This document shows positions 1-64,000 of a stretch of 64,000 nucleotides of DNA, piece by piece. The notes under the pieces are model-generated. The model was not told where the DNA came from, ran no database searches, and worked only from the letters and a program-made list of their open reading frames with translations. The stretch's first letter is position 1. Each line of letters opens with the position of its first letter. A program made the position numbers and the translations under genes. Where the stretch lies: positions 5,786 to 69,785 of the forward strand of contig JAJECK010000016.1 of the NCBI GenBank assembly GCA_022822085.1. The letters are read 5' to 3'. Source of the stretch: Candidatus Poribacteria bacterium (lineage in GTDB: Bacteria; Poribacteria; WGA-4E; WGA-3G).

Positions 1-691
1 GGACCATAAACTCTGTATTACCGATATCTAATGTGCCTGCGGGCAGATTGACATTTCCTAATTGTAATGCCCTATTAATTGCATCAATAGGAAGATTATA
101 GGCTTTCAACCGATCAGGATTTACTTCAATCCATATCTCACGCTCACGCAGCCCAGCAATTTGCACCGATGCGATATTCTTGATTTCTAATACCTCATCT
201 TTTAGATTCTCAGCAATTTCTCGCATCTGTGACTCTGTTATGCTACCACCGACGACAATTGTCAACATTGGGAAACCGGACGCGATATCCAATTCCAATA
301 CTTTGGGATCGTCTAATATTTCCTCTGGTAAATCATTCACCCCATCAACAGCAGTGCGTAGATTTTCCATCTCTTTGTCAAAATCGCGGTCACTCATTTC
401 GTCAAAATCAACCGTAATAATAGATCTACCTTCGGAAGATATTGATAGCATTAAATTGATTTTGTTGACGTTTTCTTCAATCGCATCTTCAATTGGAGCA
501 GATACCAGTTTTTCTACCTCCTCTGGAGACGCACCTGGATATAATGTAGTTACCGTTGCACTCTGTAATGCGATTTCTGGAGTAAGTTCTCTTGGCAGGG
601 TTATCCATGCATACAACCCAAAAATTATAATTATTATCATCAACATATTGGCAAAAACTGGGTTGTTCACAGCTATCTTTGGAATGGACAT
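1..691 (-). CDS. RND-family efflux transporter permease (AcrB/CzcA-like), N-terminal ~230 aa; gene continues past the window start
   Basis: Absent from the ORF track because it runs off the edge. My translation of the minus strand from ATG at 691..689 gives MSIPKIAVNNPVFANMLMIIIIIFGLYAWITLPRELTPEIALQSATVTTLYPGASPEEVEKLVSAPIEDAIEENVNKINLMLSISSEGRSIITVDFDE... This is TM1 followed by a periplasmic porter subdomain, typical of RND pumps. Track ORF 180..695(+) is its low-complexity antisense shadow. Confidence 0.8.
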   Translation of the reverse strand, partial: MSIPKIAVNNPVFANMLMIIIIIFGLYAWITLPRELTPEIALQSATVTTLYPGASPEEVEKLVSAPIEDAIEENVNKINLMLSISSEGRSIITVDFDEMSDRDFDKEMENLRTAVDGVNDLPEEILDDPKVLELDIASGFPMLTIVVGGSITESQMREIAENLKDEVLEIKNIASVQIAGLREREIWIEVNPDRLKAYNLPIDAINRALQLGNVNLPAGTLDIGNTEFMV

Positions 692-777
692 GTAGATTAT
701 CAATCTCCTTGACGTTATTAGGATTGAGGCATACAATCAGTGAAATGGGTGGATATATACTTATCCCCCATTTCTGT

Positions 778-891
778 TATAGTAAAAACCACAATTACCT
801 TTACATTGGCGAGGTTAGGAAACCTCGCCAGCACGAGTGTGTGGGGATTGTTGTTCATTGAAATGTGAACATATTTTTGGATTTTACTATA
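778..891. mobile_element. MITE-like structured intergenic repeat, copy 1 (short form, ~114 bp)
   Basis: The ends TATAGTAAAAACCACAATTA... and ...TATTTTTGGATTTTACTATA form an imperfect ~20-bp terminal inverted repeat (17/20 by my alignment). The core holds a perfect hairpin GGCGAGGTT-AGGA-AACCTCGCC. The same ends and right arm (GTGGGGATTGTTGTTCATTGAAATGTGAACATATTTT) recur at 43063..43213 and 45919..46112. Confidence 0.6.
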
Positions 892-906
892 ATTTATAAC
901 TAAATT

Positions 907-1686
907 TTATCTGTTTGATTTTAGGGCACCCCAAGTAACTGCTAATTTATCAGTTGCCTCAACGGCAGCAATTCCCTTGATTGTCTTCTCCAAACCGTGT
1001 TCTATAATAGTCTGCAAGTCATCTTCTGTTAGAACGGATTTAAAAATTGCCACTTCATCAATTATTCCTTGGAAAAATGAACCGTTGTTCCATCTTCCAA
1101 TAGTAACAGGATCATTATTACCTGCACCTTTTCCATGACGTGTACTTGATCCTTTACGTTCACCGTTGACATATACAACCAGTTGGTCGGCATTTGCATC
1201 GCTATCATAAGTAGCTGCAAAGTGAATCCATTTTTTTGTTTCTGGTACAACAGACGATGCTCTCGGTTCCCATCCACCAATATTGACAAAAGCAGACATT
1301 TTGTTACCTTCTGCAGCTCTATCAACACGTAATAAATATTCATTATTTTTTGCGATGAGTTGCCGGTGCTCGGCTATGTTTGTGACATATAACCACGCCA
1401 TCATTGTATGCTCATCACCAAGTTGTAGATCTGGGGTTGAGTCAATTGCTACGGACTGTCCGCCATTAAATTCAAGTCCATCACCGAATTTACCATCAAC
1501 CCGTTTTGCTCCGGTAATGGTACCTGTGTTTTCTTTTCCTGATAAATCTTCAACTTCATTTCCTCCACCTTCATCAAATAACCAAACGCCGACTGCCTTC
1601 TCAGGGTCAATTTCAGCTGATGTAATATGAGGGAACATATATCCGATCAAACAAGTAATTCCAATAAGCAAGACTATTTTTCGCAT
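907..1686 (-). CDS. Secreted LamG / concanavalin-A-like lectin-fold protein
   Basis: Signal peptide MRKIVLLIGITCLIGYMFPHITSA. The body follows the LamG pattern (DLSGKENTGTITGAKRVDGKFGDGLEFNGG..., ...GIIDEVAIFKSVLTEDDL). It ends in DKLAVTWGALKSNR, the C-terminal tail shared with three other secreted proteins in this window. Confidence 0.75.
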   Translation of the reverse strand: MRKIVLLIGITCLIGYMFPHITSAEIDPEKAVGVWLFDEGGGNEVEDLSGKENTGTITGAKRVDGKFGDGLEFNGGQSVAIDSTPDLQLGDEHTMMAWLYVTNIAEHRQLIAKNNEYLLRVDRAAEGNKMSAFVNIGGWEPRASSVVPETKKWIHFAATYDSDANADQLVVYVNGERKGSSTRHGKGAGNNDPVTIGRWNNGSFFQGIIDEVAIFKSVLTEDDLQTIIEHGLEKTIKGIAAVEATDKLAVTWGALKSNR

Positions 1687-1902
1687 GTTTACTCCTTCAT
1701 TAATTCAGTATTTTAATCTCCACAATGATGGGAATAAGTATAGAATATGATTAATTACAACTATGACCAATTCAACAACTCTTAAATTATACAATTTTAC
1801 GATGTGTAATGGCAATGATAAATCACGCAACCATCGTTTTAATCACAATTTAAGGTTGTTTTCCTTTCATATTCTCAAAATGTATGATAATATTAACATA
1901 TT

Positions 1903-3177
1903 ATGAGAATATATAGAGCAATTCTTATCGGTTGGGTAATTCTAATTTCAGGTTGTGGGCTCTTTTCCACGAAACAGGTTGAAACACATCCCCCGACTGT
2001 CCCTATCAATCCACTTGAACAATTACGTGCCGATGTCGATGTAGTATTACAGGATGTATTGTTTGATTCCGCAAGTATAGGTATAAAAGTCGTTGCAGTT
2101 GAAACAGGCGAGGTGATTTATGCCAAAAACGCACACAAATTGCACCATCCCGCTTCCACAACGAAACTTTTTACAGCTGCAACTGCATTAGCAAAACTGG
2201 GATCAAACTTTCGATTTGAGACGACATTTTATACAGCTGGTACAACAGATGCACATGTGACTGAAAACCTATACCTCAAAGGAAGCGGTGACCCTTTACT
2301 TGATTCTGCAGATATTGAAGCATTATGCAAGACTTTAGTTGAATCAGGCATAAAGTTAATTAAAGGAAATATTGTCGTTGATGAAACATATTTTGACACT
2401 GTCCGAGAAGGACCTGGTTGGATGTGGGATGACAGACCATTCCATGTGAGTGCGTTAAGTATTCGCGATATTGAACCTGATGTAATAACTGGTAGCAGAG
2501 CAATCGCATGTGGGAATCTGCTGAAAACAACTCTCGGACAAAATGGTGTGGATATATCTGGAGACGTGATTTCAGGGACAGTCCCATCGGATGCAAAGAT
2601 TATTGCAAATCATCTATCACCACCACTTTCTGACATTATCAAATTGATGAACAAACCGAGTGATAATTGGATTGCGGAGCTCTTGTTCAAAACTATCGGA
2701 GCAGAGGTTAAAGGTGAACCCGGAACGTGGCGGAAAGGGAGGGATGCTGTTACCGAATTTTTAGGGGAAATTATGAGTGAACCACCTGCACATCGTTTTG
2801 TAGACGGTTCTGGACTTTCTCGGTACAATCTGCTCAACGCTGAATTACTAACAAATTTGCTCGTCTATATGTCCCACAACTTTGAGTTGATACCAGAATT
2901 TACTGCATCATTGCCAATTGCGGGTGTTGATGGTACATTGAAAAATCGGATGCAAGCGATGTCCGCTGAAAAAACATTGCGCGCAAAAACGGGAACGTTA
3001 AGCGGTGTTTCGGCACTTGCGGGTTACACAAACACAGCAGACGGTGAAATGTTGGCTTTCGGTATCCTCATAAGTCATTATGTTGGATCGGCGGCAACGG
3101 CGCGTGGGATACAAGATAAGATTGGGAATTATTTGACTCAGTTTAGGCGGCATCTACAGGGAAACGCTAGAGATTAG
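1903..3177 (+). CDS. dacB: D-alanyl-D-alanine carboxypeptidase/endopeptidase, PBP4 family (peptidase S13)
   Basis: Ordered SxxK (ASTTKLF), SxN (KPSDNW) and KTG (AKTGTLSG) motifs. Lipoprotein-like signal (VILISGC). Size is 424 aa. Confidence 0.85.
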   Translation: MRIYRAILIGWVILISGCGLFSTKQVETHPPTVPINPLEQLRADVDVVLQDVLFDSASIGIKVVAVETGEVIYAKNAHKLHHPASTTKLFTAATALAKLGSNFRFETTFYTAGTTDAHVTENLYLKGSGDPLLDSADIEALCKTLVESGIKLIKGNIVVDETYFDTVREGPGWMWDDRPFHVSALSIRDIEPDVITGSRAIACGNLLKTTLGQNGVDISGDVISGTVPSDAKIIANHLSPPLSDIIKLMNKPSDNWIAELLFKTIGAEVKGEPGTWRKGRDAVTEFLGEIMSEPPAHRFVDGSGLSRYNLLNAELLTNLLVYMSHNFELIPEFTASLPIAGVDGTLKNRMQAMSAEKTLRAKTGTLSGVSALAGYTNTADGEMLAFGILISHYVGSAATARGIQDKIGNYLTQFRRHLQGNARD

Positions 3178-3232
3178 CTGCAATGAGACAAGTAGAAGTG
3201 TTTAAGTGCCCTATCTTATTGATATAAATTTC

Positions 3233-3261
3233 TTGCAAATTAAACTTTTGCATGTTATAAT
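3233..3261 (+). promoter_or_regulatory. Sigma70-type promoter with extended -10, upstream of the mazF-associated operon
   Basis: TTGCAA (3233-3238), a 17-nt spacer, then TGT-TATAAT (-10 at 3256-3261). It lies ~90-200 nt upstream of the candidate starts of ORF 3353/3455. Confidence 0.5.
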
Positions 3262-3352
3262 GATTCCAAAGGCAGATTAATTGTGAATCTCACAATTTTT
3301 ATGATTTTTTCCTGACAACGACATTTTTCCATGGTATACTGAGCCCTGATCC

Positions 3353-3913
3353 TTGTTATATTGCTCAAACAAACGAAATTTAAACGTTAATGAAACCCGT
3401 AGAACTAAAACACACGTTAAGAGAATAGGAACGGAGGGACAGTTCTTATCACCGTTGAAAGTGGAAGATTATCAGAAGCTTATATCGGCCCGGGATAAGT
3501 TAATCAATACCATTGGTACGGATGAAAATCATCCGTTAACTCCCTTGGCACACTTCATGGGGAACCTCATTGAGAAATACAAGGAGGACTCTAACGTGAA
3601 AACCAGAAATGAAACTTTAGACACAAACAAAAGTTTAGCAGATGCTGTTTTCAAACCGCATCGTCCTGAAAAAACAGGGCGTCCCGCCGATCTCCCGCGT
3701 TTGAAACTCGCGGACCTGTTAGCACAGGAACCCAACACAGATAGGTCCAGCAAGCCTGTTGAAACCCCTCCCAACCCGCATCGTCCTGAAAAAACAGGGC
3801 GTCCCGCCGATCTCCCGCGTTTGAAACTCGCGGACCTGTTAGCACAGGAACCCGAGCATGCAGCCTCATGTGAAACAGACACCGGACCAGCAGTAGGGCA
3901 TGAAGTGTGGTAG
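3353..3913 (+). CDS. MazF-associated antitoxin-like protein: HigA-N-terminus-like helical module plus a duplicated 40-aa C-terminal segment
   Basis: Sits directly upstream of mazF and overlaps it by 7 nt. The segment YQKLISARDKLINTIGTDENHPLTPLAHFMGNLIEKYKED aligns (17/40 identical) with the N-terminal module of ORF 7235. PHRPEKTGRPADLPRLKLADLLAQEP occurs twice. The start is uncertain; the TTG at 3455 (MKVEDYQ...) is plausible. Confidence 0.55.
   Translation: MLYCSNKRNLNVNETRRTKTHVKRIGTEGQFLSPLKVEDYQKLISARDKLINTIGTDENHPLTPLAHFMGNLIEKYKEDSNVKTRNETLDTNKSLADAVFKPHRPEKTGRPADLPRLKLADLLAQEPNTDRSSKPVETPPNPHRPEKTGRPADLPRLKLADLLAQEPEHAASCETDTGPAVGHEVW
3656..3853 (+). repeat. Perfect 78-bp direct repeat (3656-3733 and 3776-3853), period 120 bp, in frame inside the antitoxin-like gene
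   Basis: Direct comparison of lines 3661-3733 and 3781-3853 shows identical sequence: CCGCATCGTCCTGAAAAAACAGGGCGTCCCGCCGATCTCCCGCGTTTGAAACTCGCGGACCTGTTAGCACAGGAACCC. The 42-bp spacer is unique. Confidence 0.95.
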
Positions 3914-4278
3914 CAGCAGCTCATTACAATCCAAATTACATCCCAGTGCGAGGAGATGTAATAGGTATTGACTTCAGTCCGCAAGCAGGCAAAGAGATTT
4001 GGGATTGGCGACCGGCCCTTGTTCTCTCTTCTTGGGATTTTAACAGCACGAAAAATGCGGCGGTTATGTGCCCAATCACCAGTACAGGGAGAGGAGGGGC
4101 CTTTGAGGTTGAAATCCCGGAAGGTATAGACGTACAAGGTGTTATTCGGGCAGACCAGGTAAAGAGTCAAGATTGGCGGGAAAGAAGATCGGTGTTTTGG
4201 TGTGAGATGTCTGATGATACGGTAAATGCAGTTTCCCAGATAGTTGAAACAATTATATGGGGAGATCCGCAACCGTGA
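3907..4278 (+). CDS. mazF: Type II toxin, MazF/PemK family endoribonuclease
   Basis: IPVRGDVIGIDFSPQAGKEIWDWRPALVLS...AAVMCPITSTGRGGAFEVEIPEG..QGVIRADQVKSQDWRER matches the MazF/PemK pattern. GTG start overlaps the upstream ORF's stop. Confidence 0.85.
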   Translation: MVAAAHYNPNYIPVRGDVIGIDFSPQAGKEIWDWRPALVLSSWDFNSTKNAAVMCPITSTGRGGAFEVEIPEGIDVQGVIRADQVKSQDWRERRSVFWCEMSDDTVNAVSQIVETIIWGDPQP

Positions 4279-4481
4279 CAGGAAAAAGAGCAAGATGTAA
4301 GTGAGGGGTTGAGTTTAAGCGGCTAAAACAGAAATTAGACTAATTCTTTAAATGGCTGGGTAATCCGTGGAAATAGGACTGTTTCTGTAGGAACTATTCC
4401 ACTAATAATAAACTAATTTCAACCCACAAAATTATCTAACTTAAGTCACACCATCCTTAAGACACATTATCAGGAAAATCT

Positions 4482-5183
4482 GTGGACACAAAAACCCTAA
4501 TTGAACTCATAGAGAAGTTTGTGGATTCAGAGAAATCTGGAGAAGTTAAGGAAACTGTGCGGGAGGAACTACAGAATACCGAATTGTCTGTCATAGACAG
4601 AGCGATAATTAACGCTTACCTACTGCAACAAGATGGAAAAATAGAAGGTGCAATTGAAAAGTGGCATTCAATCGCAAATATAACAGAAGGAATAGAAAAC
4701 GAAATTGCCGCCTATGCCTGGTTTTCCATTGCATCCCTCCTTACACAAGACGATCAGAAAGAAGAGGCACTCTCCGCTTACGACAAATCACTCAATCTCA
4801 ATCCAAATTACGCTGTCACTTACAATGACCGAGGTGCTACGAAATCGCTGCTCGGACAGTTTGAGTCCGCAATTTCTGACTACGACGAAGCGATACGCCT
4901 AAAACCTGATTATGCGGATGCATATTACAACCGCGGAGGCGCGAAGAACGAACTAAAGCAATACGAACCCGCTATCGCTGATTATGATGAGGCGATACGC
5001 CTGGAACCAGACCACGCAGACGCATACTACAACCGCGGCATTGCAAAAGGTGAATTGAAGCAATATGAAGCTGCCATCGCTGACTATGACGAGGCGATAC
5101 GCCTAAAGCCTGATTATACAGATGCGTATTACAACCGAGGCACTGCAAAGAACGAAATTTACCACCATGAAGCCGCCCTATGA
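4482..5183 (+). CDS. TPR-repeat protein, N-terminal portion (probably the 5' part of one long TPR gene, 4482..6666)
   Basis: After a ~100-aa unique N-terminus, the 34-aa consensus AYYNRG.AK..L.QYE.AIADYDEAIRL.PDYA repeats. The ORF ends inside a repeat unit (..GTAKNEIYHHEAAL*), and the next ORF continues the same repeat in the +1 frame. Confidence 0.7.
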   Translation: MDTKTLIELIEKFVDSEKSGEVKETVREELQNTELSVIDRAIINAYLLQQDGKIEGAIEKWHSIANITEGIENEIAAYAWFSIASLLTQDDQKEEALSAYDKSLNLNPNYAVTYNDRGATKSLLGQFESAISDYDEAIRLKPDYADAYYNRGGAKNELKQYEPAIADYDEAIRLEPDHADAYYNRGIAKGELKQYEAAIADYDEAIRLKPDYTDAYYNRGTAKNEIYHHEAAL

Positions 5184-6666
5184 GGCTGCGATTGCCGACT
5201 TTGATGAAACAATTCGCCTTAAACCAGATGATGCTTCTGCCTATTCCAACCGAGGCTATGCAAAGAGCCAAATCAACCAACTTGAGGATGCAATTGCAGA
5301 CTGTAATGAGGCAGTCCGGTTAGATCCAACTTTGGCCGTAGCCTACAATAGGCGCGGGATTTTGAAGAGCGGGTTAGGACAGCACGAGCCTGCCATTGCT
5401 GACTATGATGAGACAATCCGATTGGATCCAGAGTATCACTTTGGCTATGCGAATCGGGGTCGTGAAAAAAACAAACTTGGGCAACATGAGTCTGCTATTT
5501 CTGATTTTGATGAAGCCATTAGGCTAAAACCGGATAACGCCAATGCTTATACCCACCGAGGTTTTGCAAAGGAAAAACTCGGACAACGGGAAGAGGCCGT
5601 AGCAGATTATGAAGAGGCGATTACTCGTTATGGTGAGTTAATTCGTATCAATCCAAATTCTGCCAATGCTTACCACTCGCGAGGATATGTAAAAGACGAC
5701 TTAGGACAATACGAGGCTGCGATTGCCGATTATGATGAGGCAATACGACTAAATCCAAATTACGTCACAGCATACGGCAATCGGGGATTTACGAAGAGAA
5801 AATTAGGTCAATATGAGGCTGCGATTGCTGACTATGATGAGGCAATACGACTAAATCCAAATCATGCTGTTGCCTACTACAATCGAGGTTTGGCGAAAAG
5901 ACAGTTAGGACAACATGAGGCTGCGATTGCTGATTATGATGAGGCAATACGACTAAATCCAGGCGATCCGGATCCGATAGATTACAACAGTCGAGGGTAT
6001 GCCAAAAGACTGTTGGGACAATATGAGGCTGCGATTACTGATTACGATGAGGCAATACGACTAAATCCAAATTATGCTCTTGCCTACAATAATCGTGGTT
6101 ACGTGAAGCAGTTGTTAGGACAATACGAGGCTGCTATCGCCGATTATGATGAGGTAATACGGTTAGATCCCAGTGCCGTACGATATAACAGCCGAGGTTA
6201 TATCAAAGAGAAACTTGGACAGCACGAAGACGCTCGTCCAGACTATGAACAGGCTGTCGATAACTATGATGAGCAGATTCGCCTTAAGCCAGATGATGAT
6301 GTCGCTTACCATGGCCGTGGACTTGCAAAGATACGGTTAGGCGAATTTGAGTCTGCGATTGCGGACTGTGATGAGGCAATACGTCTTGACCCAAGTACTT
6401 CAAGCACCTATAGCAATCGTGGCAGAGCAAAGAATGAATTAGAGCAATATGAGTCTTCCTTGATTGATTGTAATGAAGCGATCCGTCTCAAATCGGATAA
6501 TGCTTTTGCATACAAAAACCGAGGAATTGCATATACCGGATTAGGGCAGATTCAGGAAGCAAAATCGGATTATCAAACTGCGCTGAAGTTGTTAGAACAG
6601 GTCCGCAATGAAAGTCTCAAAGTCGAAATAGAGGAATTACTCCAAGAACTTGAGAACATCAAGTAG
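5167..6666 (+). CDS. TPR-repeat protein (continuation of 4482..5183 after a frame change; the ATG at 5167 is a possible independent start)
   Basis: About 14 highly regular TPR units (LGQYEAAIADYDEAIRLNPNYA.AY.NRG). The C-terminal tail ...LKLLEQVRNESLKVEIEELLQELENIK is paralogous to the end of ORF 7235..9112. Confidence 0.75.
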   Translation: MKPPYEAAIADFDETIRLKPDDASAYSNRGYAKSQINQLEDAIADCNEAVRLDPTLAVAYNRRGILKSGLGQHEPAIADYDETIRLDPEYHFGYANRGREKNKLGQHESAISDFDEAIRLKPDNANAYTHRGFAKEKLGQREEAVADYEEAITRYGELIRINPNSANAYHSRGYVKDDLGQYEAAIADYDEAIRLNPNYVTAYGNRGFTKRKLGQYEAAIADYDEAIRLNPNHAVAYYNRGLAKRQLGQHEAAIADYDEAIRLNPGDPDPIDYNSRGYAKRLLGQYEAAITDYDEAIRLNPNYALAYNNRGYVKQLLGQYEAAIADYDEVIRLDPSAVRYNSRGYIKEKLGQHEDARPDYEQAVDNYDEQIRLKPDDDVAYHGRGLAKIRLGEFESAIADCDEAIRLDPSTSSTYSNRGRAKNELEQYESSLIDCNEAIRLKSDNAFAYKNRGIAYTGLGQIQEAKSDYQTALKLLEQVRNESLKVEIEELLQELENIK

Positions 6667-6751
6667 AATCAATTAACTACGAAATTTAACGAACACCGAT
6701 ATGCGAAAACGGCATGATGTATACCCTTATCAAATTATCAAATCACTTTTC

Positions 6752-6780
6752 TTGCTACATAGGTCCTCGCGTGGTATAAT
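6752..6780 (+). promoter_or_regulatory. Sigma70-type promoter with extended -10, upstream of higB
   Basis: TTGCTA (6752-6757), a 17-nt spacer, then TGG-TATAAT (-10 at 6775-6780). It lies ~130 nt upstream of the higB ATG. Confidence 0.5.
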
Positions 6781-6910
6781 ATTAACGGTTTTGAGATGCG
6801 GATCTAATAAGATGGCGTAATTTTATCTTCACAGTGTCTACGGATCCTTTACTGGTATCCTAAGAATAGATGTAGACCTTAATATAACAAATACACTACA
6901 CGACTCTTTT

Positions 6911-7231
6911 ATGCAAATTGTTAGAGAAAATGAGTTGGCGAAATTTGCAGAGCAACATCCGAATACTCGCGCATCCCTCAACCATTGGGCGCAATTAATG
7001 AGAGAAGGAAGTTTCAAGTCAATTATTGACTTGCGAGAAACGTTCGGACGCGTTTCCCCGGTGAAGGTACGACCCAGAAGATTTAATCGTGATTCAATAA
7101 CATTAACAGTTTTCAACATTAGTGGCAACGATGCCCGTCTTATTGCAATTGTCCAATACTCGATGCAAACTGTGATTATTGATCAAGTGCTAACGCACAG
7201 CGAATACGATGCAGGAGATTGGAGAAAGTGA
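6911..7231 (+). CDS. higB: Type II toxin, HigB family (RelE-fold mRNA interferase, HigB_toxin type)
   Basis: 106 aa. ..LAKFAEQHPNTRASLNHWAQLMREGSFKSIIDLRETFG....TVFNISGNDARLIAIVQYSMQTVIIDQVLTHSEYDAGDW matches the remembered HigB pattern (...W....A.W.SP.D.K......S.....VFNI.GN.YRLI..I.Y....V.I..V.TH.EYD). Confidence 0.8.
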   Translation: MQIVRENELAKFAEQHPNTRASLNHWAQLMREGSFKSIIDLRETFGRVSPVKVRPRRFNRDSITLTVFNISGNDARLIAIVQYSMQTVIIDQVLTHSEYDAGDWRK

Positions 7232-7234
7232 CCT

Positions 7235-9112
7235 ATGTTAACTGAAAGACAACCTATACAGCATATATTGTCAAGGCCAATTTCCATGGAACTTAATGCC
7301 TTATTTGAGAAAACAAATATTAATGCGCTTCTCCAGGAACAAGCAATTGCTGAGTTCAGTTCCCAGCATCTACATACACTGATGTGGGAAATCGCACCTG
7401 AAGGGCCAAGTCCGCCTTCCAAACCTATGCAAACATCGGCACAGCAACAAGTTGAATCCGGTCCGTACCCAGAAAGCGACTACCAATGGCTTATAGAGGT
7501 GCTTGAAACATTAACCGATATAGTGGAGCGGAACGCAAACAACAACTTTGCTGCACTGCCCAAAGCCGACTATGAACAACTTGATGCAGTGTTAAAAGAG
7601 TTAATCTATACTGTTGGTGATAATGAAAAACATCCCTTGGCACCATTGATGGATTTCATCGGTGTCCTTATCTCACAGTATGAAGACGAACACTTTCCAA
7701 AATTGCCAGACCTATTCCCCGAACTAAAGGAAGGTGAAGAACCAAACGACACAAAAAATGAAAATCAACAAGATAACTCTACCAAGGAGTCGGAAAAACC
7801 TACAAAAGCACTTGTTGCGGAGGCTTTTTTTTCTATCGGTAACCTACTTTCGGATGGAGGTAAGACAGAAGAAGCGATCTCCGCTTATGATCAGGTGATA
7901 CAATTAAATCCTGAATATATAAATGCTTACTACAATCGTGGGAGAGCAAAAGGGATATTAGGTCAATATGAGGATGAGATCGCTGATCTTGATGAGGCAC
8001 TTCGACTCGAACCGAATTATGCAGAAATTTACCTCTTACGTGGCAGTGCCAATGTCGCACTGAATCATTATGAATCTGCAATTGCAGATATAGATAAAAG
8101 CATCCAATTAAATCTTGACAAGTCCATTGTTTATCTGGCAAGTTTCTTGCGTGGTTGTGCTAATGTTATGTTGACGCACCATAAATCTGCGATTGCCGAT
8201 TTTGATGAGACTCTCCGCCTCAAACCAGATCATGCTCAAGGGTACTTCAAGCGCGGGAGTGCAAGAATTGGATTAACACATTATAAAGCAGCAATTGCGG
8301 ATTTTGATAAAGGCCTCCAACTTGAACCAAATGACTCTGATGCCTATTTCCTAAGAGGCTATGCTAAACACAACATAGAACAAAACAAAGCTGCAATTGC
8401 AGATTTAGATGAAGCCCTCCGTCTCAACTCAAATTTTTTCGTAGCTCACTTTTTGAGAGGCACTATAAAATTTTTGCTTAATCAATATGAATCTGCGATT
8501 ATAGATTTAAACAACGGTATTCATCTCTATCCAGACTTTGCTGAAGCTTACGCGGTGAGGGGTTATGCAAAATATGTATTAAAACAATATGAAATGGCAA
8601 TCGCTGATTTTGACGAAACTATTAAGCTAAAACCAGACAATGCTGAAACTTACTCTTTGCGCGGCTATGTAAAATATAAACTGCACAAATATAATGCTGC
8701 GATCACTGATTTTGACGAAACTATTAAGCTAAAACCAGACAATGCTGAAGCTTATAACAATCGCGGACATCTGAAAAACAAAATTGGTCGATATGAATCC
8801 GCAATTACTGATTGCGATATATCACTTGAGATAGATCCAGATCACGCCTGGGCTTACACAAATCGTGGATATGCAAAAATTCAGTTAGGGCAGACTGAGT
8901 CTGCTTTGATAGACTGTGATAAGGCGATAAGTTTAGATCCGACTTTAGCTGAAGCCTACCATACCCGAGGTGAGGCGCAAATCCTCTTAGGCAAAACTCA
9001 GGAAGCAGAAACAGATTTCCAAAAAGCCTTAGAATTAGCAGAACAAGCAGAAAACCAAGAACTTATAGATGAAGTTAAACAATTACTCCAAGAACTTGAA
9101 AACACCGAGTAG
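7235..9112 (+). CDS. HigA-N-terminus-like module fused to a ~13-unit TPR array, in the antitoxin position downstream of higB
   Basis: The ATG is 3 nt after the higB stop. ADYEQLDAVLKELIYTVGDNEKHPLAPLMDFIGVLISQYEDEHFP resembles the helical segment that precedes the HTH in HigA-type antitoxins. No HTH follows. Instead there is an acidic linker and then TPR units (AYYNRGRAKGILGQYEDEIADLDEALRLEPNYAE...). Confidence 0.7.
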   Translation: MLTERQPIQHILSRPISMELNALFEKTNINALLQEQAIAEFSSQHLHTLMWEIAPEGPSPPSKPMQTSAQQQVESGPYPESDYQWLIEVLETLTDIVERNANNNFAALPKADYEQLDAVLKELIYTVGDNEKHPLAPLMDFIGVLISQYEDEHFPKLPDLFPELKEGEEPNDTKNENQQDNSTKESEKPTKALVAEAFFSIGNLLSDGGKTEEAISAYDQVIQLNPEYINAYYNRGRAKGILGQYEDEIADLDEALRLEPNYAEIYLLRGSANVALNHYESAIADIDKSIQLNLDKSIVYLASFLRGCANVMLTHHKSAIADFDETLRLKPDHAQGYFKRGSARIGLTHYKAAIADFDKGLQLEPNDSDAYFLRGYAKHNIEQNKAAIADLDEALRLNSNFFVAHFLRGTIKFLLNQYESAIIDLNNGIHLYPDFAEAYAVRGYAKYVLKQYEMAIADFDETIKLKPDNAETYSLRGYVKYKLHKYNAAITDFDETIKLKPDNAEAYNNRGHLKNKIGRYESAITDCDISLEIDPDHAWAYTNRGYAKIQLGQTESALIDCDKAISLDPTLAEAYHTRGEAQILLGKTQEAETDFQKALELAEQAENQELIDEVKQLLQELENTE

Positions 9113-9122
9113 AAGCGATTAA

Positions 9123-9893
9123 CTACGAAATCTCCGGTGGCGGTTCACCCACTGCAGACTCCCCGTCTCGCAACAACGGTTCTGCATTTCCCCACAATCG
9201 ACTCCCATCGTGTGACAGAAGTGGCTCTGCAGAATACTGTGCTAAATACGCTCTACGCATGGAATTTGTCGTATTTGTTCCGCTACTGTGGAAATTGACG
9301 CTTGTAAATGCAACGATACTCCCTGCAGGTACGATTGCTGCGACTCCCTTCTCCGGACCGAAATACCCCACCAGATCATTACTACCTTCCTCACGGATAT
9401 GTTTCACCCAAGAACGGATACCGATATGTGAATACGGCATGACATAGACAGTCCCATTCTCTTCAGACATATCATCAAGTGCACACCAACATGTCAAATA
9501 CGGTTTGTGATCAGGATAGCCGACGTAACCCGAATCCTGATGCCAACTGAATTTCATGCCAGCTTCTGCACCCTTGACAACATATTGCTCCCAAAATAGA
9601 TATGCATTGTTACCCAAGGTCGCGCGGCACACCTCTGCCATGAGTTCGCTGAACAGAAATTCGCGAAGTTTCGGTTGTTGCCTAAAGCAGTTCGAGACAA
9701 AGTAACGTTTATTACGATGATTAAGTCCCATCACATCCTTATTTTCGCGTTCCATCCGTTCATCCATTTGACTGATGAAATTTCCACATTCTCCGCGAAG
9801 CAATTCCAAAAGGTTTTCAGGAATCACACTTTCCAAAATGAAATATCCTTCCTCTTGGTACTGCTGTTTCTGTTCATCGGTAATGTTAATCAA
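9123..9893 (-). CDS. Phytanoyl-CoA dioxygenase (PhyH) family Fe(II)/2-oxoglutarate oxygenase
   Basis: ..EQKQQYQEEGYFILESVIP.., FSWHQDSGY, HSSGTNTTNSMRRAY. The track start at 9950 overlaps the upstream gene. A TTG at 9893, preceded by AGGAG 8 nt upstream, is the more likely start. Confidence 0.75.
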   Translation of the reverse strand: MINITDEQKQQYQEEGYFILESVIPENLLELLRGECGNFISQMDERMERENKDVMGLNHRNKRYFVSNCFRQQPKLREFLFSELMAEVCRATLGNNAYLFWEQYVVKGAEAGMKFSWHQDSGYVGYPDHKPYLTCWCALDDMSEENGTVYVMPYSHIGIRSWVKHIREEGSNDLVGYFGPEKGVAAIVPAGSIVAFTSVNFHSSGTNTTNSMRRAYLAQYSAEPLLSHDGSRLWGNAEPLLRDGESAVGEPPPEIS

Positions 9894-9904
9894 ATTGGGT
9901 TCTC

Positions 9905-11041
9905 CTATTCTATGTTTATTTTGCGTACAACCTGTCCGTTGCTTTCCCAATAGGTATGTTTACCCTTGATGTAGTCTGAATCTCCTGCAGGTTGGATATT
10001 CCCCTTCGTATCAATAGCACGCGAGACGATTGTATGTTCACCTTTTGAAGGGTTCTCCCAATTGAGATGCCAGATTTTCCAAGCGTATTCAGCATCTTCT
10101 TCAGGGTCTATCGTAGCGATTTGCCAAGGTCCACCATCAATACTAACTTCTACTCTATCAATGGGAGCACCCCATGCAGCACCGTAGATACGGTATTCAT
10201 CATTGTAGACCGTAACTTTTGCTGCTAACGATTTCAACTGGGTTCTGCCAACAGATGTTTCCATCCATACAGTTTCACCATCAGGTCGGGTTTCTTTACG
10301 CATGGTCACATAATCGCGTGCCATGAATCTACCCATAAACCGTGTGTTCCGCACTTCTATCCGTTTAAGCCATTTGACACATGCAATTCCATACCAACCA
10401 GGTGCGATCAGTCGAAGAGGGGCACCGTTGTCATGAGGTAATGAAACACCGTTCATTTCGTAACATAACAAATTCGTGTCTTCTAATGCGTCCTCTACAG
10501 ACATACTTCTGGCAAAGTTCTGCTGCATCGTAACTTTTCTCAAATTTTCTTTACCTGAATCATGCCCGAAAAATATCACTTCTATGCCATCCTCTTTTAT
10601 GCCTGCTTCTTTGAGGATAGGCGCGAGTGGTGTTCCACCCCATTTTGCAGTGCCAATAGCCCCTGTAAATGTCGGGAAACCGTGGTTACCAGAGCATTCC
10701 AATGTAAAGGTTACATCCTGCTTTGGTCTTGCTTTGATGTCATCAATTGTGAGCATCATCGGATTTTCAACTAACCCGCTAATTTCCAATTTCCAATTTT
10801 CAAGATCAACTGCCGGTTTCCCATAATGTGATACATTGAAGAATTGATCATTCGGTGTAATGAAAGAATCAAATTTATTCCAATCAAGCAAAACACGATT
10901 TGATGAAGAATTGGGTGGTTGGTCCAAAAAGGGAATTAGTTTTTCACCTTCAATTTTGGGAAATGCATGAATCGCCCATGGGCTGAGCATAAATGCAGTT
11001 AACGTTAAGCCACTGCTTCTTAAAAAATCTCTGCGCTCCAT
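9905..11041 (-). CDS. Tat-exported molybdopterin oxidoreductase of the sulfite oxidase family (SorA-like)
   Basis: Twin-arginine signal MERRDFLRSSGLTLTAFML. Mo-ligand context TLECSGNHG. The C-terminal dimerisation-domain pattern is present (...YRIYGAAWGAPIDRVEVSIDGGPWQ). Confidence 0.75.
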   Translation of the reverse strand: MERRDFLRSSGLTLTAFMLSPWAIHAFPKIEGEKLIPFLDQPPNSSSNRVLLDWNKFDSFITPNDQFFNVSHYGKPAVDLENWKLEISGLVENPMMLTIDDIKARPKQDVTFTLECSGNHGFPTFTGAIGTAKWGGTPLAPILKEAGIKEDGIEVIFFGHDSGKENLRKVTMQQNFARSMSVEDALEDTNLLCYEMNGVSLPHDNGAPLRLIAPGWYGIACVKWLKRIEVRNTRFMGRFMARDYVTMRKETRPDGETVWMETSVGRTQLKSLAAKVTVYNDEYRIYGAAWGAPIDRVEVSIDGGPWQIATIDPEEDAEYAWKIWHLNWENPSKGEHTIVSRAIDTKGNIQPAGDSDYIKGKHTYWESNGQVVRKINIE

Positions 11042-11051
11042 TGAAATACCT

Positions 11052-11789
11052 CTACGCTTTCATTGCTGTGGTGTAGTTAAGATTGACTTGTGTCCAATTA
11101 ACAACATTAGACCAGGCTTCGATATAATCTGCACGTCGGTTCTGGTATTTTAGATAGTATGCGTGTTCCCATACATCCAATCCGAGAATTGGTGTATGTC
11201 CTTGCATCAGCGGACTATCTTGGTTTTTAGTTGAATAGATTTGTAATTTCTTCTTCTCATCAACAACAAGCCATGCCCATCCCGAACCGAAACGCGTTTT
11301 TGCGGTGTCGGTAAACTTCTGAACTGCAGCATCAATTGAACCAAAGGTAGATTGTAAATCTTCAGCAACTTTACCTTTTAGTTGTCTACCATCAGGAATC
11401 ATTGTGCTCCAGAAAAGCGTGTGGTTGGCGTGTCCTCCACCACTGTTTATTACTGCTCGTCGAATTTTCCTCGGAACTTTATCAATGTTTCTAAGTAAAT
11501 CCTCAATAGATTGTTCAGCTAAGGTATGATCATCAGCAACGGCAGCATTTAATTTATTGACATAACCTTGATGGTGTTTCCCGTAATGGATTTCCATTGT
11601 CCGTTTGTCAATATGCGGTTCAAGTGCATCATATCCATAACGTAATTTCGGGATTTCATATCCGTGTTTCTCGGCACCCTGTTCATGGTGGTCTGCTAAA
11701 ACTTGTAACGGAACTTTAGCAACTAATATCCCAGTTAATAAAGTACTACCATTCGTCAAAAATTTTCTACGATTCACTTCTTTCCTCAC
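11052..11789 (-). CDS. sod: Fe/Mn superoxide dismutase with a Tat-type signal peptide
   Basis: NRRKFLTNGSTLL twin-arginine leader. HYGKHHQGYVNKLN and DVWEHAYYLKYQNRRADYIEAWSNVVNW signatures. Confidence 0.85.
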   Translation of the reverse strand: MRKEVNRRKFLTNGSTLLTGILVAKVPLQVLADHHEQGAEKHGYEIPKLRYGYDALEPHIDKRTMEIHYGKHHQGYVNKLNAAVADDHTLAEQSIEDLLRNIDKVPRKIRRAVINSGGGHANHTLFWSTMIPDGRQLKGKVAEDLQSTFGSIDAAVQKFTDTAKTRFGSGWAWLVVDEKKKLQIYSTKNQDSPLMQGHTPILGLDVWEHAYYLKYQNRRADYIEAWSNVVNWTQVNLNYTTAMKA

Positions 11790-12004
11790 AATTTAGATTT
11801 GATTATATGTTACCAGATTAAATTGTTTGTGTCAAGAATGTGAGTATGAATTTATGAATTTCCAAAGGTTTTCAATTGACAGATATATAGTGATTCATAT
11901 AGAATAGTTAAATCCAATAAATGTTGATTCAATCAGTGGTTATCATCAATATGAGAATATACACAGTGCTTAAAACAATGCGACAATAACAATTTAAAAT
12001 TCCT

Positions 12005-14338
12005 ATGATAAAAAGAACATTTTCATATTGGTTGTGGATACTATCTATCGGTGTTTTTTCACTGGTACTTGCCGCGGCACCTCTGTTTAATATCCTTGCT
12101 TTTGAGTTTTGTGCAGTAATCACACTATTCATCGCTTTCGCAGGTGCTCATGTTGCAATGACCGAATTACAAGTGATGAAACAGGATCCTGATAAACTTG
12201 CTGGAGCATCACACAATGTAATTCTGGGATGTTTTTACCGAGCACTTAAATCAAATGGTATATTACTATTAATTCCACTAATTATTATTCTGCTAAATTC
12301 CATACGCATTAAAAATTGTAATTTCTTAGAAGGATTTCTTTTTTACCTGATATTACCAACATTAAGTTGTTTTACAGTAACTGCTGCAGGCATATATTTT
12401 AATCTGTGGATACAAAGACGTTGGCTTGCTTATTTGGTATACCTGACTTTTCTAATTGTGTCGTGTGTTCCTACAATTACAAACCTTATCTTTCATCCGC
12501 CAGTATTTGCATTTCACCCAATTCTCGGTTATTTTCCGGGACCGATTTATGATTTCGTAATCTCAATCACACCTACACTACTTATTTCCCGGACAGAAAC
12601 TATATTATGGGGATTAGTCTTTATTACTATTTCAGCTTTTACATGTGAAGTAAATAGAACAACAGCACTGATTCCCAAATTGAGATGGCAGCACCTTATT
12701 AAGTTATCTTCACAATTCTCCATTCTACGTATCACTACCATATCTTTTATGGTAGTAGCAATAATAGGGATTGAACTCTATTCTGGAAAGTTAGGTATTC
12801 GTCCATCACGTAAAGACATCACACAAGCTTTAGGAGGTTATAGAGAAACTGAACACTTTGAAATATATTTTGCCAGAGAACTTGATAGTGAGATTGACTT
12901 ATTTGCAGACGATTGTGAATTTCGTTATGCTCAGTTATCAGAGTACTTACAGACAGAGAATTCTCGTAAGGTTCGTGCATATCTCTATGCTTCACCAACA
13001 CAGAAAAAGCGACTGATAGGTGCAGGTGATACTTTCGTTGAAGACCCATTTGGCTATGGATTTCATGTTCATTCTCTCAGTTTCCCACATCCAGTCCTAA
13101 AACATGAACTCGCGCATGTGTTGACAGCTGACTGGTCCCCATGGAAAGTTAGTTTAAATGTTGGAATGCATGAAGGCGTTGCCGTTGCTGCGGATTGGGA
13201 AGAAGATAAATTAACCGTCCACCAATGGGCAAAAGCGATGCAAGCATTAAATGTCGCGCCTCCCCTCTCAAGTGTAATGAGTCTCGGATTTTGGAAACAT
13301 GCTGGTTCACGCAGCTACCTAATGGCTGGTTCATTCGTCCGTTTTCTTATTGAAAAATACGGTATAGAAAAGTGTAAACAAGCTTTTCCAATAGGGAATT
13401 TGTCAAGAGTATATGAAAAGGATTTGAATGCATTGGAAAGAGAATGGCGATTGTACTTAGGAAATGAGGTCTCTTTGCATAAAGAAGAATTGGACTATGC
13501 AACACAGAGGCTTAAAAGAGGTGGTATCTTTGAACAGGTGTGCGCGCATGAAATGGCATCATTACGACAAGACGCTTGGAGGGCGTATTACCGACAAGAT
13601 TATTCAACCGCTGTTGAATCTTTCCAAAAAATGCTGTCCTTTGAACCTAAGAATACAAGAAACATACGCGGATTAATGTATAGCACCTACTACACAGGTA
13701 ATTTTCAATCTACAATTGCAATTGCAAAACGAATAATTTCAGATAAAAACACGCAATTTAGAGCAGAGGCAGCACAGGTACTTGGAGACATCTACTGGAT
13801 ACAAGGAAAGACTGAGGATGCTTTGACGACATATCAACAAGCATATAAACAAGTTGCACGCGAATCTATTGAACGAAAGTTAGTTAAACGTATTGCAGCA
13901 CTATCATTAAGTTTTTCTCCTGAATCCAGAAATCGGTTGAGAAGAGTACTTGTTCCTAATAGTAATCTTGGTCGCACCGCTAATGGAACTAAAATGGTAC
14001 TGCTATCACGTATTAATATAACTGAACCTAATATCTGGTTACCCTATTATTTGATAGGTGAATTACTTCATAAGGAAGAGGAATGGGAATTAAGCACACA
14101 ATATTTGCATCATGCCTTAGACTTAGGAAACGGTGTTGAAGAAATGCCTATGCCCCAAAATATTCGTATTGAATCATTACAGGTATTAGGGACGAATGCA
14201 TTTCGCAAGAAAGACTACGCAATAGCTGAGAGGATATATACTGAAATTGCTGCAAATAAGACACTCTCGTTGGGAGATGTGCATGAGGTGCAAGTGTGGG
14301 TAGAACGTTGTCGGTGGGCAGCAAAGAAAAAGCCTTAA
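12005..14338 (+). CDS. Polytopic membrane protein with an HExxH (peptidase_MA-like) domain and a TPR-like C-terminal domain
   Basis: About 8 hydrophobic segments in the first 260 aa. HPVLKHELAHVL...GMHEGVAVA resembles HExxH...EG metalloprotease-like modules. The C-terminal half has helical repeats of TPR character. Confidence 0.5.
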   Translation: MIKRTFSYWLWILSIGVFSLVLAAAPLFNILAFEFCAVITLFIAFAGAHVAMTELQVMKQDPDKLAGASHNVILGCFYRALKSNGILLLIPLIIILLNSIRIKNCNFLEGFLFYLILPTLSCFTVTAAGIYFNLWIQRRWLAYLVYLTFLIVSCVPTITNLIFHPPVFAFHPILGYFPGPIYDFVISITPTLLISRTETILWGLVFITISAFTCEVNRTTALIPKLRWQHLIKLSSQFSILRITTISFMVVAIIGIELYSGKLGIRPSRKDITQALGGYRETEHFEIYFARELDSEIDLFADDCEFRYAQLSEYLQTENSRKVRAYLYASPTQKKRLIGAGDTFVEDPFGYGFHVHSLSFPHPVLKHELAHVLTADWSPWKVSLNVGMHEGVAVAADWEEDKLTVHQWAKAMQALNVAPPLSSVMSLGFWKHAGSRSYLMAGSFVRFLIEKYGIEKCKQAFPIGNLSRVYEKDLNALEREWRLYLGNEVSLHKEELDYATQRLKRGGIFEQVCAHEMASLRQDAWRAYYRQDYSTAVESFQKMLSFEPKNTRNIRGLMYSTYYTGNFQSTIAIAKRIISDKNTQFRAEAAQVLGDIYWIQGKTEDALTTYQQAYKQVARESIERKLVKRIAALSLSFSPESRNRLRRVLVPNSNLGRTANGTKMVLLSRINITEPNIWLPYYLIGELLHKEEEWELSTQYLHHALDLGNGVEEMPMPQNIRIESLQVLGTNAFRKKDYAIAERIYTEIAANKTLSLGDVHEVQVWVERCRWAAKKKP

Positions 14339-14387
14339 TTGTTGTCATATATGTACCATTTTCTCTAAAATTAGATTTAAAGTCAAC

Positions 14388-14416
14388 TTGACCACAGCAC
14401 ATATTCATAATATAAT
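14388..14416 (+). promoter_or_regulatory. Sigma70-type promoter upstream of the kinase-nucleotidyltransferase gene
   Basis: TTGACC (14388-14393), a 17-nt spacer, then TATAAT (14411-14416). It lies 70 nt upstream of the ATG at 14487. Confidence 0.5.
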
Positions 14417-14486
14417 ATATGTATCAGATTTTAAGTTATCTATAATGGCAATTCCCTATCACTAACTACAATCAATAAGGATCGCA

Positions 14487-16406
14487 ATGAAGTTATTTGT
14501 TCCAGGACGTATATGTCTCTTCGGAGAACACAGCGATTGGGCTGGTGGACACCGGCGTACAAATGCTGAGCTTGAAAAAGGATATACCATCATAACAAGC
14601 ACCAATCAAGGTGTGTATGCCGAAGTACAACCACATCCAACAAGTCTTATTTTGAAAACCAGTCTAAGCGATGGGACACGTCACGGTCCTTTTACATTAC
14701 CGATGGAACCCGCTGCTTTACTTGAAGAAGCTGAAAAAGGCGGATTTTTCAGTTATGCAGCGGGTGTTGCCTATCAAATTCTCACAAATTATCGCGTCCA
14801 AGGGTTAGAAATAGATAACTATCTAACGGACTTACCTGTGAAAAAAGGGCTTTCTTCCAGTGCAGCAATCTGTGTATTAGTTGCCCGTGCATTCAATAGA
14901 ATATACGATTTAAAGATGACAACACGTGGGGAAATGGAATGTGCATATCAAGGAGAGATAAAAACACCTTCGCGTTGTGGTAGGATGGATCAAGGATGTG
15001 CATATCAACATCCTGTCCTAATGAGTTTTGATGGGGATAACATAGATGTTAAAGAATTTAGTGTCCCGTCAGATCTATACATGGTCATTGTTGACTTAGG
15101 AACAGGTAAAGATACACGTCTGATATTAAGTCAGTTAAATCACTGTTATCCATTTGCAGAAAACGATATGCAGAAAAATGTCCAACACTATCTCGGAAAT
15201 ATAAATAAAGATATAACACAATCTGCCTTACAGGCATTGAGACATGGGAATGCGGAGGCAATTGGCAAGTTAATGACGCGAGCACAGAATCAGTTTGATG
15301 AACACCTCATCCCTGCATGTCCAACACAATTGACGGCACCCGTGCTTCACAAGGTGTTAAACTATGAACCTATACAACCTTTTATCTGGGGAGGGAAGGG
15401 AGTCGGTTCTCAAGGTGATGGTTCTGCACAATTCATTGTGAAGGATGAGGAGAGTCAGCGAAAAGTAATTGAGATTATTGAACGAGATCTGCAGATGTCC
15501 TGCCTGAAACTTGTCATTGAATCAAGTAAACAGGTGCGTAAGGCAGTTATCCCCGCCGCTGGATTTGGCACTCGCCTTTTTCCAGCATCAAAAGCGATGA
15601 AAAAGGAACTCTTTCCGGTAATAGACCATACTGGTCGTGCAAAACCTGCGATCATGGCTATCGTTGAAGAAGCAGTCAACGCAGGTATTGAGGAAGTATG
15701 TCTGATTGTTCAAAGCAGAGATATTGATCTCTTTGAATCATTTTTCAAAACACCTCCTCGTATTGAACATTATAACAAACTTAGTAAAGAAAATAAGGCG
15801 TACTGTGATTACTTAATTGAATTAGGAAGTCGTATTTCTTTTGTCACGCAAGATGTTCAGGAAGGGTTTGGTCATGCAGTGTATTGTGCAAAAGATTGGG
15901 TCAACGGAGAACCGTTCCTATTGATGTTAGGGGATCATCTCTACGGTTCCGATGAAGCATTGTCTTGTGCGAAACAGGTCATAGATGCTTACGAGCGGGT
16001 AGGTCATAGTGTTGTAGGGTTAAAGGAGACCCCGATAGATGAACTGTCAAATTTTGGGTGTGTTACAGGTGTATGGGGAGAAGAAGCATCAACACTATCT
16101 GTAACTGAGTTTTATGAAAAACCAGATCCTGAATATGCAAGGGAACACTTACATGTAGATGGGATGGACGATGATAGTTTCCTCACAGTATTCGGAATTT
16201 ATGTGATTGAACCACAGATATTTGGGTTTTTAGAACAGAATATAGAGCATAACTTCCGTGAACGTGGAGAATTTCAACTCACATCATGTTTAGATGATTT
16301 GCGGAAGGCAGATGGTTTTTCTGGTTATGTCGTGAAGGGACGACGGTTTGACATCGGTATACCAGAGGAATATCGGCAAACGGTGATAGATTTTAGAAAT
16401 GCGTAG
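14487..16406 (+). CDS. Bifunctional sugar-1-kinase (GHMP, galactokinase-like) / sugar-1-phosphate nucleotidyltransferase (GalU-like)
   Basis: The N-terminus has PGRICLFGEHSDWAG (galactokinase signature-like) and the GHMP motif PVKKGLSSSAAICV. From ~aa 350, KAVIPAAGFGTRLFPASKAMKKELFPV is the UTP-glucose-1-P uridylyltransferase-type G-x-G-T-R-x-x-P-x-x-K motif. Confidence 0.7.
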   Translation: MKLFVPGRICLFGEHSDWAGGHRRTNAELEKGYTIITSTNQGVYAEVQPHPTSLILKTSLSDGTRHGPFTLPMEPAALLEEAEKGGFFSYAAGVAYQILTNYRVQGLEIDNYLTDLPVKKGLSSSAAICVLVARAFNRIYDLKMTTRGEMECAYQGEIKTPSRCGRMDQGCAYQHPVLMSFDGDNIDVKEFSVPSDLYMVIVDLGTGKDTRLILSQLNHCYPFAENDMQKNVQHYLGNINKDITQSALQALRHGNAEAIGKLMTRAQNQFDEHLIPACPTQLTAPVLHKVLNYEPIQPFIWGGKGVGSQGDGSAQFIVKDEESQRKVIEIIERDLQMSCLKLVIESSKQVRKAVIPAAGFGTRLFPASKAMKKELFPVIDHTGRAKPAIMAIVEEAVNAGIEEVCLIVQSRDIDLFESFFKTPPRIEHYNKLSKENKAYCDYLIELGSRISFVTQDVQEGFGHAVYCAKDWVNGEPFLLMLGDHLYGSDEALSCAKQVIDAYERVGHSVVGLKETPIDELSNFGCVTGVWGEEASTLSVTEFYEKPDPEYAREHLHVDGMDDDSFLTVFGIYVIEPQIFGFLEQNIEHNFRERGEFQLTSCLDDLRKADGFSGYVVKGRRFDIGIPEEYRQTVIDFRNA

Positions 16407-16423
16407 TCAAGCTTTACTATATC

Positions 16424-19400
16424 CTAAGTTTCAGAAACAGAGATGCGTTTCACAACTACAAGCGTCATATCATCATATTGTTCTGCCTCCTGAACAAATT
16501 CCTGCACATCATCAAAAATAGATTGTATCATTTCTTCAGCACCACTTTCTTCTGGTATATTTGCGATCAGATCATTTAATCGATCTGTTCCGTACATCTC
16601 TTGTTGTGAGTTGAGTGCTTCAATCAGACCATCTGAATGGAAGATTAAGAAATCACCCTCATTTAAGTCAAATGTAGCAGCTTCATATTCAACGTTTTTC
16701 CTACTACCCAGCGGAAGATCGCTTGTTTCGATTTCAAAGATTTGATCACCCCTTTTATGTATGGGGTAGGGTTGTCCACCGTTTGCATAATCAATGGTTT
16801 TCTCAGATTCATCGAGGACTGCTAAGTTGAGTGCGATAAAACTGGGTCCATACATCCGGGGAGACAAACCTGCATTCAGATCAGATAGAATGACATCTGC
16901 CTTGGATTTATAGCGAGCGACTTCATGTAACATGCCATTCGTCAACACAGCGTTCATCGCTCCGCGGATCCCTTTACCCGCAGCATCAGCAACCGCTACT
17001 GCAGTCTGTCCGTTTGCCACGGTTAGATAATCGAAAAAGTCTCCACCGACTTGTGTAGCAGGAATAGACCTACCAGCAATATCAAAATAATTTGTATGTG
17101 GTGCTTCAGTCGGTAAAAGTGCCATTTGTATGTTTTGTGCTTCATTCAACTCTGCCCGAATACGTTGAACTTCAGCTTCTTCTTTTTCTCGCATTTCAAG
17201 TCGTAGCTGTGCGGTATGTCTTCTATTCACAATCAATCTAAAGATCAAAGATCCGACAGCACCCACAAATATTAGTGTAGGTAAATAGTTACGCCACCGA
17301 CTCCATATCGGTTTATCTATAGTAAAATTAAGTGCCGCGGGTTGTCGTGTATAGGGCCATCCTTCACGAAATGCCGTTATCAAAAATGTATAATCCCCTG
17401 ATTTTAAACCTTCATAACGTATAGAAGGTAAACTACCAGGTACACCTTTTTGTGGGGCTTGATAGAATTTCTTTACACCATTACCTAAAGTTGATTTACT
17501 GGGCGTCTGTGCATCCGATGAAACGCGTGAATAACCAATGTCATCAATTCCAATTAATCTATAATGATATTCAAGGTCATCTCTGAGTGGATTTATACCT
17601 TGAAAATGGATAGTTATATCCTTAATGCGTGCTGGGAGTAGTTCTTCAATTTCAGTAATCATCTGATTGCTTGATTCTATGCTAAACGGTTCAGTGAACG
17701 ACTTTCCAGCGTCCACAGAGACGATACGACAAAACGGTAGTGCCCCAAGATTTGCCCGATACTGTGTGGCTCCGCCTTCAGTACCAAACCACAATTCCTG
17801 TTCGTTTGCTGCGTGGATACTTGATACATTATTGTGAATGAGACCGTCCTTGGTAGTAACTGACTGGAATGAGTTCCCATCATATCTGACTACGCCACCA
17901 CCCCATGTAGCAAACCATAAGTTACCCCAACGGTCTTCATAGACATCCCGTAAGTCATCAACAAGAAAACCATCGTCTGTAGTATAAGTAGTTACTTCCT
18001 GACCATTATATCGAATTGCCCCTTGTGACGTGGCTAACCAGAGATCACCATCTGTGGAGGTAATTGCCCCATTAACTTTCTCAATTGTTACAGAAACTGC
18101 ATTTTTTAATTCTGCTCCATGATATGTTTTGATACTATCATGAAAAACAAAAGTGTTCGCTTCAATTGTGTTCTGATCAGATGTAGCAGTTTGAACAGAC
18201 AATAGTGGTGCTCCACTCGCTGCTCCAGGAAGTTCTGTCAATGTATTTCGGACATCAGGATTCTGCCAATACATTAACTGACCGCTCACTGTGTTATAAA
18301 ACCATTGGACGACATTTCCATCAGCATCAACTATAACAGGAATTACGGATTGAAGTTGTAGTACTTCGGTATGTGTATATCCACCTACGTAATTTGCACC
18401 TATACTTATATTTGAAAATCGCTTGACATTCCCTTTATCATAGTAGCACCATAATCTATCTTTTTGGTCTGTGTGAAGGGCGGTTACTGCAGCAGATGGT
18501 GAGGGTAGAGTTTCTTCGGTATTAAATGAGATTCTACTGATTTTTCCGTCAGGTGAAAGACGGTGCAGTCCGTTACCTCTTGGAAGGAAAACCGATCCAC
18601 CTAATACAATCCAAGGGTTGTTTCCAGCTGTAACAATTGGTGCTGCATCATTGTAGATTGTCTCTCCTCCTGGACCAATATCTGCTTTTATAAAAAGTAA
18701 TAATTTTTCAAATTTCTCATCTTTATATCTGAAGATTCTGTATAAGGTCAACGGATCTTTGGATAGAATAGGTTTGTCGAGAAACCAGATATAACCATCC
18801 GCTTCAAAAATATGTGATATCTCTGTGCGTCTATTTTTATTAGGATTGTTATCAAGTTTTATCTCAATACTAAATGAATTGGTTCTATAAACAATGTCTG
18901 TTAGATTGTGTTGTTTGAGAATTTCCTCATTTTCGTCGTATTGTGCCACTCCTCCAGGAATACTAAACCACAAAGTTCCTGTGCTGTCTGATTCCATCAA
19001 TCTAACACTATTGCTGCCCAATAAAGTTCGGGTTGTATGATTTACGATGACAGGTTGTTGTTCATAGGATGTCACACCGTTATCATGACCAAACCAGATT
19101 TTGCCATCCAATGCTTCAAAAATAGTGAGAATGTTATCACTTCCAAGTCCTTGATCAACTCTGTATACCTTCGGTTGTAACTCCGTTGAATCTGTTTTAG
19201 ATTCCTCCAAATCAAAGATTGTGTTCTTTTGTTCTTCAAAATATTTGCTCTCGTAGACATAAGCACCCGTTTTAGTTGCAAACCAAAGTTTGTTCCATGC
19301 ATCTTCAATTTCAAACGCTCCCCGCAAGTTGACACTTTGATTTGAATTAGGATTTTCAGTGCTTAATCGTTGTATCGTCCTGCCGTCCCACCAACTCAAT

Positions 19401-20299
19401 TGTCTATTGTCACTAAACCATATTCTCCCATATACATCATTCTTTACTGATACATTCATTTTTCCACTGATGGTAGTTGTAAGAGCTGACGCGCTTGAAC
19501 TGTAAGTTTCCGTAGAGACACGTAAAATATCCACGAATTGATTCCCATCATAACTTAATAGAAGTGATTGCCCCCCAAACCAGAGAAGATCATCACGGTC
19601 TTGCATAATCACTTCCACCGTTCGATCTTTTGGAAGATTCGGTATATTTTCCACCCTTTCTAAGTTTCCTATCGGGCCCAAATTACCGGCATCCCGGAAT
19701 TTCATAATTAGTGCACCTTGTGCATCATGTCCACCTATCCAGAATGTCCCATCTTTACTATGAAAAATGATATTAATTATTGCAACGGAAGTCCCAACGA
19801 TGGGCTGTTGATAAGGTAGTGTGCTATTATCTATGACAGATGTTGAATAGCGTTTAATTAAATTATTACTACCAATCCAGATATTTCCCTCATTATCTAC
19901 TGCAAGACACGTCCCTTCGGTAACTTTTCTAAATGAAGTCCCATCATACCAACTAATAACGCCTTTACCTTCAGCGGGATGTTTACTCAGAAACCAAATA
20001 TGACCCCACTTATCTTCTACAATAGTCTTAGTTCTACCACGAAACTCCCCAGTGTTCCCAGCGTCATGTGTAAATGTGTTACCGTCATATTGACTTACAC
20101 CACCACGATCTGACCCGAACCAAAGCACACCACGGCTATCCTGAAAAATGATAGGTACTATTGGACCTACCAGTCCATCAGCCACAGTGTAACTTTTCAT
20201 CTGTTCAAATGCTGCGGTATATTCTGTGATACCGAAGCAGATACTCAATAATAGAATAAGTATAAATGTTAACAGTCGTTTCAAAATTAACCACCTCAA
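16424..20299 (-). CDS. Sensor protein: periplasmic two-component-regulator-propeller repeats, Y_Y_Y-like region, TM segment and a PP2C/SpoIIE-family phosphatase
   Basis: Signal/TM at the N-terminus. Repeated ..G.LWFGT..GG...YDG motifs. A TM segment (YLPTLIFVGAVGSLIFRLIV) is followed by a coiled region and a SpoIIE-type domain (GGDFFDY..., DAAGKGIRGA..., FHSDGLIEA). Confidence 0.75.
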   Translation of the reverse strand: MRWLILKRLLTFILILLLSICFGITEYTAAFEQMKSYTVADGLVGPIVPIIFQDSRGVLWFGSDRGGVSQYDGNTFTHDAGNTGEFRGRTKTIVEDKWGHIWFLSKHPAEGKGVISWYDGTSFRKVTEGTCLAVDNEGNIWIGSNNLIKRYSTSVIDNSTLPYQQPIVGTSVAIINIIFHSKDGTFWIGGHDAQGALIMKFRDAGNLGPIGNLERVENIPNLPKDRTVEVIMQDRDDLLWFGGQSLLLSYDGNQFVDILRVSTETYSSSASALTTTISGKMNVSVKNDVYGRIWFSDNRQLSWWDGRTIQRLSTENPNSNQSVNLRGAFEIEDAWNKLWFATKTGAYVYESKYFEEQKNTIFDLEESKTDSTELQPKVYRVDQGLGSDNILTIFEALDGKIWFGHDNGVTSYEQQPVIVNHTTRTLLGSNSVRLMESDSTGTLWFSIPGGVAQYDENEEILKQHNLTDIVYRTNSFSIEIKLDNNPNKNRRTEISHIFEADGYIWFLDKPILSKDPLTLYRIFRYKDEKFEKLLLFIKADIGPGGETIYNDAAPIVTAGNNPWIVLGGSVFLPRGNGLHRLSPDGKISRISFNTEETLPSPSAAVTALHTDQKDRLWCYYDKGNVKRFSNISIGANYVGGYTHTEVLQLQSVIPVIVDADGNVVQWFYNTVSGQLMYWQNPDVRNTLTELPGAASGAPLLSVQTATSDQNTIEANTFVFHDSIKTYHGAELKNAVSVTIEKVNGAITSTDGDLWLATSQGAIRYNGQEVTTYTTDDGFLVDDLRDVYEDRWGNLWFATWGGGVVRYDGNSFQSVTTKDGLIHNNVSSIHAANEQELWFGTEGGATQYRANLGALPFCRIVSVDAGKSFTEPFSIESSNQMITEIEELLPARIKDITIHFQGINPLRDDLEYHYRLIGIDDIGYSRVSSDAQTPSKSTLGNGVKKFYQAPQKGVPGSLPSIRYEGLKSGDYTFLITAFREGWPYTRQPAALNFTIDKPIWSRWRNYLPTLIFVGAVGSLIFRLIVNRRHTAQLRLEMREKEEAEVQRIRAELNEAQNIQMALLPTEAPHTNYFDIAGRSIPATQVGGDFFDYLTVANGQTAVAVADAAGKGIRGAMNAVLTNGMLHEVARYKSKADVILSDLNAGLSPRMYGPSFIALNLAVLDESEKTIDYANGGQPYPIHKRGDQIFEIETSDLPLGSRKNVEYEAATFDLNEGDFLIFHSDGLIEALNSQQEMYGTDRLNDLIANIPEESGAEEMIQSIFDDVQEFVQEAEQYDDMTLVVVKRISVSET

Positions 20300-20301
20300 G
20301 T

Positions 20302-21480
20302 TTATCGTGAGGAAAATTCTCTAATTCGCGAAATTGCCTCTTCAATCACTTTGTCAGGATAAGTCAATGAAATACGGAAATAGCCTTCACTCCATTGTCC
20401 GTAACCGAGCCCTGGTGTAACAACGACACCCGCATCTTCAAGTAGAGCAGTAGCAAAAGCACGACTTGATCCATCAAAACGTTCTGGCACGGGTGCCCAT
20501 ACATACATAGTTGCTTTCGGTTTTTCAATAGACCATCCACTCTGTTTTAGTGCATCAACCACCGTGTCTCTACGTTTTTGATATATGCTATTGAGTTTTG
20601 GTGTAACTTCGTCTGCAATTGAAAGTGCCTTCGCTCCTGAGTATTGTAATGCACGCAATGAACCGTTGTCAATATTGTCTTTTACCTTTTTCACAGATTC
20701 AACAGCAGTAGCATTACCGGCAACAAACCCCAATCGCCACCCTGTCATATTGAATGCTTTGCTTAAGGAGAAGAATTCAACTGCGACTTCATCCGCGCCC
20801 TTCACCTGAAGTATGCTTGGTGATTTATACCCATCATAAGTATTTTCACTATATGCGTTGTCATGTGCAATGAGTATGTTGTTCTGTCTGCCAAATTCAA
20901 TTGCGCGTTCAAAAAAGTCTAATTCAGCGACAGCCGTAGTAGGATTGTTTGGATAGTTTATCCAAAGGACTTTAGCAAGACGTTTCACTTCAACGGGAAT
21001 GGCATCAAAGTCAACATAGAAATCATTTTCTCTTAGAAGCGGTGCATAGTATGTAGTCGCACTCGCAAATACATGTCCAATGTTATATGTCGGATAACCA
21101 GGACTTGCAGCAATTCCTACATCACCAGGATTTAGTATGCCTAATGCCATTTTGACAATTGCATCTTTGCTACCGAGTGTCGTTACGATCTGATTCTCCT
21201 GTAAGGAAACACCGAAGCGATTTTGATAAAAATCACTCACTGCCTGCGGGAATTCGTCAACTGGATTGTCGCATCCGTAACGATGTCTATCAGGGTCTTC
21301 AGAGTTTTGGATTGTACTACATAATGTTTCCACTACCGGGTCGGGTGTAGGAAAATCAGGATCTCCGATGCCAAGACTTATGACATCAACTCCTCGTTCT
21401 TTGGCTGCCTCCATTTTTTGTCGTAAATCCACAAAAAGATAGGGTGGAAGTTTCTGTAACCGTTCTGCAATTGTAATCAA
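20302..21480 (-). CDS. dapL: Class I/II PLP aminotransferase, LL-diaminopimelate aminotransferase-like
   Basis: The N-terminus ..AERLQKLPPYLFVDLRQKMEAAKERGVDVISLGIGDPDFPTP is typical of proteins annotated LL-DAP aminotransferase. PLP-Lys context FSLSKAFNMTGWRLG. dapB lies in the same strand block. Specificity is not provable from sequence. Confidence 0.55.
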   Translation of the reverse strand: MITIAERLQKLPPYLFVDLRQKMEAAKERGVDVISLGIGDPDFPTPDPVVETLCSTIQNSEDPDRHRYGCDNPVDEFPQAVSDFYQNRFGVSLQENQIVTTLGSKDAIVKMALGILNPGDVGIAASPGYPTYNIGHVFASATTYYAPLLRENDFYVDFDAIPVEVKRLAKVLWINYPNNPTTAVAELDFFERAIEFGRQNNILIAHDNAYSENTYDGYKSPSILQVKGADEVAVEFFSLSKAFNMTGWRLGFVAGNATAVESVKKVKDNIDNGSLRALQYSGAKALSIADEVTPKLNSIYQKRRDTVVDALKQSGWSIEKPKATMYVWAPVPERFDGSSRAFATALLEDAGVVVTPGLGYGQWSEGYFRISLTYPDKVIEEAISRIREFSSR

Positions 21481-21498
21481 AGTAATGTCTTCTCCTTA

Positions 21499-22242
21499 TT
21501 ATTTAAGATGTAGGATAACTTGTTGTGTTTCATTGAGTTGGTTCATGACGTTGGGACTGAAATGCAAACCTTGTCCACCCCAATCGGGCATATAACCTAC
21601 GCTATAACAGTAGTAAAGTGTCCTGCGCGGTTTTCCAGATACATTAATGACGGAGCCGTGTGTAAGTGCTTCTGTAAATATTATTGCATCTCCTGCTTTA
21701 GCCGGAATAGGCATCAGCACAGGGTTTTCATCTGGATGACTTCCCCACGGTTTAGGAAAATTGCTCTTATGTGCACCAGGGATTACAGCGAAACAGCCAT
21801 CTTCTTCTTCACAATCCAACATAGGAAATACTGCCTTTGTTAGTGTAGAGACCATCTCACCATTTTTACAATGGTATTGACACTTTGGAATAATAGGTGT
21901 TCCATGCATGTGTAATCCAGTATAACCACCACCCCACCGATATATTGTATAGGTATGATTTAAACGATACGGACCACCGGTTACTCCCGCTACTACATCA
22001 AGCACTTCAGGAATATCAACGAGTGGATTAAAAGCACTATCTGCTTCCAATATATTTGATATGTAGAGTTCCTTCTCTGTTCGTTCTGTACCCAAACATA
22101 ACGGGTCAGGGTAATCACTTGGGTTCATGTTCTCATACTTATCAAGCACCGCGTTGCATGCCTTAATGACATCCTCCGAGACAACATTTTTCAAGACAAT
22201 GTACCCTTGTAAATCAAATAGATATTTTTGTTCACCTGTCAT
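21499..22242 (-). CDS. PhyH-family dioxygenase-like protein
   Basis: MTGEQKYLFDLQGYIVLKNVVSEDVI.. is a typical PhyH N-terminus, and the size is right. This is the second PhyH-like gene in the window. Confidence 0.55.
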   Translation of the reverse strand: MTGEQKYLFDLQGYIVLKNVVSEDVIKACNAVLDKYENMNPSDYPDPLCLGTERTEKELYISNILEADSAFNPLVDIPEVLDVVAGVTGGPYRLNHTYTIYRWGGGYTGLHMHGTPIIPKCQYHCKNGEMVSTLTKAVFPMLDCEEEDGCFAVIPGAHKSNFPKPWGSHPDENPVLMPIPAKAGDAIIFTEALTHGSVINVSGKPRRTLYYCYSVGYMPDWGGQGLHFSPNVMNQLNETQQVILHLK

Positions 22243-22254
22243 AATCCTATTTCC

Positions 22255-24342
22255 TTATTCGGCCTCAAGTATCTCATACTTGAGGATTGTTCCACCTTGT
22301 CCAGTAATTAATCCTGAGTTGGAACTGCTCATGTGTATAGCAGTGAGGTCTGTTCGTGTATGTGTTCGTTGGGGTCTCCAGTTTGTTCCTCCATCTGTTG
22401 TCCGTAGAACAAGTCCCTCTTTACCAACAATCCATCCTTCTTGTTTTGAAATAAAAAACACATCATAGAGAAAGTTCTGTGTGTTGCTTTCTTGTTTTAT
22501 CCAGCTATTTCCACTATCATCGGTATGAAATATCAAGCCATCCACGCCAACTACCCATCCGATTTTTGATGATACAAAATAGACAGCATTTAACCAGACA
22601 TTCTGAGTAACATTCATTTTCGTGAGTTGGCGTGTGAGTGTAGATAGTTGCCACTGTTTACCGCCATCATTCGTATATAAAAGTGTTCCAAATAATCCAA
22701 CTACCCACCCTTCAGTTTTAGACGTAAAGTGAATATCAAACAGGTTAAATGTAACACCACTTTTTTGTTGGGACCATGTTTTTCCGCCATTGGAAGTATG
22801 TACGATTTCACCCGCACTTCCAACACACCAACCTACATTTTCATCAACAAAGAACACGGCAAGTAGGTCTTGTTCTGTGTTAGAGGTTTGTCGTTGCCAG
22901 ACTACACCCCCATTTGTTGTATGTAAAATCACACCTGCTTCTGCAACTGCCCACCCTTTTTTCGGCGTTACAAAATGTGTTCCGCCAAAGCACTCGGTAG
23001 TTCTGCTATCTTGTGCTTTCCAATTAGAACCGTTATCATCTGTTTGTAAAATAGCACCGCGATCCCCAACGACATACCCTTTATTATTGGAAGTGATACA
23101 GATATCAAAAAGTAAGTGTGTTGGACTTGATTGCGCTTCCCATGTTATACCACCGTTACGTGTATGCAGTATCGTCCCGTTTTCTCCAACTGCCCAACCG
23201 AGTTTATTGGAAACAAAGTCAACACCTAATAAGAGTGCATCGGCACTGTTGTGAAAGCGTGGTCCACCTCGTTGGTGTTTCCATAAACTGCTACCATCTT
23301 TCTTCATATCTGATGCGATATGAAGAATTACACCCAAATCTCCCACAATCCACCCGTGCTGATTGTCTGCAAAGTCAACATCGTAGAGCGTGAATGTGTG
23401 TAATGGTTCATTTCCAAGATATTCGGGTTGTCCGTATTTTTCTGTGTGTCGCTCGTTAGTTCCTTCGGTGAGAAATCTCCAAGTTTGCCCTCCATCGCTG
23501 GTTACATATATACTCCGTCTATCTCCAACAACCCATCCATTCATCCTATCAACAAAATGTAGACTAAAGAGTGCGGGTTTAGTCTTGAATTGTTCTTGCC
23601 AGGTCTGTCCACCATCCTGAGTATGGTAGATATAACCTGAGTTGTTTGGGTTATTGGGTGTATTGTATGTGATGATCCAACCGTGCGTATTATCAATAAA
23701 TTGTATTCCTTTTATTGATTTCCTTTCAAAACGGTTACCAATGATTTCAAATGTTTTACCACCGTCTACAGATTTGAGTAGTGTTCCCCAATCACCAACG
23801 ATCCAGCAGTTTTCCTTCCCAATATAGAGACTGTGCAAATCGTACTGTGTCCCTGATTCGAGCCTTAGCCAAGTTTTCCCGCCATCGGTTGTCCGAATAA
23901 TAACACCACCTTCACCGACAGACCACCCTTCGCTACTATTGCGAAAATACACTTTACGTAGCGGATTGCCAAAAACTGTGCTATGTTGTCTGGACCAATT
24001 TTTCCCACCATCCTCAGTATGAAGAATGATACTCTCTGCACCATCCGTGTAGGATCGGTCGGATTCATTGACATTGTGATCTGATGCCAATCCGACTGAA
24101 TTACCTACTGCCCACCCATGTGTTTCAGAAATAAAATGGACATCATATAGTCGTGCACTCCAATCTCCTTCTAAAACTGTTTTCCATATACCTATAGAAT
24201 TTTTCGAAGTGTTGCTGCATCCGAGAACTGATATAATTACAACAAGATGTAACAGGAAGAGGCATATTAGTATTCCATTTGCGGACTTATTGCTTCTTTC
24301 CAAAAAGGACTTCGCTAACATCGTGTAATCCTCGCGGTGCAT
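22255..24342 (-). CDS. Lipoprotein with BNR/Asp-box (Ycf48/sortilin-like) double beta-propeller
   Basis: There are at least 12 copies of the S/T-x-D-G-G-x-T-W Asp-box (TEDGGKNW, TTDGGKTW, SVDGGKTF, TQDGGQTW, TSDGGQTW, TRNGGITW, TDDNGSNW, TTNGGVVW, TSNGGKTW, TNDGGKQW, TDDSGNSW, TTDGGTNW). The lipobox is ISVLGC. The start may be the internal Met at 24321. Confidence 0.75.
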   Translation of the reverse strand: MHREDYTMLAKSFLERSNKSANGILICLFLLHLVVIISVLGCSNTSKNSIGIWKTVLEGDWSARLYDVHFISETHGWAVGNSVGLASDHNVNESDRSYTDGAESIILHTEDGGKNWSRQHSTVFGNPLRKVYFRNSSEGWSVGEGGVIIRTTDGGKTWLRLESGTQYDLHSLYIGKENCWIVGDWGTLLKSVDGGKTFEIIGNRFERKSIKGIQFIDNTHGWIITYNTPNNPNNSGYIYHTQDGGQTWQEQFKTKPALFSLHFVDRMNGWVVGDRRSIYVTSDGGQTWRFLTEGTNERHTEKYGQPEYLGNEPLHTFTLYDVDFADNQHGWIVGDLGVILHIASDMKKDGSSLWKHQRGGPRFHNSADALLLGVDFVSNKLGWAVGENGTILHTRNGGITWEAQSSPTHLLFDICITSNNKGYVVGDRGAILQTDDNGSNWKAQDSRTTECFGGTHFVTPKKGWAVAEAGVILHTTNGGVVWQRQTSNTEQDLLAVFFVDENVGWCVGSAGEIVHTSNGGKTWSQQKSGVTFNLFDIHFTSKTEGWVVGLFGTLLYTNDGGKQWQLSTLTRQLTKMNVTQNVWLNAVYFVSSKIGWVVGVDGLIFHTDDSGNSWIKQESNTQNFLYDVFFISKQEGWIVGKEGLVLRTTDGGTNWRPQRTHTRTDLTAIHMSSSNSGLITGQGGTILKYEILEAE

Positions 24343-25096
24343 CTACTACCCATCTTGCGGCACGGATTGCCCCTTTTGCAAACGCCTCCGGACTGTGTGC
24401 GCGGTGTACTACACTCAGTGTTTCACCTTCTGTGGCAAACATAACAGTATGGTCACCTGCAATATCACCACCACGAATGGCGTGAATCCCAATCTGATGC
24501 TTTGGGCGCGGACCGATGATACCGTGTCGTCCGTAAACTCCCACTTCGTCCAGGTCACGTTCTACTGCTGAGGCAACAGTCTCCGCTAATCTCAGTGCTG
24601 TGCCACTCGGGGAATCCGCTTTATGATTGTGATGTGCTTCAATTACTTCAATATCGTAGTCGTCGCCAAGTGCCTTTGCAATTAGCTCCAGTGCCTGAAT
24701 CATGACGTTTACACCAAGACTCATATTCGGTGCCATGACACATTTTATCTTCGAGGCGAGTTGATGGACTTCTATTAACTCGTCTGCGTTGAATCCTGTT
24801 GTTGCCAGCACCATAGCTTTATCTGCATCTACAACTTGTTTGAGATGTTCCAACGATGCTTCAGGTGATGAAAATTCAATCGCAACATCTGCGTTTGCAA
24901 TCACATCATTGAGATCACCCGTAATTGCAATTCCGAGTTCTCCTATACCTGCTACGACACCAACATCAGTGCCAATTTCTGGATGTGTAGCAAATTCGGT
25001 TGCACCGACAATTTGCATATCATCTTGCTGTGTAACGCCTTGCGTTATGAGTCTTCCCATGCGCCCACATGCACCATTAACTACTACATGTATCAT
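24287..25096 (-). CDS. dapB: 4-hydroxy-tetrahydrodipicolinate reductase
   Basis: N-terminal Rossmann motif VVNGACGRMGR. The diagnostic motif EAHHNHKADSPSGTA is present. Size is 269 aa. Confidence 0.9.
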   Translation of the reverse strand: MIHVVVNGACGRMGRLITQGVTQQDDMQIVGATEFATHPEIGTDVGVVAGIGELGIAITGDLNDVIANADVAIEFSSPEASLEHLKQVVDADKAMVLATTGFNADELIEVHQLASKIKCVMAPNMSLGVNVMIQALELIAKALGDDYDIEVIEAHHNHKADSPSGTALRLAETVASAVERDLDEVGVYGRHGIIGPRPKHQIGIHAIRGGDIAGDHTVMFATEGETLSVVHRAHSPEAFAKGAIRAARWVVDAPRGLHDVSEVLFGKKQ

Positions 25097-25220
25097 GCTT
25101 ATTTCCTTTGGTCTTGGATTGATTTCACAATACTTTAGTATATCACATTAACAAAACAATTCGCATAAAAATATGCTATTGTATAAGAACTTCAAACGAT
25201 TATCCAGTTCCTGACTACAA

Positions 25221-26114
25221 TCAAGTTGAAAGGGATACTTGTTCTTTAGCATGATAGGAACTACGCACCAGAGGTCCTGATTCAACATGTCGAAAACCCA
25301 TTTCTAAACCTGCCTCTTTCAGTTCATCAAATTCTTCAGGGGTGTAGTATCGTTGTATAGGAAGGTGACGTGCGGAAGGAGAGAGATACTGTCCGATTGT
25401 CAGAATATCGCACCCAGTTTCGCTGATGTCTTGCATGGTTTCCAAAAGTTCAACCACTGTTTCCCCCAAACCTACCATAAGTCCTGATTTTGTCAGTATG
25501 TTAGGTTTCAGTTTCTTACCCATTTTAAGGAGTGTCAGTGTTTGTTGATAATTTGCGTAGGGACGGGCGCGTCGGTAGAGACGTTCCACTGTTTCTGTAT
25601 TGTGATTGAGCACCTCAGGTTCTGCCTTGACAATTACCTCAAGTGCCTGCCAATTCCCCTCTAAATCAGGAATAAGCACTTCAATGGTACAATTTGGTCG
25701 TTGTTGACGTGCCGCATAGATGCAGTCTGCAAAAATGGATGCACCACCATCTGGCAAGTCATCACGATTGACTGATGTAATGACTACATGATTTAACTTC
25801 AAGTGTGCAACCGCTTCGCCAAGTCGTCTCGGTTCATCAGAATCTACACTATCGGGATTTCCTTTTTTCACTGCACAGAACATACATCGACGTGTGCACA
25901 CATCGCCTAAAATCATAAATGTTGCAGTGCGACTGTTCCAGCATTCACCAATGTTTGGACAACGCGCCTCTTCACAGACAGTATGTAGTTGTAAATCTCG
26001 CATGAGTTTTTTTAACTCTGTGTAGTTATTACCACTGGGAATACGTGCCTTGATCCATGATGGGTGTCTGCGTTTAGAAGAATTTGAGGTTACAATTGTG
26101 AGGGGTTTCATCAT
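25221..26114 (-). CDS. lipA: Lipoyl synthase
   Basis: Cys clusters CEEARCPNIGECW and the radical-SAM motif CTRRCMFCAV. The track ORF extends to 26216 but would then read through the tRNA-Sec gene. The Met-Met at 26114/26111 is the likely start. Confidence 0.9.
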   Translation of the reverse strand: MMKPLTIVTSNSSKRRHPSWIKARIPSGNNYTELKKLMRDLQLHTVCEEARCPNIGECWNSRTATFMILGDVCTRRCMFCAVKKGNPDSVDSDEPRRLGEAVAHLKLNHVVITSVNRDDLPDGGASIFADCIYAARQQRPNCTIEVLIPDLEGNWQALEVIVKAEPEVLNHNTETVERLYRRARPYANYQQTLTLLKMGKKLKPNILTKSGLMVGLGETVVELLETMQDISETGCDILTIGQYLSPSARHLPIQRYYTPEEFDELKEAGLEMGFRHVESGPLVRSSYHAKEQVSLST

Positions 26115-26140
26115 TTTGGTTTCCAATCTCACTTGGAAAA

Positions 26141-26234
26141 TGGCGGGAGAGGGTGGGAATCGAACCCACCTATCCACTTGCATGGACAAGCCGGTTTTGA
26201 AGACCGGTAGAGCCACCAGACCCTATCCTCCCCC
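26141..26234 (-). tRNA. selC: tRNA-Sec (anticodon UCA), 94 nt, CCA encoded
   Basis: Folded by hand as GGGGGAGG-AT-AGGGTC-TGGT-GGCTCT-A-CCGGT-CTTCAAA-ACCGG-[21-nt variable arm CTTGTCCATGCAAGTGGATAG]-GTGGG-TTCGATT-CCCAC-CCTCTCCC-G-CCA. The 8-bp acceptor plus 5-bp T stem, 6-bp D stem with 4-nt loop, long variable arm and UCA anticodon are the bacterial tRNA-Sec hallmarks. It lies 35 nt downstream of selB. Confidence 0.9.
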
Positions 26235-26268
26235 ATAAGTTAGACAAAGAGAATTGCAGCCATAGATT

Positions 26269-28203
26269 TTATTTTTGTCTGGATGACAATCTGCGGACAT
26301 TTCCATCTCTGATGGTAACGTTTTGTGTGTCACAATACTCAAGAAAAGGCACTGCATATTTCCGAGATGTCTGAGCCAATTCCCGAAATTCTGCAACTGT
26401 AATTGTTTCATTGTTTTGTAGATAATTGGTTAATGACTCTTTCATGTCTTCATAGACTTTTTTGTGAATAAAATAGTTATCCGCTGCCTTGATAAACTGA
26501 CCCAGATTCAATAATGCATAAAACGTGGACTCAATCACTTGTGGTGTGTATTCTGACAGTAGCGTATTCAGTTCATTTAGACTGGGAGTGTTAATCCCAG
26601 CATTGAGAAATAAATCCTCTAACGTTTCTTTTGCAGTTGACTCTTCTTCAGAGAATTGTATTTCATGGGATGCTAATCGTAGGAGATTTCCATCCTTGAC
26701 TATCTGTTTTGTTTTTATGAGTTGGTCAGTCATTTTTTCAAAAGCCACCTCATCAAGTCCGAGTTCATGCCTTAATTGTGAGCTGTTTTGACCGGCGAGG
26801 AGCGGTTGTGATCCATGAAACTCTGATAACGCTGCTAACAATCTTTCTGTAACGTCTGTGGTGCGGGCAGCATCAGAAACAAGTGGCGTTCTGACAGATT
26901 TATCCCAACGAACAATTTTGCCTTCAGATTCCAAGGAGTTTAATATGTTCTTTACTTCAGATTGTGAATAAGGTAAATAGTAATATAGGAAGGATTCTTG
27001 GACGCATAGTGTCGGGCTGTTTTCCAATAATGCATTGACTACCTGCGTGTCATCAGCTTCTTCCCATTGTGCTAATGTGTTGATAGTTTCTTGAGTAAAC
27101 CGTTTGTGTTTGGGTGCAAATGGATTAATGACTTCTCCGCCTCCTACAGTATACTGTGCTGAAAAATCTCGTAGTATGATTCTATCTCCTCTGAAGGTCA
27201 AAATTGGCTGTTCTAAGCGAAGTTGGACTTGCACTTTATCGCCCGGGAGAATTGCTTCGTCAACCAACAGAATCAATCTACAAAAAATTTCACGTGTTCC
27301 AAGATATGCACGGAAACGCCCCCAATGTTCAAGCATCCTTGGAAATGAAGATAAAACTTGTAGCGAGATGTCAATATTGTCTGTAACATTTGAGAATTCT
27401 ATAGGACATAGAACATCGCCGCGTTGTATTTCCTGATCCGTTGTACCAGAAAGATTAAGTGCAGTTCTTTGTCCGGCATGTGCCACATTCGCGGGTTCGT
27501 TATGCACTTGTATCCCCCGAACACGGACAGTATCACCTTGTGGTAGAATTACCATCCGCTGATCTTTATTGACTGAACCACCAATAAGTGTTCCTGTAAC
27601 AACAACACCAAAACCTTCCACTTTAAATACACGATCAACATACAATCTCGGTATTCCATCATGGACTTGTGCTTCATTTGCAAGGTCTACCTGTTTGACA
27701 ATCGTCTGTTTTAAGGACTCAATTCCGTCCCCAGTGATGGAAGATACACTCACTGATGGGATACCTTCCAGTGAAGTGCCAACGAGCATCTCCTGTGTCA
27801 TTTCTGTTGCTTCTTCCAATTCATCAGGCGATGCCAAATCTGACTTTGTCATGACAAGAATGCCATTTGAGATGTTGAGCAGATCTAATATAGCTAAGTG
27901 TTCAAGTGTCTGTTCTTGTACGCCCTCTTTTGCATCAACGACAAAAAGGACAACATCCATCCCATAAGCACCCGACAACATATTACGAATAAATTTCTCA
28001 TGGCCAGGAACATCAACAATCCCCGCGCGTGAATTATCTGGTAAGTCAAAATATGCAAAACCTAACTCAATGGATAAACCGCGTTCTCGTTCCTCTTTAA
28101 GTCTGTCAGTTTGAATGCCTGTGAGAGCACCTACCAGAGCAGTTTTTCCATGGTCTACATGTCCTGCAGTGCCGATGATAAGATGTCGTCTGTCTTGCTG
28201 CAT
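26269..28203 (-). CDS. selB: Selenocysteine-specific translation elongation factor
   Basis: LIIGTAGHVDHGKTALVGALTGIQTDRLKEERERGLSIELGFAYF, DVPGHEKF, and a long winged-helix C-terminal extension. The likely start is the ATG at 28203, overlapping the lepB stop (TGATG). The track's longer start at 28284 overlaps lepB. Confidence 0.9.
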   Translation of the reverse strand: MQQDRRHLIIGTAGHVDHGKTALVGALTGIQTDRLKEERERGLSIELGFAYFDLPDNSRAGIVDVPGHEKFIRNMLSGAYGMDVVLFVVDAKEGVQEQTLEHLAILDLLNISNGILVMTKSDLASPDELEEATEMTQEMLVGTSLEGIPSVSVSSITGDGIESLKQTIVKQVDLANEAQVHDGIPRLYVDRVFKVEGFGVVVTGTLIGGSVNKDQRMVILPQGDTVRVRGIQVHNEPANVAHAGQRTALNLSGTTDQEIQRGDVLCPIEFSNVTDNIDISLQVLSSFPRMLEHWGRFRAYLGTREIFCRLILLVDEAILPGDKVQVQLRLEQPILTFRGDRIILRDFSAQYTVGGGEVINPFAPKHKRFTQETINTLAQWEEADDTQVVNALLENSPTLCVQESFLYYYLPYSQSEVKNILNSLESEGKIVRWDKSVRTPLVSDAARTTDVTERLLAALSEFHGSQPLLAGQNSSQLRHELGLDEVAFEKMTDQLIKTKQIVKDGNLLRLASHEIQFSEEESTAKETLEDLFLNAGINTPSLNELNTLLSEYTPQVIESTFYALLNLGQFIKAADNYFIHKKVYEDMKESLTNYLQNNETITVAEFRELAQTSRKYAVPFLEYCDTQNVTIRDGNVRRLSSRQK

Positions 28204-28982
28204 CAGTTGAGTCCATCTTCTGTGTGGATGAGTTTGCCTATACGGTTGAAGCGTATATTGCGGATCATCTTCCACACCTCCCATATTTTGGGTTTAGCTT
28301 GTCCAAATGACCAATATACCATGAACGCTTGCCCTTTGATACGATCAATGTGCACAGGTCCCCAAGTTCTGCTGTCACTGCTTTGATTTCGGTTATCTCC
28401 CATCGCAAAGACATGTTCTTCTGGTACAACAAACGGCTTGCCATCGGGAAATTGGCGTTTAAACTGATTCTCTGTCAAGGTATAATCCGCGTATAACTGA
28501 TTATCCCTCATATAGTCTTCCGTTTTACTAAACGGTGGGAAATCACCCCGTCTGCCATAATGACCACCTACGTACTTAGTATAACCACTATCGTTAACCT
28601 CTATACCGTTGACATAGAGTTTCCTGCCTTCCGTGTGAACAGTATCACCTTCTACTGCCACAATACGTTTGATGAAGTTGCGATCAGTTTCATGGGGAGG
28701 GATGAATACAAAAACGTCACCACGCGCAGGTTTATGAAACTCAAAGACTCTAATGTCCGTACCAGGAATCTTGAAACCGTAAATAAACTTGCAAACCAGA
28801 ATCCTATCTCCGATGAGCAGAGTATCCTCCATTGAACCTGATGGGATTTTAAATGCTTCGACAACAAAAGGTCGTATGAATCCAAAAACAAGTATGAGTG
28901 CAACTGCAATGACTTGGGTATATTCCCAGACGACCGTTTGGCGGAATTTCTGCCATTTTGTTAATTGAACATCAGTGGTCAT
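28203..28982 (-). CDS. lepB: Signal peptidase I
   Basis: One N-terminal TM segment. Catalytic-Ser box IPSGSMEDTL, the Lys box FIKRIVAVEGD, and GDNRNQSSDSR. Confidence 0.9.
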   Translation of the reverse strand: MTTDVQLTKWQKFRQTVVWEYTQVIAVALILVFGFIRPFVVEAFKIPSGSMEDTLLIGDRILVCKFIYGFKIPGTDIRVFEFHKPARGDVFVFIPPHETDRNFIKRIVAVEGDTVHTEGRKLYVNGIEVNDSGYTKYVGGHYGRRGDFPPFSKTEDYMRDNQLYADYTLTENQFKRQFPDGKPFVVPEEHVFAMGDNRNQSSDSRTWGPVHIDRIKGQAFMVYWSFGQAKPKIWEVWKMIRNIRFNRIGKLIHTEDGLN

Positions 28983-29073
28983 GTAGTTTGAAAACCGCTA
29001 TTATTAGACGGTAGTCCTTTCTTATTTTTAAAGTTATATTTTCAAATTCTTAACGGATACGTTTTCCTATACG

Positions 29074-29101
29074 ATTAGAACGAATATCATCATCATTGTC
29101 A
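29074..29101 (-). promoter_or_regulatory. Candidate sigma70-type promoter for lepB-selB (minus strand), inside the palindrome TTGTCAATTGACAA
   Basis: On the minus strand: TTGACA (29101-29096), a 16-nt spacer, then TCTAAT (29079-29074). It lies ~90 nt upstream of the lepB start. Confidence 0.35.
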
Positions 29102-29281
29102 ATTGACAAGTATATCATAAAACTGCGTTATAACAGTGTCCCTCAAGAATTACTTACCTTAGACAACCAAGAATCCAACTCCATTGTAGGGTATCGCTGA
29201 TAATTTGACACCTATGATGCGTTTACAAAACGACCTACCGCATGTAGTGGAATACAAAATTGAGACCTATAGAATCAAGAA

Positions 29282-30844
29282 TCAATCAAGACCTTTCAAT
29301 GCACTTATTATGCTGGAAGTAGCGACCCTTGAATACGCAGAATCCAGAGATTTCCATCCAATCGTTCCGTCTGTCTTAATGATATAGACAGAAGGTCGTG
29401 CAAGATTGGAATTATTTTGAGATACAACGTTGTAAGCTCCGATTGCATCTTTGCCGGTATCAGATAGCACAGTGAACGTGAGATTATTATCGTCGGTTGT
29501 CGATTTAGTGGCGGTGATGTTATCGACGCTGATAGCAATGAGCGATCCGCCTGCTGCTATAATATTATCATAGTTGTCTTGCAACTCTCCGAGTTGCGTT
29601 TGACACCACGGTCACCAGCCACCTCGGAAAAACACAATTACTATTTTACTGCTACCGATGCTGTCCGAAAGAGAGTGTGTGTTTCCATCACCATCTGGCA
29701 AAGAGAATGTAGGTGCTTTGACACCGATTCTTAAGCCTTCACCTGCTGCCAACGGTTCAGGTGCTGGTGCTGATTCGGTTGTGAAGGTGATACTCACATC
29801 GGTTTCGTTTCCAGTGCTGTCACGGACAGTACCCGATATTTGATATGTAGTACCGTGGTTGAGTTCTTGGCCAGCATTTGCTGTAAGGGTGATGGTATTC
29901 CCCGAAATCGTTGCTGTCCAACCAACATCTGATCCGTCTTTGTACAACTTCAGAACTCCACTGCTAATCGGTTCGCTGAAGGTAACCGTGATGCCATTTT
30001 CTGAAACTGTTTCCGGGTCAACGTCTTTAGCACCGTCAGCAGTACTACTGGTTGTGACATTAGGCGAGGTATTATCTTCTGCCATAACGTTATAGTTCAG
30101 TGTGTGGCTTCCGCTACCATTTGTCCACGAAATTGTCAGCGTAAGCGAACCGACAGGGAAAGGACCGCTTATAGTTCGTGAGTTACCAGAACCTGAGACT
30201 GTCCCAAAACTCACTGTTACGGTACCTGGGTCGTTATCAAATGTGATTGTGATACTATCGTTTTCCGATATGTCCCCACTTGCGGGTGACGCACTGACAA
30301 ATGCTGCATCAGGTATTTGGGGTACAACAGGGGGACTCTCAACGTTATAGTTCAGTGTATGGCTTCCGCTGCCATTTGGCCACGAAATTACCAAGGCAAG
30401 CGAACCAACAGAGAAAGGACCGCTTATAGTCCGTGAGTTACCAGAACCTGAGACTGTCCCAGAACTCACTGTTACGTCACCTGGGTCGTTGTCAAATGTG
30501 ATTGTGATACTATCGTTTTCCTTTATATTTCCGCTTGCGGGTGACGCACTGACAAATGCTGCGTCGGGTATTTGGGGTTCATCAGGGGGATCCTCTTCCA
30601 TCGTTTCAGGCTCATCAGAAGACTCCTCTTCTGAATCATCAGTTTCAGTAGAGGGGTCTTCCTTTGTACCATCGGTCTCAGTAGAGGGATCCTTCATCGT
30701 ACCTACTGATGTAACTGTGGAATCCTCTGGCGGAGTTTCATCGTCGGGCATCATAACAGGTTTCATCACCTGATTTTGCATTTCATCACATCCAGCAGCA
30801 AATATAATTAAGAATGTGATTGATATTATAGACAAAATTTTCAT
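29282..30844 (-). CDS. Lipoprotein selenoprotein: Ig-like repeats plus a C-terminal AhpC/TSA-redoxin (thioredoxin-fold) domain with a U-x-x-C active site; in-frame UGA at 29614..29612
   Basis: Track ORFs 29612..30892 and 29282..29584 share one frame (29614-29584=30) and are separated only by TGA. Read-through gives ..APTFSLPDGDGNTHSLSDSIGSSKIVIVFFRGGW-U-PWCQTQLGELQDNYDNIIAAGGSLIAISVD..LTFTVLSDTGKDAIGAYNV... The stop would otherwise cut the fold at its CxxC-type motif. A SECIS-like hairpin lies 14 nt downstream, and selB/selC are adjacent. The likely start is the Met at 30844 (MKILSIISITFLIIFAAGC lipobox). Confidence 0.8.
29581..29597 (-). promoter_or_regulatory. Candidate bacterial SECIS hairpin
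   Basis: Minus-strand RNA GCAACUC-GGA-GAGUUGC forms a perfect 7-bp stem. It starts 14 nt after the UGA, and its G-containing apical loop lies ~24 nt from the UGA. Confidence 0.6.
30086..30580 (-). repeat. Tandem 255-bp (85-aa) duplication inside the selenoprotein gene, encoding two Ig-like modules
   Basis: AACGTTATAGTTCAGTGT... starts at both 30086 and 30341. The protein copies are PQIPDAAFVSASPASG[ND]I[KS]ENDSITITFDNDPG.VTVS.GTVSGSGNSRTISGPF.VGSL.L.ISW.NGSGSHTLNYNV. Confidence 0.9.
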
Positions 30845-30872
30845 TACATATTCCCTATATATACGCTTTATT

Positions 30873-31576
30873 TTAGCGGATTTTTTTACCAATTCTATTA
30901 AAACGGATGTTTGTCACTAACTTCCAAACTTCCCATAACTTCATCGGTCGATTTGCAGTAGACCACAAGACCATGAATGCTTGTCCTTTGATATCGTCCA
31001 CCTCAACAGGTCCCCAAGTTCGACTATCACTACTCAGGTCTCGGTTATCTCCCATAGCGAATACCATTCCCTTTGGCACTATAAACGGCTTATCTTCAGG
31101 AAATTTATGTCTAAGAAGATATTCAGAACTACGAAAGGGTGGAAAATCCTGCCTATATTTATCGGTTGGTAGATGTTTTGTATAGTTTCCTTCCTCAACC
31201 TTGTCCCCATTTACATATAGATATTTACCCTTTGTATAGACTGTATCGCCTTCAACAGCAACAATCCGTTTGATAAAGTGAAGTTCTCTCTCATGCGGTG
31301 GGATAAAAACAAACACATCTCCACGAGCAGGTTTATGAAAATCGAAAACCTTTATATCAGTACCGGGGATTTTAAATCCATACATAAACTTACACACCAA
31401 AATCCGATCACCGATAAGGAGTGTATCTTCCATTGAACCTGATGGAATCAGATACGCATCAACAATAAATGGACGAAAAAACCCAAAAACGAATATTAGA
31501 ACGAAAACAATCCCTTAATCTGATGCAATTTTGTTAATATTGTTCTGGTTTGTTGTTGTATTTGATCGAATTTCAT
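30873..31576 (-). pseudogene. lepB: Second signal peptidase I copy, interrupted by a 1-nt frameshift near 31512-31515 (pseudogene or homopolymer sequencing error)
   Basis: Track ORF 30873..31433 starts at the Met inside the catalytic box. Upstream in the same frame I read GIVFVLIFVFGFFRPFIVDAYLIPSGSM, preceded by TAA. A different frame carries MKFDQIQQQTRTILTKLHQIKG from the ATG at 31576. Together these align with the lepB1 N-terminus (..VIAVALILVFGFIRPFVVEAFKIPSGSMEDTLLIGDRILVCKF). Confidence 0.7.
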
Positions 31577-31605
31577 AATGATACCAAAGGATGAGTAGAA
31601 TCCAC

Positions 31606-33228
31606 CTAAAATCTTTTAATTTCACCCCATAAGGTAGTAACTTTGTCTTGAGGTTTTATACTATATCTAATTTGTGAATTAGTTATTAATTTTGGATCTC
31701 CTATTGCTGGATGATCACACCAAGCTGTATCTAAACCACTATCAATAACAATTCTCAATACTTTCGCATCAAATGGTATAAAAAAACTGATTTTCTCATA
31801 ATTGTCTTTACCAGTTAACAGCTCAGATTTATACATATTTTCTCCATCAATTTCAAATGTAAATTTACAACTACCACCTACAAAGCAACTTTTATTCTGA
31901 TGTTTATCTATCTCAAAATCTCTATCATTAGTTATTCCAATATACCCTTCAAAAGCAATGTAGTTATTCCCTACTAAATTATATTTAAGAGATGAGACTT
32001 TGGGATGATCGGGTGGAGATAGTGAAATACCTCTTTCAAAAGTAGTATTTCTCATTACAATAGGATTCCCATTATTGGTTTTATTATCTGAAATAGCCTG
32101 CCATCCCCAACCATTTTTATATTCACCTGAAGAATTAAACGGTTTCAATCCATTTTCATCAGGTAAAGTCTTTTTACCTAAATTAATGTTAAGATATACA
32201 ACATTTTTTGAAGTGTCTTCTTTAATCGTTGTTGGTTCTAAATCTTCCTCAAGTCCCAAATCTTCATTTTTATTGCGGACAGAAGTTTGTTCATCAACAA
32301 CTTCCTCTTTAAATCTTGGGGGCATAGTAAAATCGTATCTATGGAAAGTAAAAGCACCTAAAGTATCCATAATCATAAAGGTTAGAAGGTTTTTTCCTAT
32401 GAGTTTACTTCTACTTATTCTCATATCTACATTAGTATTTTTGCCATCGATATATTGCCAACCTATTACCAATATATTACTGTCCATAACGACAATTTGG
32501 TATAGATCGTTTTGGCTCGTAATGTTAATTTTGATACTGATTATATTATCTTCTATTTCTTCAACATTAAATACTTGATTTACCTTCGGATGTTGCCATT
32601 TTATTATTCTGTCAGCATTAAAAAAATAGTGTTTATCTAACCATCTTGCTTCATACTCTAATAGTTCTTGACCTGATCCCATTATTGTATTCGTTGTTCC
32701 AGTATGATACAAACTAAATGTATGCCCTATTTCATGTGCAATTAAACTAACCATAGATGTATTTGCATTTTCCGCAACTATACACGAACCACCAAAATTA
32801 AAATTATATACAGGCCATCCAACACCCCATTGACAACATCCTTGATTCAAATTAATTGTGTCAATACCACCAATAATAAAAACATGTACATTCTTTTGAT
32901 CTTCAAATTTTTCTGGTATTTCTGTCTTTAAATTATCCCAAGTGTTAGATTGGTATATATGAGATGGACGGTTAGTATTAATTACATTTACTCTTATATT
33001 CCCGTTATGTTCTCTTTCAAATTTGAAAGTCTTATTTCCAAAACCGTTTCTAGACATTTCTTCCATATATAATTGCTGAACATCATTCATCCATCCTCTA
33101 ATTTTATTGAATGGGACATTCTGCACATTATTTGGCTTAACATAAATTGTTTTTACTAAATAATTGGCATTAGCAGATATTGATACTAATATTAAGAGTA
33201 TAGTTAAAAGTAACCTAAATTTTTTCAT
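31606..33228 (-). CDS. Secreted zinc metalloprotease-like protein (HExxH...H) with a C-terminal beta-sandwich (carbohydrate-binding-like) region
   Basis: Signal peptide MKKFRLLLTILLILVSISANA. HEIGHTFSLYH is metzincin-like spacing with Ser in place of Gly. The gene is visibly more AT-rich than its neighbours, and the protein is rich in N/I/K. It ends in DKVTTLWGEIKRF. Confidence 0.55.
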   Translation of the reverse strand: MKKFRLLLTILLILVSISANANYLVKTIYVKPNNVQNVPFNKIRGWMNDVQQLYMEEMSRNGFGNKTFKFEREHNGNIRVNVINTNRPSHIYQSNTWDNLKTEIPEKFEDQKNVHVFIIGGIDTINLNQGCCQWGVGWPVYNFNFGGSCIVAENANTSMVSLIAHEIGHTFSLYHTGTTNTIMGSGQELLEYEARWLDKHYFFNADRIIKWQHPKVNQVFNVEEIEDNIISIKINITSQNDLYQIVVMDSNILVIGWQYIDGKNTNVDMRISRSKLIGKNLLTFMIMDTLGAFTFHRYDFTMPPRFKEEVVDEQTSVRNKNEDLGLEEDLEPTTIKEDTSKNVVYLNINLGKKTLPDENGLKPFNSSGEYKNGWGWQAISDNKTNNGNPIVMRNTTFERGISLSPPDHPKVSSLKYNLVGNNYIAFEGYIGITNDRDFEIDKHQNKSCFVGGSCKFTFEIDGENMYKSELLTGKDNYEKISFFIPFDAKVLRIVIDSGLDTAWCDHPAIGDPKLITNSQIRYSIKPQDKVTTLWGEIKRF

Positions 33229-33317
33229 ATTTTCTATCTGAATTCTTTTTTCTAATATTCGATATCAACACATTTTTCATAATTCTAACGTGAATTTGAT
33301 AATTAAATGCAATATCC

Positions 33318-33406
33318 GTTGTAGGTCAGGTTTAGGCACGAAACCTAACTATATGCATTAGATTTTGGGCTGCATGTTGGAATTCGTGCCATACGCCAAC
33401 CTACAA
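33318..33406. repeat. Long imperfect inverted repeat containing the dispersed AGGCACGAAA / TTCGTGCC motif in both arms
   Basis: TTGTAGGT (33319-33326) pairs with ACCTACAA (33399-33406). GGCACGAA (33335-33342) pairs with TTCGTGCC (33383-33390). There is also a local hairpin AGGTTT-AGGCACG-AAACCT at 33328-33346. Confidence 0.6.
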
Positions 33407-33457
33407 TCTACTTTCTTTCGCTCATATCAAACTCAGGTTAATTCTATACTGGCTCAC

Positions 33458-34897
33458 CTATCTCCGTTTCAAATCTGCCCATCGGACCAATCGTTTTCCA
33501 TGATGGGATACAGATAGAGGGTCTTCTTTCTTCTGTTCCTGCTCATTTTGTTCCTGTTCAACTACCTCTTGTTCAACTTCTTCCTGCTCATCTACTTGGT
33601 CAGCTACATCACGTTTTCCCATGCCTTCAGCAGGACTATTTGGTTGCAATGTAAAATCACCAGCATCTGCATTCACAAACAGAGGGTCTTCATCTATGTT
33701 GTCCTTATAACTTAAAAATTTCTGTCTGCCATCAGGATCAATTCCCATAAGACCATTTTTAATATTGCATGAATGAATGGATACAGATCCCTGGGCAAAT
33801 ACTTCAGCGTATGTCCCATCAGAAGTATTATCCCACACGATTGAATTGGTCATGTTGAGATGACCTCGGTCAGCGACATAGATACCACCGCCCCTATTTC
33901 CTGCAGAGTTTTGTGTAATTGTACAATACTTGACATACGCATTGCCAAATCTTGTAAGATCCCATATACCTCCGCCATTCTCCAAAGCGGTATTGTTTGC
34001 AATCACACAATCCGTGGCATATAATGACGAAGTTGGACTACAGAATATACCACCACCATCTTCCGCTGTATTCTTATCTATAATTGAATTTTTAATCGTT
34101 ATTCTGGAATAGTCTTGACATATTAAACCACCGTCAGAGTTTTCAGTGATGTGACTATTTGTTATATCCGCTCCAGCAAAAGAAAGGAGACTTATACCTC
34201 GTCTACCGTTATTTGATACAGTACAATTAACTATATCTGCACTTTCAAGCACGCAGGAAATCCCATTACTTGTGTTGTCAGAAATTGCACAATTCTTTAT
34301 AGTCGGTCTTACCAAGGTTTCAACCATATTAACATTATCCTGAATAACGCCATCCCGTTTAAGGGTTAAAAGTACATCAATTCCTCCAATGAGTATACCT
34401 ACACCAATATTACTTGAGATTTTGGTATCTGTAATGTTTAGAGCGGAATTAAGACTATATATCCCAGATGTCAGATTATCTTTAACCACACAATTTTTAA
34501 TCGTAGGTGAAGCAGAAATAAGAGTAATTGCTCCACCAAATACATGCTTCCCATTTTTAACTGTGAATCCGTCTAATACCGATGCATCTGTTTCATCATT
34601 TTGGAAACTGAATCCTCTGGTTTCTGTCTTCTCCTCACAGTCGATTATCGTTGTCTCAGCACCATTCCGGGATTTAAGAATTATCTCTTTTCCCTTAAAA
34701 TCAAGGTTCACATTTCCTTCGCCTTTGTAAATTCCATCATCTACCAAAACTGTGTCACCATTTTGAGCGGTATCAATACCGGCTTGAATTGTCGGTTGAT
34801 CTGCAGGCACATTGATCGTAGCTGCAAAGGTAAGTGGACTTAATGTAGAAAAACATACAATAATGATTGAATAGATAAGCCTTCTAATTTGTTCCAT
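33458..34897 (-). CDS. Secreted right-handed parallel beta-helix repeat protein (paralogue 1)
   Basis: Signal peptide ...LSPLTFA. Repeated ..N..GGGI../..NT...GG.. beta-helix rungs. The N-terminal ~80 aa are nearly identical to the next gene. An acidic insertion (EQEEVEQEVVEQEQNEQEQKKE) precedes the tail GKRLVRWADLKRR. Confidence 0.7.
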   Translation of the reverse strand: MEQIRRLIYSIIIVCFSTLSPLTFAATINVPADQPTIQAGIDTAQNGDTVLVDDGIYKGEGNVNLDFKGKEIILKSRNGAETTIIDCEEKTETRGFSFQNDETDASVLDGFTVKNGKHVFGGAITLISASPTIKNCVVKDNLTSGIYSLNSALNITDTKISSNIGVGILIGGIDVLLTLKRDGVIQDNVNMVETLVRPTIKNCAISDNTSNGISCVLESADIVNCTVSNNGRRGISLLSFAGADITNSHITENSDGGLICQDYSRITIKNSIIDKNTAEDGGGIFCSPTSSLYATDCVIANNTALENGGGIWDLTRFGNAYVKYCTITQNSAGNRGGGIYVADRGHLNMTNSIVWDNTSDGTYAEVFAQGSVSIHSCNIKNGLMGIDPDGRQKFLSYKDNIDEDPLFVNADAGDFTLQPNSPAEGMGKRDVADQVDEQEEVEQEVVEQEQNEQEQKKEDPLSVSHHGKRLVRWADLKRR

Positions 34898-35043
34898 GAT
34901 TTTTCTCCTATGGATAAGTATATTCTACTGTTTTTATTATTAAAACTACAAAGTGGATTATGTCTAAACCCATAACTGAGTTCCATCATAAGATTTGTTG
35001 GGACAATACAGCTATTTATTCATTGAAAGTTCCAAATGTTATG

Positions 35044-36417
35044 TTATTTACGTTTTAAATCTGCCCACAAGACAATTCGTTTTCCAGGTTGTGATACAGC
35101 AAATGGACCAATCCGAGCAGTTTGTTCACGCGCACCCATTCCTTCGGCTGGACTATTTGGCTGAAGTGTAAAATCACCAGCGTCTGTATTAACAAACAGA
35201 GGGTCTTCATCAATGTTTTTCACATAGATAAACTTGTCCCCATCAGCAACCAGGCCAATCCCATCAAGCCCATCACCAATATCACATGATTTAATGACTA
35301 TACCCCTACCCAGAACGAAAACTTCTGCATGCGAAACATTTGATGAATTTCCCCAAACTATAGAATCGGTTAAGTTAAAGCGATTTCTGGGGATAATAGG
35401 ATCTCTGTGGGCAATAGCAGAAATCCCACCACCAAGAGTGCCAGCTGTGTTTTCCGTAATTGTACAACGCTTGATATTTACCGCTCCTAAGATCGCCTCA
35501 CACCGAATCCCTCCACCAGAGTATATTGCCCTATTTTGTGCAATTACACAGTCAGTAACCCAAATCTCTGAGTTATAATTACAGCGAATTCCGCCACCAT
35601 TTCTGGCTGTATTCCGTACAATGATCGAATTCTCAATTTTCAAAACAGTATCTTCCCAAGCTTCTAAGCCGCTACCAGCATTGTGTTCTATTCGACAATT
35701 GGTAATAGGTTTGTTTGTGCGGGCATAAGAGTAAAAAATACCGCGAGCACTGTTGTGAGAAACAACACACTTATCAATAATCGGATCTACATCGTGCATA
35801 CAGTAAACTCCATTCCCTGTATTCTCAGTAATCGTGCTATTTTTAAGTGTGGGTTGTGCTGGAGTTTCTTTCAAGACAACGCCTTTATGTTCGGTATTTC
35901 CCATAATGAAAATACCGCCACCAAAATTGCGTGTAATTGTGCAGTCTGTTATGATTAGATCGGAATTATGGCAAAAGATTCCACCACCACCGCCACCCAT
36001 AGATTGGTTACTGTCAATCGTACAGTTTTTAATTGTCGGTGAAGCATGCACAAGGTAGATTCCACCGCCAAATCTCTGGTTCCCATTTTTAATTGTAAAT
36101 CCATCTAACACCGATTCAACTGTTTCATCATTTTGAAAACTAAATCCTCTGGTTTCAAGTTTTTTCTCACAGTCAATAATCGTTGCCTGAGCACCATTGC
36201 GAGATTTAAGAGTTATTCGTTTTCCCTTAAAATCCAGATTCACATTTCCTTCGCCTTTGTAGATACCATCATCTACTAATACGGTGTCACTATTTTGAGC
36301 GGTGTCAATGCCAGCTTGAATTGTCGGTTGATCAGCAGGGACATTGATCGTTGCTGCAAAAGTAAGCGGACTGAAAAAGGAAACCAATACGATGCATAAT
36401 GTATTGATATACTTCAT
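35044..36417 (-). CDS. Secreted right-handed parallel beta-helix repeat protein (paralogue 2)
   Basis: MKYINTLCIVLVSFFSPLTFAATINVPADQPTIQAGIDTAQN... The start is taken at the Met at 36417, because the track start at 36525 overlaps lepA. PbH1-like rungs. It ends in GKRIVLWADLKRK. Confidence 0.7.
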   Translation of the reverse strand: MKYINTLCIVLVSFFSPLTFAATINVPADQPTIQAGIDTAQNSDTVLVDDGIYKGEGNVNLDFKGKRITLKSRNGAQATIIDCEKKLETRGFSFQNDETVESVLDGFTIKNGNQRFGGGIYLVHASPTIKNCTIDSNQSMGGGGGGIFCHNSDLIITDCTITRNFGGGIFIMGNTEHKGVVLKETPAQPTLKNSTITENTGNGVYCMHDVDPIIDKCVVSHNSARGIFYSYARTNKPITNCRIEHNAGSGLEAWEDTVLKIENSIIVRNTARNGGGIRCNYNSEIWVTDCVIAQNRAIYSGGGIRCEAILGAVNIKRCTITENTAGTLGGGISAIAHRDPIIPRNRFNLTDSIVWGNSSNVSHAEVFVLGRGIVIKSCDIGDGLDGIGLVADGDKFIYVKNIDEDPLFVNTDAGDFTLQPNSPAEGMGAREQTARIGPFAVSQPGKRIVLWADLKRK

Positions 36418-36466
36418 GATTGTCCTCCTATAAAATGGATTAGTCCTTATATCTGATATATGTATG

Positions 36467-38272
36467 TTACTCATCCGTTGCAAGCATTGCTGTGAATGCT
36501 TCTTGCGGTACATCAACATTCCCAATCTGTTTGAGACGCTTTTTACCTTCCTTCTGCCTTTCTAACAATTTCCGTTTTCTTGTAATATCACCACCGTAGC
36601 ATTTTGCAGTCACATTTTTTCGTAGGGGTCTGACCGACTCACGCGCAACAATCTTAGTCCCAATCGCAGCTTGAATTGGTATTTCAAACATCTGTCTGGG
36701 TATCAACTCTTTCAGTTTAGACACTAAACTTTTCCCACGGTCTTCAGCCATTTCGCGTGGCAGGATAGTTGATAGCGCGTCTACAGGTTTTCCCATCAAA
36801 AGCACATCTAACTTAACCAGTTTCTCTGGTCTATATTCCCCGATATCATATTCAAGTGAAGCATATCCGCGGGTGAGCGACTTTAATTTTGGGTAAAAAT
36901 CTACAAGCATCTCACTAAGCGGTAAATCATAAAGGAGTTGCACACGGCTAACATCTAATTGGTTCATCCGTTTATATACACCCCGTCGCTTCTGACAAAG
37001 TTCCATCGCATTTCCGATATATTCCCGCGGAACGATTATATCAATATTGACATACGGTTCTTCTATTCGTTCTATGTTTTGGACTTCAGGCAGATGTGCC
37101 GGATTGTCCACTAACACATCATCACCTGATTTGAGAAAAACCCGATACATCACACTGGGGGCAGTCCGAACAAGCGAGAGCTCAAATTCCCTTTCAAGAC
37201 GTTCATGGACAATTTCCATGTGTAGCAGCCCTAAGAAGCCGCATCGAAACCCGAACCCAAGGGCAACAGATGTCTCCGGTTCAAAAGTGAAAGAGGAATC
37301 ATTGAGACGTAGTTTTTCCAGTGCTTCCCTAAGTGCATGAAATTGGTTTGTATCCGCAGGATACAGACCACTAAATACAAGCGGCTTTATCTCTTGATAG
37401 CCTGGAAGTGGTGTGGACGTAGGATGCAGATGATGCGTAATCGTATCGCCAATTTTAGCATTGTTAATGTCGCGAATACCTGCAATTAGATATCCGACCG
37501 CACCTGTTTTGAGTTCCGTAGTGGGCTGCATCTGTGGCGTAAAAATACCGACTTCTTCAACTTCATAAGACCGTTTGGTCTGCATGAGTTGAATCTTATC
37601 ACCCGGGGCGATGCTACCGTCAAAAATACGAGTGTAAATAATCACACCACGATAATTATTGTAAATAGAATCAAGCACAAGTGCTTTTAAAGGGGCTGCA
37701 GAGTCGCCAGCAGGTGCGGGGATCCGTTGGACGATTGACTCTAAAATTGCTGGGATGCCCGTCCCTGCTTTCGCACTGACAAGAAGGGCATCCGCTGCAG
37801 GTAGACCTACCACCTCCTCTATCTGACGTTTGACTTCATCAGGTTGCGCAGCTGGCAGGTCAATTTTGTTAATTACAGGGATAATTTCCAGTTCATTTTC
37901 TATTGCAAGATAGGCGTTTGCCAAGGTTTGCGCTTCAACGCCTTGTGCTGCATCAACAATAAGGATAGCACCTTCACACGCCGCAAGACTTCGGGACACC
38001 TCATAAGTGAAATCTACATGTCCTGGTGTATCAATCAAATTGAGTTCATAGTCATTTTCATCCGCAGCACGATAATGGAGTTTGACCGCGGTAGCTTTTA
38101 TAGTGATACCGCGTTCCCGTTCCAAATCCATTAAATCCAGCACTTGTTCACGCATCTCCCTTTCAGCAAGCGTATTTGTCCGTTCTAAGAGGCGATCACT
38201 TAATGTGCTTTTGCCGTGGTCAATGTGTCCTAAAATACAGAAATTGCGAATATTATGAAGTGTAACTGACAT
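36467..38272 (-). CDS. lepA: Translation elongation factor 4
   Basis: [36 protein letters not shown], and a LepA-specific C-terminal domain. Size is 601 aa. Confidence 0.95.
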
Positions 38273-38378
38273 GATATAAATATTATACTACATTTCATGC
38301 AAATTTTCCATAAAAATGATAGTGCAAAATCGTTGCTAACAACATAGAGGCACGAAAATACGCACCTCTATCTGCATT

Positions 38379-38981
38379 CTACAACGCTTTTACCTTTATA
38401 TTGCGAAACCAAAGTTTTCCACCATGATCTTGAAGACCGATATGTCCTTTGCGTGGAAAATCTTTGAGAGCGATACCGAATTTGTTCCTACTACCATCAG
38501 GATTTTTATGAGGTGTGTCCCACTCATCTAAATCTGCCCGAACAATTTCTTCACCGTTCATCTCAACTACAACGAGACTTCCATCGCAAGTGATAATCAT
38601 CTCGTTCCATTCACCTGCAGGTTTGCAAACATTGCGTGTCGGTTCTAACGCATCATAGAGTGCACCACAACAGTGTTTCGTAGCGGGGTCTTTGCCGTGC
38701 GTGTCTAAAATCTGGATTTCAAGTCCTGTCTGCACGGGACGTTGTAAATCTTCCCAACGAATAAAGACACCGCTATTTACTTTCGGTTCACTCATATACT
38801 CTAACGACAAAACAAAGTTGTCAAATTGCTCTTCTGAATAGAGCATCTGACCACCTTTGACAGTGCAGAGAATAGCACCATCATCAACAACCCAACCTTC
38901 TTCTTTACCAGTAGCACCCCAACCGTTTAGTGTTTCACCATCAAAGAGGGATATCCAACCATTATTCTGTTCTGCTGCCAT
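38379..38981 (-). CDS. DUF1080 (3-keto-disaccharide hydrolase-like) domain protein
   Basis: GWISLFDGETLNGW near the N-terminus and ...HGGKLWFRNIKVKAL at the C-terminus are the typical DUF1080 boundaries. Confidence 0.7.
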   Translation of the reverse strand: MAAEQNNGWISLFDGETLNGWGATGKEEGWVVDDGAILCTVKGGQMLYSEEQFDNFVLSLEYMSEPKVNSGVFIRWEDLQRPVQTGLEIQILDTHGKDPATKHCCGALYDALEPTRNVCKPAGEWNEMIITCDGSLVVVEMNGEEIVRADLDEWDTPHKNPDGSRNKFGIALKDFPRKGHIGLQDHGGKLWFRNIKVKAL

Positions 38982-39014
38982 ATTTATATTTCCTTTCTCA
39001 AAGTGTAATACGAT

Positions 39015-40157
39015 CTAACGCAAACTTTCCAAAAAAAGCCTGCCTACATCAAGGTTATATTCAAAATCTGATGCCGACCAGGGACTATTATAACCAATAA
39101 TCGGCACATAACTTTCGTGACGCGAACCGTGTGAACGTACTGAAATCGATTCTGATGCCACTTCCAATTCACCAAAAACTGTGTCTTTGTCTGCCAAAAC
39201 AAAAACATCACCAATCCTGTTAGGATGAAGTTGAAATATACGCGCTGCGTCTTCAGCAGCATACACCTCCTCAATACCAGAAGTATCTAATAGAAACTGA
39301 ACAGCAGAATCTAAATCATCTCTGTTTTTAAGAAATATGTATGCTGCCCCACCTAAGTTGCCATGATGTGCAACATATCTATCCTTAATTATTGGAATTG
39401 AGTCTGCAAGTATTCCGTTTTCAGTTAGTATTCGTCCAGGATCAAGTGCAAACGATTTATCCAACATACCGTGATCTGCAGTAATATATATCTCGCGTTC
39501 TGGGTCATCATCAACTATCTCACCGATAATGCGATCAAGTTCAGCCATGTGTTTCTGTGACATCTCTGCTTCTGGGGCAAACTTGTGCTGCACCCAATCC
39601 GTTGTTGAGCAGTACACAAACTGTGGATCGTGTGTCCGTAAAGTCCAATGAACTGCTCGTAACAACCACCAGTTGATTTCAATAGAATAAATCGGTTCGG
39701 CAGGACCTATTTCATCAATATATTCAGATGGTGGTGCTTCAGCAGCAACAGCAATATCAGTGCCACCTTCTAACATCTTCAACAACTTCTGCTTTGTCAC
39801 GAACAACGCAGTTTTATCGGCAAATTTGGTTTTTTTTGAAATCTCAAATAGTGTTGGTGTCAATAAGAAACGGTTGTCCTCAATAAATTCACCTTTTCCT
39901 GTTTTTCTATCAACATAATAATTTGATGTAATACCGTGTTTCTTAGGAAATGTGCCAGTCGCAATACTCACATTATTGACATTTGTCACTGATGGAATAA
40001 CAGCATTTACGTCCTGATAAAATCCTTCATCAGCTAATTTTCTGATATTCGGGATGTCGCTTGCTGCCAAGTAATCATGACTGCCAGCATCAATACAGAG
40101 TATTAAAATTTTTCGTCTATTCACATTTCCATACGCTTTACCAATCCAAAATTGCAA
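39015..40157 (-). CDS. Alkaline-phosphatase-superfamily enzyme (nucleotide pyrophosphatase/phosphodiesterase or phosphonoacetate-hydrolase-like)
   Basis: Metal/nucleophile motifs: ILCIDAGSHDY, IPSVTNVNNVSIATG (Thr nucleophile context) and ITADHGM. Confidence 0.6.
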   Translation of the reverse strand: MQFWIGKAYGNVNRRKILILCIDAGSHDYLAASDIPNIRKLADEGFYQDVNAVIPSVTNVNNVSIATGTFPKKHGITSNYYVDRKTGKGEFIEDNRFLLTPTLFEISKKTKFADKTALFVTKQKLLKMLEGGTDIAVAAEAPPSEYIDEIGPAEPIYSIEINWWLLRAVHWTLRTHDPQFVYCSTTDWVQHKFAPEAEMSQKHMAELDRIIGEIVDDDPEREIYITADHGMLDKSFALDPGRILTENGILADSIPIIKDRYVAHHGNLGGAAYIFLKNRDDLDSAVQFLLDTSGIEEVYAAEDAARIFQLHPNRIGDVFVLADKDTVFGELEVASESISVRSHGSRHESYVPIIGYNSPWSASDFEYNLDVGRLFLESLR

Positions 40158-40470
40158 CGAAGATTATAGCATATATTAGTTTTTTCTACCATTTTTTTAA
40201 TCATAGATATGCATGGCCATTCTTAGGTGCATTTTCAGTAGCGATTGTTTGGTACAGAATCGTGGATTAATGAGTTAGATACAGCATAATTACGTTCGAA
40301 TTGATAGGGTTTTCCTTAACATTGGTACTTTTTTATTAGACTCATAATCCGCGCAATCTATGTAATTTTTGCTAATCCGCGATTCAGAAACAGAACCTAA
40401 TGCACAACGCTTGACATCTCCCACCAATTCATGATAACCTATACTGCAGAAACAAACAGCAGAGGAGAAC

Positions 40471-41577
40471 ATGCAAACAGACACCAAAATACTAACCGAA
40501 GAAGAAATCAGAAGGTTATTTAGAACGGATATTGGACATTTTGAAGATAAAAGTGCGAGATTACTTTTTAAACAGACAGAACACTTACGAGGTTTAGTGA
40601 TGTTCCTTGTAAGTAACATTGCAGAACATCTTGATTTCTCACAGGCAAAGGTAGAAAATCGGAGTTATATTGACAATTCATTACGAGATTTGATGTCGGA
40701 TATCGTGTTTTCTGTCCCGTTCCGAGACGACACTCAAACAGACGATCTGACAATCTACATCCTCATAGAACATCAGTCCACTGTAGATCGAATGATGGGT
40801 TTTCGGTTTCTCTCCTATATGTGTCAAATATGGAGAGATCAGTTACATGCGTTAGATAACGCGAAAGTGCCATTAAACCAGCAACGCTTGCGTCCGATAC
40901 TCCCGATTGTCTTTTATACTGGAGAAAGACCTTGGAAAATCCCGCTAACACTCAATGCAGTGATGGATCTACCTGAGATGATGACACCTTTCGTGCCAAC
41001 ATTTGAGACCCTCTTTTTCGGGGTCAAGGATACCGATATAGACGAGTTCGGACAACACAATCACCCTTTCGGATGGTTGATGGCGGTCACACAAAAGGCT
41101 GAATCGGATGATAAGTCGCTTGAGCAAACATTGGCAGAAGTTCTCAAAAGACTGGACACGTTATCACCCGAAGATGAAGCACTACACACTCACGCTATGG
41201 TCTATCTCTCTCATCTGATAATAGGTAAAAGACCAGATTCCGAGAATGACCATTTGATACAACTCATCATGACACATAATAAAGATACGGAGGTTGAAAG
41301 TATTATTATGACTGGTGCAGAAGCTCTTATACAACAAGGAAAGAAACAAGGTCTTGAACAAGGTCTTGAACAAGGTCTTGAACAAGGTAAAATAGACGAA
41401 AAACAGGCAGCCGTGCTTAGATTGATGCGGCTACGTTTTACGGAAGTTTCAGAAGCGGTTGTCAATGAGATAAATAGAATAGAAGACTTCTCGCTTCTTG
41501 ACACGCTTTTTGAAGAAGTTTTCAATGCTGAAACTATAGAGGACATTGTTCTGCCGAACAAAAATAACGGTGCATAA
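40471..41577 (+). CDS. Rpn-family recombination-promoting nuclease / putative transposase (PD-(D/E)XK, YhgA-like) with a DUF4351-like C-terminus
   Basis: ..LRDLMSDIVFSVPFRDD....TIYILIEHQSTVDRMMGFRFLSYMCQIWRD.. is the core of YhgA-like proteins. The C-terminal AAVLRLMRLRFTEVSEAVVNEINRIEDFSLLDTLFEE resembles DUF4351. A (QGLE)x3 insertion is encoded by a 12-bp tandem repeat at 41347-41388. Confidence 0.7.
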   Translation: MQTDTKILTEEEIRRLFRTDIGHFEDKSARLLFKQTEHLRGLVMFLVSNIAEHLDFSQAKVENRSYIDNSLRDLMSDIVFSVPFRDDTQTDDLTIYILIEHQSTVDRMMGFRFLSYMCQIWRDQLHALDNAKVPLNQQRLRPILPIVFYTGERPWKIPLTLNAVMDLPEMMTPFVPTFETLFFGVKDTDIDEFGQHNHPFGWLMAVTQKAESDDKSLEQTLAEVLKRLDTLSPEDEALHTHAMVYLSHLIIGKRPDSENDHLIQLIMTHNKDTEVESIIMTGAEALIQQGKKQGLEQGLEQGLEQGKIDEKQAAVLRLMRLRFTEVSEAVVNEINRIEDFSLLDTLFEEVFNAETIEDIVLPNKNNGA

Positions 41578-41943
41578 TAACATAAGTTCGTTTTCTGTTT
41601 TGCCTTCGCTTGTCTAAACTTATATCAACTCTAATTACATTTATCTCGTTCTTTCGTAGGTCCAAATCAAAGGTATCAATGTCTTTTGCAAAATAAGCCA
41701 AATCAACGCTAAATGTGCTCTTGGCATTGGCACCTCTGACATTATCTGCGTTATCCGCGTAAACCGCAATTCAGACAAGAAAAGACTGAAAACCAAATAA
41801 ATCTTGAAATCATATTGACTATTTTATACCATTTCTAATTGAAAATGTCGCTTTATTGTAGCACATTCTTCCAGATTGTGCCGTTCCACGCTTCATTTCT
41901 AAACAGCCGGTAATGAGAGAAAAACTAATAGAAATGGTATTAT

Positions 41944-43041
41944 CTACGGGCAAATCGCAACGCGAATGGTGTCCTGTCTAAACGCTGCCTCAAAGGCAGC
42001 ATTAATTTTTGATAACGGATATGTTTGACCGATCAATTCTGAAAACGGATACTTCATCCGATTGTTTTCAATAAAACTTAAAGCGGACTTCAACACATGT
42101 GGATGATAATTATGAACACCTTTGAGACTAATACATTTGGTTACCAATTGATGTAAATTCAGAGGCACACTGTCCAATGGATAAACATATCCGAGTGTCA
42201 CACACCTACCCCCTATCGTTAACCATCCACACAGATTAGGCAATGCGGACGGGGCACCACTGACTTCAACACCGAGGTCTACTCCATAACCATGCGTAGT
42301 TTCTTTCAAGATAGTCCCAATTTCCTCAGTAGATACTGTATCCGCATTAAAGGTATGTGTTGCTCCAAACTGTTTGGCAATCTGTAGACGTGATTCATTC
42401 TTGTCTACAATTGCGACTACTTTGTAACCTTCCTCTCGTAGAAAACATGCAGCATAGAGACCTAACATGCCTGCACCGTGGATAACTGCAGTTTCACCAG
42501 AACGAGTTCCTATTTGCTGTAGACCGTTTACCACTGTTGACAAAGCACAATTTATCGGGACTGCTTCTGCATCGTTTATTGAATCAGGAATATGATAAAT
42601 AGTTGTTCCTTTTCGTAGCTTAATGTGCGTTGCAAAACCACCTGTTAGAACATTCTCACCCACTCCCTGAGCATGTCCATATTTGAACATTGTTTGGCAT
42701 TTCTGAGGAAGGTTTTTGTTTTCACAGTAATGGCATCCACCACATGAAGTCGTCAAACTCCAGGCAATTCTGTCTCCAATCCCCAGTGGTTTTCCATCTA
42801 CAGAACAGATATCTGTCCGATCCGCCACAGTCCCAATGACTTCATGTCCAAGCACACACGGCACTTCAGCACCACGTCTTCCAGATACAGTATGAAGATC
42901 AGAACCGCAGATTGTCGCTAATGACACTTTTACCAATACCGTGTTTGCAGTATTCGTTATCGGCACTTCGCATAGCTCAAAAGGCATACCAACACCTTTA
43001 AATAGTGCAACTTGGGCAACGCCATCACTGTTTTCTGACAT
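41944..43041 (-). CDS. Zinc-dependent medium-chain dehydrogenase/reductase (alcohol dehydrogenase family)
   Basis: CGSDLHTVSGRR, GHEVIGTV, the structural-zinc Cys cluster CGGCHYCENKNLPQKC, and GAGMLGL Rossmann motif. The start is taken at the Met at 43041, because the longer track ORF runs into the MITE-like repeat. Confidence 0.75.
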   Translation of the reverse strand: MSENSDGVAQVALFKGVGMPFELCEVPITNTANTVLVKVSLATICGSDLHTVSGRRGAEVPCVLGHEVIGTVADRTDICSVDGKPLGIGDRIAWSLTTSCGGCHYCENKNLPQKCQTMFKYGHAQGVGENVLTGGFATHIKLRKGTTIYHIPDSINDAEAVPINCALSTVVNGLQQIGTRSGETAVIHGAGMLGLYAACFLREEGYKVVAIVDKNESRLQIAKQFGATHTFNADTVSTEEIGTILKETTHGYGVDLGVEVSGAPSALPNLCGWLTIGGRCVTLGYVYPLDSVPLNLHQLVTKCISLKGVHNYHPHVLKSALSFIENNRMKYPFSELIGQTYPLSKINAAFEAAFRQDTIRVAICP

Positions 43042-43062
43042 AAACTCACTCACATAAATTAA

Positions 43063-43213
43063 TATAGTAAAAACCACAATTACCTGGACATTGGCGAGGT
43101 TAGGAAGAAATCAACGGGACCAATGCCATTTAGGCATTCCCCGCCTCGCCAGCGCGAGTATGTGGGGATTGTTGTTCATTGAAATGTGAACATATTTTCG
43201 GATTGGACTATAA
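43063..43213. mobile_element. MITE-like structured intergenic repeat, copy 2 (~151 bp form)
   Basis: It has the same termini as copy 1. The central hairpin loop is expanded by an insert carrying a sub-hairpin AATGCC-ATTTA-GGCATT. Confidence 0.6.
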
Positions 43214-43244
43214 TGTAATATCTAAAGATTATGCAACATTTTTC

Positions 43245-43273
43245 TTGCCACGTCAAGTGTTATTTCGTATAAT
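43245..43273 (+). promoter_or_regulatory. Sigma70-type promoter upstream of argB
   Basis: TTGCCA (43245-43250), a 17-nt spacer, then TATAAT (43268-43273). It lies 38 nt upstream of the argB ATG. Confidence 0.5.
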
Positions 43274-43310
43274 AATTTCAAGAAATACCACCGAAAGGAT
43301 TCACAGAAAT

Positions 43311-44189
43311 ATGAGCAAAACTGCTGACGTTCTTATTGAAGCATTACCGTATATCCGCCGGTTTCACAATAGACGAATTGTAATAAAATATGGTGGTGCT
43401 GCGATGGAAGAGGACGCTCTTATACATTCAGTGATGGAAGACATCGTCCTGATGAAATATGTAGGGATGCGTCCTATTGTTGTTCATGGCGGTGGGCCGA
43501 AAATCAATACATGGATGGATAAAGCGGGAAAAGAAACAGAATTTGTTAAAGGTTTACGCGTTACCGATGCCGAAACCGTTGAAATTGCAGAGATGGTGCT
43601 CGCGGGTTCAATTAACAAAGGTATCGTAGCAAAAATCAATCAACACGGTGGACAGGCGATAGGTATTTGTGGAAAAGATGCCAATATGATTGTGGCAGAG
43701 AAACATACGCCTACTTTCATAGATGACGATGGAAAGGAAACTGAAGTAGACATCGGTTTTGTCGGTAGTGTCATTGGTGTCAATACGCAACCAATTATTA
43801 CACTTGATGAGGCAGGATATATTCCAGTTATTGCCCCAAATGGGACAGGTGTTGACGGACAAACCTATAATATCAATGCGGACACAATGGCAGGAGAAAT
43901 CGCCTCCGCACTTCAAGCCGAAAAACTTATCCTTTTGACAGATACAATCGGCATCTGTCAAAATGTTGAAGACATCACTACACTCATATCAACAATTCAA
44001 ATGCGAGAAATAGAAACGTACATAAACGACGGTATCATTACGGGTGGTATGCTTCCAAAAATAGAAGCATGTGAGAGAGCACTCCTCGGTGGTGTAGCAA
44101 AAACACATATTATAGATGGCAGAATCCCGCATTCGCTCCTACTTGAGGTACTTACCGAAGGTGGTATCGGCACTGAAATTATCAGATAA
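43311..44189 (+). CDS. argB: Acetylglutamate kinase
   Basis: MSKTADVLIEALPYIRRFHNRRIVIKYGGAAM...VVHGGGPKI...KGLRVTD...INADT.AGEIA... Start taken at the Met at 43311. Confidence 0.9.
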   Translation: MSKTADVLIEALPYIRRFHNRRIVIKYGGAAMEEDALIHSVMEDIVLMKYVGMRPIVVHGGGPKINTWMDKAGKETEFVKGLRVTDAETVEIAEMVLAGSINKGIVAKINQHGGQAIGICGKDANMIVAEKHTPTFIDDDGKETEVDIGFVGSVIGVNTQPIITLDEAGYIPVIAPNGTGVDGQTYNINADTMAGEIASALQAEKLILLTDTIGICQNVEDITTLISTIQMREIETYINDGIITGGMLPKIEACERALLGGVAKTHIIDGRIPHSLLLEVLTEGGIGTEIIR

Positions 44190-44192
44190 TGG

Positions 44193-45374
44193 ATGGGTAT
44201 ATCTATGAACAAAAGAAAGAAAATCGCAGCAATACTCACGACCTATTTCCCTAACTCCCATGCAGACGTGATAGCTACAAAATACATGAAGGGTTATCCG
44301 ACAGATGGTGGACATATATCTCCGCGTGTAGATTTAGTATCCATTTATCTGGATCAAATTGATTCGCGCGACATCGGTGTTGATTTAGCAGAAGAACATA
44401 ATGTGCCGATCTATTCAAGCATTCGACGAGCATTGACACTCGGTGAAAGTGAACTTGCTGTTGACGGTGTGCTACTTATCGGTGAACACGGAGACTATCC
44501 GCATAACGAATTTGAACAACACATGTATCCACGAAGATATATGTTTGAACAGATATGCGGTGTATTTGCATCAAGTGGTCGGTCTGTTCCTGTCTTTTGT
44601 GATAAACATCTATCATACAATTGGAATGACGCAGAATGGATGTCCGCACGCGCAAATGAACTAAAGGTTCCTTTCATGGCGGGTTCATCGCTACCTACAT
44701 GTTGGCGGCAACCTTTTTTGGAACACCCACTTGACACAACTTTAGATTCTGCTATCGCTATAGGTTATGGCGGTGTGGAGTCCTACGGTTTCCATGCACT
44801 GGAGACATTGCAGTGTATGATTGAACGTCGTGAAGGTGGTGAATCTGGTGTAGTATCTGTTCAATGTTTTGAAGGAAAGGATGTGTGGAGAGCAGCAGAA
44901 TCTGGTCAATGGTCGCTTGATTTGGCTGAAGCTGCTTGCGCGCAAATAAAAAACAGACCAGACACATCAATCATTGAAGGATGTTCAAATCCTATAATAT
45001 TCCTAATAGAACATCGTGATGGATTTCGGTCTGCAGTGTTAATGCTGAACGGATACGTAACAGATTTTGCCTATGCCGCACGACAAGGCGATGAGATTCT
45101 TGCTACAGAATTTTACCTACAGAACGGCACACCTTATGCACATTTTAGTTATCTAAGTCTAAATATAGAAGAAATGTTCGTAACAGGAATACCGCAATAC
45201 CCAGTAGAACGCACATTACTAACAACGGGAATCCTTGATGCCATCATGCATTCACGGGTAGAAGGCTATAGAAAACTTGAAACACCACATTTGGCAGAAC
45301 TATCATATCAATCCTATCAAAACAAACTAATCCGTCCAACTGCCCCACGTCCAGAAGGGGCAACTTTAGAATAA
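44193..45374 (+). CDS. Conserved hypothetical protein (function not recognisable)
   Basis: A long ORF with ordinary composition, tightly following argB. I could not identify any diagnostic motif. Confidence 0.4.
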   Translation: MGISMNKRKKIAAILTTYFPNSHADVIATKYMKGYPTDGGHISPRVDLVSIYLDQIDSRDIGVDLAEEHNVPIYSSIRRALTLGESELAVDGVLLIGEHGDYPHNEFEQHMYPRRYMFEQICGVFASSGRSVPVFCDKHLSYNWNDAEWMSARANELKVPFMAGSSLPTCWRQPFLEHPLDTTLDSAIAIGYGGVESYGFHALETLQCMIERREGGESGVVSVQCFEGKDVWRAAESGQWSLDLAEAACAQIKNRPDTSIIEGCSNPIIFLIEHRDGFRSAVLMLNGYVTDFAYAARQGDEILATEFYLQNGTPYAHFSYLSLNIEEMFVTGIPQYPVERTLLTTGILDAIMHSRVEGYRKLETPHLAELSYQSYQNKLIRPTAPRPEGATLE

Positions 45375-45400
45375 TTACCTCACGGACGCAAGGAGTATTA

Positions 45401-45790
45401 ATGAACCCACATATTACTATTGTTACACTGGGTGTAGAAGACTTACAAAGAGCCATCAACTTTTACCAAAAAGGGTTAGGGTTTCCAAGAATAGATAACT
45501 CCGATAATATCGCATTTTTTCAACTGGAAGGGATAATGCTTGGACTTTATCCGAGAGACAAACTGGCTGAAGATATTACGATCTCTGATGACGGATCAGG
45601 ATTTCAAGGCTTTACACTTGCACACAACGTAGGTTCTCCAGAAGAAGTAGACAAAACCTTAGCAGAAGCGGTAGAGGCAGGTGCAGAACTTGTCAAACCT
45701 GGACAGAAGGTCTTTTGGGGTGGTTATTCCGGCTATTTCAAAGACCCTGATGGCTTTTATTGGGAAGTCGCACATAACCCGTTCTGGTAA
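45401..45790 (+). CDS. VOC-family (glyoxalase/bleomycin-resistance fold) protein
   Basis: ITIVTLGVEDLQRAINFYQKGLGF...FKDPDGFYWEVAHNP. Size is 129 aa. Confidence 0.75.
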   Translation: MNPHITIVTLGVEDLQRAINFYQKGLGFPRIDNSDNIAFFQLEGIMLGLYPRDKLAEDITISDDGSGFQGFTLAHNVGSPEEVDKTLAEAVEAGAELVKPGQKVFWGGYSGYFKDPDGFYWEVAHNPFW

Positions 45791-45918
45791 TGTTTAATAT
45801 GTGCCATCTCAATTTTATTAGGACTTACGCATTTCTCTTGATAAGTGAGAGAGAGTTAAAATCCATGAAAAATCCGCAAAATCTACACATAAGAACCCGA
45901 ATCTGCATCCGTCTTGTT

Positions 45919-46112
45919 TATAGTAAAAACCACAATTACCTGGACATTTGGCGAGGTTAGGAAGAAATCAAGAAATCAAGAAATCAACGGTATGAATGAC
46001 ATTTAGGCATTCCCCGGGTATGAATGCCATTTAGGCATTCCCCGCCTCGCCAGCGCGAGTGTGTGGGGTTGTTGTACATTGAAATGTGAACATATTTTTG
46101 GATTTTACTATA
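45919..46112. mobile_element. MITE-like structured intergenic repeat, copy 3 (~194 bp form)
   Basis: It has the same termini. Compared with copy 2, the insert carries GAAATCAA x3 and a duplicated GGTATGAATG[A/C]CATTTAGGCATTCCCC unit. Confidence 0.6.
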
Positions 46113-46200
46113 ATCTAAATTGCCACCTTTCTAAAATCTTGTCCGTAGCAACTTGAGTTATAGAAAGAACAAGACTTTAAAATCACCAGGAGAAAGACAG

Positions 46201-46827
46201 ATGGCATTTACAGATTTCACATCCATTGCACAGGTACAGGAAACCTTCGACATCAAATATATTGAAGAAGACTACATCCGATATGATGTTGATATTGAAC
46301 CTTCCTCAGCGTTTTTGGAAGAGTTTACGTTTAGCCAGCAATACATTGACGTGTTTGCCTCAGAAACGTCCCGTTGTGAGAATGTTATCTATCCGATTCT
46401 CAGGGATGTTTACAAAAAATATGCTGACCGTTTTTCATTGTGGAGCCGTAAATCTATTACTTACGACGCACAACTCAGCGGTACCCCAGACTACCTCATT
46501 TCAACAAAATCAACGTTGGGAAAAACGGTACTTGGAACCCCTATCATCGTTGTTGTTGAGGCGAAACGAAACGACTTCATAGAAGGTTGGGGCCAGTGTT
46601 TAGCGGAAATGGTCGCGGTTCAGCGGATCAACGATGACGCTTCGAAACCTGTTTCTGGTATTGTAACAGATGGCGAGATGTGGCAATTCGGTAAGTTATC
46701 TGAGGATGTATTTACACGAAACAAGTCTCCAATCGCAATCAGTGAATTGCAGAAGGTATTTAGGGCGATTGGGCATTTAATGCAAGCCAATTTACCCGAA
46801 ACTGAAAAGCCAAATACCCAAGTCTAA
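46201..46827 (+). CDS. PD-(D/E)XK-nuclease-like hypothetical protein, immediately upstream of the Type III mod gene
   Basis: ..SGTPDYLIS..(24 aa)..IIVVVEAKRNDF.. fits a D...(D/E)xK nuclease core. AGGAGA lies 8 nt before the ATG at 46201. Confidence 0.45.
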   Translation: MAFTDFTSIAQVQETFDIKYIEEDYIRYDVDIEPSSAFLEEFTFSQQYIDVFASETSRCENVIYPILRDVYKKYADRFSLWSRKSITYDAQLSGTPDYLISTKSTLGKTVLGTPIIVVVEAKRNDFIEGWGQCLAEMVAVQRINDDASKPVSGIVTDGEMWQFGKLSEDVFTRNKSPIAISELQKVFRAIGHLMQANLPETEKPNTQV

Positions 46828-46864
46828 ACCCTCTCTCATATTGCTACAGAAAGGACATGCCCCA

Positions 46865-48809
46865 ATGTCAAAAGAAAAATTTGACAAAAAACTGATTGAC
46901 CTACTCGAATCCAACCCCGACTTTGTTGATGAAGCTGGAGAACTCCACCGTGCAAACGTCAGAGACCGTGCATGGAAACTGGACCACGACCTTATCAAAT
47001 TGCTGCTCACTGACAAAGAAATTGAAGCAAAATTCTTTAAAGAAATTGCAGGACGTTGGATTTTTGATAACAATACCTTCGTTGACTATATCACCGACAA
47101 AACCTTCTTTGCCGACTCCTATACCCAATTTCGTAACAAAATCGGTTTAAACATTGATGGAAAATATCTACGTGAACGAGGCGAGGTGGCACTTGTTTGG
47201 CCATACAAGGATTGTGTCTTAGAGGGTGGGCAAACGCGTGAAGAAGAAAAACGCAAAGAGATTTTCTTCAATGAAATCCTTGCACAAGACGAAATCAATC
47301 GGATGTTTGATCCGAAGGTGCTGACCAACTGGAAACGTCACACCGCTGCAGGTGAACAAGAGGTAACAGAAATTGAACGCGATGAGAACGGGACAATTCG
47401 CGAAAACCTCATCATCAAAGGCAACAACCTTATTGCACTCCATACCCTCAAAGAACAATTCCGCGGAAAGGTTAAACTGATTTACATTGACCCGCCGTAT
47501 AATACGGGTGGCGATCAAGAAACTTTTACCTACAACAATAATTTCAATCACTCAACTTGGTTAACTTTCATGAAAACCCGGCTAGAGGTATCAAGAAATC
47601 TACTGACAGATGATGGTTTCATAGCAGTTACTATTGATCATCACGAATTATTTTATTTGGGAACTTTGGCAGATGAGATATTTGGACGGGAAAACCGCAT
47701 AGGAATAGTGACCATCTACATCAATCCAAAAGGTAGGAATCTCGCTAAATTTTTTCTCTCCTGTGACCGAACACATGTTAGTATATACGAAGAATATATC
47801 TAAAGCAGAATTAAACAAGATAGCCTTAGACAAAGACAAAATAGAAAGTTTTGACAAACGCGACGAGGCAGGAAATTATCGCTTAGAACCATTCATGAGG
47901 GTAAGATCAAATACTTCACGAACTAATAAACCTAAATTTTGGTATCCTATTTACGTCAGTAAAGATTTGAAAGACATTACACTGACAAAAAAGAATAATT
48001 ACCATAAAGTTTTCCCCATTGATAACGATCGTGAATTTACATGGAAAACCAAGCCAGAGACATTTGAAAAACGAAATGTCGGTGACTACTTTGTTGCAGT
48101 TGAGCAGCAGGGGCAGATAATAATCTTGCACAAATACCGTGAGCAACAAGTGATAAAAAATTTGTGGATGGATAAGAAATATTTTCCTGAATTTCAAGGG
48201 ACAAACCTCCTAAAAAATTTATTAGGGAAAAATTTATTTAGCTATCCCAAGTCGCTGTATGCCGTGTTAGATACTTTGAAAATAATGACCAGTAATAACG
48301 ATATAATATTAGACTTCTTTGCTGGTTCGGGAACAACTGGGCATGCCGTATTAGAAATGAACAAACAGGATGGCGGTAAACGTCAGTTTATCCTCGTAGA
48401 GCAATTAGACGAACATATATCAGTTTGCAAAGAACGCCTTAAGAAAGTAACCGCACAAGAAGGTCTTCTGAGCGGAAATTTTGTCTCATGTGAACTCATG
48501 TCTTACAACGAAGTTTTTATGGAACGAATCCAATCCGCAGAATCAAGTGAAGAACTTTTAGATATCTGGCGCGATATGTCAAAAGATTCCGTACTGAATT
48601 GGTATGTTAAACCTCACAAACCGATGGAAGCAGAAGAACATTTTATCACTATCAATGACGTTGAGAAACAGAAGCAACTGTTAGCGGCGCTGCTGGATAA
48701 GAACCAATTGTATGTTCACCTCTCTGAAATAGAAGACGAAACGTTTAAGGTTAGTGAAGCAGATAAACTACTAAACAAAAATTTTTATAAAGGAGGCGAT
48801 GATGTCTGA
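46865..48809 (+). pseudogene. mod: Type III restriction-modification methyltransferase (Mod), split by a frameshift at a T6 tract (47750-47755)
   Basis: The first frame carries the catalytic motif LIYIDPPYNTGG and stops at 47803. The +1 frame continues ..FSPVTEHMLVYTKN... and carries the AdoMet motif ILDFFAGSGTTGHA. Deleting one T of the T6 tract gives NPKGRNLAKFFSPVTEHMLVYTKN in one continuous frame. Confidence 0.8.
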
Positions 48810-51408
48810 ACAATTTCTATATGAACAACTGGATACACTGTCCCAGTTTGGCGTTTTAGATAAGGAAATGCCAGATAGCATTACGCAAAATTTGAAACCT
48901 ACATACCAACTTCGTCCCTATCAAGTGGAGGCGTTTGCAAGGTTTATTCACTACTTAAACACAGATTTTCCCGGCAAAAGAAATCCCTTACATCTACTGT
49001 TTAATATGGCGACAGGCAGCGGTAAGACGCTTATTATGGCAGGATTGATACTCTATCTCTACGAACACGGATACCGTAACTTCCTCTTTTTCGTCAATGC
49101 AGACAATATCATTGAGAAAACAAAAGACAATTTCCTCAACCCAGGATCCTCAAAATACCTTTTCAATAGTCCTATCTATTTTAAAAATGACCAGGTTAAG
49201 GTGGCGGAAGTGGAAAATTTTGAAGGTGTCAACGAGAACAATATCAATATCCGATTCACTACAATTCAGAAGTTACACAGTGATTTGACGACAGAAAAAG
49301 AGAACGCCTTAACTTTTGACGATTTTAAGAAAAAGAAAATTGTTCTCTTGTCTGATGAAGCACACCACATGAACGTCTCTACGAGGGCACAGTTGCAATT
49401 GGAGTTAATGGGAGAAAATTCGGCTCAAAACGAAAAACCGACATGGGAAAACACTGTTGAAAACATATTTAACGCAAACAGCGATAATCTGTTGCTGGAA
49501 TTTACCGCAACTTTTGATGATAAAACGCCTGCAATCGTGGATAAGTATAGGAATAAGATCATCTACCGTTATGATTTAGTCCAATTTCGGAACGACAAAT
49601 ATTCAAAAGACATAGAGATAGTGAGGTCCAGTTTCAGTCTGGAAGATCGCATGTTGCAGGCAGTCATTCTCCATTATTACAAGCAATCTGTCGCAGCAGA
49701 GTACAAGATCCAACTGAAACCCGTAATTCTGTTTAAGGGAAAAACAATCCCGGATTCCGAGCAGAACAAAGCAGACTTTCATAAACTTATTGATAGTCTC
49801 ACTGGAAACGATATTGACAAGATTCGAAGGTCTGAAGTTCCGATTATTAAGAAAGCGTTCCACTTTTTTGACAATCATAAAAAAATCAGTTCCGAACAGT
49901 TGGCACACGAGCTAAAAACGGTATTTGAGGAGAAATACTGTCTTGCTGTTAACTCTAAAGTCGAAAGAGAAAAGTATCAAGTAGAGGTAAATAGACTTGA
50001 AGAAAAAGAAAATCCTATCCGTGCTATTTTCGCTGTGCAAATGCTCAGTGAGGGATGGGATGTGTTAAACCTGTTTGATATTGTGCGTTGTTACGATACC
50101 GGCAGTACGGGGCATAACAAAATTGGAAAAACCACAATCGCTGAAGCACAACTGATTGGACGCGGAGCCCGTTATTATCCTTTTAGTCTGCCACCGGAAC
50201 ATGAAGATAAGTATACGCGCAAATTTGATGAAGACATGGAACATGAACTTCGCGTACTGGAAGAATTTCATTATCACAGCATTAACGATCTGCCCTACAT
50301 CTCTGAGATCAAAAAAGCACTGATTCAGGAAGGTCTAATAGACGAACAGGTTGTGACTCGCAAATTGAAGTTAAAAAAAGAATTCAAGGAAACCGATTTA
50401 TACAAATACGGTGTTATATGGGTAAATAAACAGACACCAAGAGACTATCAACACGTTAAATCTTTTGCAGACTTGGCGGATCTAAGCGTCAAAAAGAAAT
50501 CGCATGAGCATATTATCTATGAAGGGACTGGAGGCGTAACGGGCATGACAGAGAGTGACCAAACCTATACCACACGAAACAAAAACGGCAAGGACATACC
50601 GATAACAGATATTGAGCAGAATATTCTCCAAACCGCTATCGCACGTAATCCGTTTTTCAAGTTTGCATCACTCAAACAGTATTTTCCGCATTTAAAATCT
50701 ATGGAGGAATTTAGGATTTCAGAAAACTTTTTGGGTGGCTTGTCAATCAGATTTAAGGGGGATCGTTCTCAATTAGAGGACAATCCTGCCGAAAAACTAA
50801 GGGCATGTTGTGATCTATTAGAAAAAATTAAAGCTGAACTTCGAGAAAAAATTACCGAACAGGAAGGCACAAAACACTTTTTCAAGGAACAAATCCGAGA
50901 TGTTTTCAAGAACAAAATCCTGAAATTCAATGCTAAAAGCACTCGTGCGGATGAAAATCACAACGCAGAACGTATAGCGAAAGCTGAGAAATGGTATGCT
51001 TTTAACGGTCTTTATGGCACCAGTGAAGAAAAAGCATTCGTGGACTTTCTACAATCACACCTTGAGCAACTGCAGAAAAACTATGATGACGTTTATCTCA
51101 TCCGAAACGAGAGACATTTTTACATCTATAACTTTTTTGATGGGCGAGCTTTCCAACCCGACTTTGTTCTCATTTTGGGTAAAGAAAACGGTGAAACACT
51201 GAGTTACCAACTTTTTATTGAACCTAAAGGTGAACATATCGAAGATTTTGACAGTTGGAAAAATGATTTTCTGAAAGAGATTGATACCGAACGTAAAGGT
51301 GAACTTATAATAGAGGATAAGAACTACCGAATTATCGGATTACCGTTTTATCAGGAGAAAAAGCAAAATGAATTTCGTGATTCTCTTGATGCAATACTAC
51401 AATTATGA
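48799..51408 (+). CDS. res: Type III restriction enzyme, Res subunit (SF2 helicase-nuclease)
   Basis: Walker A MATGSGKT and DEAH box LLSDEAHHM. Helicase motif VI-like QLIGRGAR. The C-terminal region carries a putative nuclease core (FQPDFVLIL...IEPKG). The start overlaps the mod stop. Confidence 0.85.
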   Translation: MMSEQFLYEQLDTLSQFGVLDKEMPDSITQNLKPTYQLRPYQVEAFARFIHYLNTDFPGKRNPLHLLFNMATGSGKTLIMAGLILYLYEHGYRNFLFFVNADNIIEKTKDNFLNPGSSKYLFNSPIYFKNDQVKVAEVENFEGVNENNINIRFTTIQKLHSDLTTEKENALTFDDFKKKKIVLLSDEAHHMNVSTRAQLQLELMGENSAQNEKPTWENTVENIFNANSDNLLLEFTATFDDKTPAIVDKYRNKIIYRYDLVQFRNDKYSKDIEIVRSSFSLEDRMLQAVILHYYKQSVAAEYKIQLKPVILFKGKTIPDSEQNKADFHKLIDSLTGNDIDKIRRSEVPIIKKAFHFFDNHKKISSEQLAHELKTVFEEKYCLAVNSKVEREKYQVEVNRLEEKENPIRAIFAVQMLSEGWDVLNLFDIVRCYDTGSTGHNKIGKTTIAEAQLIGRGARYYPFSLPPEHEDKYTRKFDEDMEHELRVLEEFHYHSINDLPYISEIKKALIQEGLIDEQVVTRKLKLKKEFKETDLYKYGVIWVNKQTPRDYQHVKSFADLADLSVKKKSHEHIIYEGTGGVTGMTESDQTYTTRNKNGKDIPITDIEQNILQTAIARNPFFKFASLKQYFPHLKSMEEFRISENFLGGLSIRFKGDRSQLEDNPAEKLRACCDLLEKIKAELREKITEQEGTKHFFKEQIRDVFKNKILKFNAKSTRADENHNAERIAKAEKWYAFNGLYGTSEEKAFVDFLQSHLEQLQKNYDDVYLIRNERHFYIYNFFDGRAFQPDFVLILGKENGETLSYQLFIEPKGEHIEDFDSWKNDFLKEIDTERKGELIIEDKNYRIIGLPFYQEKKQNEFRDSLDAILQL

Positions 51409-51476
51409 AAATACCCAAGTACTTTGGACTTACTTTAAACAAATGAATTTACTGATAGATTAACGGAGAATAAATT

Positions 51477-52496
51477 GTGGATAAAATTAGAATTGCTTTT
51501 ATTGGTTGTGGTGGGATGTCATCTATTTTACAACAGTGCATCCCGATGGTCCCTGAGTTTGAATTTGTTGCTACATGTGACCTTGTAGAGGAGAAAGCAA
51601 AATCAAACGCACGAAGATTCGGTGCACTACGTCACTATACTGATTACAATGAAATGTTCAAGAATGAAGACCTATATGCTGTTGCGGTAGTCGGTAGACC
51701 AGAGGATAAACTCCATCGTGACATCGGTATAGAATGTATGAAAAACGGTTATCATATCTATACCGAGAAGCCACCTGCTACCACCGCCGCTGGTGCAAAG
51801 ATGTTAGTTGATACGTCCAAAGAGACTGGTAAAACAGGCATGGTAGGCACAATGTGGCGGCATGCACCTGCACATCAGATCGCAAAACGCCTGATTGACG
51901 AAGACGATTTCGGCACGGCTTGTCAATATCATACGCGCTATCTCGCCCCAGGTCCACGAGTTAGTGAATCTGGTTCCCCTTTTGCATGGCACTTCATGCT
52001 CGATCAAGTCATCCATCCAACCGATTGCATGCGATTCTTTATGGGGCAAGTCAGCGAAGTGTACGCCGTTGCCACAATAGATGCACCATCCGGTAATGTG
52101 TCAATATCTGTTAACCTACGATATGAAAACGGTGGAATTGGTACAATGACACTCGGCACCGGTCCCGTCTTGGAAGCAATGGTATTCATCAAAGGAACTA
52201 ACAATCAGGCGATTCAAGTTTTTGAAACGCGAAAGTTGCGTCGGTACCGCATTCCAACATGGCTCGGGCACGGTGGTGGTTATGCTGATACACCAACAGA
52301 AGAGTGGAATCTAAACACTGCATATCACGGTATTAGTAGACCCGGTTATCTGGAAGAGATACGGCATTGGGCACAATCCTTGAAAGCAGGCACCCAACCC
52401 CACTCAAGTCTTGAAGATGCTTATCAGAACATGCGCGTATTGGAAGCGATTAGTAAAAGCGTTGAAACGGGAGAGAAAGTACAAATCATAAACTAA
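51477..52496 (+). CDS. Gfo/Idh/MocA-family oxidoreductase
   Basis: The N-terminal Rossmann motif IRIAFIGCGGMSS and EKPPA motif (IYTEKPPATT) are typical of the family. GTG start with a GGAGAA RBS. Confidence 0.75.
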   Translation: MDKIRIAFIGCGGMSSILQQCIPMVPEFEFVATCDLVEEKAKSNARRFGALRHYTDYNEMFKNEDLYAVAVVGRPEDKLHRDIGIECMKNGYHIYTEKPPATTAAGAKMLVDTSKETGKTGMVGTMWRHAPAHQIAKRLIDEDDFGTACQYHTRYLAPGPRVSESGSPFAWHFMLDQVIHPTDCMRFFMGQVSEVYAVATIDAPSGNVSISVNLRYENGGIGTMTLGTGPVLEAMVFIKGTNNQAIQVFETRKLRRYRIPTWLGHGGGYADTPTEEWNLNTAYHGISRPGYLEEIRHWAQSLKAGTQPHSSLEDAYQNMRVLEAISKSVETGEKVQIIN

Positions 52497-52508
52497 AGGA
52501 GATAGAAT

Positions 52509-52715
52509 ATGAGACAAGTAGTCATTTACCCTGGTGAAGATGGTTATTGGATAGCAGAATGTCCAAGCCTGCCAGGATGTATTTCTCAAGCAGTCACAAA
52601 ACAACAACTCATAATCAATATAAAAGAAGCAATTGATGGTTACATTCTTGCATTGGAAGAAGACGGATTGCCAATTCCTGAAGAACACTTTGAAGCGTTG
52701 TTATTAGCAGTATGA
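52509..52715 (+). CDS. hicB: Type II antitoxin, HicB family
   Basis: MRQVVIYPGEDGYWIAECPSLPGCISQAVTKQQLIINIKEAIDGYILALEEDGLPIPEE is the canonical HicB N-terminal (UPF0150) fold pattern. Confidence 0.8.
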   Translation: MRQVVIYPGEDGYWIAECPSLPGCISQAVTKQQLIINIKEAIDGYILALEEDGLPIPEEHFEALLLAV

Positions 52716-52939
52716 GTAAGTCACCTCGAATCTCAGGACGCTAATGTGTCAAAACGCTTGCAAAAATCGGATTTTATATAAGGCGGCAGCAAGGTAGTCA
52801 TATCATATTACGGCGTGATAATCCATTTGCTCAAGTTGTTGTTCCTAACCACAAAGAATTGGATAAAGGCACTTTACGCAGCATTATCAGACAAGCTGAA
52901 ATAGATGTCAATGAATTTATTAGGTTACGAAGGGAATAA
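52712..52939 (+). pseudogene. hicA: hicA toxin gene with an in-frame TAA at codon 11 (52742-52744)
   Basis: The ATG overlaps the hicB stop (ATGA). My translation is MSKSPRISGR*CVKTLAKIGFYIRRQQGSHIILRRDNPFAQVVVPNHKELDKGTLRSIIRQAEIDVNEFIRLRRE*. Apart from the stop, this is a full-length HicA (..SG.E..K.L...GF...RQ.GSH..L.....). Confidence 0.8.
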
Positions 52940-52957
52940 CAGTTATGTATTCAGATT

Positions 52958-53884
52958 ATGGATGCGCGGCAAGTATTCTACATCATTATGTACTGGGTAA
53001 AACGTGTAAAACCAATCAAAATCCTTCGTTTATACCGATATGCGCGGCTCGGTATCTATGATGATATGTTGTTACACGATGTAGGTTGGCAACTTTATGC
53101 GCGTTGTAGTGATATAGTTAAGGTTAACAATGTATACCGTGAAGGGTTGGTCCCTTGTCCACAATGTAATACTAAAATTGCAAGAAAGATTGATCCACTA
53201 TTTAGTCAAGGTGAAGGGGGAACACGAGAAAACTGGTTTCACTGTGTTCACTGTAGTAAAAGGTTACTTTGGCGTGATTGTCGTCAAGCTTTAAGAAACA
53301 CACCGAGGTGTTTTACCTGTTTTTCTATACTCAATATATCAGAGGATTTAGCATGCGGCTGCGGCAAAACGTGGACACAAAAGTCCTACAATCAATCTGT
53401 AAGAACTCGCGTCCGATTACCATGTCCACACTGTCTGCACCTTGTCCGCAGACCAGAACCCTTACCAGTAACAAAATCAGTTCAACGCCGACAATCTAAA
53501 TCCGATTTACAGTGTCCCAAGTGTAAAGAAACAGCGGAGCATATCTCCGGAAAAATACAATGCACAGTCTGTGGTTACCAACGTAGATGGCGAGATTACC
53601 GGAAAAGTCTTAAAAAGAAGGATGAAAAGCTTACTTGCACAGACTGCGGCTATTCGTTCAAGTGGCAAGCATGGCGGAAAAGCACTCGGACATTAAGAAC
53701 AGGAAATCCAAAACCCGCGCGTGAATTTGTAGAACAGTGGACCAGATGCTATACACCACAACAACGCATGATACAAATTGATTCACTGCTTCAAACATTA
53801 CACGGTAGAGGTCCTTTAGCTCCTCTATTTATAGATAGCGGGGAGGATTGTATACGTAGGATGCTTGATGACTTGGCTAAATAG
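52958..53884 (+). CDS. Cysteine-rich protein with at least 6 CxxC...CxxC zinc-ribbon-like units; function unknown
   Basis: The units are CPQCNTKI...HCVHCSKRL, CFTCFS..CGCGKTW, CPHCLHLV, CPKCKET...CTVCGYQ and CTDCGYSF. Linkers are basic. The exact start is uncertain. Confidence 0.5.
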   Translation: MDARQVFYIIMYWVKRVKPIKILRLYRYARLGIYDDMLLHDVGWQLYARCSDIVKVNNVYREGLVPCPQCNTKIARKIDPLFSQGEGGTRENWFHCVHCSKRLLWRDCRQALRNTPRCFTCFSILNISEDLACGCGKTWTQKSYNQSVRTRVRLPCPHCLHLVRRPEPLPVTKSVQRRQSKSDLQCPKCKETAEHISGKIQCTVCGYQRRWRDYRKSLKKKDEKLTCTDCGYSFKWQAWRKSTRTLRTGNPKPAREFVEQWTRCYTPQQRMIQIDSLLQTLHGRGPLAPLFIDSGEDCIRRMLDDLAK

Positions 53885-54092
53885 ATTTGTCTATTTTGAG
53901 TATTTGTAACGTTTTTCTATAAACATTGCGTCCCTACGGGACTGAAGAACTGGACTAAAAATCAAAATCCTTAAGTTGACACCCGCTGAATGCCAAAAAG
54001 GCATTCATAGCGTTGATTTATGGGTTTCGTGCCTCTACCCGACCCACAATATTAGAATGGACTATCCACTACTCGTCAAGGGAGTGTATAAT

Positions 54093-56042
54093 ATGATAAA
54101 ACTACATCAATACATAATAACCGTATTCTTGCTTTGTGCGTTGTTTCTGTTGAACACCTCTGCCCAAGATGTTAAAGATGTTACTCCGGTCGGTTTGCCA
54201 GAAGGTGCAATCGGAAGACTTGGAAAAGGTTCAATTCAGGATATCGCGATTTCTCCAAATGGTAAACAGTTAGCGGTTGCAAGTATGATCGGGATTTGGC
54301 TCTATGATACGCACACTGGTAATGAAATTGCGCTTTTAACTGGACATAGAACTGCCGTACATTCTGTTGCATACTCACCAGATGGGAGAACAATTGCAAG
54401 TGGTGGAGGATTAGGAGATGACAAATCAATACGACTTTGGGATACACTGACTGGTGAACACACAGTCCTTTCAGGAAATAGTGGTGATGTTCGGACATTA
54501 GCGTTTTCTCCAGACGGCAACACACTCGTTAGTGGAGATGACGACGGTAATGTTAAACTGTGGGATGTAAGCACGGGTGAATCCATACAAATACTATCAG
54601 GATTTGGAGAACAAGTTCTATCAGTTGTGTTTTCTCCAGATGGAAACACTGTGGCGAGTGCTGCGTTAGACAGTACAATCCTGTCATGGAATGTTGAAGA
54701 TGGACAAATTAAGCATAAATATTTCGGTCATACCGATTGGGTGCGTATTCTTGCGTTTTCGCCTGATGGAACTACACTCGCAAGTGGAAGTCGTGACGGC
54801 ACTATTCGCTTGTGGGATACTGCGACTGGTCAACAGAAAAGGATTCTTACTGACAAAGAAAATAGATATGATTCTATCGCGTTTAGTCCTGATGGGAACA
54901 CCCTCGCATTCAGTGTCTACCGTAAAAGCAAGATCGAGTTCTTGAATGTATCTACAGGAAAAATTGAGCAAACAATTCACATTCCTGATGGTGGAGTTTC
55001 TAAAATCCTGTATTCTCCAGATAAGAAAACGCTTGTGGGTATGGACTGGGGTGGAAAAATATATTTTTGGAACCTTGAAAACGGTGAAAACATTTTGACC
55101 ATAAATGGTCATACACGAAATGTCCGCGCACTCGCGTACTCTATAGATGGAAAAACATTAGCAAGTACATCTGGATTAGGAATTGCTTTGTGGGATGTGG
55201 AAGCGAGACAACTTACTCAGACTCTTCATGGACATCAACAAAGTGGAATAGCATCTATAGCTTCTTTAGCATTTTCTCCTGATAATCGCACAGTCGCCGG
55301 TGCTGATTGGAATGGTAACATTTATTTATGGGATTATACTACTCCTATACATATAAAAACTCTGCAGGGACATACAGAGGGAATCCGTTCAATAACGTTC
55401 TCCTCAGACGGTAGTAAGTTAGCGAGTACGGGAAATGACCACACAATTCGTATTTGGAATGCTGAAAACGGTGAAGAAATGCATAAAATGATTGAAGACA
55501 AGGGACGGGCATTTTCAGTTGCCTTTTCTCCTGATAATCTGACGTTAGCAAGTGGTGGATTTAACGGAATGATACGTTTCTGGAATGTTGAAACAGGAGA
55601 GCAGAAATTGACACTTCCAAATACCGGAAATGGATGGTCTATTGCCTACTCACCAAATGGGGTCCTACTTGCAACTTCGGGAATGCAAATTAAGTTGTGG
55701 CATACAACCAGCGGAGAATGTATCCAAACACTTGATCTACCTATCAATATGGATGATATGGCAAATTTAGATAGGCGGCAGAGATTCCATCTTGATATGA
55801 TGGGTAGTATGGTAGAGAGCCTGGCGTATTCATCGGATGGAAAGACCATCGCTGGCGTAGGGAGAAACGGTATGATCCATTTGTGGAATATAGAGACTGG
55901 GAAGAAACAGCATACCTTTTCAGGACATAAGTGGACTGTCAATACATTAGCGTTCAGTCCTGATGGTAAAACGCTTGCAAGTGGAAGTAGTGACGGGACA
56001 ATTCTTTTGTGGGATGTACAAAATTCTGAAACGGGGAATTAG
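54093..56042 (+). CDS. Secreted WD40-repeat protein, ~14 blades (array member 1, subtype A)
   Basis: Signal peptide MIKLHQYIITVFLLCALFLLNTSAQ. The conserved post-signal module is GLPEGAIGRLGKGSI.DIAISPNGKQLA. Repeating ..FSPDG.TLASGS.D.TI.LWD..TG units follow. Start taken at the Met at 54093, preceded by AGGGAG. Confidence 0.85.
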   Translation: MIKLHQYIITVFLLCALFLLNTSAQDVKDVTPVGLPEGAIGRLGKGSIQDIAISPNGKQLAVASMIGIWLYDTHTGNEIALLTGHRTAVHSVAYSPDGRTIASGGGLGDDKSIRLWDTLTGEHTVLSGNSGDVRTLAFSPDGNTLVSGDDDGNVKLWDVSTGESIQILSGFGEQVLSVVFSPDGNTVASAALDSTILSWNVEDGQIKHKYFGHTDWVRILAFSPDGTTLASGSRDGTIRLWDTATGQQKRILTDKENRYDSIAFSPDGNTLAFSVYRKSKIEFLNVSTGKIEQTIHIPDGGVSKILYSPDKKTLVGMDWGGKIYFWNLENGENILTINGHTRNVRALAYSIDGKTLASTSGLGIALWDVEARQLTQTLHGHQQSGIASIASLAFSPDNRTVAGADWNGNIYLWDYTTPIHIKTLQGHTEGIRSITFSSDGSKLASTGNDHTIRIWNAENGEEMHKMIEDKGRAFSVAFSPDNLTLASGGFNGMIRFWNVETGEQKLTLPNTGNGWSIAYSPNGVLLATSGMQIKLWHTTSGECIQTLDLPINMDDMANLDRRQRFHLDMMGSMVESLAYSSDGKTIAGVGRNGMIHLWNIETGKKQHTFSGHKWTVNTLAFSPDGKTLASGSSDGTILLWDVQNSETGN

Positions 56043-56099
56043 GTCAAATCATCTGATTTTCTCCAGATTTGAGAACTATAATAGAAGGAGATGAACATC

Positions 56100-58166
56100 A
56101 TGAAATCCTGCCATCAATTCATCCTCACACTGTTTTTTCTTTTTGTATTTGTCGCACTTAATGTCCCCGCACAAGAAGCCACAAAGACGAATTTACCAGA
56201 AGGCGCCAAACTCCGAATTGGTAAAGGCACACTGGGTGAAATCGCCTACTTTCCTGATGGCACTCGGTTTGCAGTGGCAACTTCAATAGGAACTTGGGTC
56301 TACGACTCAATTATAGGTGAAAAGTTATACCAACTCTATGATCCTAAAAGCCGAGTAAATGGAATAAAGAACGTATCTATTTCACCAAATGGTGAAACAA
56401 TCGTGACTAAAACTTCAGAGGAAAATGTGTTGTTATGGAATGCTAACACTGGAGAACTCTTGAGACAACTTGTAAGCGATGAAAAAGAACACTATTACGC
56501 GTTGTTTTCACCAGATGGGGAAATAGTTGCAACATCAAGTGGAACACCATCTGAAAGATCGAACAAGACAATAAATTTGTGGGATGTCAGGACAGGTAAA
56601 CTCTTAAATACACTTGCAGAACCTAATAGTGCCTTCTATAACAAATGTTTTTCACCAAATGGAAAGAGTATAGCTACATGGAATTTAGGTTCAATTTACG
56701 TGAGTCTTTGGGATGTCGTTACAGGACAACTCCTAAAATCCTTCACCGCACATGACGGTAATGTTAACACCGTACAATTTTCACCAGATAGTCAGACCAT
56801 CGCTACAGGTGGACAGGACTATACGGTACGTCTATGGAATGCTAACACAGGACAACTCCTAAATACTCTCGATCATCGGGATATCACTTCATTAACAAGT
56901 GTTCTATTTTCACCAGATGGAAAAATAATTGCTACAGGAGGCATATCAAGTGGAACGGTACACCTATGGGAAGTGACAACTGGAAATAGACTTTTTCGTC
57001 TTATTGGACATACGGATAACAGTGTGTATAGCATCTGCTTTTCACCAAATGGGAGAATAATTGCTACTGGTGGTGACGAAGGGACGATACGTCTATGGTC
57101 TACTAACACAGGATTAGAACTTATGAAACTCTCTGGACATAAGGGGATGATTGACACCGTTCTCTTTTCACCGGACGGATTAACTCTCCTGAGTAAAAGT
57201 TCAGACAGGACAGTCCGCCTATGGGATACACTTTTAGGACAAAGCCTCAAAACGCTTGATGGATATACTGAGAGCGTGACCTCAGTATCCTTTTCACCAG
57301 ATGGGAATACAATGGCAAGTGGAAGTTCGGACAAAAAAGTCCGTTTGTGGAATGCAAGGACAGGCAAACTTGTGAATACTCTTACTGGACACACCGATGA
57401 AATCTTTAGTGTCCGTTTCTCACCTGATGGAAAAACAATGGCAAGCGGGAGTAGGGACAATACTATACGTTTATGGGATGCTATTACAGGAGAACACATT
57501 AGAACTATTGAAGGACATGAAAGGTCTGTCAAAAGTATCCTATTTACGACAGATGGACAAACAGTTATTAGTCATGGTTGGAATGAAGTACATCAATGGG
57601 ATGCTAATACTGGTAGTCACTTGAAAACACTCAATGGACACATGATTTCTCCTGATGAAGATCTTATAATTGATGTGTATAATGAAGAAGTTGATGATCC
57701 CGGTGGGAGGGGCGAATATATCTTGTCCCTATCTGATGTTGACTCTGGGCAACTACGGTGGGAGATAACTGGTTGGGGTAGTGTATTATCAATTGAATGT
57801 TTTTCCCCAGATGGTAACATGTTCGTTACATCTGATGCTCATAACTCAACTTTAGAATTATGGGATGTTGACACCGGACGAATTATAAATACCTATTCTG
57901 GTCATTTGAATTTTCAACATTGTGGTGGAGGCTTAATTCAAGCAGTCCGCTTTTCAAATGATGGAAAGACTATCGCCTCTGGAAGTGATGACAAAACTGT
58001 TCGCCTCTGGTCAACCGAAGAAGGCAAGCACATCAAAACACTCTCAGGACATGCTGCGGGAGTTAATTCAGTCGCATTCAGTCCTGATAGTAAAACGCTT
58101 GCAAGTGGAAGTAGTGATGGCACAATACTATTATGGGATACCACAAATTCTGAAATAGGTGATTAG
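56100..58166 (+). CDS. Secreted WD40-repeat protein, ~14 blades (array member 2, subtype B)
   Basis: Signal peptide MKSCHQFILTLFFLFVFVALNVPAQ, then NLPEGAKLRIGKGTLGEIAYFPDGTRFA. WD40 units are of the form FSP[DN]G..IATG..D.T[IV]RLW[DN].TG. AGGAG lies 10 nt upstream. Confidence 0.85.
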   Translation: MKSCHQFILTLFFLFVFVALNVPAQEATKTNLPEGAKLRIGKGTLGEIAYFPDGTRFAVATSIGTWVYDSIIGEKLYQLYDPKSRVNGIKNVSISPNGETIVTKTSEENVLLWNANTGELLRQLVSDEKEHYYALFSPDGEIVATSSGTPSERSNKTINLWDVRTGKLLNTLAEPNSAFYNKCFSPNGKSIATWNLGSIYVSLWDVVTGQLLKSFTAHDGNVNTVQFSPDSQTIATGGQDYTVRLWNANTGQLLNTLDHRDITSLTSVLFSPDGKIIATGGISSGTVHLWEVTTGNRLFRLIGHTDNSVYSICFSPNGRIIATGGDEGTIRLWSTNTGLELMKLSGHKGMIDTVLFSPDGLTLLSKSSDRTVRLWDTLLGQSLKTLDGYTESVTSVSFSPDGNTMASGSSDKKVRLWNARTGKLVNTLTGHTDEIFSVRFSPDGKTMASGSRDNTIRLWDAITGEHIRTIEGHERSVKSILFTTDGQTVISHGWNEVHQWDANTGSHLKTLNGHMISPDEDLIIDVYNEEVDDPGGRGEYILSLSDVDSGQLRWEITGWGSVLSIECFSPDGNMFVTSDAHNSTLELWDVDTGRIINTYSGHLNFQHCGGGLIQAVRFSNDGKTIASGSDDKTVRLWSTEEGKHIKTLSGHAAGVNSVAFSPDSKTLASGSSDGTILLWDTTNSEIGD

Positions 58167-58221
58167 GTCAAATCATCTGATTTTTTCAGATTTGAGAACT
58201 ATAATAGAAGGAGATGGACAA

Positions 58222-60333
58222 ATGAAAACAAGACAACTGTTCATTCTTACCATATTCTATCTTTTTGTATTTGTCGCACTTAATGTCTCCGCACAAGAAG
58301 CCACAAAGACAAATTTACCAGAAGGTGCGAAACTCCGAATTGGTAAAGGCACATTAGGGGAAATCGCCTACTTTCCTGATGGCACTCGGTTTGCAGTGGC
58401 AACTTCAATAGGAATTTGGGTGTACGATTCAATCACAGGTAAAGAGCTCTACCAACTGAGCGACCATACAAATGGAGTAGACATAATCCGATTCTCTTCT
58501 GACGGTAATACCATTGCTACTGAGAGTCCAGATGGAAGTCTATATTTGTGGAATACGAATACGGGTAGCCACATACGGACGCTCTCTGATGTCGATTTTG
58601 GTCTTTATGATCCAGTCTTCTCCCCTAATGGAAAGATTATCGCGGTACAATACGCAGAAAAATTTACATATTTTCAAAAAACCCTTAGATTATATGATGT
58701 AAAAACAGGAAAACACATAAACACAAGATCCAAACCAATCAACCGTTTCTATAACGTCCGCTTTTCACCTGATAGCAAGAAACTTGCTACATGGGGTTAT
58801 AATAGACAAATCAAGTTATGGGATACATCAACAGGACAGCTTCTTAAAACGATTATCGATCCTGGCGATATTTTTCAGGATAATAGAATCATTGATTTCC
58901 AATTTTCACCGGATGGTAATACGATTGTTGTCTTAAGTAGAGTTAGATACAGTAGGTCTTTGAAGGGAAGTAGTTGGGTCGGGAATGTTGGAATTGTATA
59001 CTTTAGAGATGTTGACATAGAGGAATGGAAACAACTTGAAAAAACCAGATATTCATTAGATGATGAAGGTTTTTCCAGTATATCCTTTTCACACGATGGG
59101 GCAATTCTTGTGACCATACATAAATCGGATGGTAATGTAGACCTATGGGATGCTAACACAGGTGATTACGTAAACAGTCTTATTGGAAATGACATTAGTA
59201 AAATAAGTACCGTAAGTTTTTCTGATAATGGCAGAATTATCGCTACCGGAGGACAGGATGGAACGATACATCTATGGGCAGCTAAACAAGGGATGCATCT
59301 GATACCGCTTTCTGGACATAAAAGTCAAATAAACAACATTATTATCTCTCCAGATGGAATGACTATACTCAGTAAAAGCACTGATAACACAGTTCATCTA
59401 TGGAATGCTATTACAGGACAACTCCTAAACACACTTGATGGATTTACGGAAGATGTTGCAACCGTTTCATTTTCACCAGATGGGAATACAATTGCAAGTG
59501 GAAGTTCGGACAAAAAAGTCCGTTTGTGGAATGTAGCTACGGGGCAACTTCTCAATACGCTAACAGGTCACACTTCTTATATCCACAGTGTCTGCTATTC
59601 GGCAGATGGAAAAACAATTGCCAGCGGAGGGGCAGACACAACAGTACGTTTATGGGATGCTATTACAGGCGAACACATTAGAACTCTTACAGGACATAAA
59701 AGGTCGGTCAAAAGTGTTTTCTTTACCGCAGACGGACAGATAGTTGGTAGTTCAGATTCGGACAGTATTTTGCGTCTATGGGATGCTAAAACCGGAGATC
59801 ACTTGAAAACACTCAATGGAGAAATGATTTCTCCTGATGGAAAACTGATTATACAAATTGAACATGGACAGGTTGAAGGGGACGATAGCTTCTTATACCT
59901 ATCTGATGTTGATACAGGAAAACTAAGGAAACAAGTAACATATTCAGGTAGTTTCGGATTTGAGTGTTTTTCACCCGATGGAAAGTTGTTCGTTATGACT
60001 GATTCAAACAATTCTATCATAGAATTATGGGATGCCGGAACTGTACAAATTGTAAAGACCTATTCTGGACATGTGAGTCTGCCATTCGGTGGAGGCGGTA
60101 CGATTACAACAGTACGCTTTTCAAAAGATGTGAGTACTATTGCATCCGGAAGTCTTGACAAAACAGTGAGACTTTGGTCAATCAATAAGGGAGAACCCCT
60201 GAAGACACTTTCTGGACATACCGATGGAATTAGTTCTCTTGCGTTCAGTCCTGATGGCACAACGCTCGCAAGTGGAAGTAGTGATGGAACTATTCTACTA
60301 TGGGATACCACAAATTTTGAAACGGGTAATTAG
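58222..60333 (+). CDS. Secreted WD40-repeat protein (array member 3, subtype B)
   Basis: MKTRQLFILTIFYLFVFVALNVSAQEATKTNLPEGAKLRIGKGTLGEIAYFPDGTRFAVATSIG... The N-terminus is nearly identical to member 2. An internal block is nearly identical to member 4. Confidence 0.85.
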   Translation: MKTRQLFILTIFYLFVFVALNVSAQEATKTNLPEGAKLRIGKGTLGEIAYFPDGTRFAVATSIGIWVYDSITGKELYQLSDHTNGVDIIRFSSDGNTIATESPDGSLYLWNTNTGSHIRTLSDVDFGLYDPVFSPNGKIIAVQYAEKFTYFQKTLRLYDVKTGKHINTRSKPINRFYNVRFSPDSKKLATWGYNRQIKLWDTSTGQLLKTIIDPGDIFQDNRIIDFQFSPDGNTIVVLSRVRYSRSLKGSSWVGNVGIVYFRDVDIEEWKQLEKTRYSLDDEGFSSISFSHDGAILVTIHKSDGNVDLWDANTGDYVNSLIGNDISKISTVSFSDNGRIIATGGQDGTIHLWAAKQGMHLIPLSGHKSQINNIIISPDGMTILSKSTDNTVHLWNAITGQLLNTLDGFTEDVATVSFSPDGNTIASGSSDKKVRLWNVATGQLLNTLTGHTSYIHSVCYSADGKTIASGGADTTVRLWDAITGEHIRTLTGHKRSVKSVFFTADGQIVGSSDSDSILRLWDAKTGDHLKTLNGEMISPDGKLIIQIEHGQVEGDDSFLYLSDVDTGKLRKQVTYSGSFGFECFSPDGKLFVMTDSNNSIIELWDAGTVQIVKTYSGHVSLPFGGGGTITTVRFSKDVSTIASGSLDKTVRLWSINKGEPLKTLSGHTDGISSLAFSPDGTTLASGSSDGTILLWDTTNFETGN

Positions 60334-60390
60334 GTCAAGATCATCTGATATTTTCCAGATTTGAAACAATAATAAAAGGAGATGGACAAA

Positions 60391-62604
60391 ATGAAAACAA
60401 GACAACTGTTCATTCTTACCATAATCTGTCTTTTTGTATTTGTCGCACTTAATGTCCCCGCACAAGAAGCCACAAAGACGAATTTATCTGAAGGTGCAAA
60501 ACTCCGAATTGGTAAAGGCGTACTGGGTGAAATCGCCTACTTTCCTGATAGCACGCGGTTTGCTGTCGCAACTTCAATCGGAACTTGGGTGTACGATTCA
60601 ATCACAGGTAAAGAACTATACCAACTCACCGACCATACAAATGGGGTAGACATAATCCGATTCTCTCCTGACGGAAATATAATAGCAACTGAGAGTCCAG
60701 ATAAAGGTATACACATGTGGAATACGAATACTCGTAATCACATACGGACACTATCTGATAATAAATTGAGACTCTATGATCCAGTCTTTTCACCAAATGG
60801 AAAGATTATTACGGTAAAATATGTAGAGAACTTTACAAATTTTCGGTTTTATGATGTAAAAACAGGAAAACACATAAATACAATATCCCAACCTGCCATC
60901 CATTTCTATAAACGACGTTTTTCACCAGATAGCAAAACACTTGCAACGTGGCAATATAATCATATAAAGTTGTGGGATGTTACAACAGCTAAGCAACTTA
61001 AAACCATCAACAACCCAGCCGAATCTCAACATGATGGTAAAATAGAAGATGTTCAATTTTCTCCAAACGGTAGAACCCTTTCTGTCTTATGTAGTAGGTA
61101 TCCAAGTGTTGGAACTGTGTATTTTAGGAATATCAACTCTGAAGAATGGAATCAACTAAAAAGGTCCAGACAAAATACAAATGATAAGGGTTATTCCAGT
61201 ATGTTCTTTTCACCTGATGGGAATACTCTCGCAACTATACATAAATCTGATATTAGGGTTGATTTATGGGATGCAAACACGGGAAAATACATCAGTAGAC
61301 TTTTCGGAATTCACAGTAGTAAGATATCTACATTATGTTTTTCTGATAATGGCAGAATTATCGCTACAGGTGGACAGGATGGAACGATACATCTATGGGC
61401 AGCTAAACAAGGGATGCATCTGATACCGCTTTCTGGACATAAAAGTCAAATAAACAATATCGTTATTTCTCCAGATGGAATGACCATACTCAGTAAAAGC
61501 ACGGACAACACAGTCCATCTATGGAATGCGATTACAGGACAACTCCTAAATACTCTTGATGGATATATCGATAGCATATATGATCTTACCATTACCCCAG
61601 AGGGAGATACAATATTAAGTTGGAGTTCTGACGAAACATTACGTTTGTATGATACCAATACTGGAAAGTTACATAAACAACATAAACTCAATGAACACCA
61701 TAAACTCAATGGAATTGAAGGAGACGTTCGCACCCTTTACTTTTCTCCTAACGGTAATACTTTCATAACCCAAAGCACGCAGATGAATGTGTATTTATGG
61801 GATATTGATACAGGAGAACTCATCAATAGATTGTTAGAACGTAGAAATTATATTAAGCAAGTACACATTTCACCTAATGGAAAAACAATTGCTGGTAGAG
61901 GTAATGATGGGACTATCTTGATATGGGATGCTAACACTGGTCAACTTCTCAATACTATTACTGATATCAAAGGTGAACTCTTTCAAGTTAACTATTCCAC
62001 TGATGGTTCAATTATAGTAAGTAGCAGCTCGGAAAATACTACGCAACTATGGAATCCGAACACGGGTCAACTTATTAGAACAATCACTGGAATTAAGGGT
62101 ACCATTGTTGGAGCATATTTTTCAAAGAATGCAAATACAATTGTCACAAGAATATATGAGGAAAGTGATTACGATGGGGCATTTATGTGGGATGGATTCA
62201 CTGGACAACATATAAGAGATCTAAGTTACTCAGGTGCTATAAGCCTTGTTAACTCTTCACCCGATGGAAAGATTGTGACAATTGCGGATGGACACAGTAG
62301 TGATGTTATTCTATTTGATATTTTCAATAGACAGCAATTAAAGACTTTTGCTGGACATGTAGGTCTTGAATCATGTGGCGGTGGGGCTATTAGTGATGTG
62401 CGTTTTTCCCATAATAGAACGAAAATGGCTACTGCCAGTAGCATAGATGCCACAACTATAATATGGAATCCAAAAACAGGTGAACGTCTCAAAACACTCA
62501 CTGGACATACCAATGTGATAAATTCAATTGCATTCACTCCTGATGGTAAAACACTTGCAACTGGCAGTAGTGATGGAACTATTTTGTTATGGGAAGTTCC
62601 ATAA
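60391..62604 (+). CDS. Secreted WD40-repeat protein (array member 4, subtype B)
   Basis: MKTRQLFILTIICLFVFVALNVPAQEATKTNLSEGAKLRIGKGVLGEIAYFPDSTRFA..., followed by WD40 units throughout. Confidence 0.85.
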   Translation: MKTRQLFILTIICLFVFVALNVPAQEATKTNLSEGAKLRIGKGVLGEIAYFPDSTRFAVATSIGTWVYDSITGKELYQLTDHTNGVDIIRFSPDGNIIATESPDKGIHMWNTNTRNHIRTLSDNKLRLYDPVFSPNGKIITVKYVENFTNFRFYDVKTGKHINTISQPAIHFYKRRFSPDSKTLATWQYNHIKLWDVTTAKQLKTINNPAESQHDGKIEDVQFSPNGRTLSVLCSRYPSVGTVYFRNINSEEWNQLKRSRQNTNDKGYSSMFFSPDGNTLATIHKSDIRVDLWDANTGKYISRLFGIHSSKISTLCFSDNGRIIATGGQDGTIHLWAAKQGMHLIPLSGHKSQINNIVISPDGMTILSKSTDNTVHLWNAITGQLLNTLDGYIDSIYDLTITPEGDTILSWSSDETLRLYDTNTGKLHKQHKLNEHHKLNGIEGDVRTLYFSPNGNTFITQSTQMNVYLWDIDTGELINRLLERRNYIKQVHISPNGKTIAGRGNDGTILIWDANTGQLLNTITDIKGELFQVNYSTDGSIIVSSSSENTTQLWNPNTGQLIRTITGIKGTIVGAYFSKNANTIVTRIYEESDYDGAFMWDGFTGQHIRDLSYSGAISLVNSSPDGKIVTIADGHSSDVILFDIFNRQQLKTFAGHVGLESCGGGAISDVRFSHNRTKMATASSIDATTIIWNPKTGERLKTLTGHTNVINSIAFTPDGKTLATGSSDGTILLWEVP

Positions 62605-62755
62605 TGGAGGGTTGAATTTACTGATGGCACATCTTGAAGAATCACAAGTGCGTGTTGAGAAGGCATTGGATGCAAGTTTCCAAGTTAAGAAACGTTAGAT
62701 ATAACTACGGATCGGAATAGTAAAACCTAATTATATACCCAAAAGGAGCACCGTC

Positions 62756-64000
62756 ATGATAAAATCACATTTATACCAACAGCTGAACTTATTAGTTATC
62801 ATTTCAATGTTGTTATGTGTTCACGGAGCATTCTGTGTGTACGGAGATCCACCAAACATTACCCAGTTAGGTCTACCAGAAGGGGCAATTGCACGACTCG
62901 GTATAGGTGGGATTGAAAATATAGCAATTTCTCCGAATGGTAAACACTTAGCAATGGCAAGCCAAATCGGGGTTTGGTTGTATGATGCACAAACGGGTGA
63001 TCCAATTTCACTCTATACTGAACATGAAACTTCCGTCCGTTCAGTTGCATTCTCCCCGGATGGGTTCACTCTCGCAAGTGGTGGTGGATTAGGGGAAGAC
63101 AGATCAATACGACTTTGGGATATAAGGACTGGTGAGCACAGTGTGCTTTCTTCAAGTGACTACAATGATGTAGGGGCATTGTCGTTTTCGTCAGATGGAA
63201 ATTTACTTGTAAGTGGACATCATAGTGGAAATGTTATCTTGTGGGATGTAACCACTGCTAAACTCAAGCATAAACTTTTAGGAAATAATAATCAAGTTTT
63301 GGAAGTAGTGTTTTCACCTGATGGCAAAACTGTCGCGATAGGCAGTTTAGATGCTACGCTTCGACTCTGGGATGTAGAAACGGGACAACTTAAACACGCC
63401 TGTCCTGGTCATACTGATTGGGTTAGGACAGTTACGTTCTCACCTGATAGTTCCGTCATTGCAAGTGGAGGTGGCGATGGCACTATTCGGTTGTGGGATG
63501 TTGACACCGGACAACACAAAAACACATTTAAAGGACAATCAAAATTGGTTAGCACTGTGAAGTTTAGTCATGATGGTAACTATCTTGCGTGTGGCTATGG
63601 CTATCATAAAGATTTACAGTTCTGGAATGTAACAACAGGAAAGGTTGATCAAGTAATTCGCGTTCCTGATGATGGAATTACAGAAGTCTTGTATTCCCCA
63701 GATAAGAAAACGCTTATTGGTATGCATTGGGATGGCAACATTCATTTTTGGGACCTTGATACAGGTACAATTAAATTTAGCATCAAAAATTATACACGTA
63801 ATGCGTATGCGCTTGCATACACTACAGATGGTAAAACATTAGCAAGCACTGCTGGTAATGGGATTGCGTTGTGGGATATAGAAACCAGAACGCAAAAGTT
63901 GACGCTTATGAAACAGCAAGAAGGGGCAACATCTATAGCTGCATTAGCATTTTCACCTGATAATCGCACAATCGCAAGTGCGGATTGGAACGGAATCGTC
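62756..64000 (+). CDS. Secreted WD40-repeat protein (array member 5, subtype A), 5' 415 codons; continues past the window end
   Basis: Absent from the track because no stop falls in the window. AGGAG lies 7 nt before the ATG at 62756. My translation is MIKSHLYQQLNLLVIISMLLCVHGAFCVYGDPPNITQLGLPEGAIARLGIGGIENIAISPNGKHLAMASQIGVWLYDAQTG...SIRLWDIRTGEH... It is collinear with member 1. Confidence 0.85.
   Translation, partial: MIKSHLYQQLNLLVIISMLLCVHGAFCVYGDPPNITQLGLPEGAIARLGIGGIENIAISPNGKHLAMASQIGVWLYDAQTGDPISLYTEHETSVRSVAFSPDGFTLASGGGLGEDRSIRLWDIRTGEHSVLSSSDYNDVGALSFSSDGNLLVSGHHSGNVILWDVTTAKLKHKLLGNNNQVLEVVFSPDGKTVAIGSLDATLRLWDVETGQLKHACPGHTDWVRTVTFSPDSSVIASGGGDGTIRLWDVDTGQHKNTFKGQSKLVSTVKFSHDGNYLACGYGYHKDLQFWNVTTGKVDQVIRVPDDGITEVLYSPDKKTLIGMHWDGNIHFWDLDTGTIKFSIKNYTRNAYALAYTTDGKTLASTAGNGIALWDIETRTQKLTLMKQQEGATSIAALAFSPDNRTIASADWNGIV

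Follow-up and report, generated by a model that had tools for sequence, protein, structure and literature searches.

An array of putatively exported WD40 double-propeller genes in Candidatus Poribacteria, probably reshaped by recombination among old paralogues

In this study, we analyzed a window of 64,000 nucleotides from a Candidatus Poribacteria contig (JAJECK010000016.1), by which we mean the whole stretch of DNA and to which all coordinates refer. Its last part carries five consecutive genes on the same strand (g1-g5), all of them intact as ORFs and directly preceded by a Cys-rich ORF:

52958..53884, + strand: Cys-rich ORF of 308 aa, directly upstream of the array
54093-56042, + strand: g1, A-type, predicted exported WD40 double-propeller, 649 aa (ORF and Pfam WD40)
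56091-58166, + strand: g2, B-type, 691 aa (ORF and Pfam WD40)
58222-60333, + strand: g3, B-type hybrid, 703 aa (sliding identity, alignment and segment dS)
60382-62604, + strand: g4, B-type, 740 aa (ORF and Pfam WD40)
62756 to beyond 64000, + strand: g5, A-type, 415 aa visible, the gene being cut by the window end (ORF and Pfam WD40)

At the protein level, g1 and g5 were 57% identical and g2, g3 and g4 were 46-61% identical to one another, whereas A-type and B-type proteins shared 30-37% identity. The true start of g2 is likely the second ATG (56100), 9-10 nt 3' of an AAGGAG motif, and that of g4 is likely 60391; g4 also has an additional ~50 aa (about one blade) 3' of a tract that it has in common with g3. 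Since the g5 orthologue at another locus (L008, 10508-12484, ~658 aa, 90% identity) is followed by acetyltransferase (GNAT) genes, g5 is probably the last member of the array, which the initial annotation had taken to continue beyond the window. Short spacers, a ribosome-binding site for each gene and a scan in which no terminator-like site on the + strand fell within any array spacer suggest that g1-g4 are co-transcribed. The Cys-rich ORF occupies the same position at L002, L003 and L038 with ~93% nucleotide identity, and searches of Pfam and NCBIfam gave nothing above cut-off for it.

The WD40 family PF00400 matched all five proteins (E 1e-56 to 1e-105; bit scores of 184-340, the cut-off being 27), and PF25174 and PF25173 also exceeded their Pfam cut-offs. 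Structure prediction, proposed as a check in the initial annotation, was carried out for g1 (AlphaFold2, pLDDT 85.5, pTM 0.83) and g3 (pLDDT 83.5), and both models were all-beta with 57-59 strands arranged in ~14 blades. Foldseek gave full-length matches of both models to tandem-propeller proteins, with more than 630 aligned columns (TM 0.6-0.7). Based on these strand counts and fold matches, the predicted fold is most likely two seven-blade propellers. The internal blade repeats were 60-77% identical at the nucleotide level.

Signal peptides were called by a heuristic scan for a basic n-region, a hydrophobic h-region and small residues at -3/-1. All five N-termini showed 1-3 K/R and a 12-residue hydrophobic core (Kyte-Doolittle 2.75-3.3), and the same scan gave cleavage motifs in g1-g4 (TSA/QD, the one of g1, VPA/QE or VSA/QE) and an ambiguous site in g5. 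The AlphaFold2 models placed a helix at residues 2-21, followed by a disordered linker (pLDDT below 50) ahead of the first strand. By these heuristic features of SPI signal peptides, the five WD40 proteins are predicted to be Sec-exported. No SPII lipobox ([LVI][ASTVI][GAS]C) could be read in the five N-termini; a distant relative, P0115, has the lipobox LLSGC. The proteins stop 5-10 residues past the last blade, and no NCBIfam match to the C-terminal sorting domain TIGR04183 was found in g1-g4 at E<=0.01. Pfam, the N-terminal scan, AlphaFold2 and Foldseek thus agree with the initial description of a tandem array (A-B-B-B-A) whose genes encode WD40 proteins with a signal peptide and ~14 blades. 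The N-terminal motif (LPEGA...GKG) given for all members held for g1-g3 and failed in g4 (LSEGA, PDS) and g5 (GIG in place of GKG).

Two other assignments were considered and rejected. The periplasmic propeller TolB of the Tol-Pal system was excluded by its best TIGR02800 score (87 bits, in g1) against an equivalog cut-off of 343. An NLR/STAND WD40 receptor was excluded by the lack of an NTPase domain in the Pfam search and by blades only 60-77% alike; cyanobacterial NACHT-WD40 proteins are relatives at only 33-40% identity.

The gene junctions are themselves a conserved feature of the array:

55938..56335, + strand: g1/g2 junction module, containing a patch at 56003-56037
58062..58457, + strand: g2/g3 junction module, containing a patch at 58118-58161 and a 55-nt run at 58360
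60229..60627, + strand: g3/g4 junction module, containing a g4 leader patch at 60451-60486

Each module consists of the last blade, the stop codon, a 48-55-nt spacer with AAGGAG (48 nt between g1 and g2) and, from the next gene, the signal peptide and the first blade. Repeat families D4, D6 and D14 fall in the g1/g2 module, which was 84-90% identical in nucleotides to the other junctions of a collinear array at L003. These ~400 nt conserved at each gene junction are likely to be the substrate of recombination.

L003 is an independent circular 6.23-Mb assembly with the same order of g1-g4; an 8566-nt stretch of its array is collinear with the window and 98.0% identical to it (174 differences). 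The differences are clustered, and at least five clusters copy paralogue sequence. One of them lies in g1:

54800..54873, + strand: g1 conversion patch, whose source is an A0-like paralogue absent from the window; it alters 7 residues

This patch differed from L003 g1 at 19 positions in 74 nt (Poisson P=5e-15), and its region matched the A0 gene of L003 (L003 4540-4643) at 102/104. It comprised 16-18 consecutive paralogue-type informative sites, with orthologue-type sites on either side of the run (54819 and 54896). Further exchanges fell within the junction modules. The tails of g1 and g2 are swapped between the two genomes: the g1 tail patch (56003-56037) is paralogue-type, resembling the g2 tail of L003 and not its g1 tail, and the g2 tail patch (58118-58161) has 12 consecutive paralogue-type informative sites and 97.6% identity to the g1 tail of L003. 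The g4 leader patch of the window (60451-60486) equals g2 at 36/36, against 5 mismatches in L003 g4; the g3 leader of L003 equals g2 at 102/102. The suggestion of gene conversion is therefore well founded, and includes events younger than the split from this 98%-identical genome.

Longer and older exchanges were observed within the B-type genes, first of all in a tract of about two blades:

59221..59443, + strand: g3 copy of the exchanged g3/g4 tract, roughly the 7th and 8th blades by strand count
61342..61564, + strand: g4 copy of the exchanged g3/g4 tract (mismatch count, segment dS, run tests)

Of the 223 nt, exactly 13 differ between the two copies, which share a perfect run of 86 nt, and the perfect 55-nt run of g2 and g3 (GAAATCGCC...AATAGGAA) was found at 56238 and 58360, both as initially reported. 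A further perfect run of 58 nt joins g2 and g4 (56138 and 60429); the exact repeats between members are 28 nt for g1/g2, 55 for g2/g3, 58 for g2/g4 and 86 for g3/g4. Along the gene, dS between g3 and g4 was 0.00 in the signal peptide, then 0.42, 0.66, 0.93, 0.26 in the tract (flanks 0.93 and 0.91) and 0.9-1.7 thereafter, and silent divergence was uneven at four-fold sites as well. The recombination tests recommended in the initial annotation pointed in the same direction: a Sawyer-type permutation of g3/g4 gave 32 consecutive concordant polymorphic sites (P<1e-4), and the same test restricted to third codon positions and to the g4-like half gave a run of 17 sites (P=0.0009). Segment dS, four-fold sites and run tests thus confirm a mosaic beyond uniform divergence.

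On a larger scale, g3 is g4-like in its N-terminal half and g2-like in its C-terminal half, with the switch near residue 407 (NTLDG/FTEDV); where this switch would lie relative to the domain boundary depends on the predicted strand counts and fold matches. Against its L038 orthologue, g3 had a dS of 1.37 in segment N3 and 1.18 in the tract, compared with 0.03-0.26 across the C-terminal half, and the L038 gene carries a g2-like sequence type in the tract position. The older exchanges are ambiguous in direction and time: the g3/g4 tract could be an ancestral segment that was retained while its neighbour N3 was replaced, instead of a conversion from g4 to g3.

Comparison with other loci placed the array among old and widespread genes. 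The 649-aa L003 gene and g1 were 96% identical as proteins. Orthologues of g2 were found at L002 (688 aa, 89%) and L001 (689 aa, 73%), those of g4 at L002 (741 aa, 86%) and L001 (737 aa, 74%), and those of g3 over a range of 72-98% (P0012 98%, P0019 78%, P0022 77%). With paralogue dS of 0.8-1.3 and orthologue omega of 0.19-0.39, sequence comparison indicates that g2, g3 and g4 are old paralogues, each with its own orthologues under purifying selection, and paralogue identity is maintained across species. This speaks against the recent partial duplication that had been offered as one origin of the identity tracts. Exported WD40 proteins had been called uncommon in bacteria, yet this lineage has no shortage of them: genes of this kind were recovered as tandem arrays of 2-6 at many Poribacteria loci and at one Latescibacterota locus.

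Copy number varied from one (L036, L038) to two (L001, L002), five (L003) and at least five (the window) at loci whose flanks, compared for L002, L036 and L038, are 89-94% identical to those of the window and L003. The g2+g4 pair is also present at L001 and L002, and at L036 the single gene has a g4-like N-terminal half and a C-terminal half of g3 type. The hybrid structure of g3 and the turnover of whole genes, taken together the largest feature of the locus, had been overlooked in the initial annotation.

Considering all these observations, we are fairly confident that the array represents an exported WD40 tandem family of old paralogues that has been reshaped by homologous recombination between its members. 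Members would pair through the ~400-nt junction modules, and recombination at the locus shows three outcomes. First, short-patch gene conversion of ~35-100 nt is observed between 98%-identical genomes. Second, exchange of larger segments probably produced the 223-nt g3/g4 tract and the half-gene join of g3. Finally, whole genes were gained or lost, probably by unequal crossing-over, which gave one to at least five copies; a simple g3-g4 deletion does not yield the gene type of L036. The proteins are probably periplasmic or extracellular protein-binding scaffolds, and their two propellers would act as exchangeable binding modules, possibly with a role in interaction with the host or the environment.

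A more far-reaching reading is that the locus is a combinatorial repertoire, in which the propellers act as independent ligand-binding modules that are re-assorted, tuned by patches, and amplified or deleted through the junction module. This reading, which would cover Poribacteria and Latescibacterota and would draw on half-gene swaps and on loop changes like that of 7 residues in g1, appears rather unlikely to us. Rapid diversification is at odds with a whole-gene omega below 0.4, and the earlier idea that the array diversifies most blades was not upheld. Given the orthologue omega together with the conservation of paralogues across species, a hypervariable surface repertoire is therefore speculative. 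If the repertoire reading were true, each strain would have its own set of exported proteins that bind molecules of the host or of prey, and the locus would be a bacterial, extracellular parallel to the shuffling of WD40 repeats in fungal NLRs.

Chimeras typically arise where junctions are repeated and where sequence is derived from metagenomes, and the array or its patches might consist of collapsed or chimeric paralogues or of mixed strains. However, it is very unlikely that the array is an artefact, because the independent circular L003 assembly reproduces g1-g4 in identical order at 98%. Moreover, the exact repeats (28-86 nt) are shorter than usual final k-mer or read lengths, each swapped patch of ~100 nt would require two mis-joins, all ORFs are intact, and the orthogroups and hybrid architectures recur at L001, L002, L036/L037 (two separate samples) and L038. 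Programmed antigenic variation, with one expressed gene fed by silent donors as in pilE/pilS or vlsE, would also fit conserved junctions around variable bodies, short-patch conversion between strains and a varying copy number. Yet all five genes are full length (g5 as far as visible), each with a start codon and a signal peptide; g2-g4 have one AAGGAG each, no silent cassettes were seen, and the orthologues of the paralogues are conserved (omega 0.19-0.39). A superficial search beside the array found no dedicated recombinase, invertible promoter or G4-type element, and we regard such a system as highly improbable.

Constraint without any recombination, in which the paralogues diverge uniformly and the near-identical tracts are no more than their most constrained blades, agrees with the low whole-gene omega and with the fact that tract, leader and tail are the most conserved parts of the proteins across orthologues too. 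Nevertheless, constraint hardly explains a g3-g4 dS of 0.00-0.26 in signal peptide and tract against 0.9-1.7 in N3 and the C-terminal half, the third-position run, the different tract type of the L038 orthologue despite its low C-terminal dS, or differences between 98%-identical genomes that copy paralogues; we give it scarcely any credence. Finally, young tandem duplication, with the identity tracts as leftovers of recent copies, matches the same-strand tandem order and homologous spacers but is the least probable of all, as paralogue dS reaches 0.8-1.3, g2-g5 are each 72-90% identical to genes of other species but only 46-61% to one another, and the g2+g4 pair is shared with L001 and L002.

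Poribacteria are dominant uncultured sponge symbionts, and their eukaryote-like repeat proteins, described mostly as domain counts, are assumed to mediate host contact. For a family reshaped by recombination, the locus shows how one repeat-protein family changes, through a junction module, dated patches, half-gene hybrids and a copy number from one to at least five, and g1-g5 offer a short list of stable orthogroups for expression and use as bait. Should the propellers bind molecules of the host, arrays that differ from strain to strain would offer a way to host specificity; should they serve as periplasmic housekeeping scaffolds, the locus would be no more than a neat case of concerted evolution among tandem genes of a bacterium.

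Compared with known systems, the array shares its phylum and domain class with the WD40 proteins treated by Kamke et al. (2014, PMC3909097) and Robbins et al. (2021, PMC8163846), whose passages on the subject report that PF00400 is highly abundant in poribacterial genomes, that signal peptides or transmembrane helices are frequent in poribacterial repeat proteins generally and that many of the WD40 proteins have a Por-type C-terminal sorting domain. No such domain was found by NCBIfam in g1-g4, and those passages give domain counts and mention neither gene conversion nor tandem arrays nor hybrids of gene halves. The best Foldseek match of both models was PDB 2YMU, a bacterial tandem WD40 propeller (E 6e-47 and 2e-55, 33-36% identity over a full-length alignment), which is likewise all-WD40 with ~14 blades. 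It is titled a 'highly repetitive propeller structure', whereas the blades of the array are only 60-77% alike in nucleotides, and unlike 2YMU the array proteins have a signal peptide and the conserved LPEGA...GKG N-terminal strand.

Gene conversion is also a feature of bacterial surface-protein families such as Neisseria opa, Anaplasma msp2 and Borrelia vls. Exported paralogues and patchwise sequence transfer are common to both, but the array shows neither a split into expression site and silent cassettes nor evidence of hypervariability, and it differs in fold and in having no known host ligand. Exchange in fungal NLR genes involves near-identical internal repeats and diversifying selection. 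WD40 repeat shuffling is known from these genes (het-d/het-e and the HNWD family; see also PMC4986451), and PMC12222747 describes recombination and concerted evolution among paralogues for their WD40 recognition domains. WD40 domains evolve through recombination among paralogues in both cases; however, the fungal proteins are cytoplasmic NACHT-WD40 receptors, whereas the array proteins have no NTPase domain and exchange whole genes, gene halves and short patches, with omega below 0.4.

Lepore and anti-Lepore globin hybrids are products of unequal crossing-over in tandem gene families. As in these types, the order g2, then a gene with a g4-like 5' and a g2-like 3' part, then g4 fits the duplication product of a crossover between g4 and g2, and copy number varies among close relatives of the array genome. 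Unlike the Lepore types, the g3 hybrid is old (orthologues at 72-98%) and has been partly overwritten since, and one crossover event is insufficient for the data because the single-gene loci L036 and L038 carry g3-type hybrids. Taken together, the evolutionary process and the protein class are both already known, and the array illustrates them clearly.

Five ORFs lie on one strand in the final 10 kb of the window, g1 and g5 being of the A type and g2, g3 and g4 of the B type.

54093-56042, + strand, g1, ORF of 649 aa
56091-58166, + strand, g2, ORF of 691 aa
58222-60333, + strand, g3, ORF of 703 aa
60382-62604, + strand, g4, ORF of 740 aa
62756 to past 64000, + strand, g5, ORF open at the window end, 415 aa visible

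All five proteins matched PF00400, of the WD40/beta-propeller class in Pfam, with scores of 184-340 bits (cut-off, 27 bits), and a family HMM detected no members of the array family in the 64-kb window beyond g1-g5. GC content of the array (0.38-0.42) was like that of the remainder of the window. The two subtypes proposed in the initial annotation were reflected in protein identities of 57% for g1-g5, 46-61% among g2, g3 and g4, and 30-37% between A and B. The proposed signal peptides were largely borne out by a heuristic reading of the N-termini: in all five proteins, a basic n-region preceded a hydrophobic core of 12 residues, with cleavage sites between TSA and QD, or between VPA or VSA and QE, in g1-g4 and a less distinct site in g5. 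Neither a lipobox in the N-termini of g1-g5 nor a T9SS-type C-terminal domain in g1-g4 was found (the g5 C-terminus lies beyond the window), and Sec export of these proteins is likely. AlphaFold2 models of g1 (pLDDT 85.5, pTM 0.83) and g3 (pLDDT 83.5, pTM 0.77) each began with a helix that led through a disordered linker into 57-59 beta-strands, equivalent to ~14 four-stranded blades. Using Foldseek, more than 630 columns of both models were aligned to tandem-propeller proteins, and the matches included 2YMU (33-36% identity) as well as SSU-processome and ciliary double propellers (TM 0.6-0.7). Thus, the strand-counted blades and these matches make the previously suggested pair of 7-blade propellers likely. 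Approximately one additional blade (a 50-aa insertion) was present in g4 and absent from g3. High-identity internal repeats, as in NLR WD40 proteins, were searched for in the array genes and none were found.

Rfam and tRNA scans of the array returned no match, and the number of promoter-like sites was not above that in shuffled sequence. Since no + strand terminator-like site occurred in any array spacer, g1-g4 plausibly form a single transcript. A GC-rich palindromic element (GGGTTTCG...CTACCCGAC) was located directly 5' of g1 (54022-54071), its single occurrence in the window; related copies were present in intergenic regions 3300-3600 and 15426-15583 of L003, a 98%-identical assembly.

The array observation as a whole was confirmed. 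L003, a circular 6.23-Mb ENA contig, was collinear with window positions 54069-62633 (98.0% identity; 174 differences in 8566 nt), so a second, independent assembly bears out the order of g1-g4. Exact repeats shared by pairs of array members reach 28-86 nt, which is too short for collapse in most assemblies. No record matched the exact g2 or g4 protein, and a JGI metagenome scan with g5 recovered distant relatives only (27-34%).

The array genes are not recent duplicates. Synonymous divergence between paralogues was 0.8-1.3 (dS, NG86), which disposes of the recent duplication considered in the initial annotation, and omega (dN/dS) between orthologues was 0.19-0.39 (NG86). These values point to old paralogues, each individually conserved, with no sign of genome-wide hypervariability. 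The closest orthologues, from related loci (L0xx) or as related proteins (P00xx), were as follows: for g2, L002 (89%) and L001 (73%); for g4, L002 (86%) and L001 (74%); for g3, P0012 (98%, from L003), P0019 (78%), P0022 (77%), and P0011 and P0026 (both 72%); and for g5, L008 (90%).

Copy number was variable at the locus. One WD40 gene was found in L036 and L038, two in L002, two in L001, five in L003 (g1-g4 plus A0, an extra A-type gene) and at least five in the window (g1-g5). The flank comparison covered L002, L003, L036 and L038, and the flanking genes of L002, L036 and L038 were 89-94% identical to those of the window and L003. A0 was absent from the window and g5 from L003. Because the g4-g5 spacer has its homologue in L008 between a B gene and the g5 orthologue, which is followed there by two GNAT genes, g5 is probably ancestral at its position and the final array member. 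The same spacer contains a ~77-nt remnant (62624-62700) matching the 3' end of a DUF5117/DUF4953 metalloprotease gene, which looks like the trace of an old rearrangement; such a gene lies upstream of the WD40 genes in L004-L006 and L008. At every junction from g1 to g4, one module of ~400 nt was repeated with 83-90% identity: the last blade (~110 nt), the stop codon, a spacer of 48-55 nt with AAGGAG at its end, ~10 nt 5' of ATGAAA, and the signal peptide plus first blade (~250 nt). This module would provide a substrate for recombination between array members.

With regard to the identity tracts, the figures of the initial annotation proved exact: 13 mismatches in 223 nt, with an 86-nt perfect run, separated 59221-59443 (g3) from 61342-61564 (g4), and its 55-nt perfect run between g2 and g3 was located at 56238 and 58360. 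Synonymous divergence between g3 and g4 was highly uneven: 0.00 in the signal peptide, 0.42 in the first-blade module, 0.66 and 0.93 in the N-terminal alignment segments N2 and N3, 0.26 in the 68-codon tract and 0.9-1.7 in the C-terminal half, and identities at four-fold sites agreed with these values. A Sawyer-type permutation of g3/g4 detected 32 concordant polymorphic sites in a run (P<1e-4); restricted to third positions within the half of g3 that resembles g4, it detected a 17-site run (P=0.0009). Uniform divergence with local constraint is therefore rejected as the explanation of the g3/g4 tract. As the tract dS resembles that of g4 orthologues across species (0.25-0.37), the exchange does not appear to have been very recent; alternatively, the tract could be a retained segment beside a replaced neighbour. 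Mosaicism of g1/g5 was also considered and dropped, since dS was fairly even along the 415 visible codons.

On a larger scale, g3 is a hybrid of a g4-like 5' half and a g2-like 3' half. Over columns ~60-400 of the codon alignment, g3 was 60-98% identical in nucleotides to g4 and ~40-68% to g2; from column ~405 to the end, it was 58-86% identical to g2 and ~41-77% to g4, the two converging only in the homogenized 3' tail. The switch occurred between NTLDG and FTEDV. The order of g2, the hybrid and g4 would be the expected leftover of an unequal g4 x g2 crossover. However, one such event was rejected as the full origin of g3, which has its own orthologues and whose halves differ in age relative to g4 and g2. 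The sole WD40 gene of the locus was of the g3 type in L036/L037 and in L038. In L036, a g4-close N3 and tract (dS 0.23-0.26) were fused to a g3-type C-terminal half; in L038, the C-terminal half was nearly unchanged from g3 (dS 0.03-0.26), and N3 (dS 1.37) and the tract (dS 1.18) were strongly different. Thus, a single crossover is insufficient, and these segment patterns show a reticulate family history in which multi-blade blocks, up to a whole gene half, were exchanged.

Comparison of the window with L003 strengthened the case for gene conversion made in the initial annotation. The 174 differences were clustered (densest cluster, 19 in 74 nt versus 1.5 expected; Poisson P=5e-15), and the clusters carried paralogue sequence. 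First, the region of window g1 around 54800-54873 matched A0 (655 aa) at 102/104 positions, with 16-18 A0-type informative sites in succession and seven altered residues (GQQKRILTDKENRYDS versus GKQKKILTDQEDIYGT). Loss of A0 through an A0 x g1 crossover was rejected, because window g1 is g1-type at 472/513 sites, its 5' end included. Second, g1 and g2 have swapped their 3' tails in one genome relative to the other: the L003 g1 tail was 97.6% identical to window g2 58118-58161, and the nearest sequence to window g1 56003-56037 was the L003 g2 tail. Third, the L003 g3 leader equalled g2 at 102/102 sites, window g3 differing at 7, and window g4 60451-60486 equalled g2 at 36/36 sites, L003 g4 differing at 5. 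Such paralogue-type patches show that gene conversion is ongoing at the strain timescale; it falls mostly at gene junctions and also within a blade region.

Several other features were observed in the window.

26141-26234, - strand, tRNA-Sec gene (anticodon TCA; Rfam, 78 bits), overlapping the annotated 5' end of ORF 25221-26216
40471-41577, + strand, YhgA-like transposase (PF04754), ~12 kb upstream of the array
46841-51408, + strand, Type III restriction-modification block, with mod split into overlapping ORFs 46841-47803 and 47763-48809, then res 48799-51408
52958-53884, + strand, 308-aa Cys-rich ORF with many CxxC pairs, without family assignment

The tRNA-Sec gene indicates that this genome probably uses selenocysteine. 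The split of mod suggests a frameshift; L002 yielded no counterpart of the Type III block, and ~1.4 kb of res (window 49473-50867) was missing from L003. The Cys-rich ORF and a GNAT array were conserved neighbours of the WD40 array: the former was ~93% identical in nucleotides in L002, L003 and L038, where it immediately preceded the WD40 genes, and the GNAT-like genes (~300 aa) downstream formed their own variable tandem array of 1 to ~4 copies (L003 14322-20418; L036 12072-14938; L008 12399-14335). Adjacency of PhyH genes carried little weight as a functional link, since they are ubiquitous in Poribacteria.

Among the loci fetched, tandem sets of 2-6 genes occurred at many Poribacteria loci and one Latescibacterota locus, each gene encoding WD40 blades together with a signal peptide and a W/N-LPEGA-x-x-R-[IL]-GKG strand. 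The Latescibacterota locus (L011 2279-15978; CBDCOX010000002.1) had six family genes in a row, the largest array seen. Fusions of an ECF-sigma-like N-terminus to WD40 propellers (929-980 aa) were also present in Poribacteria, as three tandem genes in L023 (5765-14937) and in L024 (9035-11827). The most economical reading would be that the array encodes exported scaffolds for protein binding, whose surfaces are conserved and specific to each paralogue, and among which recombination may occasionally re-assort halves and loops; the hypothesis of a host-interaction repertoire seems rather improbable. The diversifying repertoire and the continuation of the array past the window that the initial annotation put forward are hypothetical. 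WD40 abundance in Poribacteria has already been described in an earlier publication (PMC3909097), and a later survey stated that WD40 was neither enriched in sponge MAGs nor laterally transferred (PMC8163846). A non-exhaustive literature search, covering concerted evolution of WD40 in prokaryotes as well as secreted, signal-peptide WD40 proteins in symbionts, found no description of such arrays or their recombination. Here, a process and a protein class that are both already known come together in a well-resolved example from a little-studied phylum.
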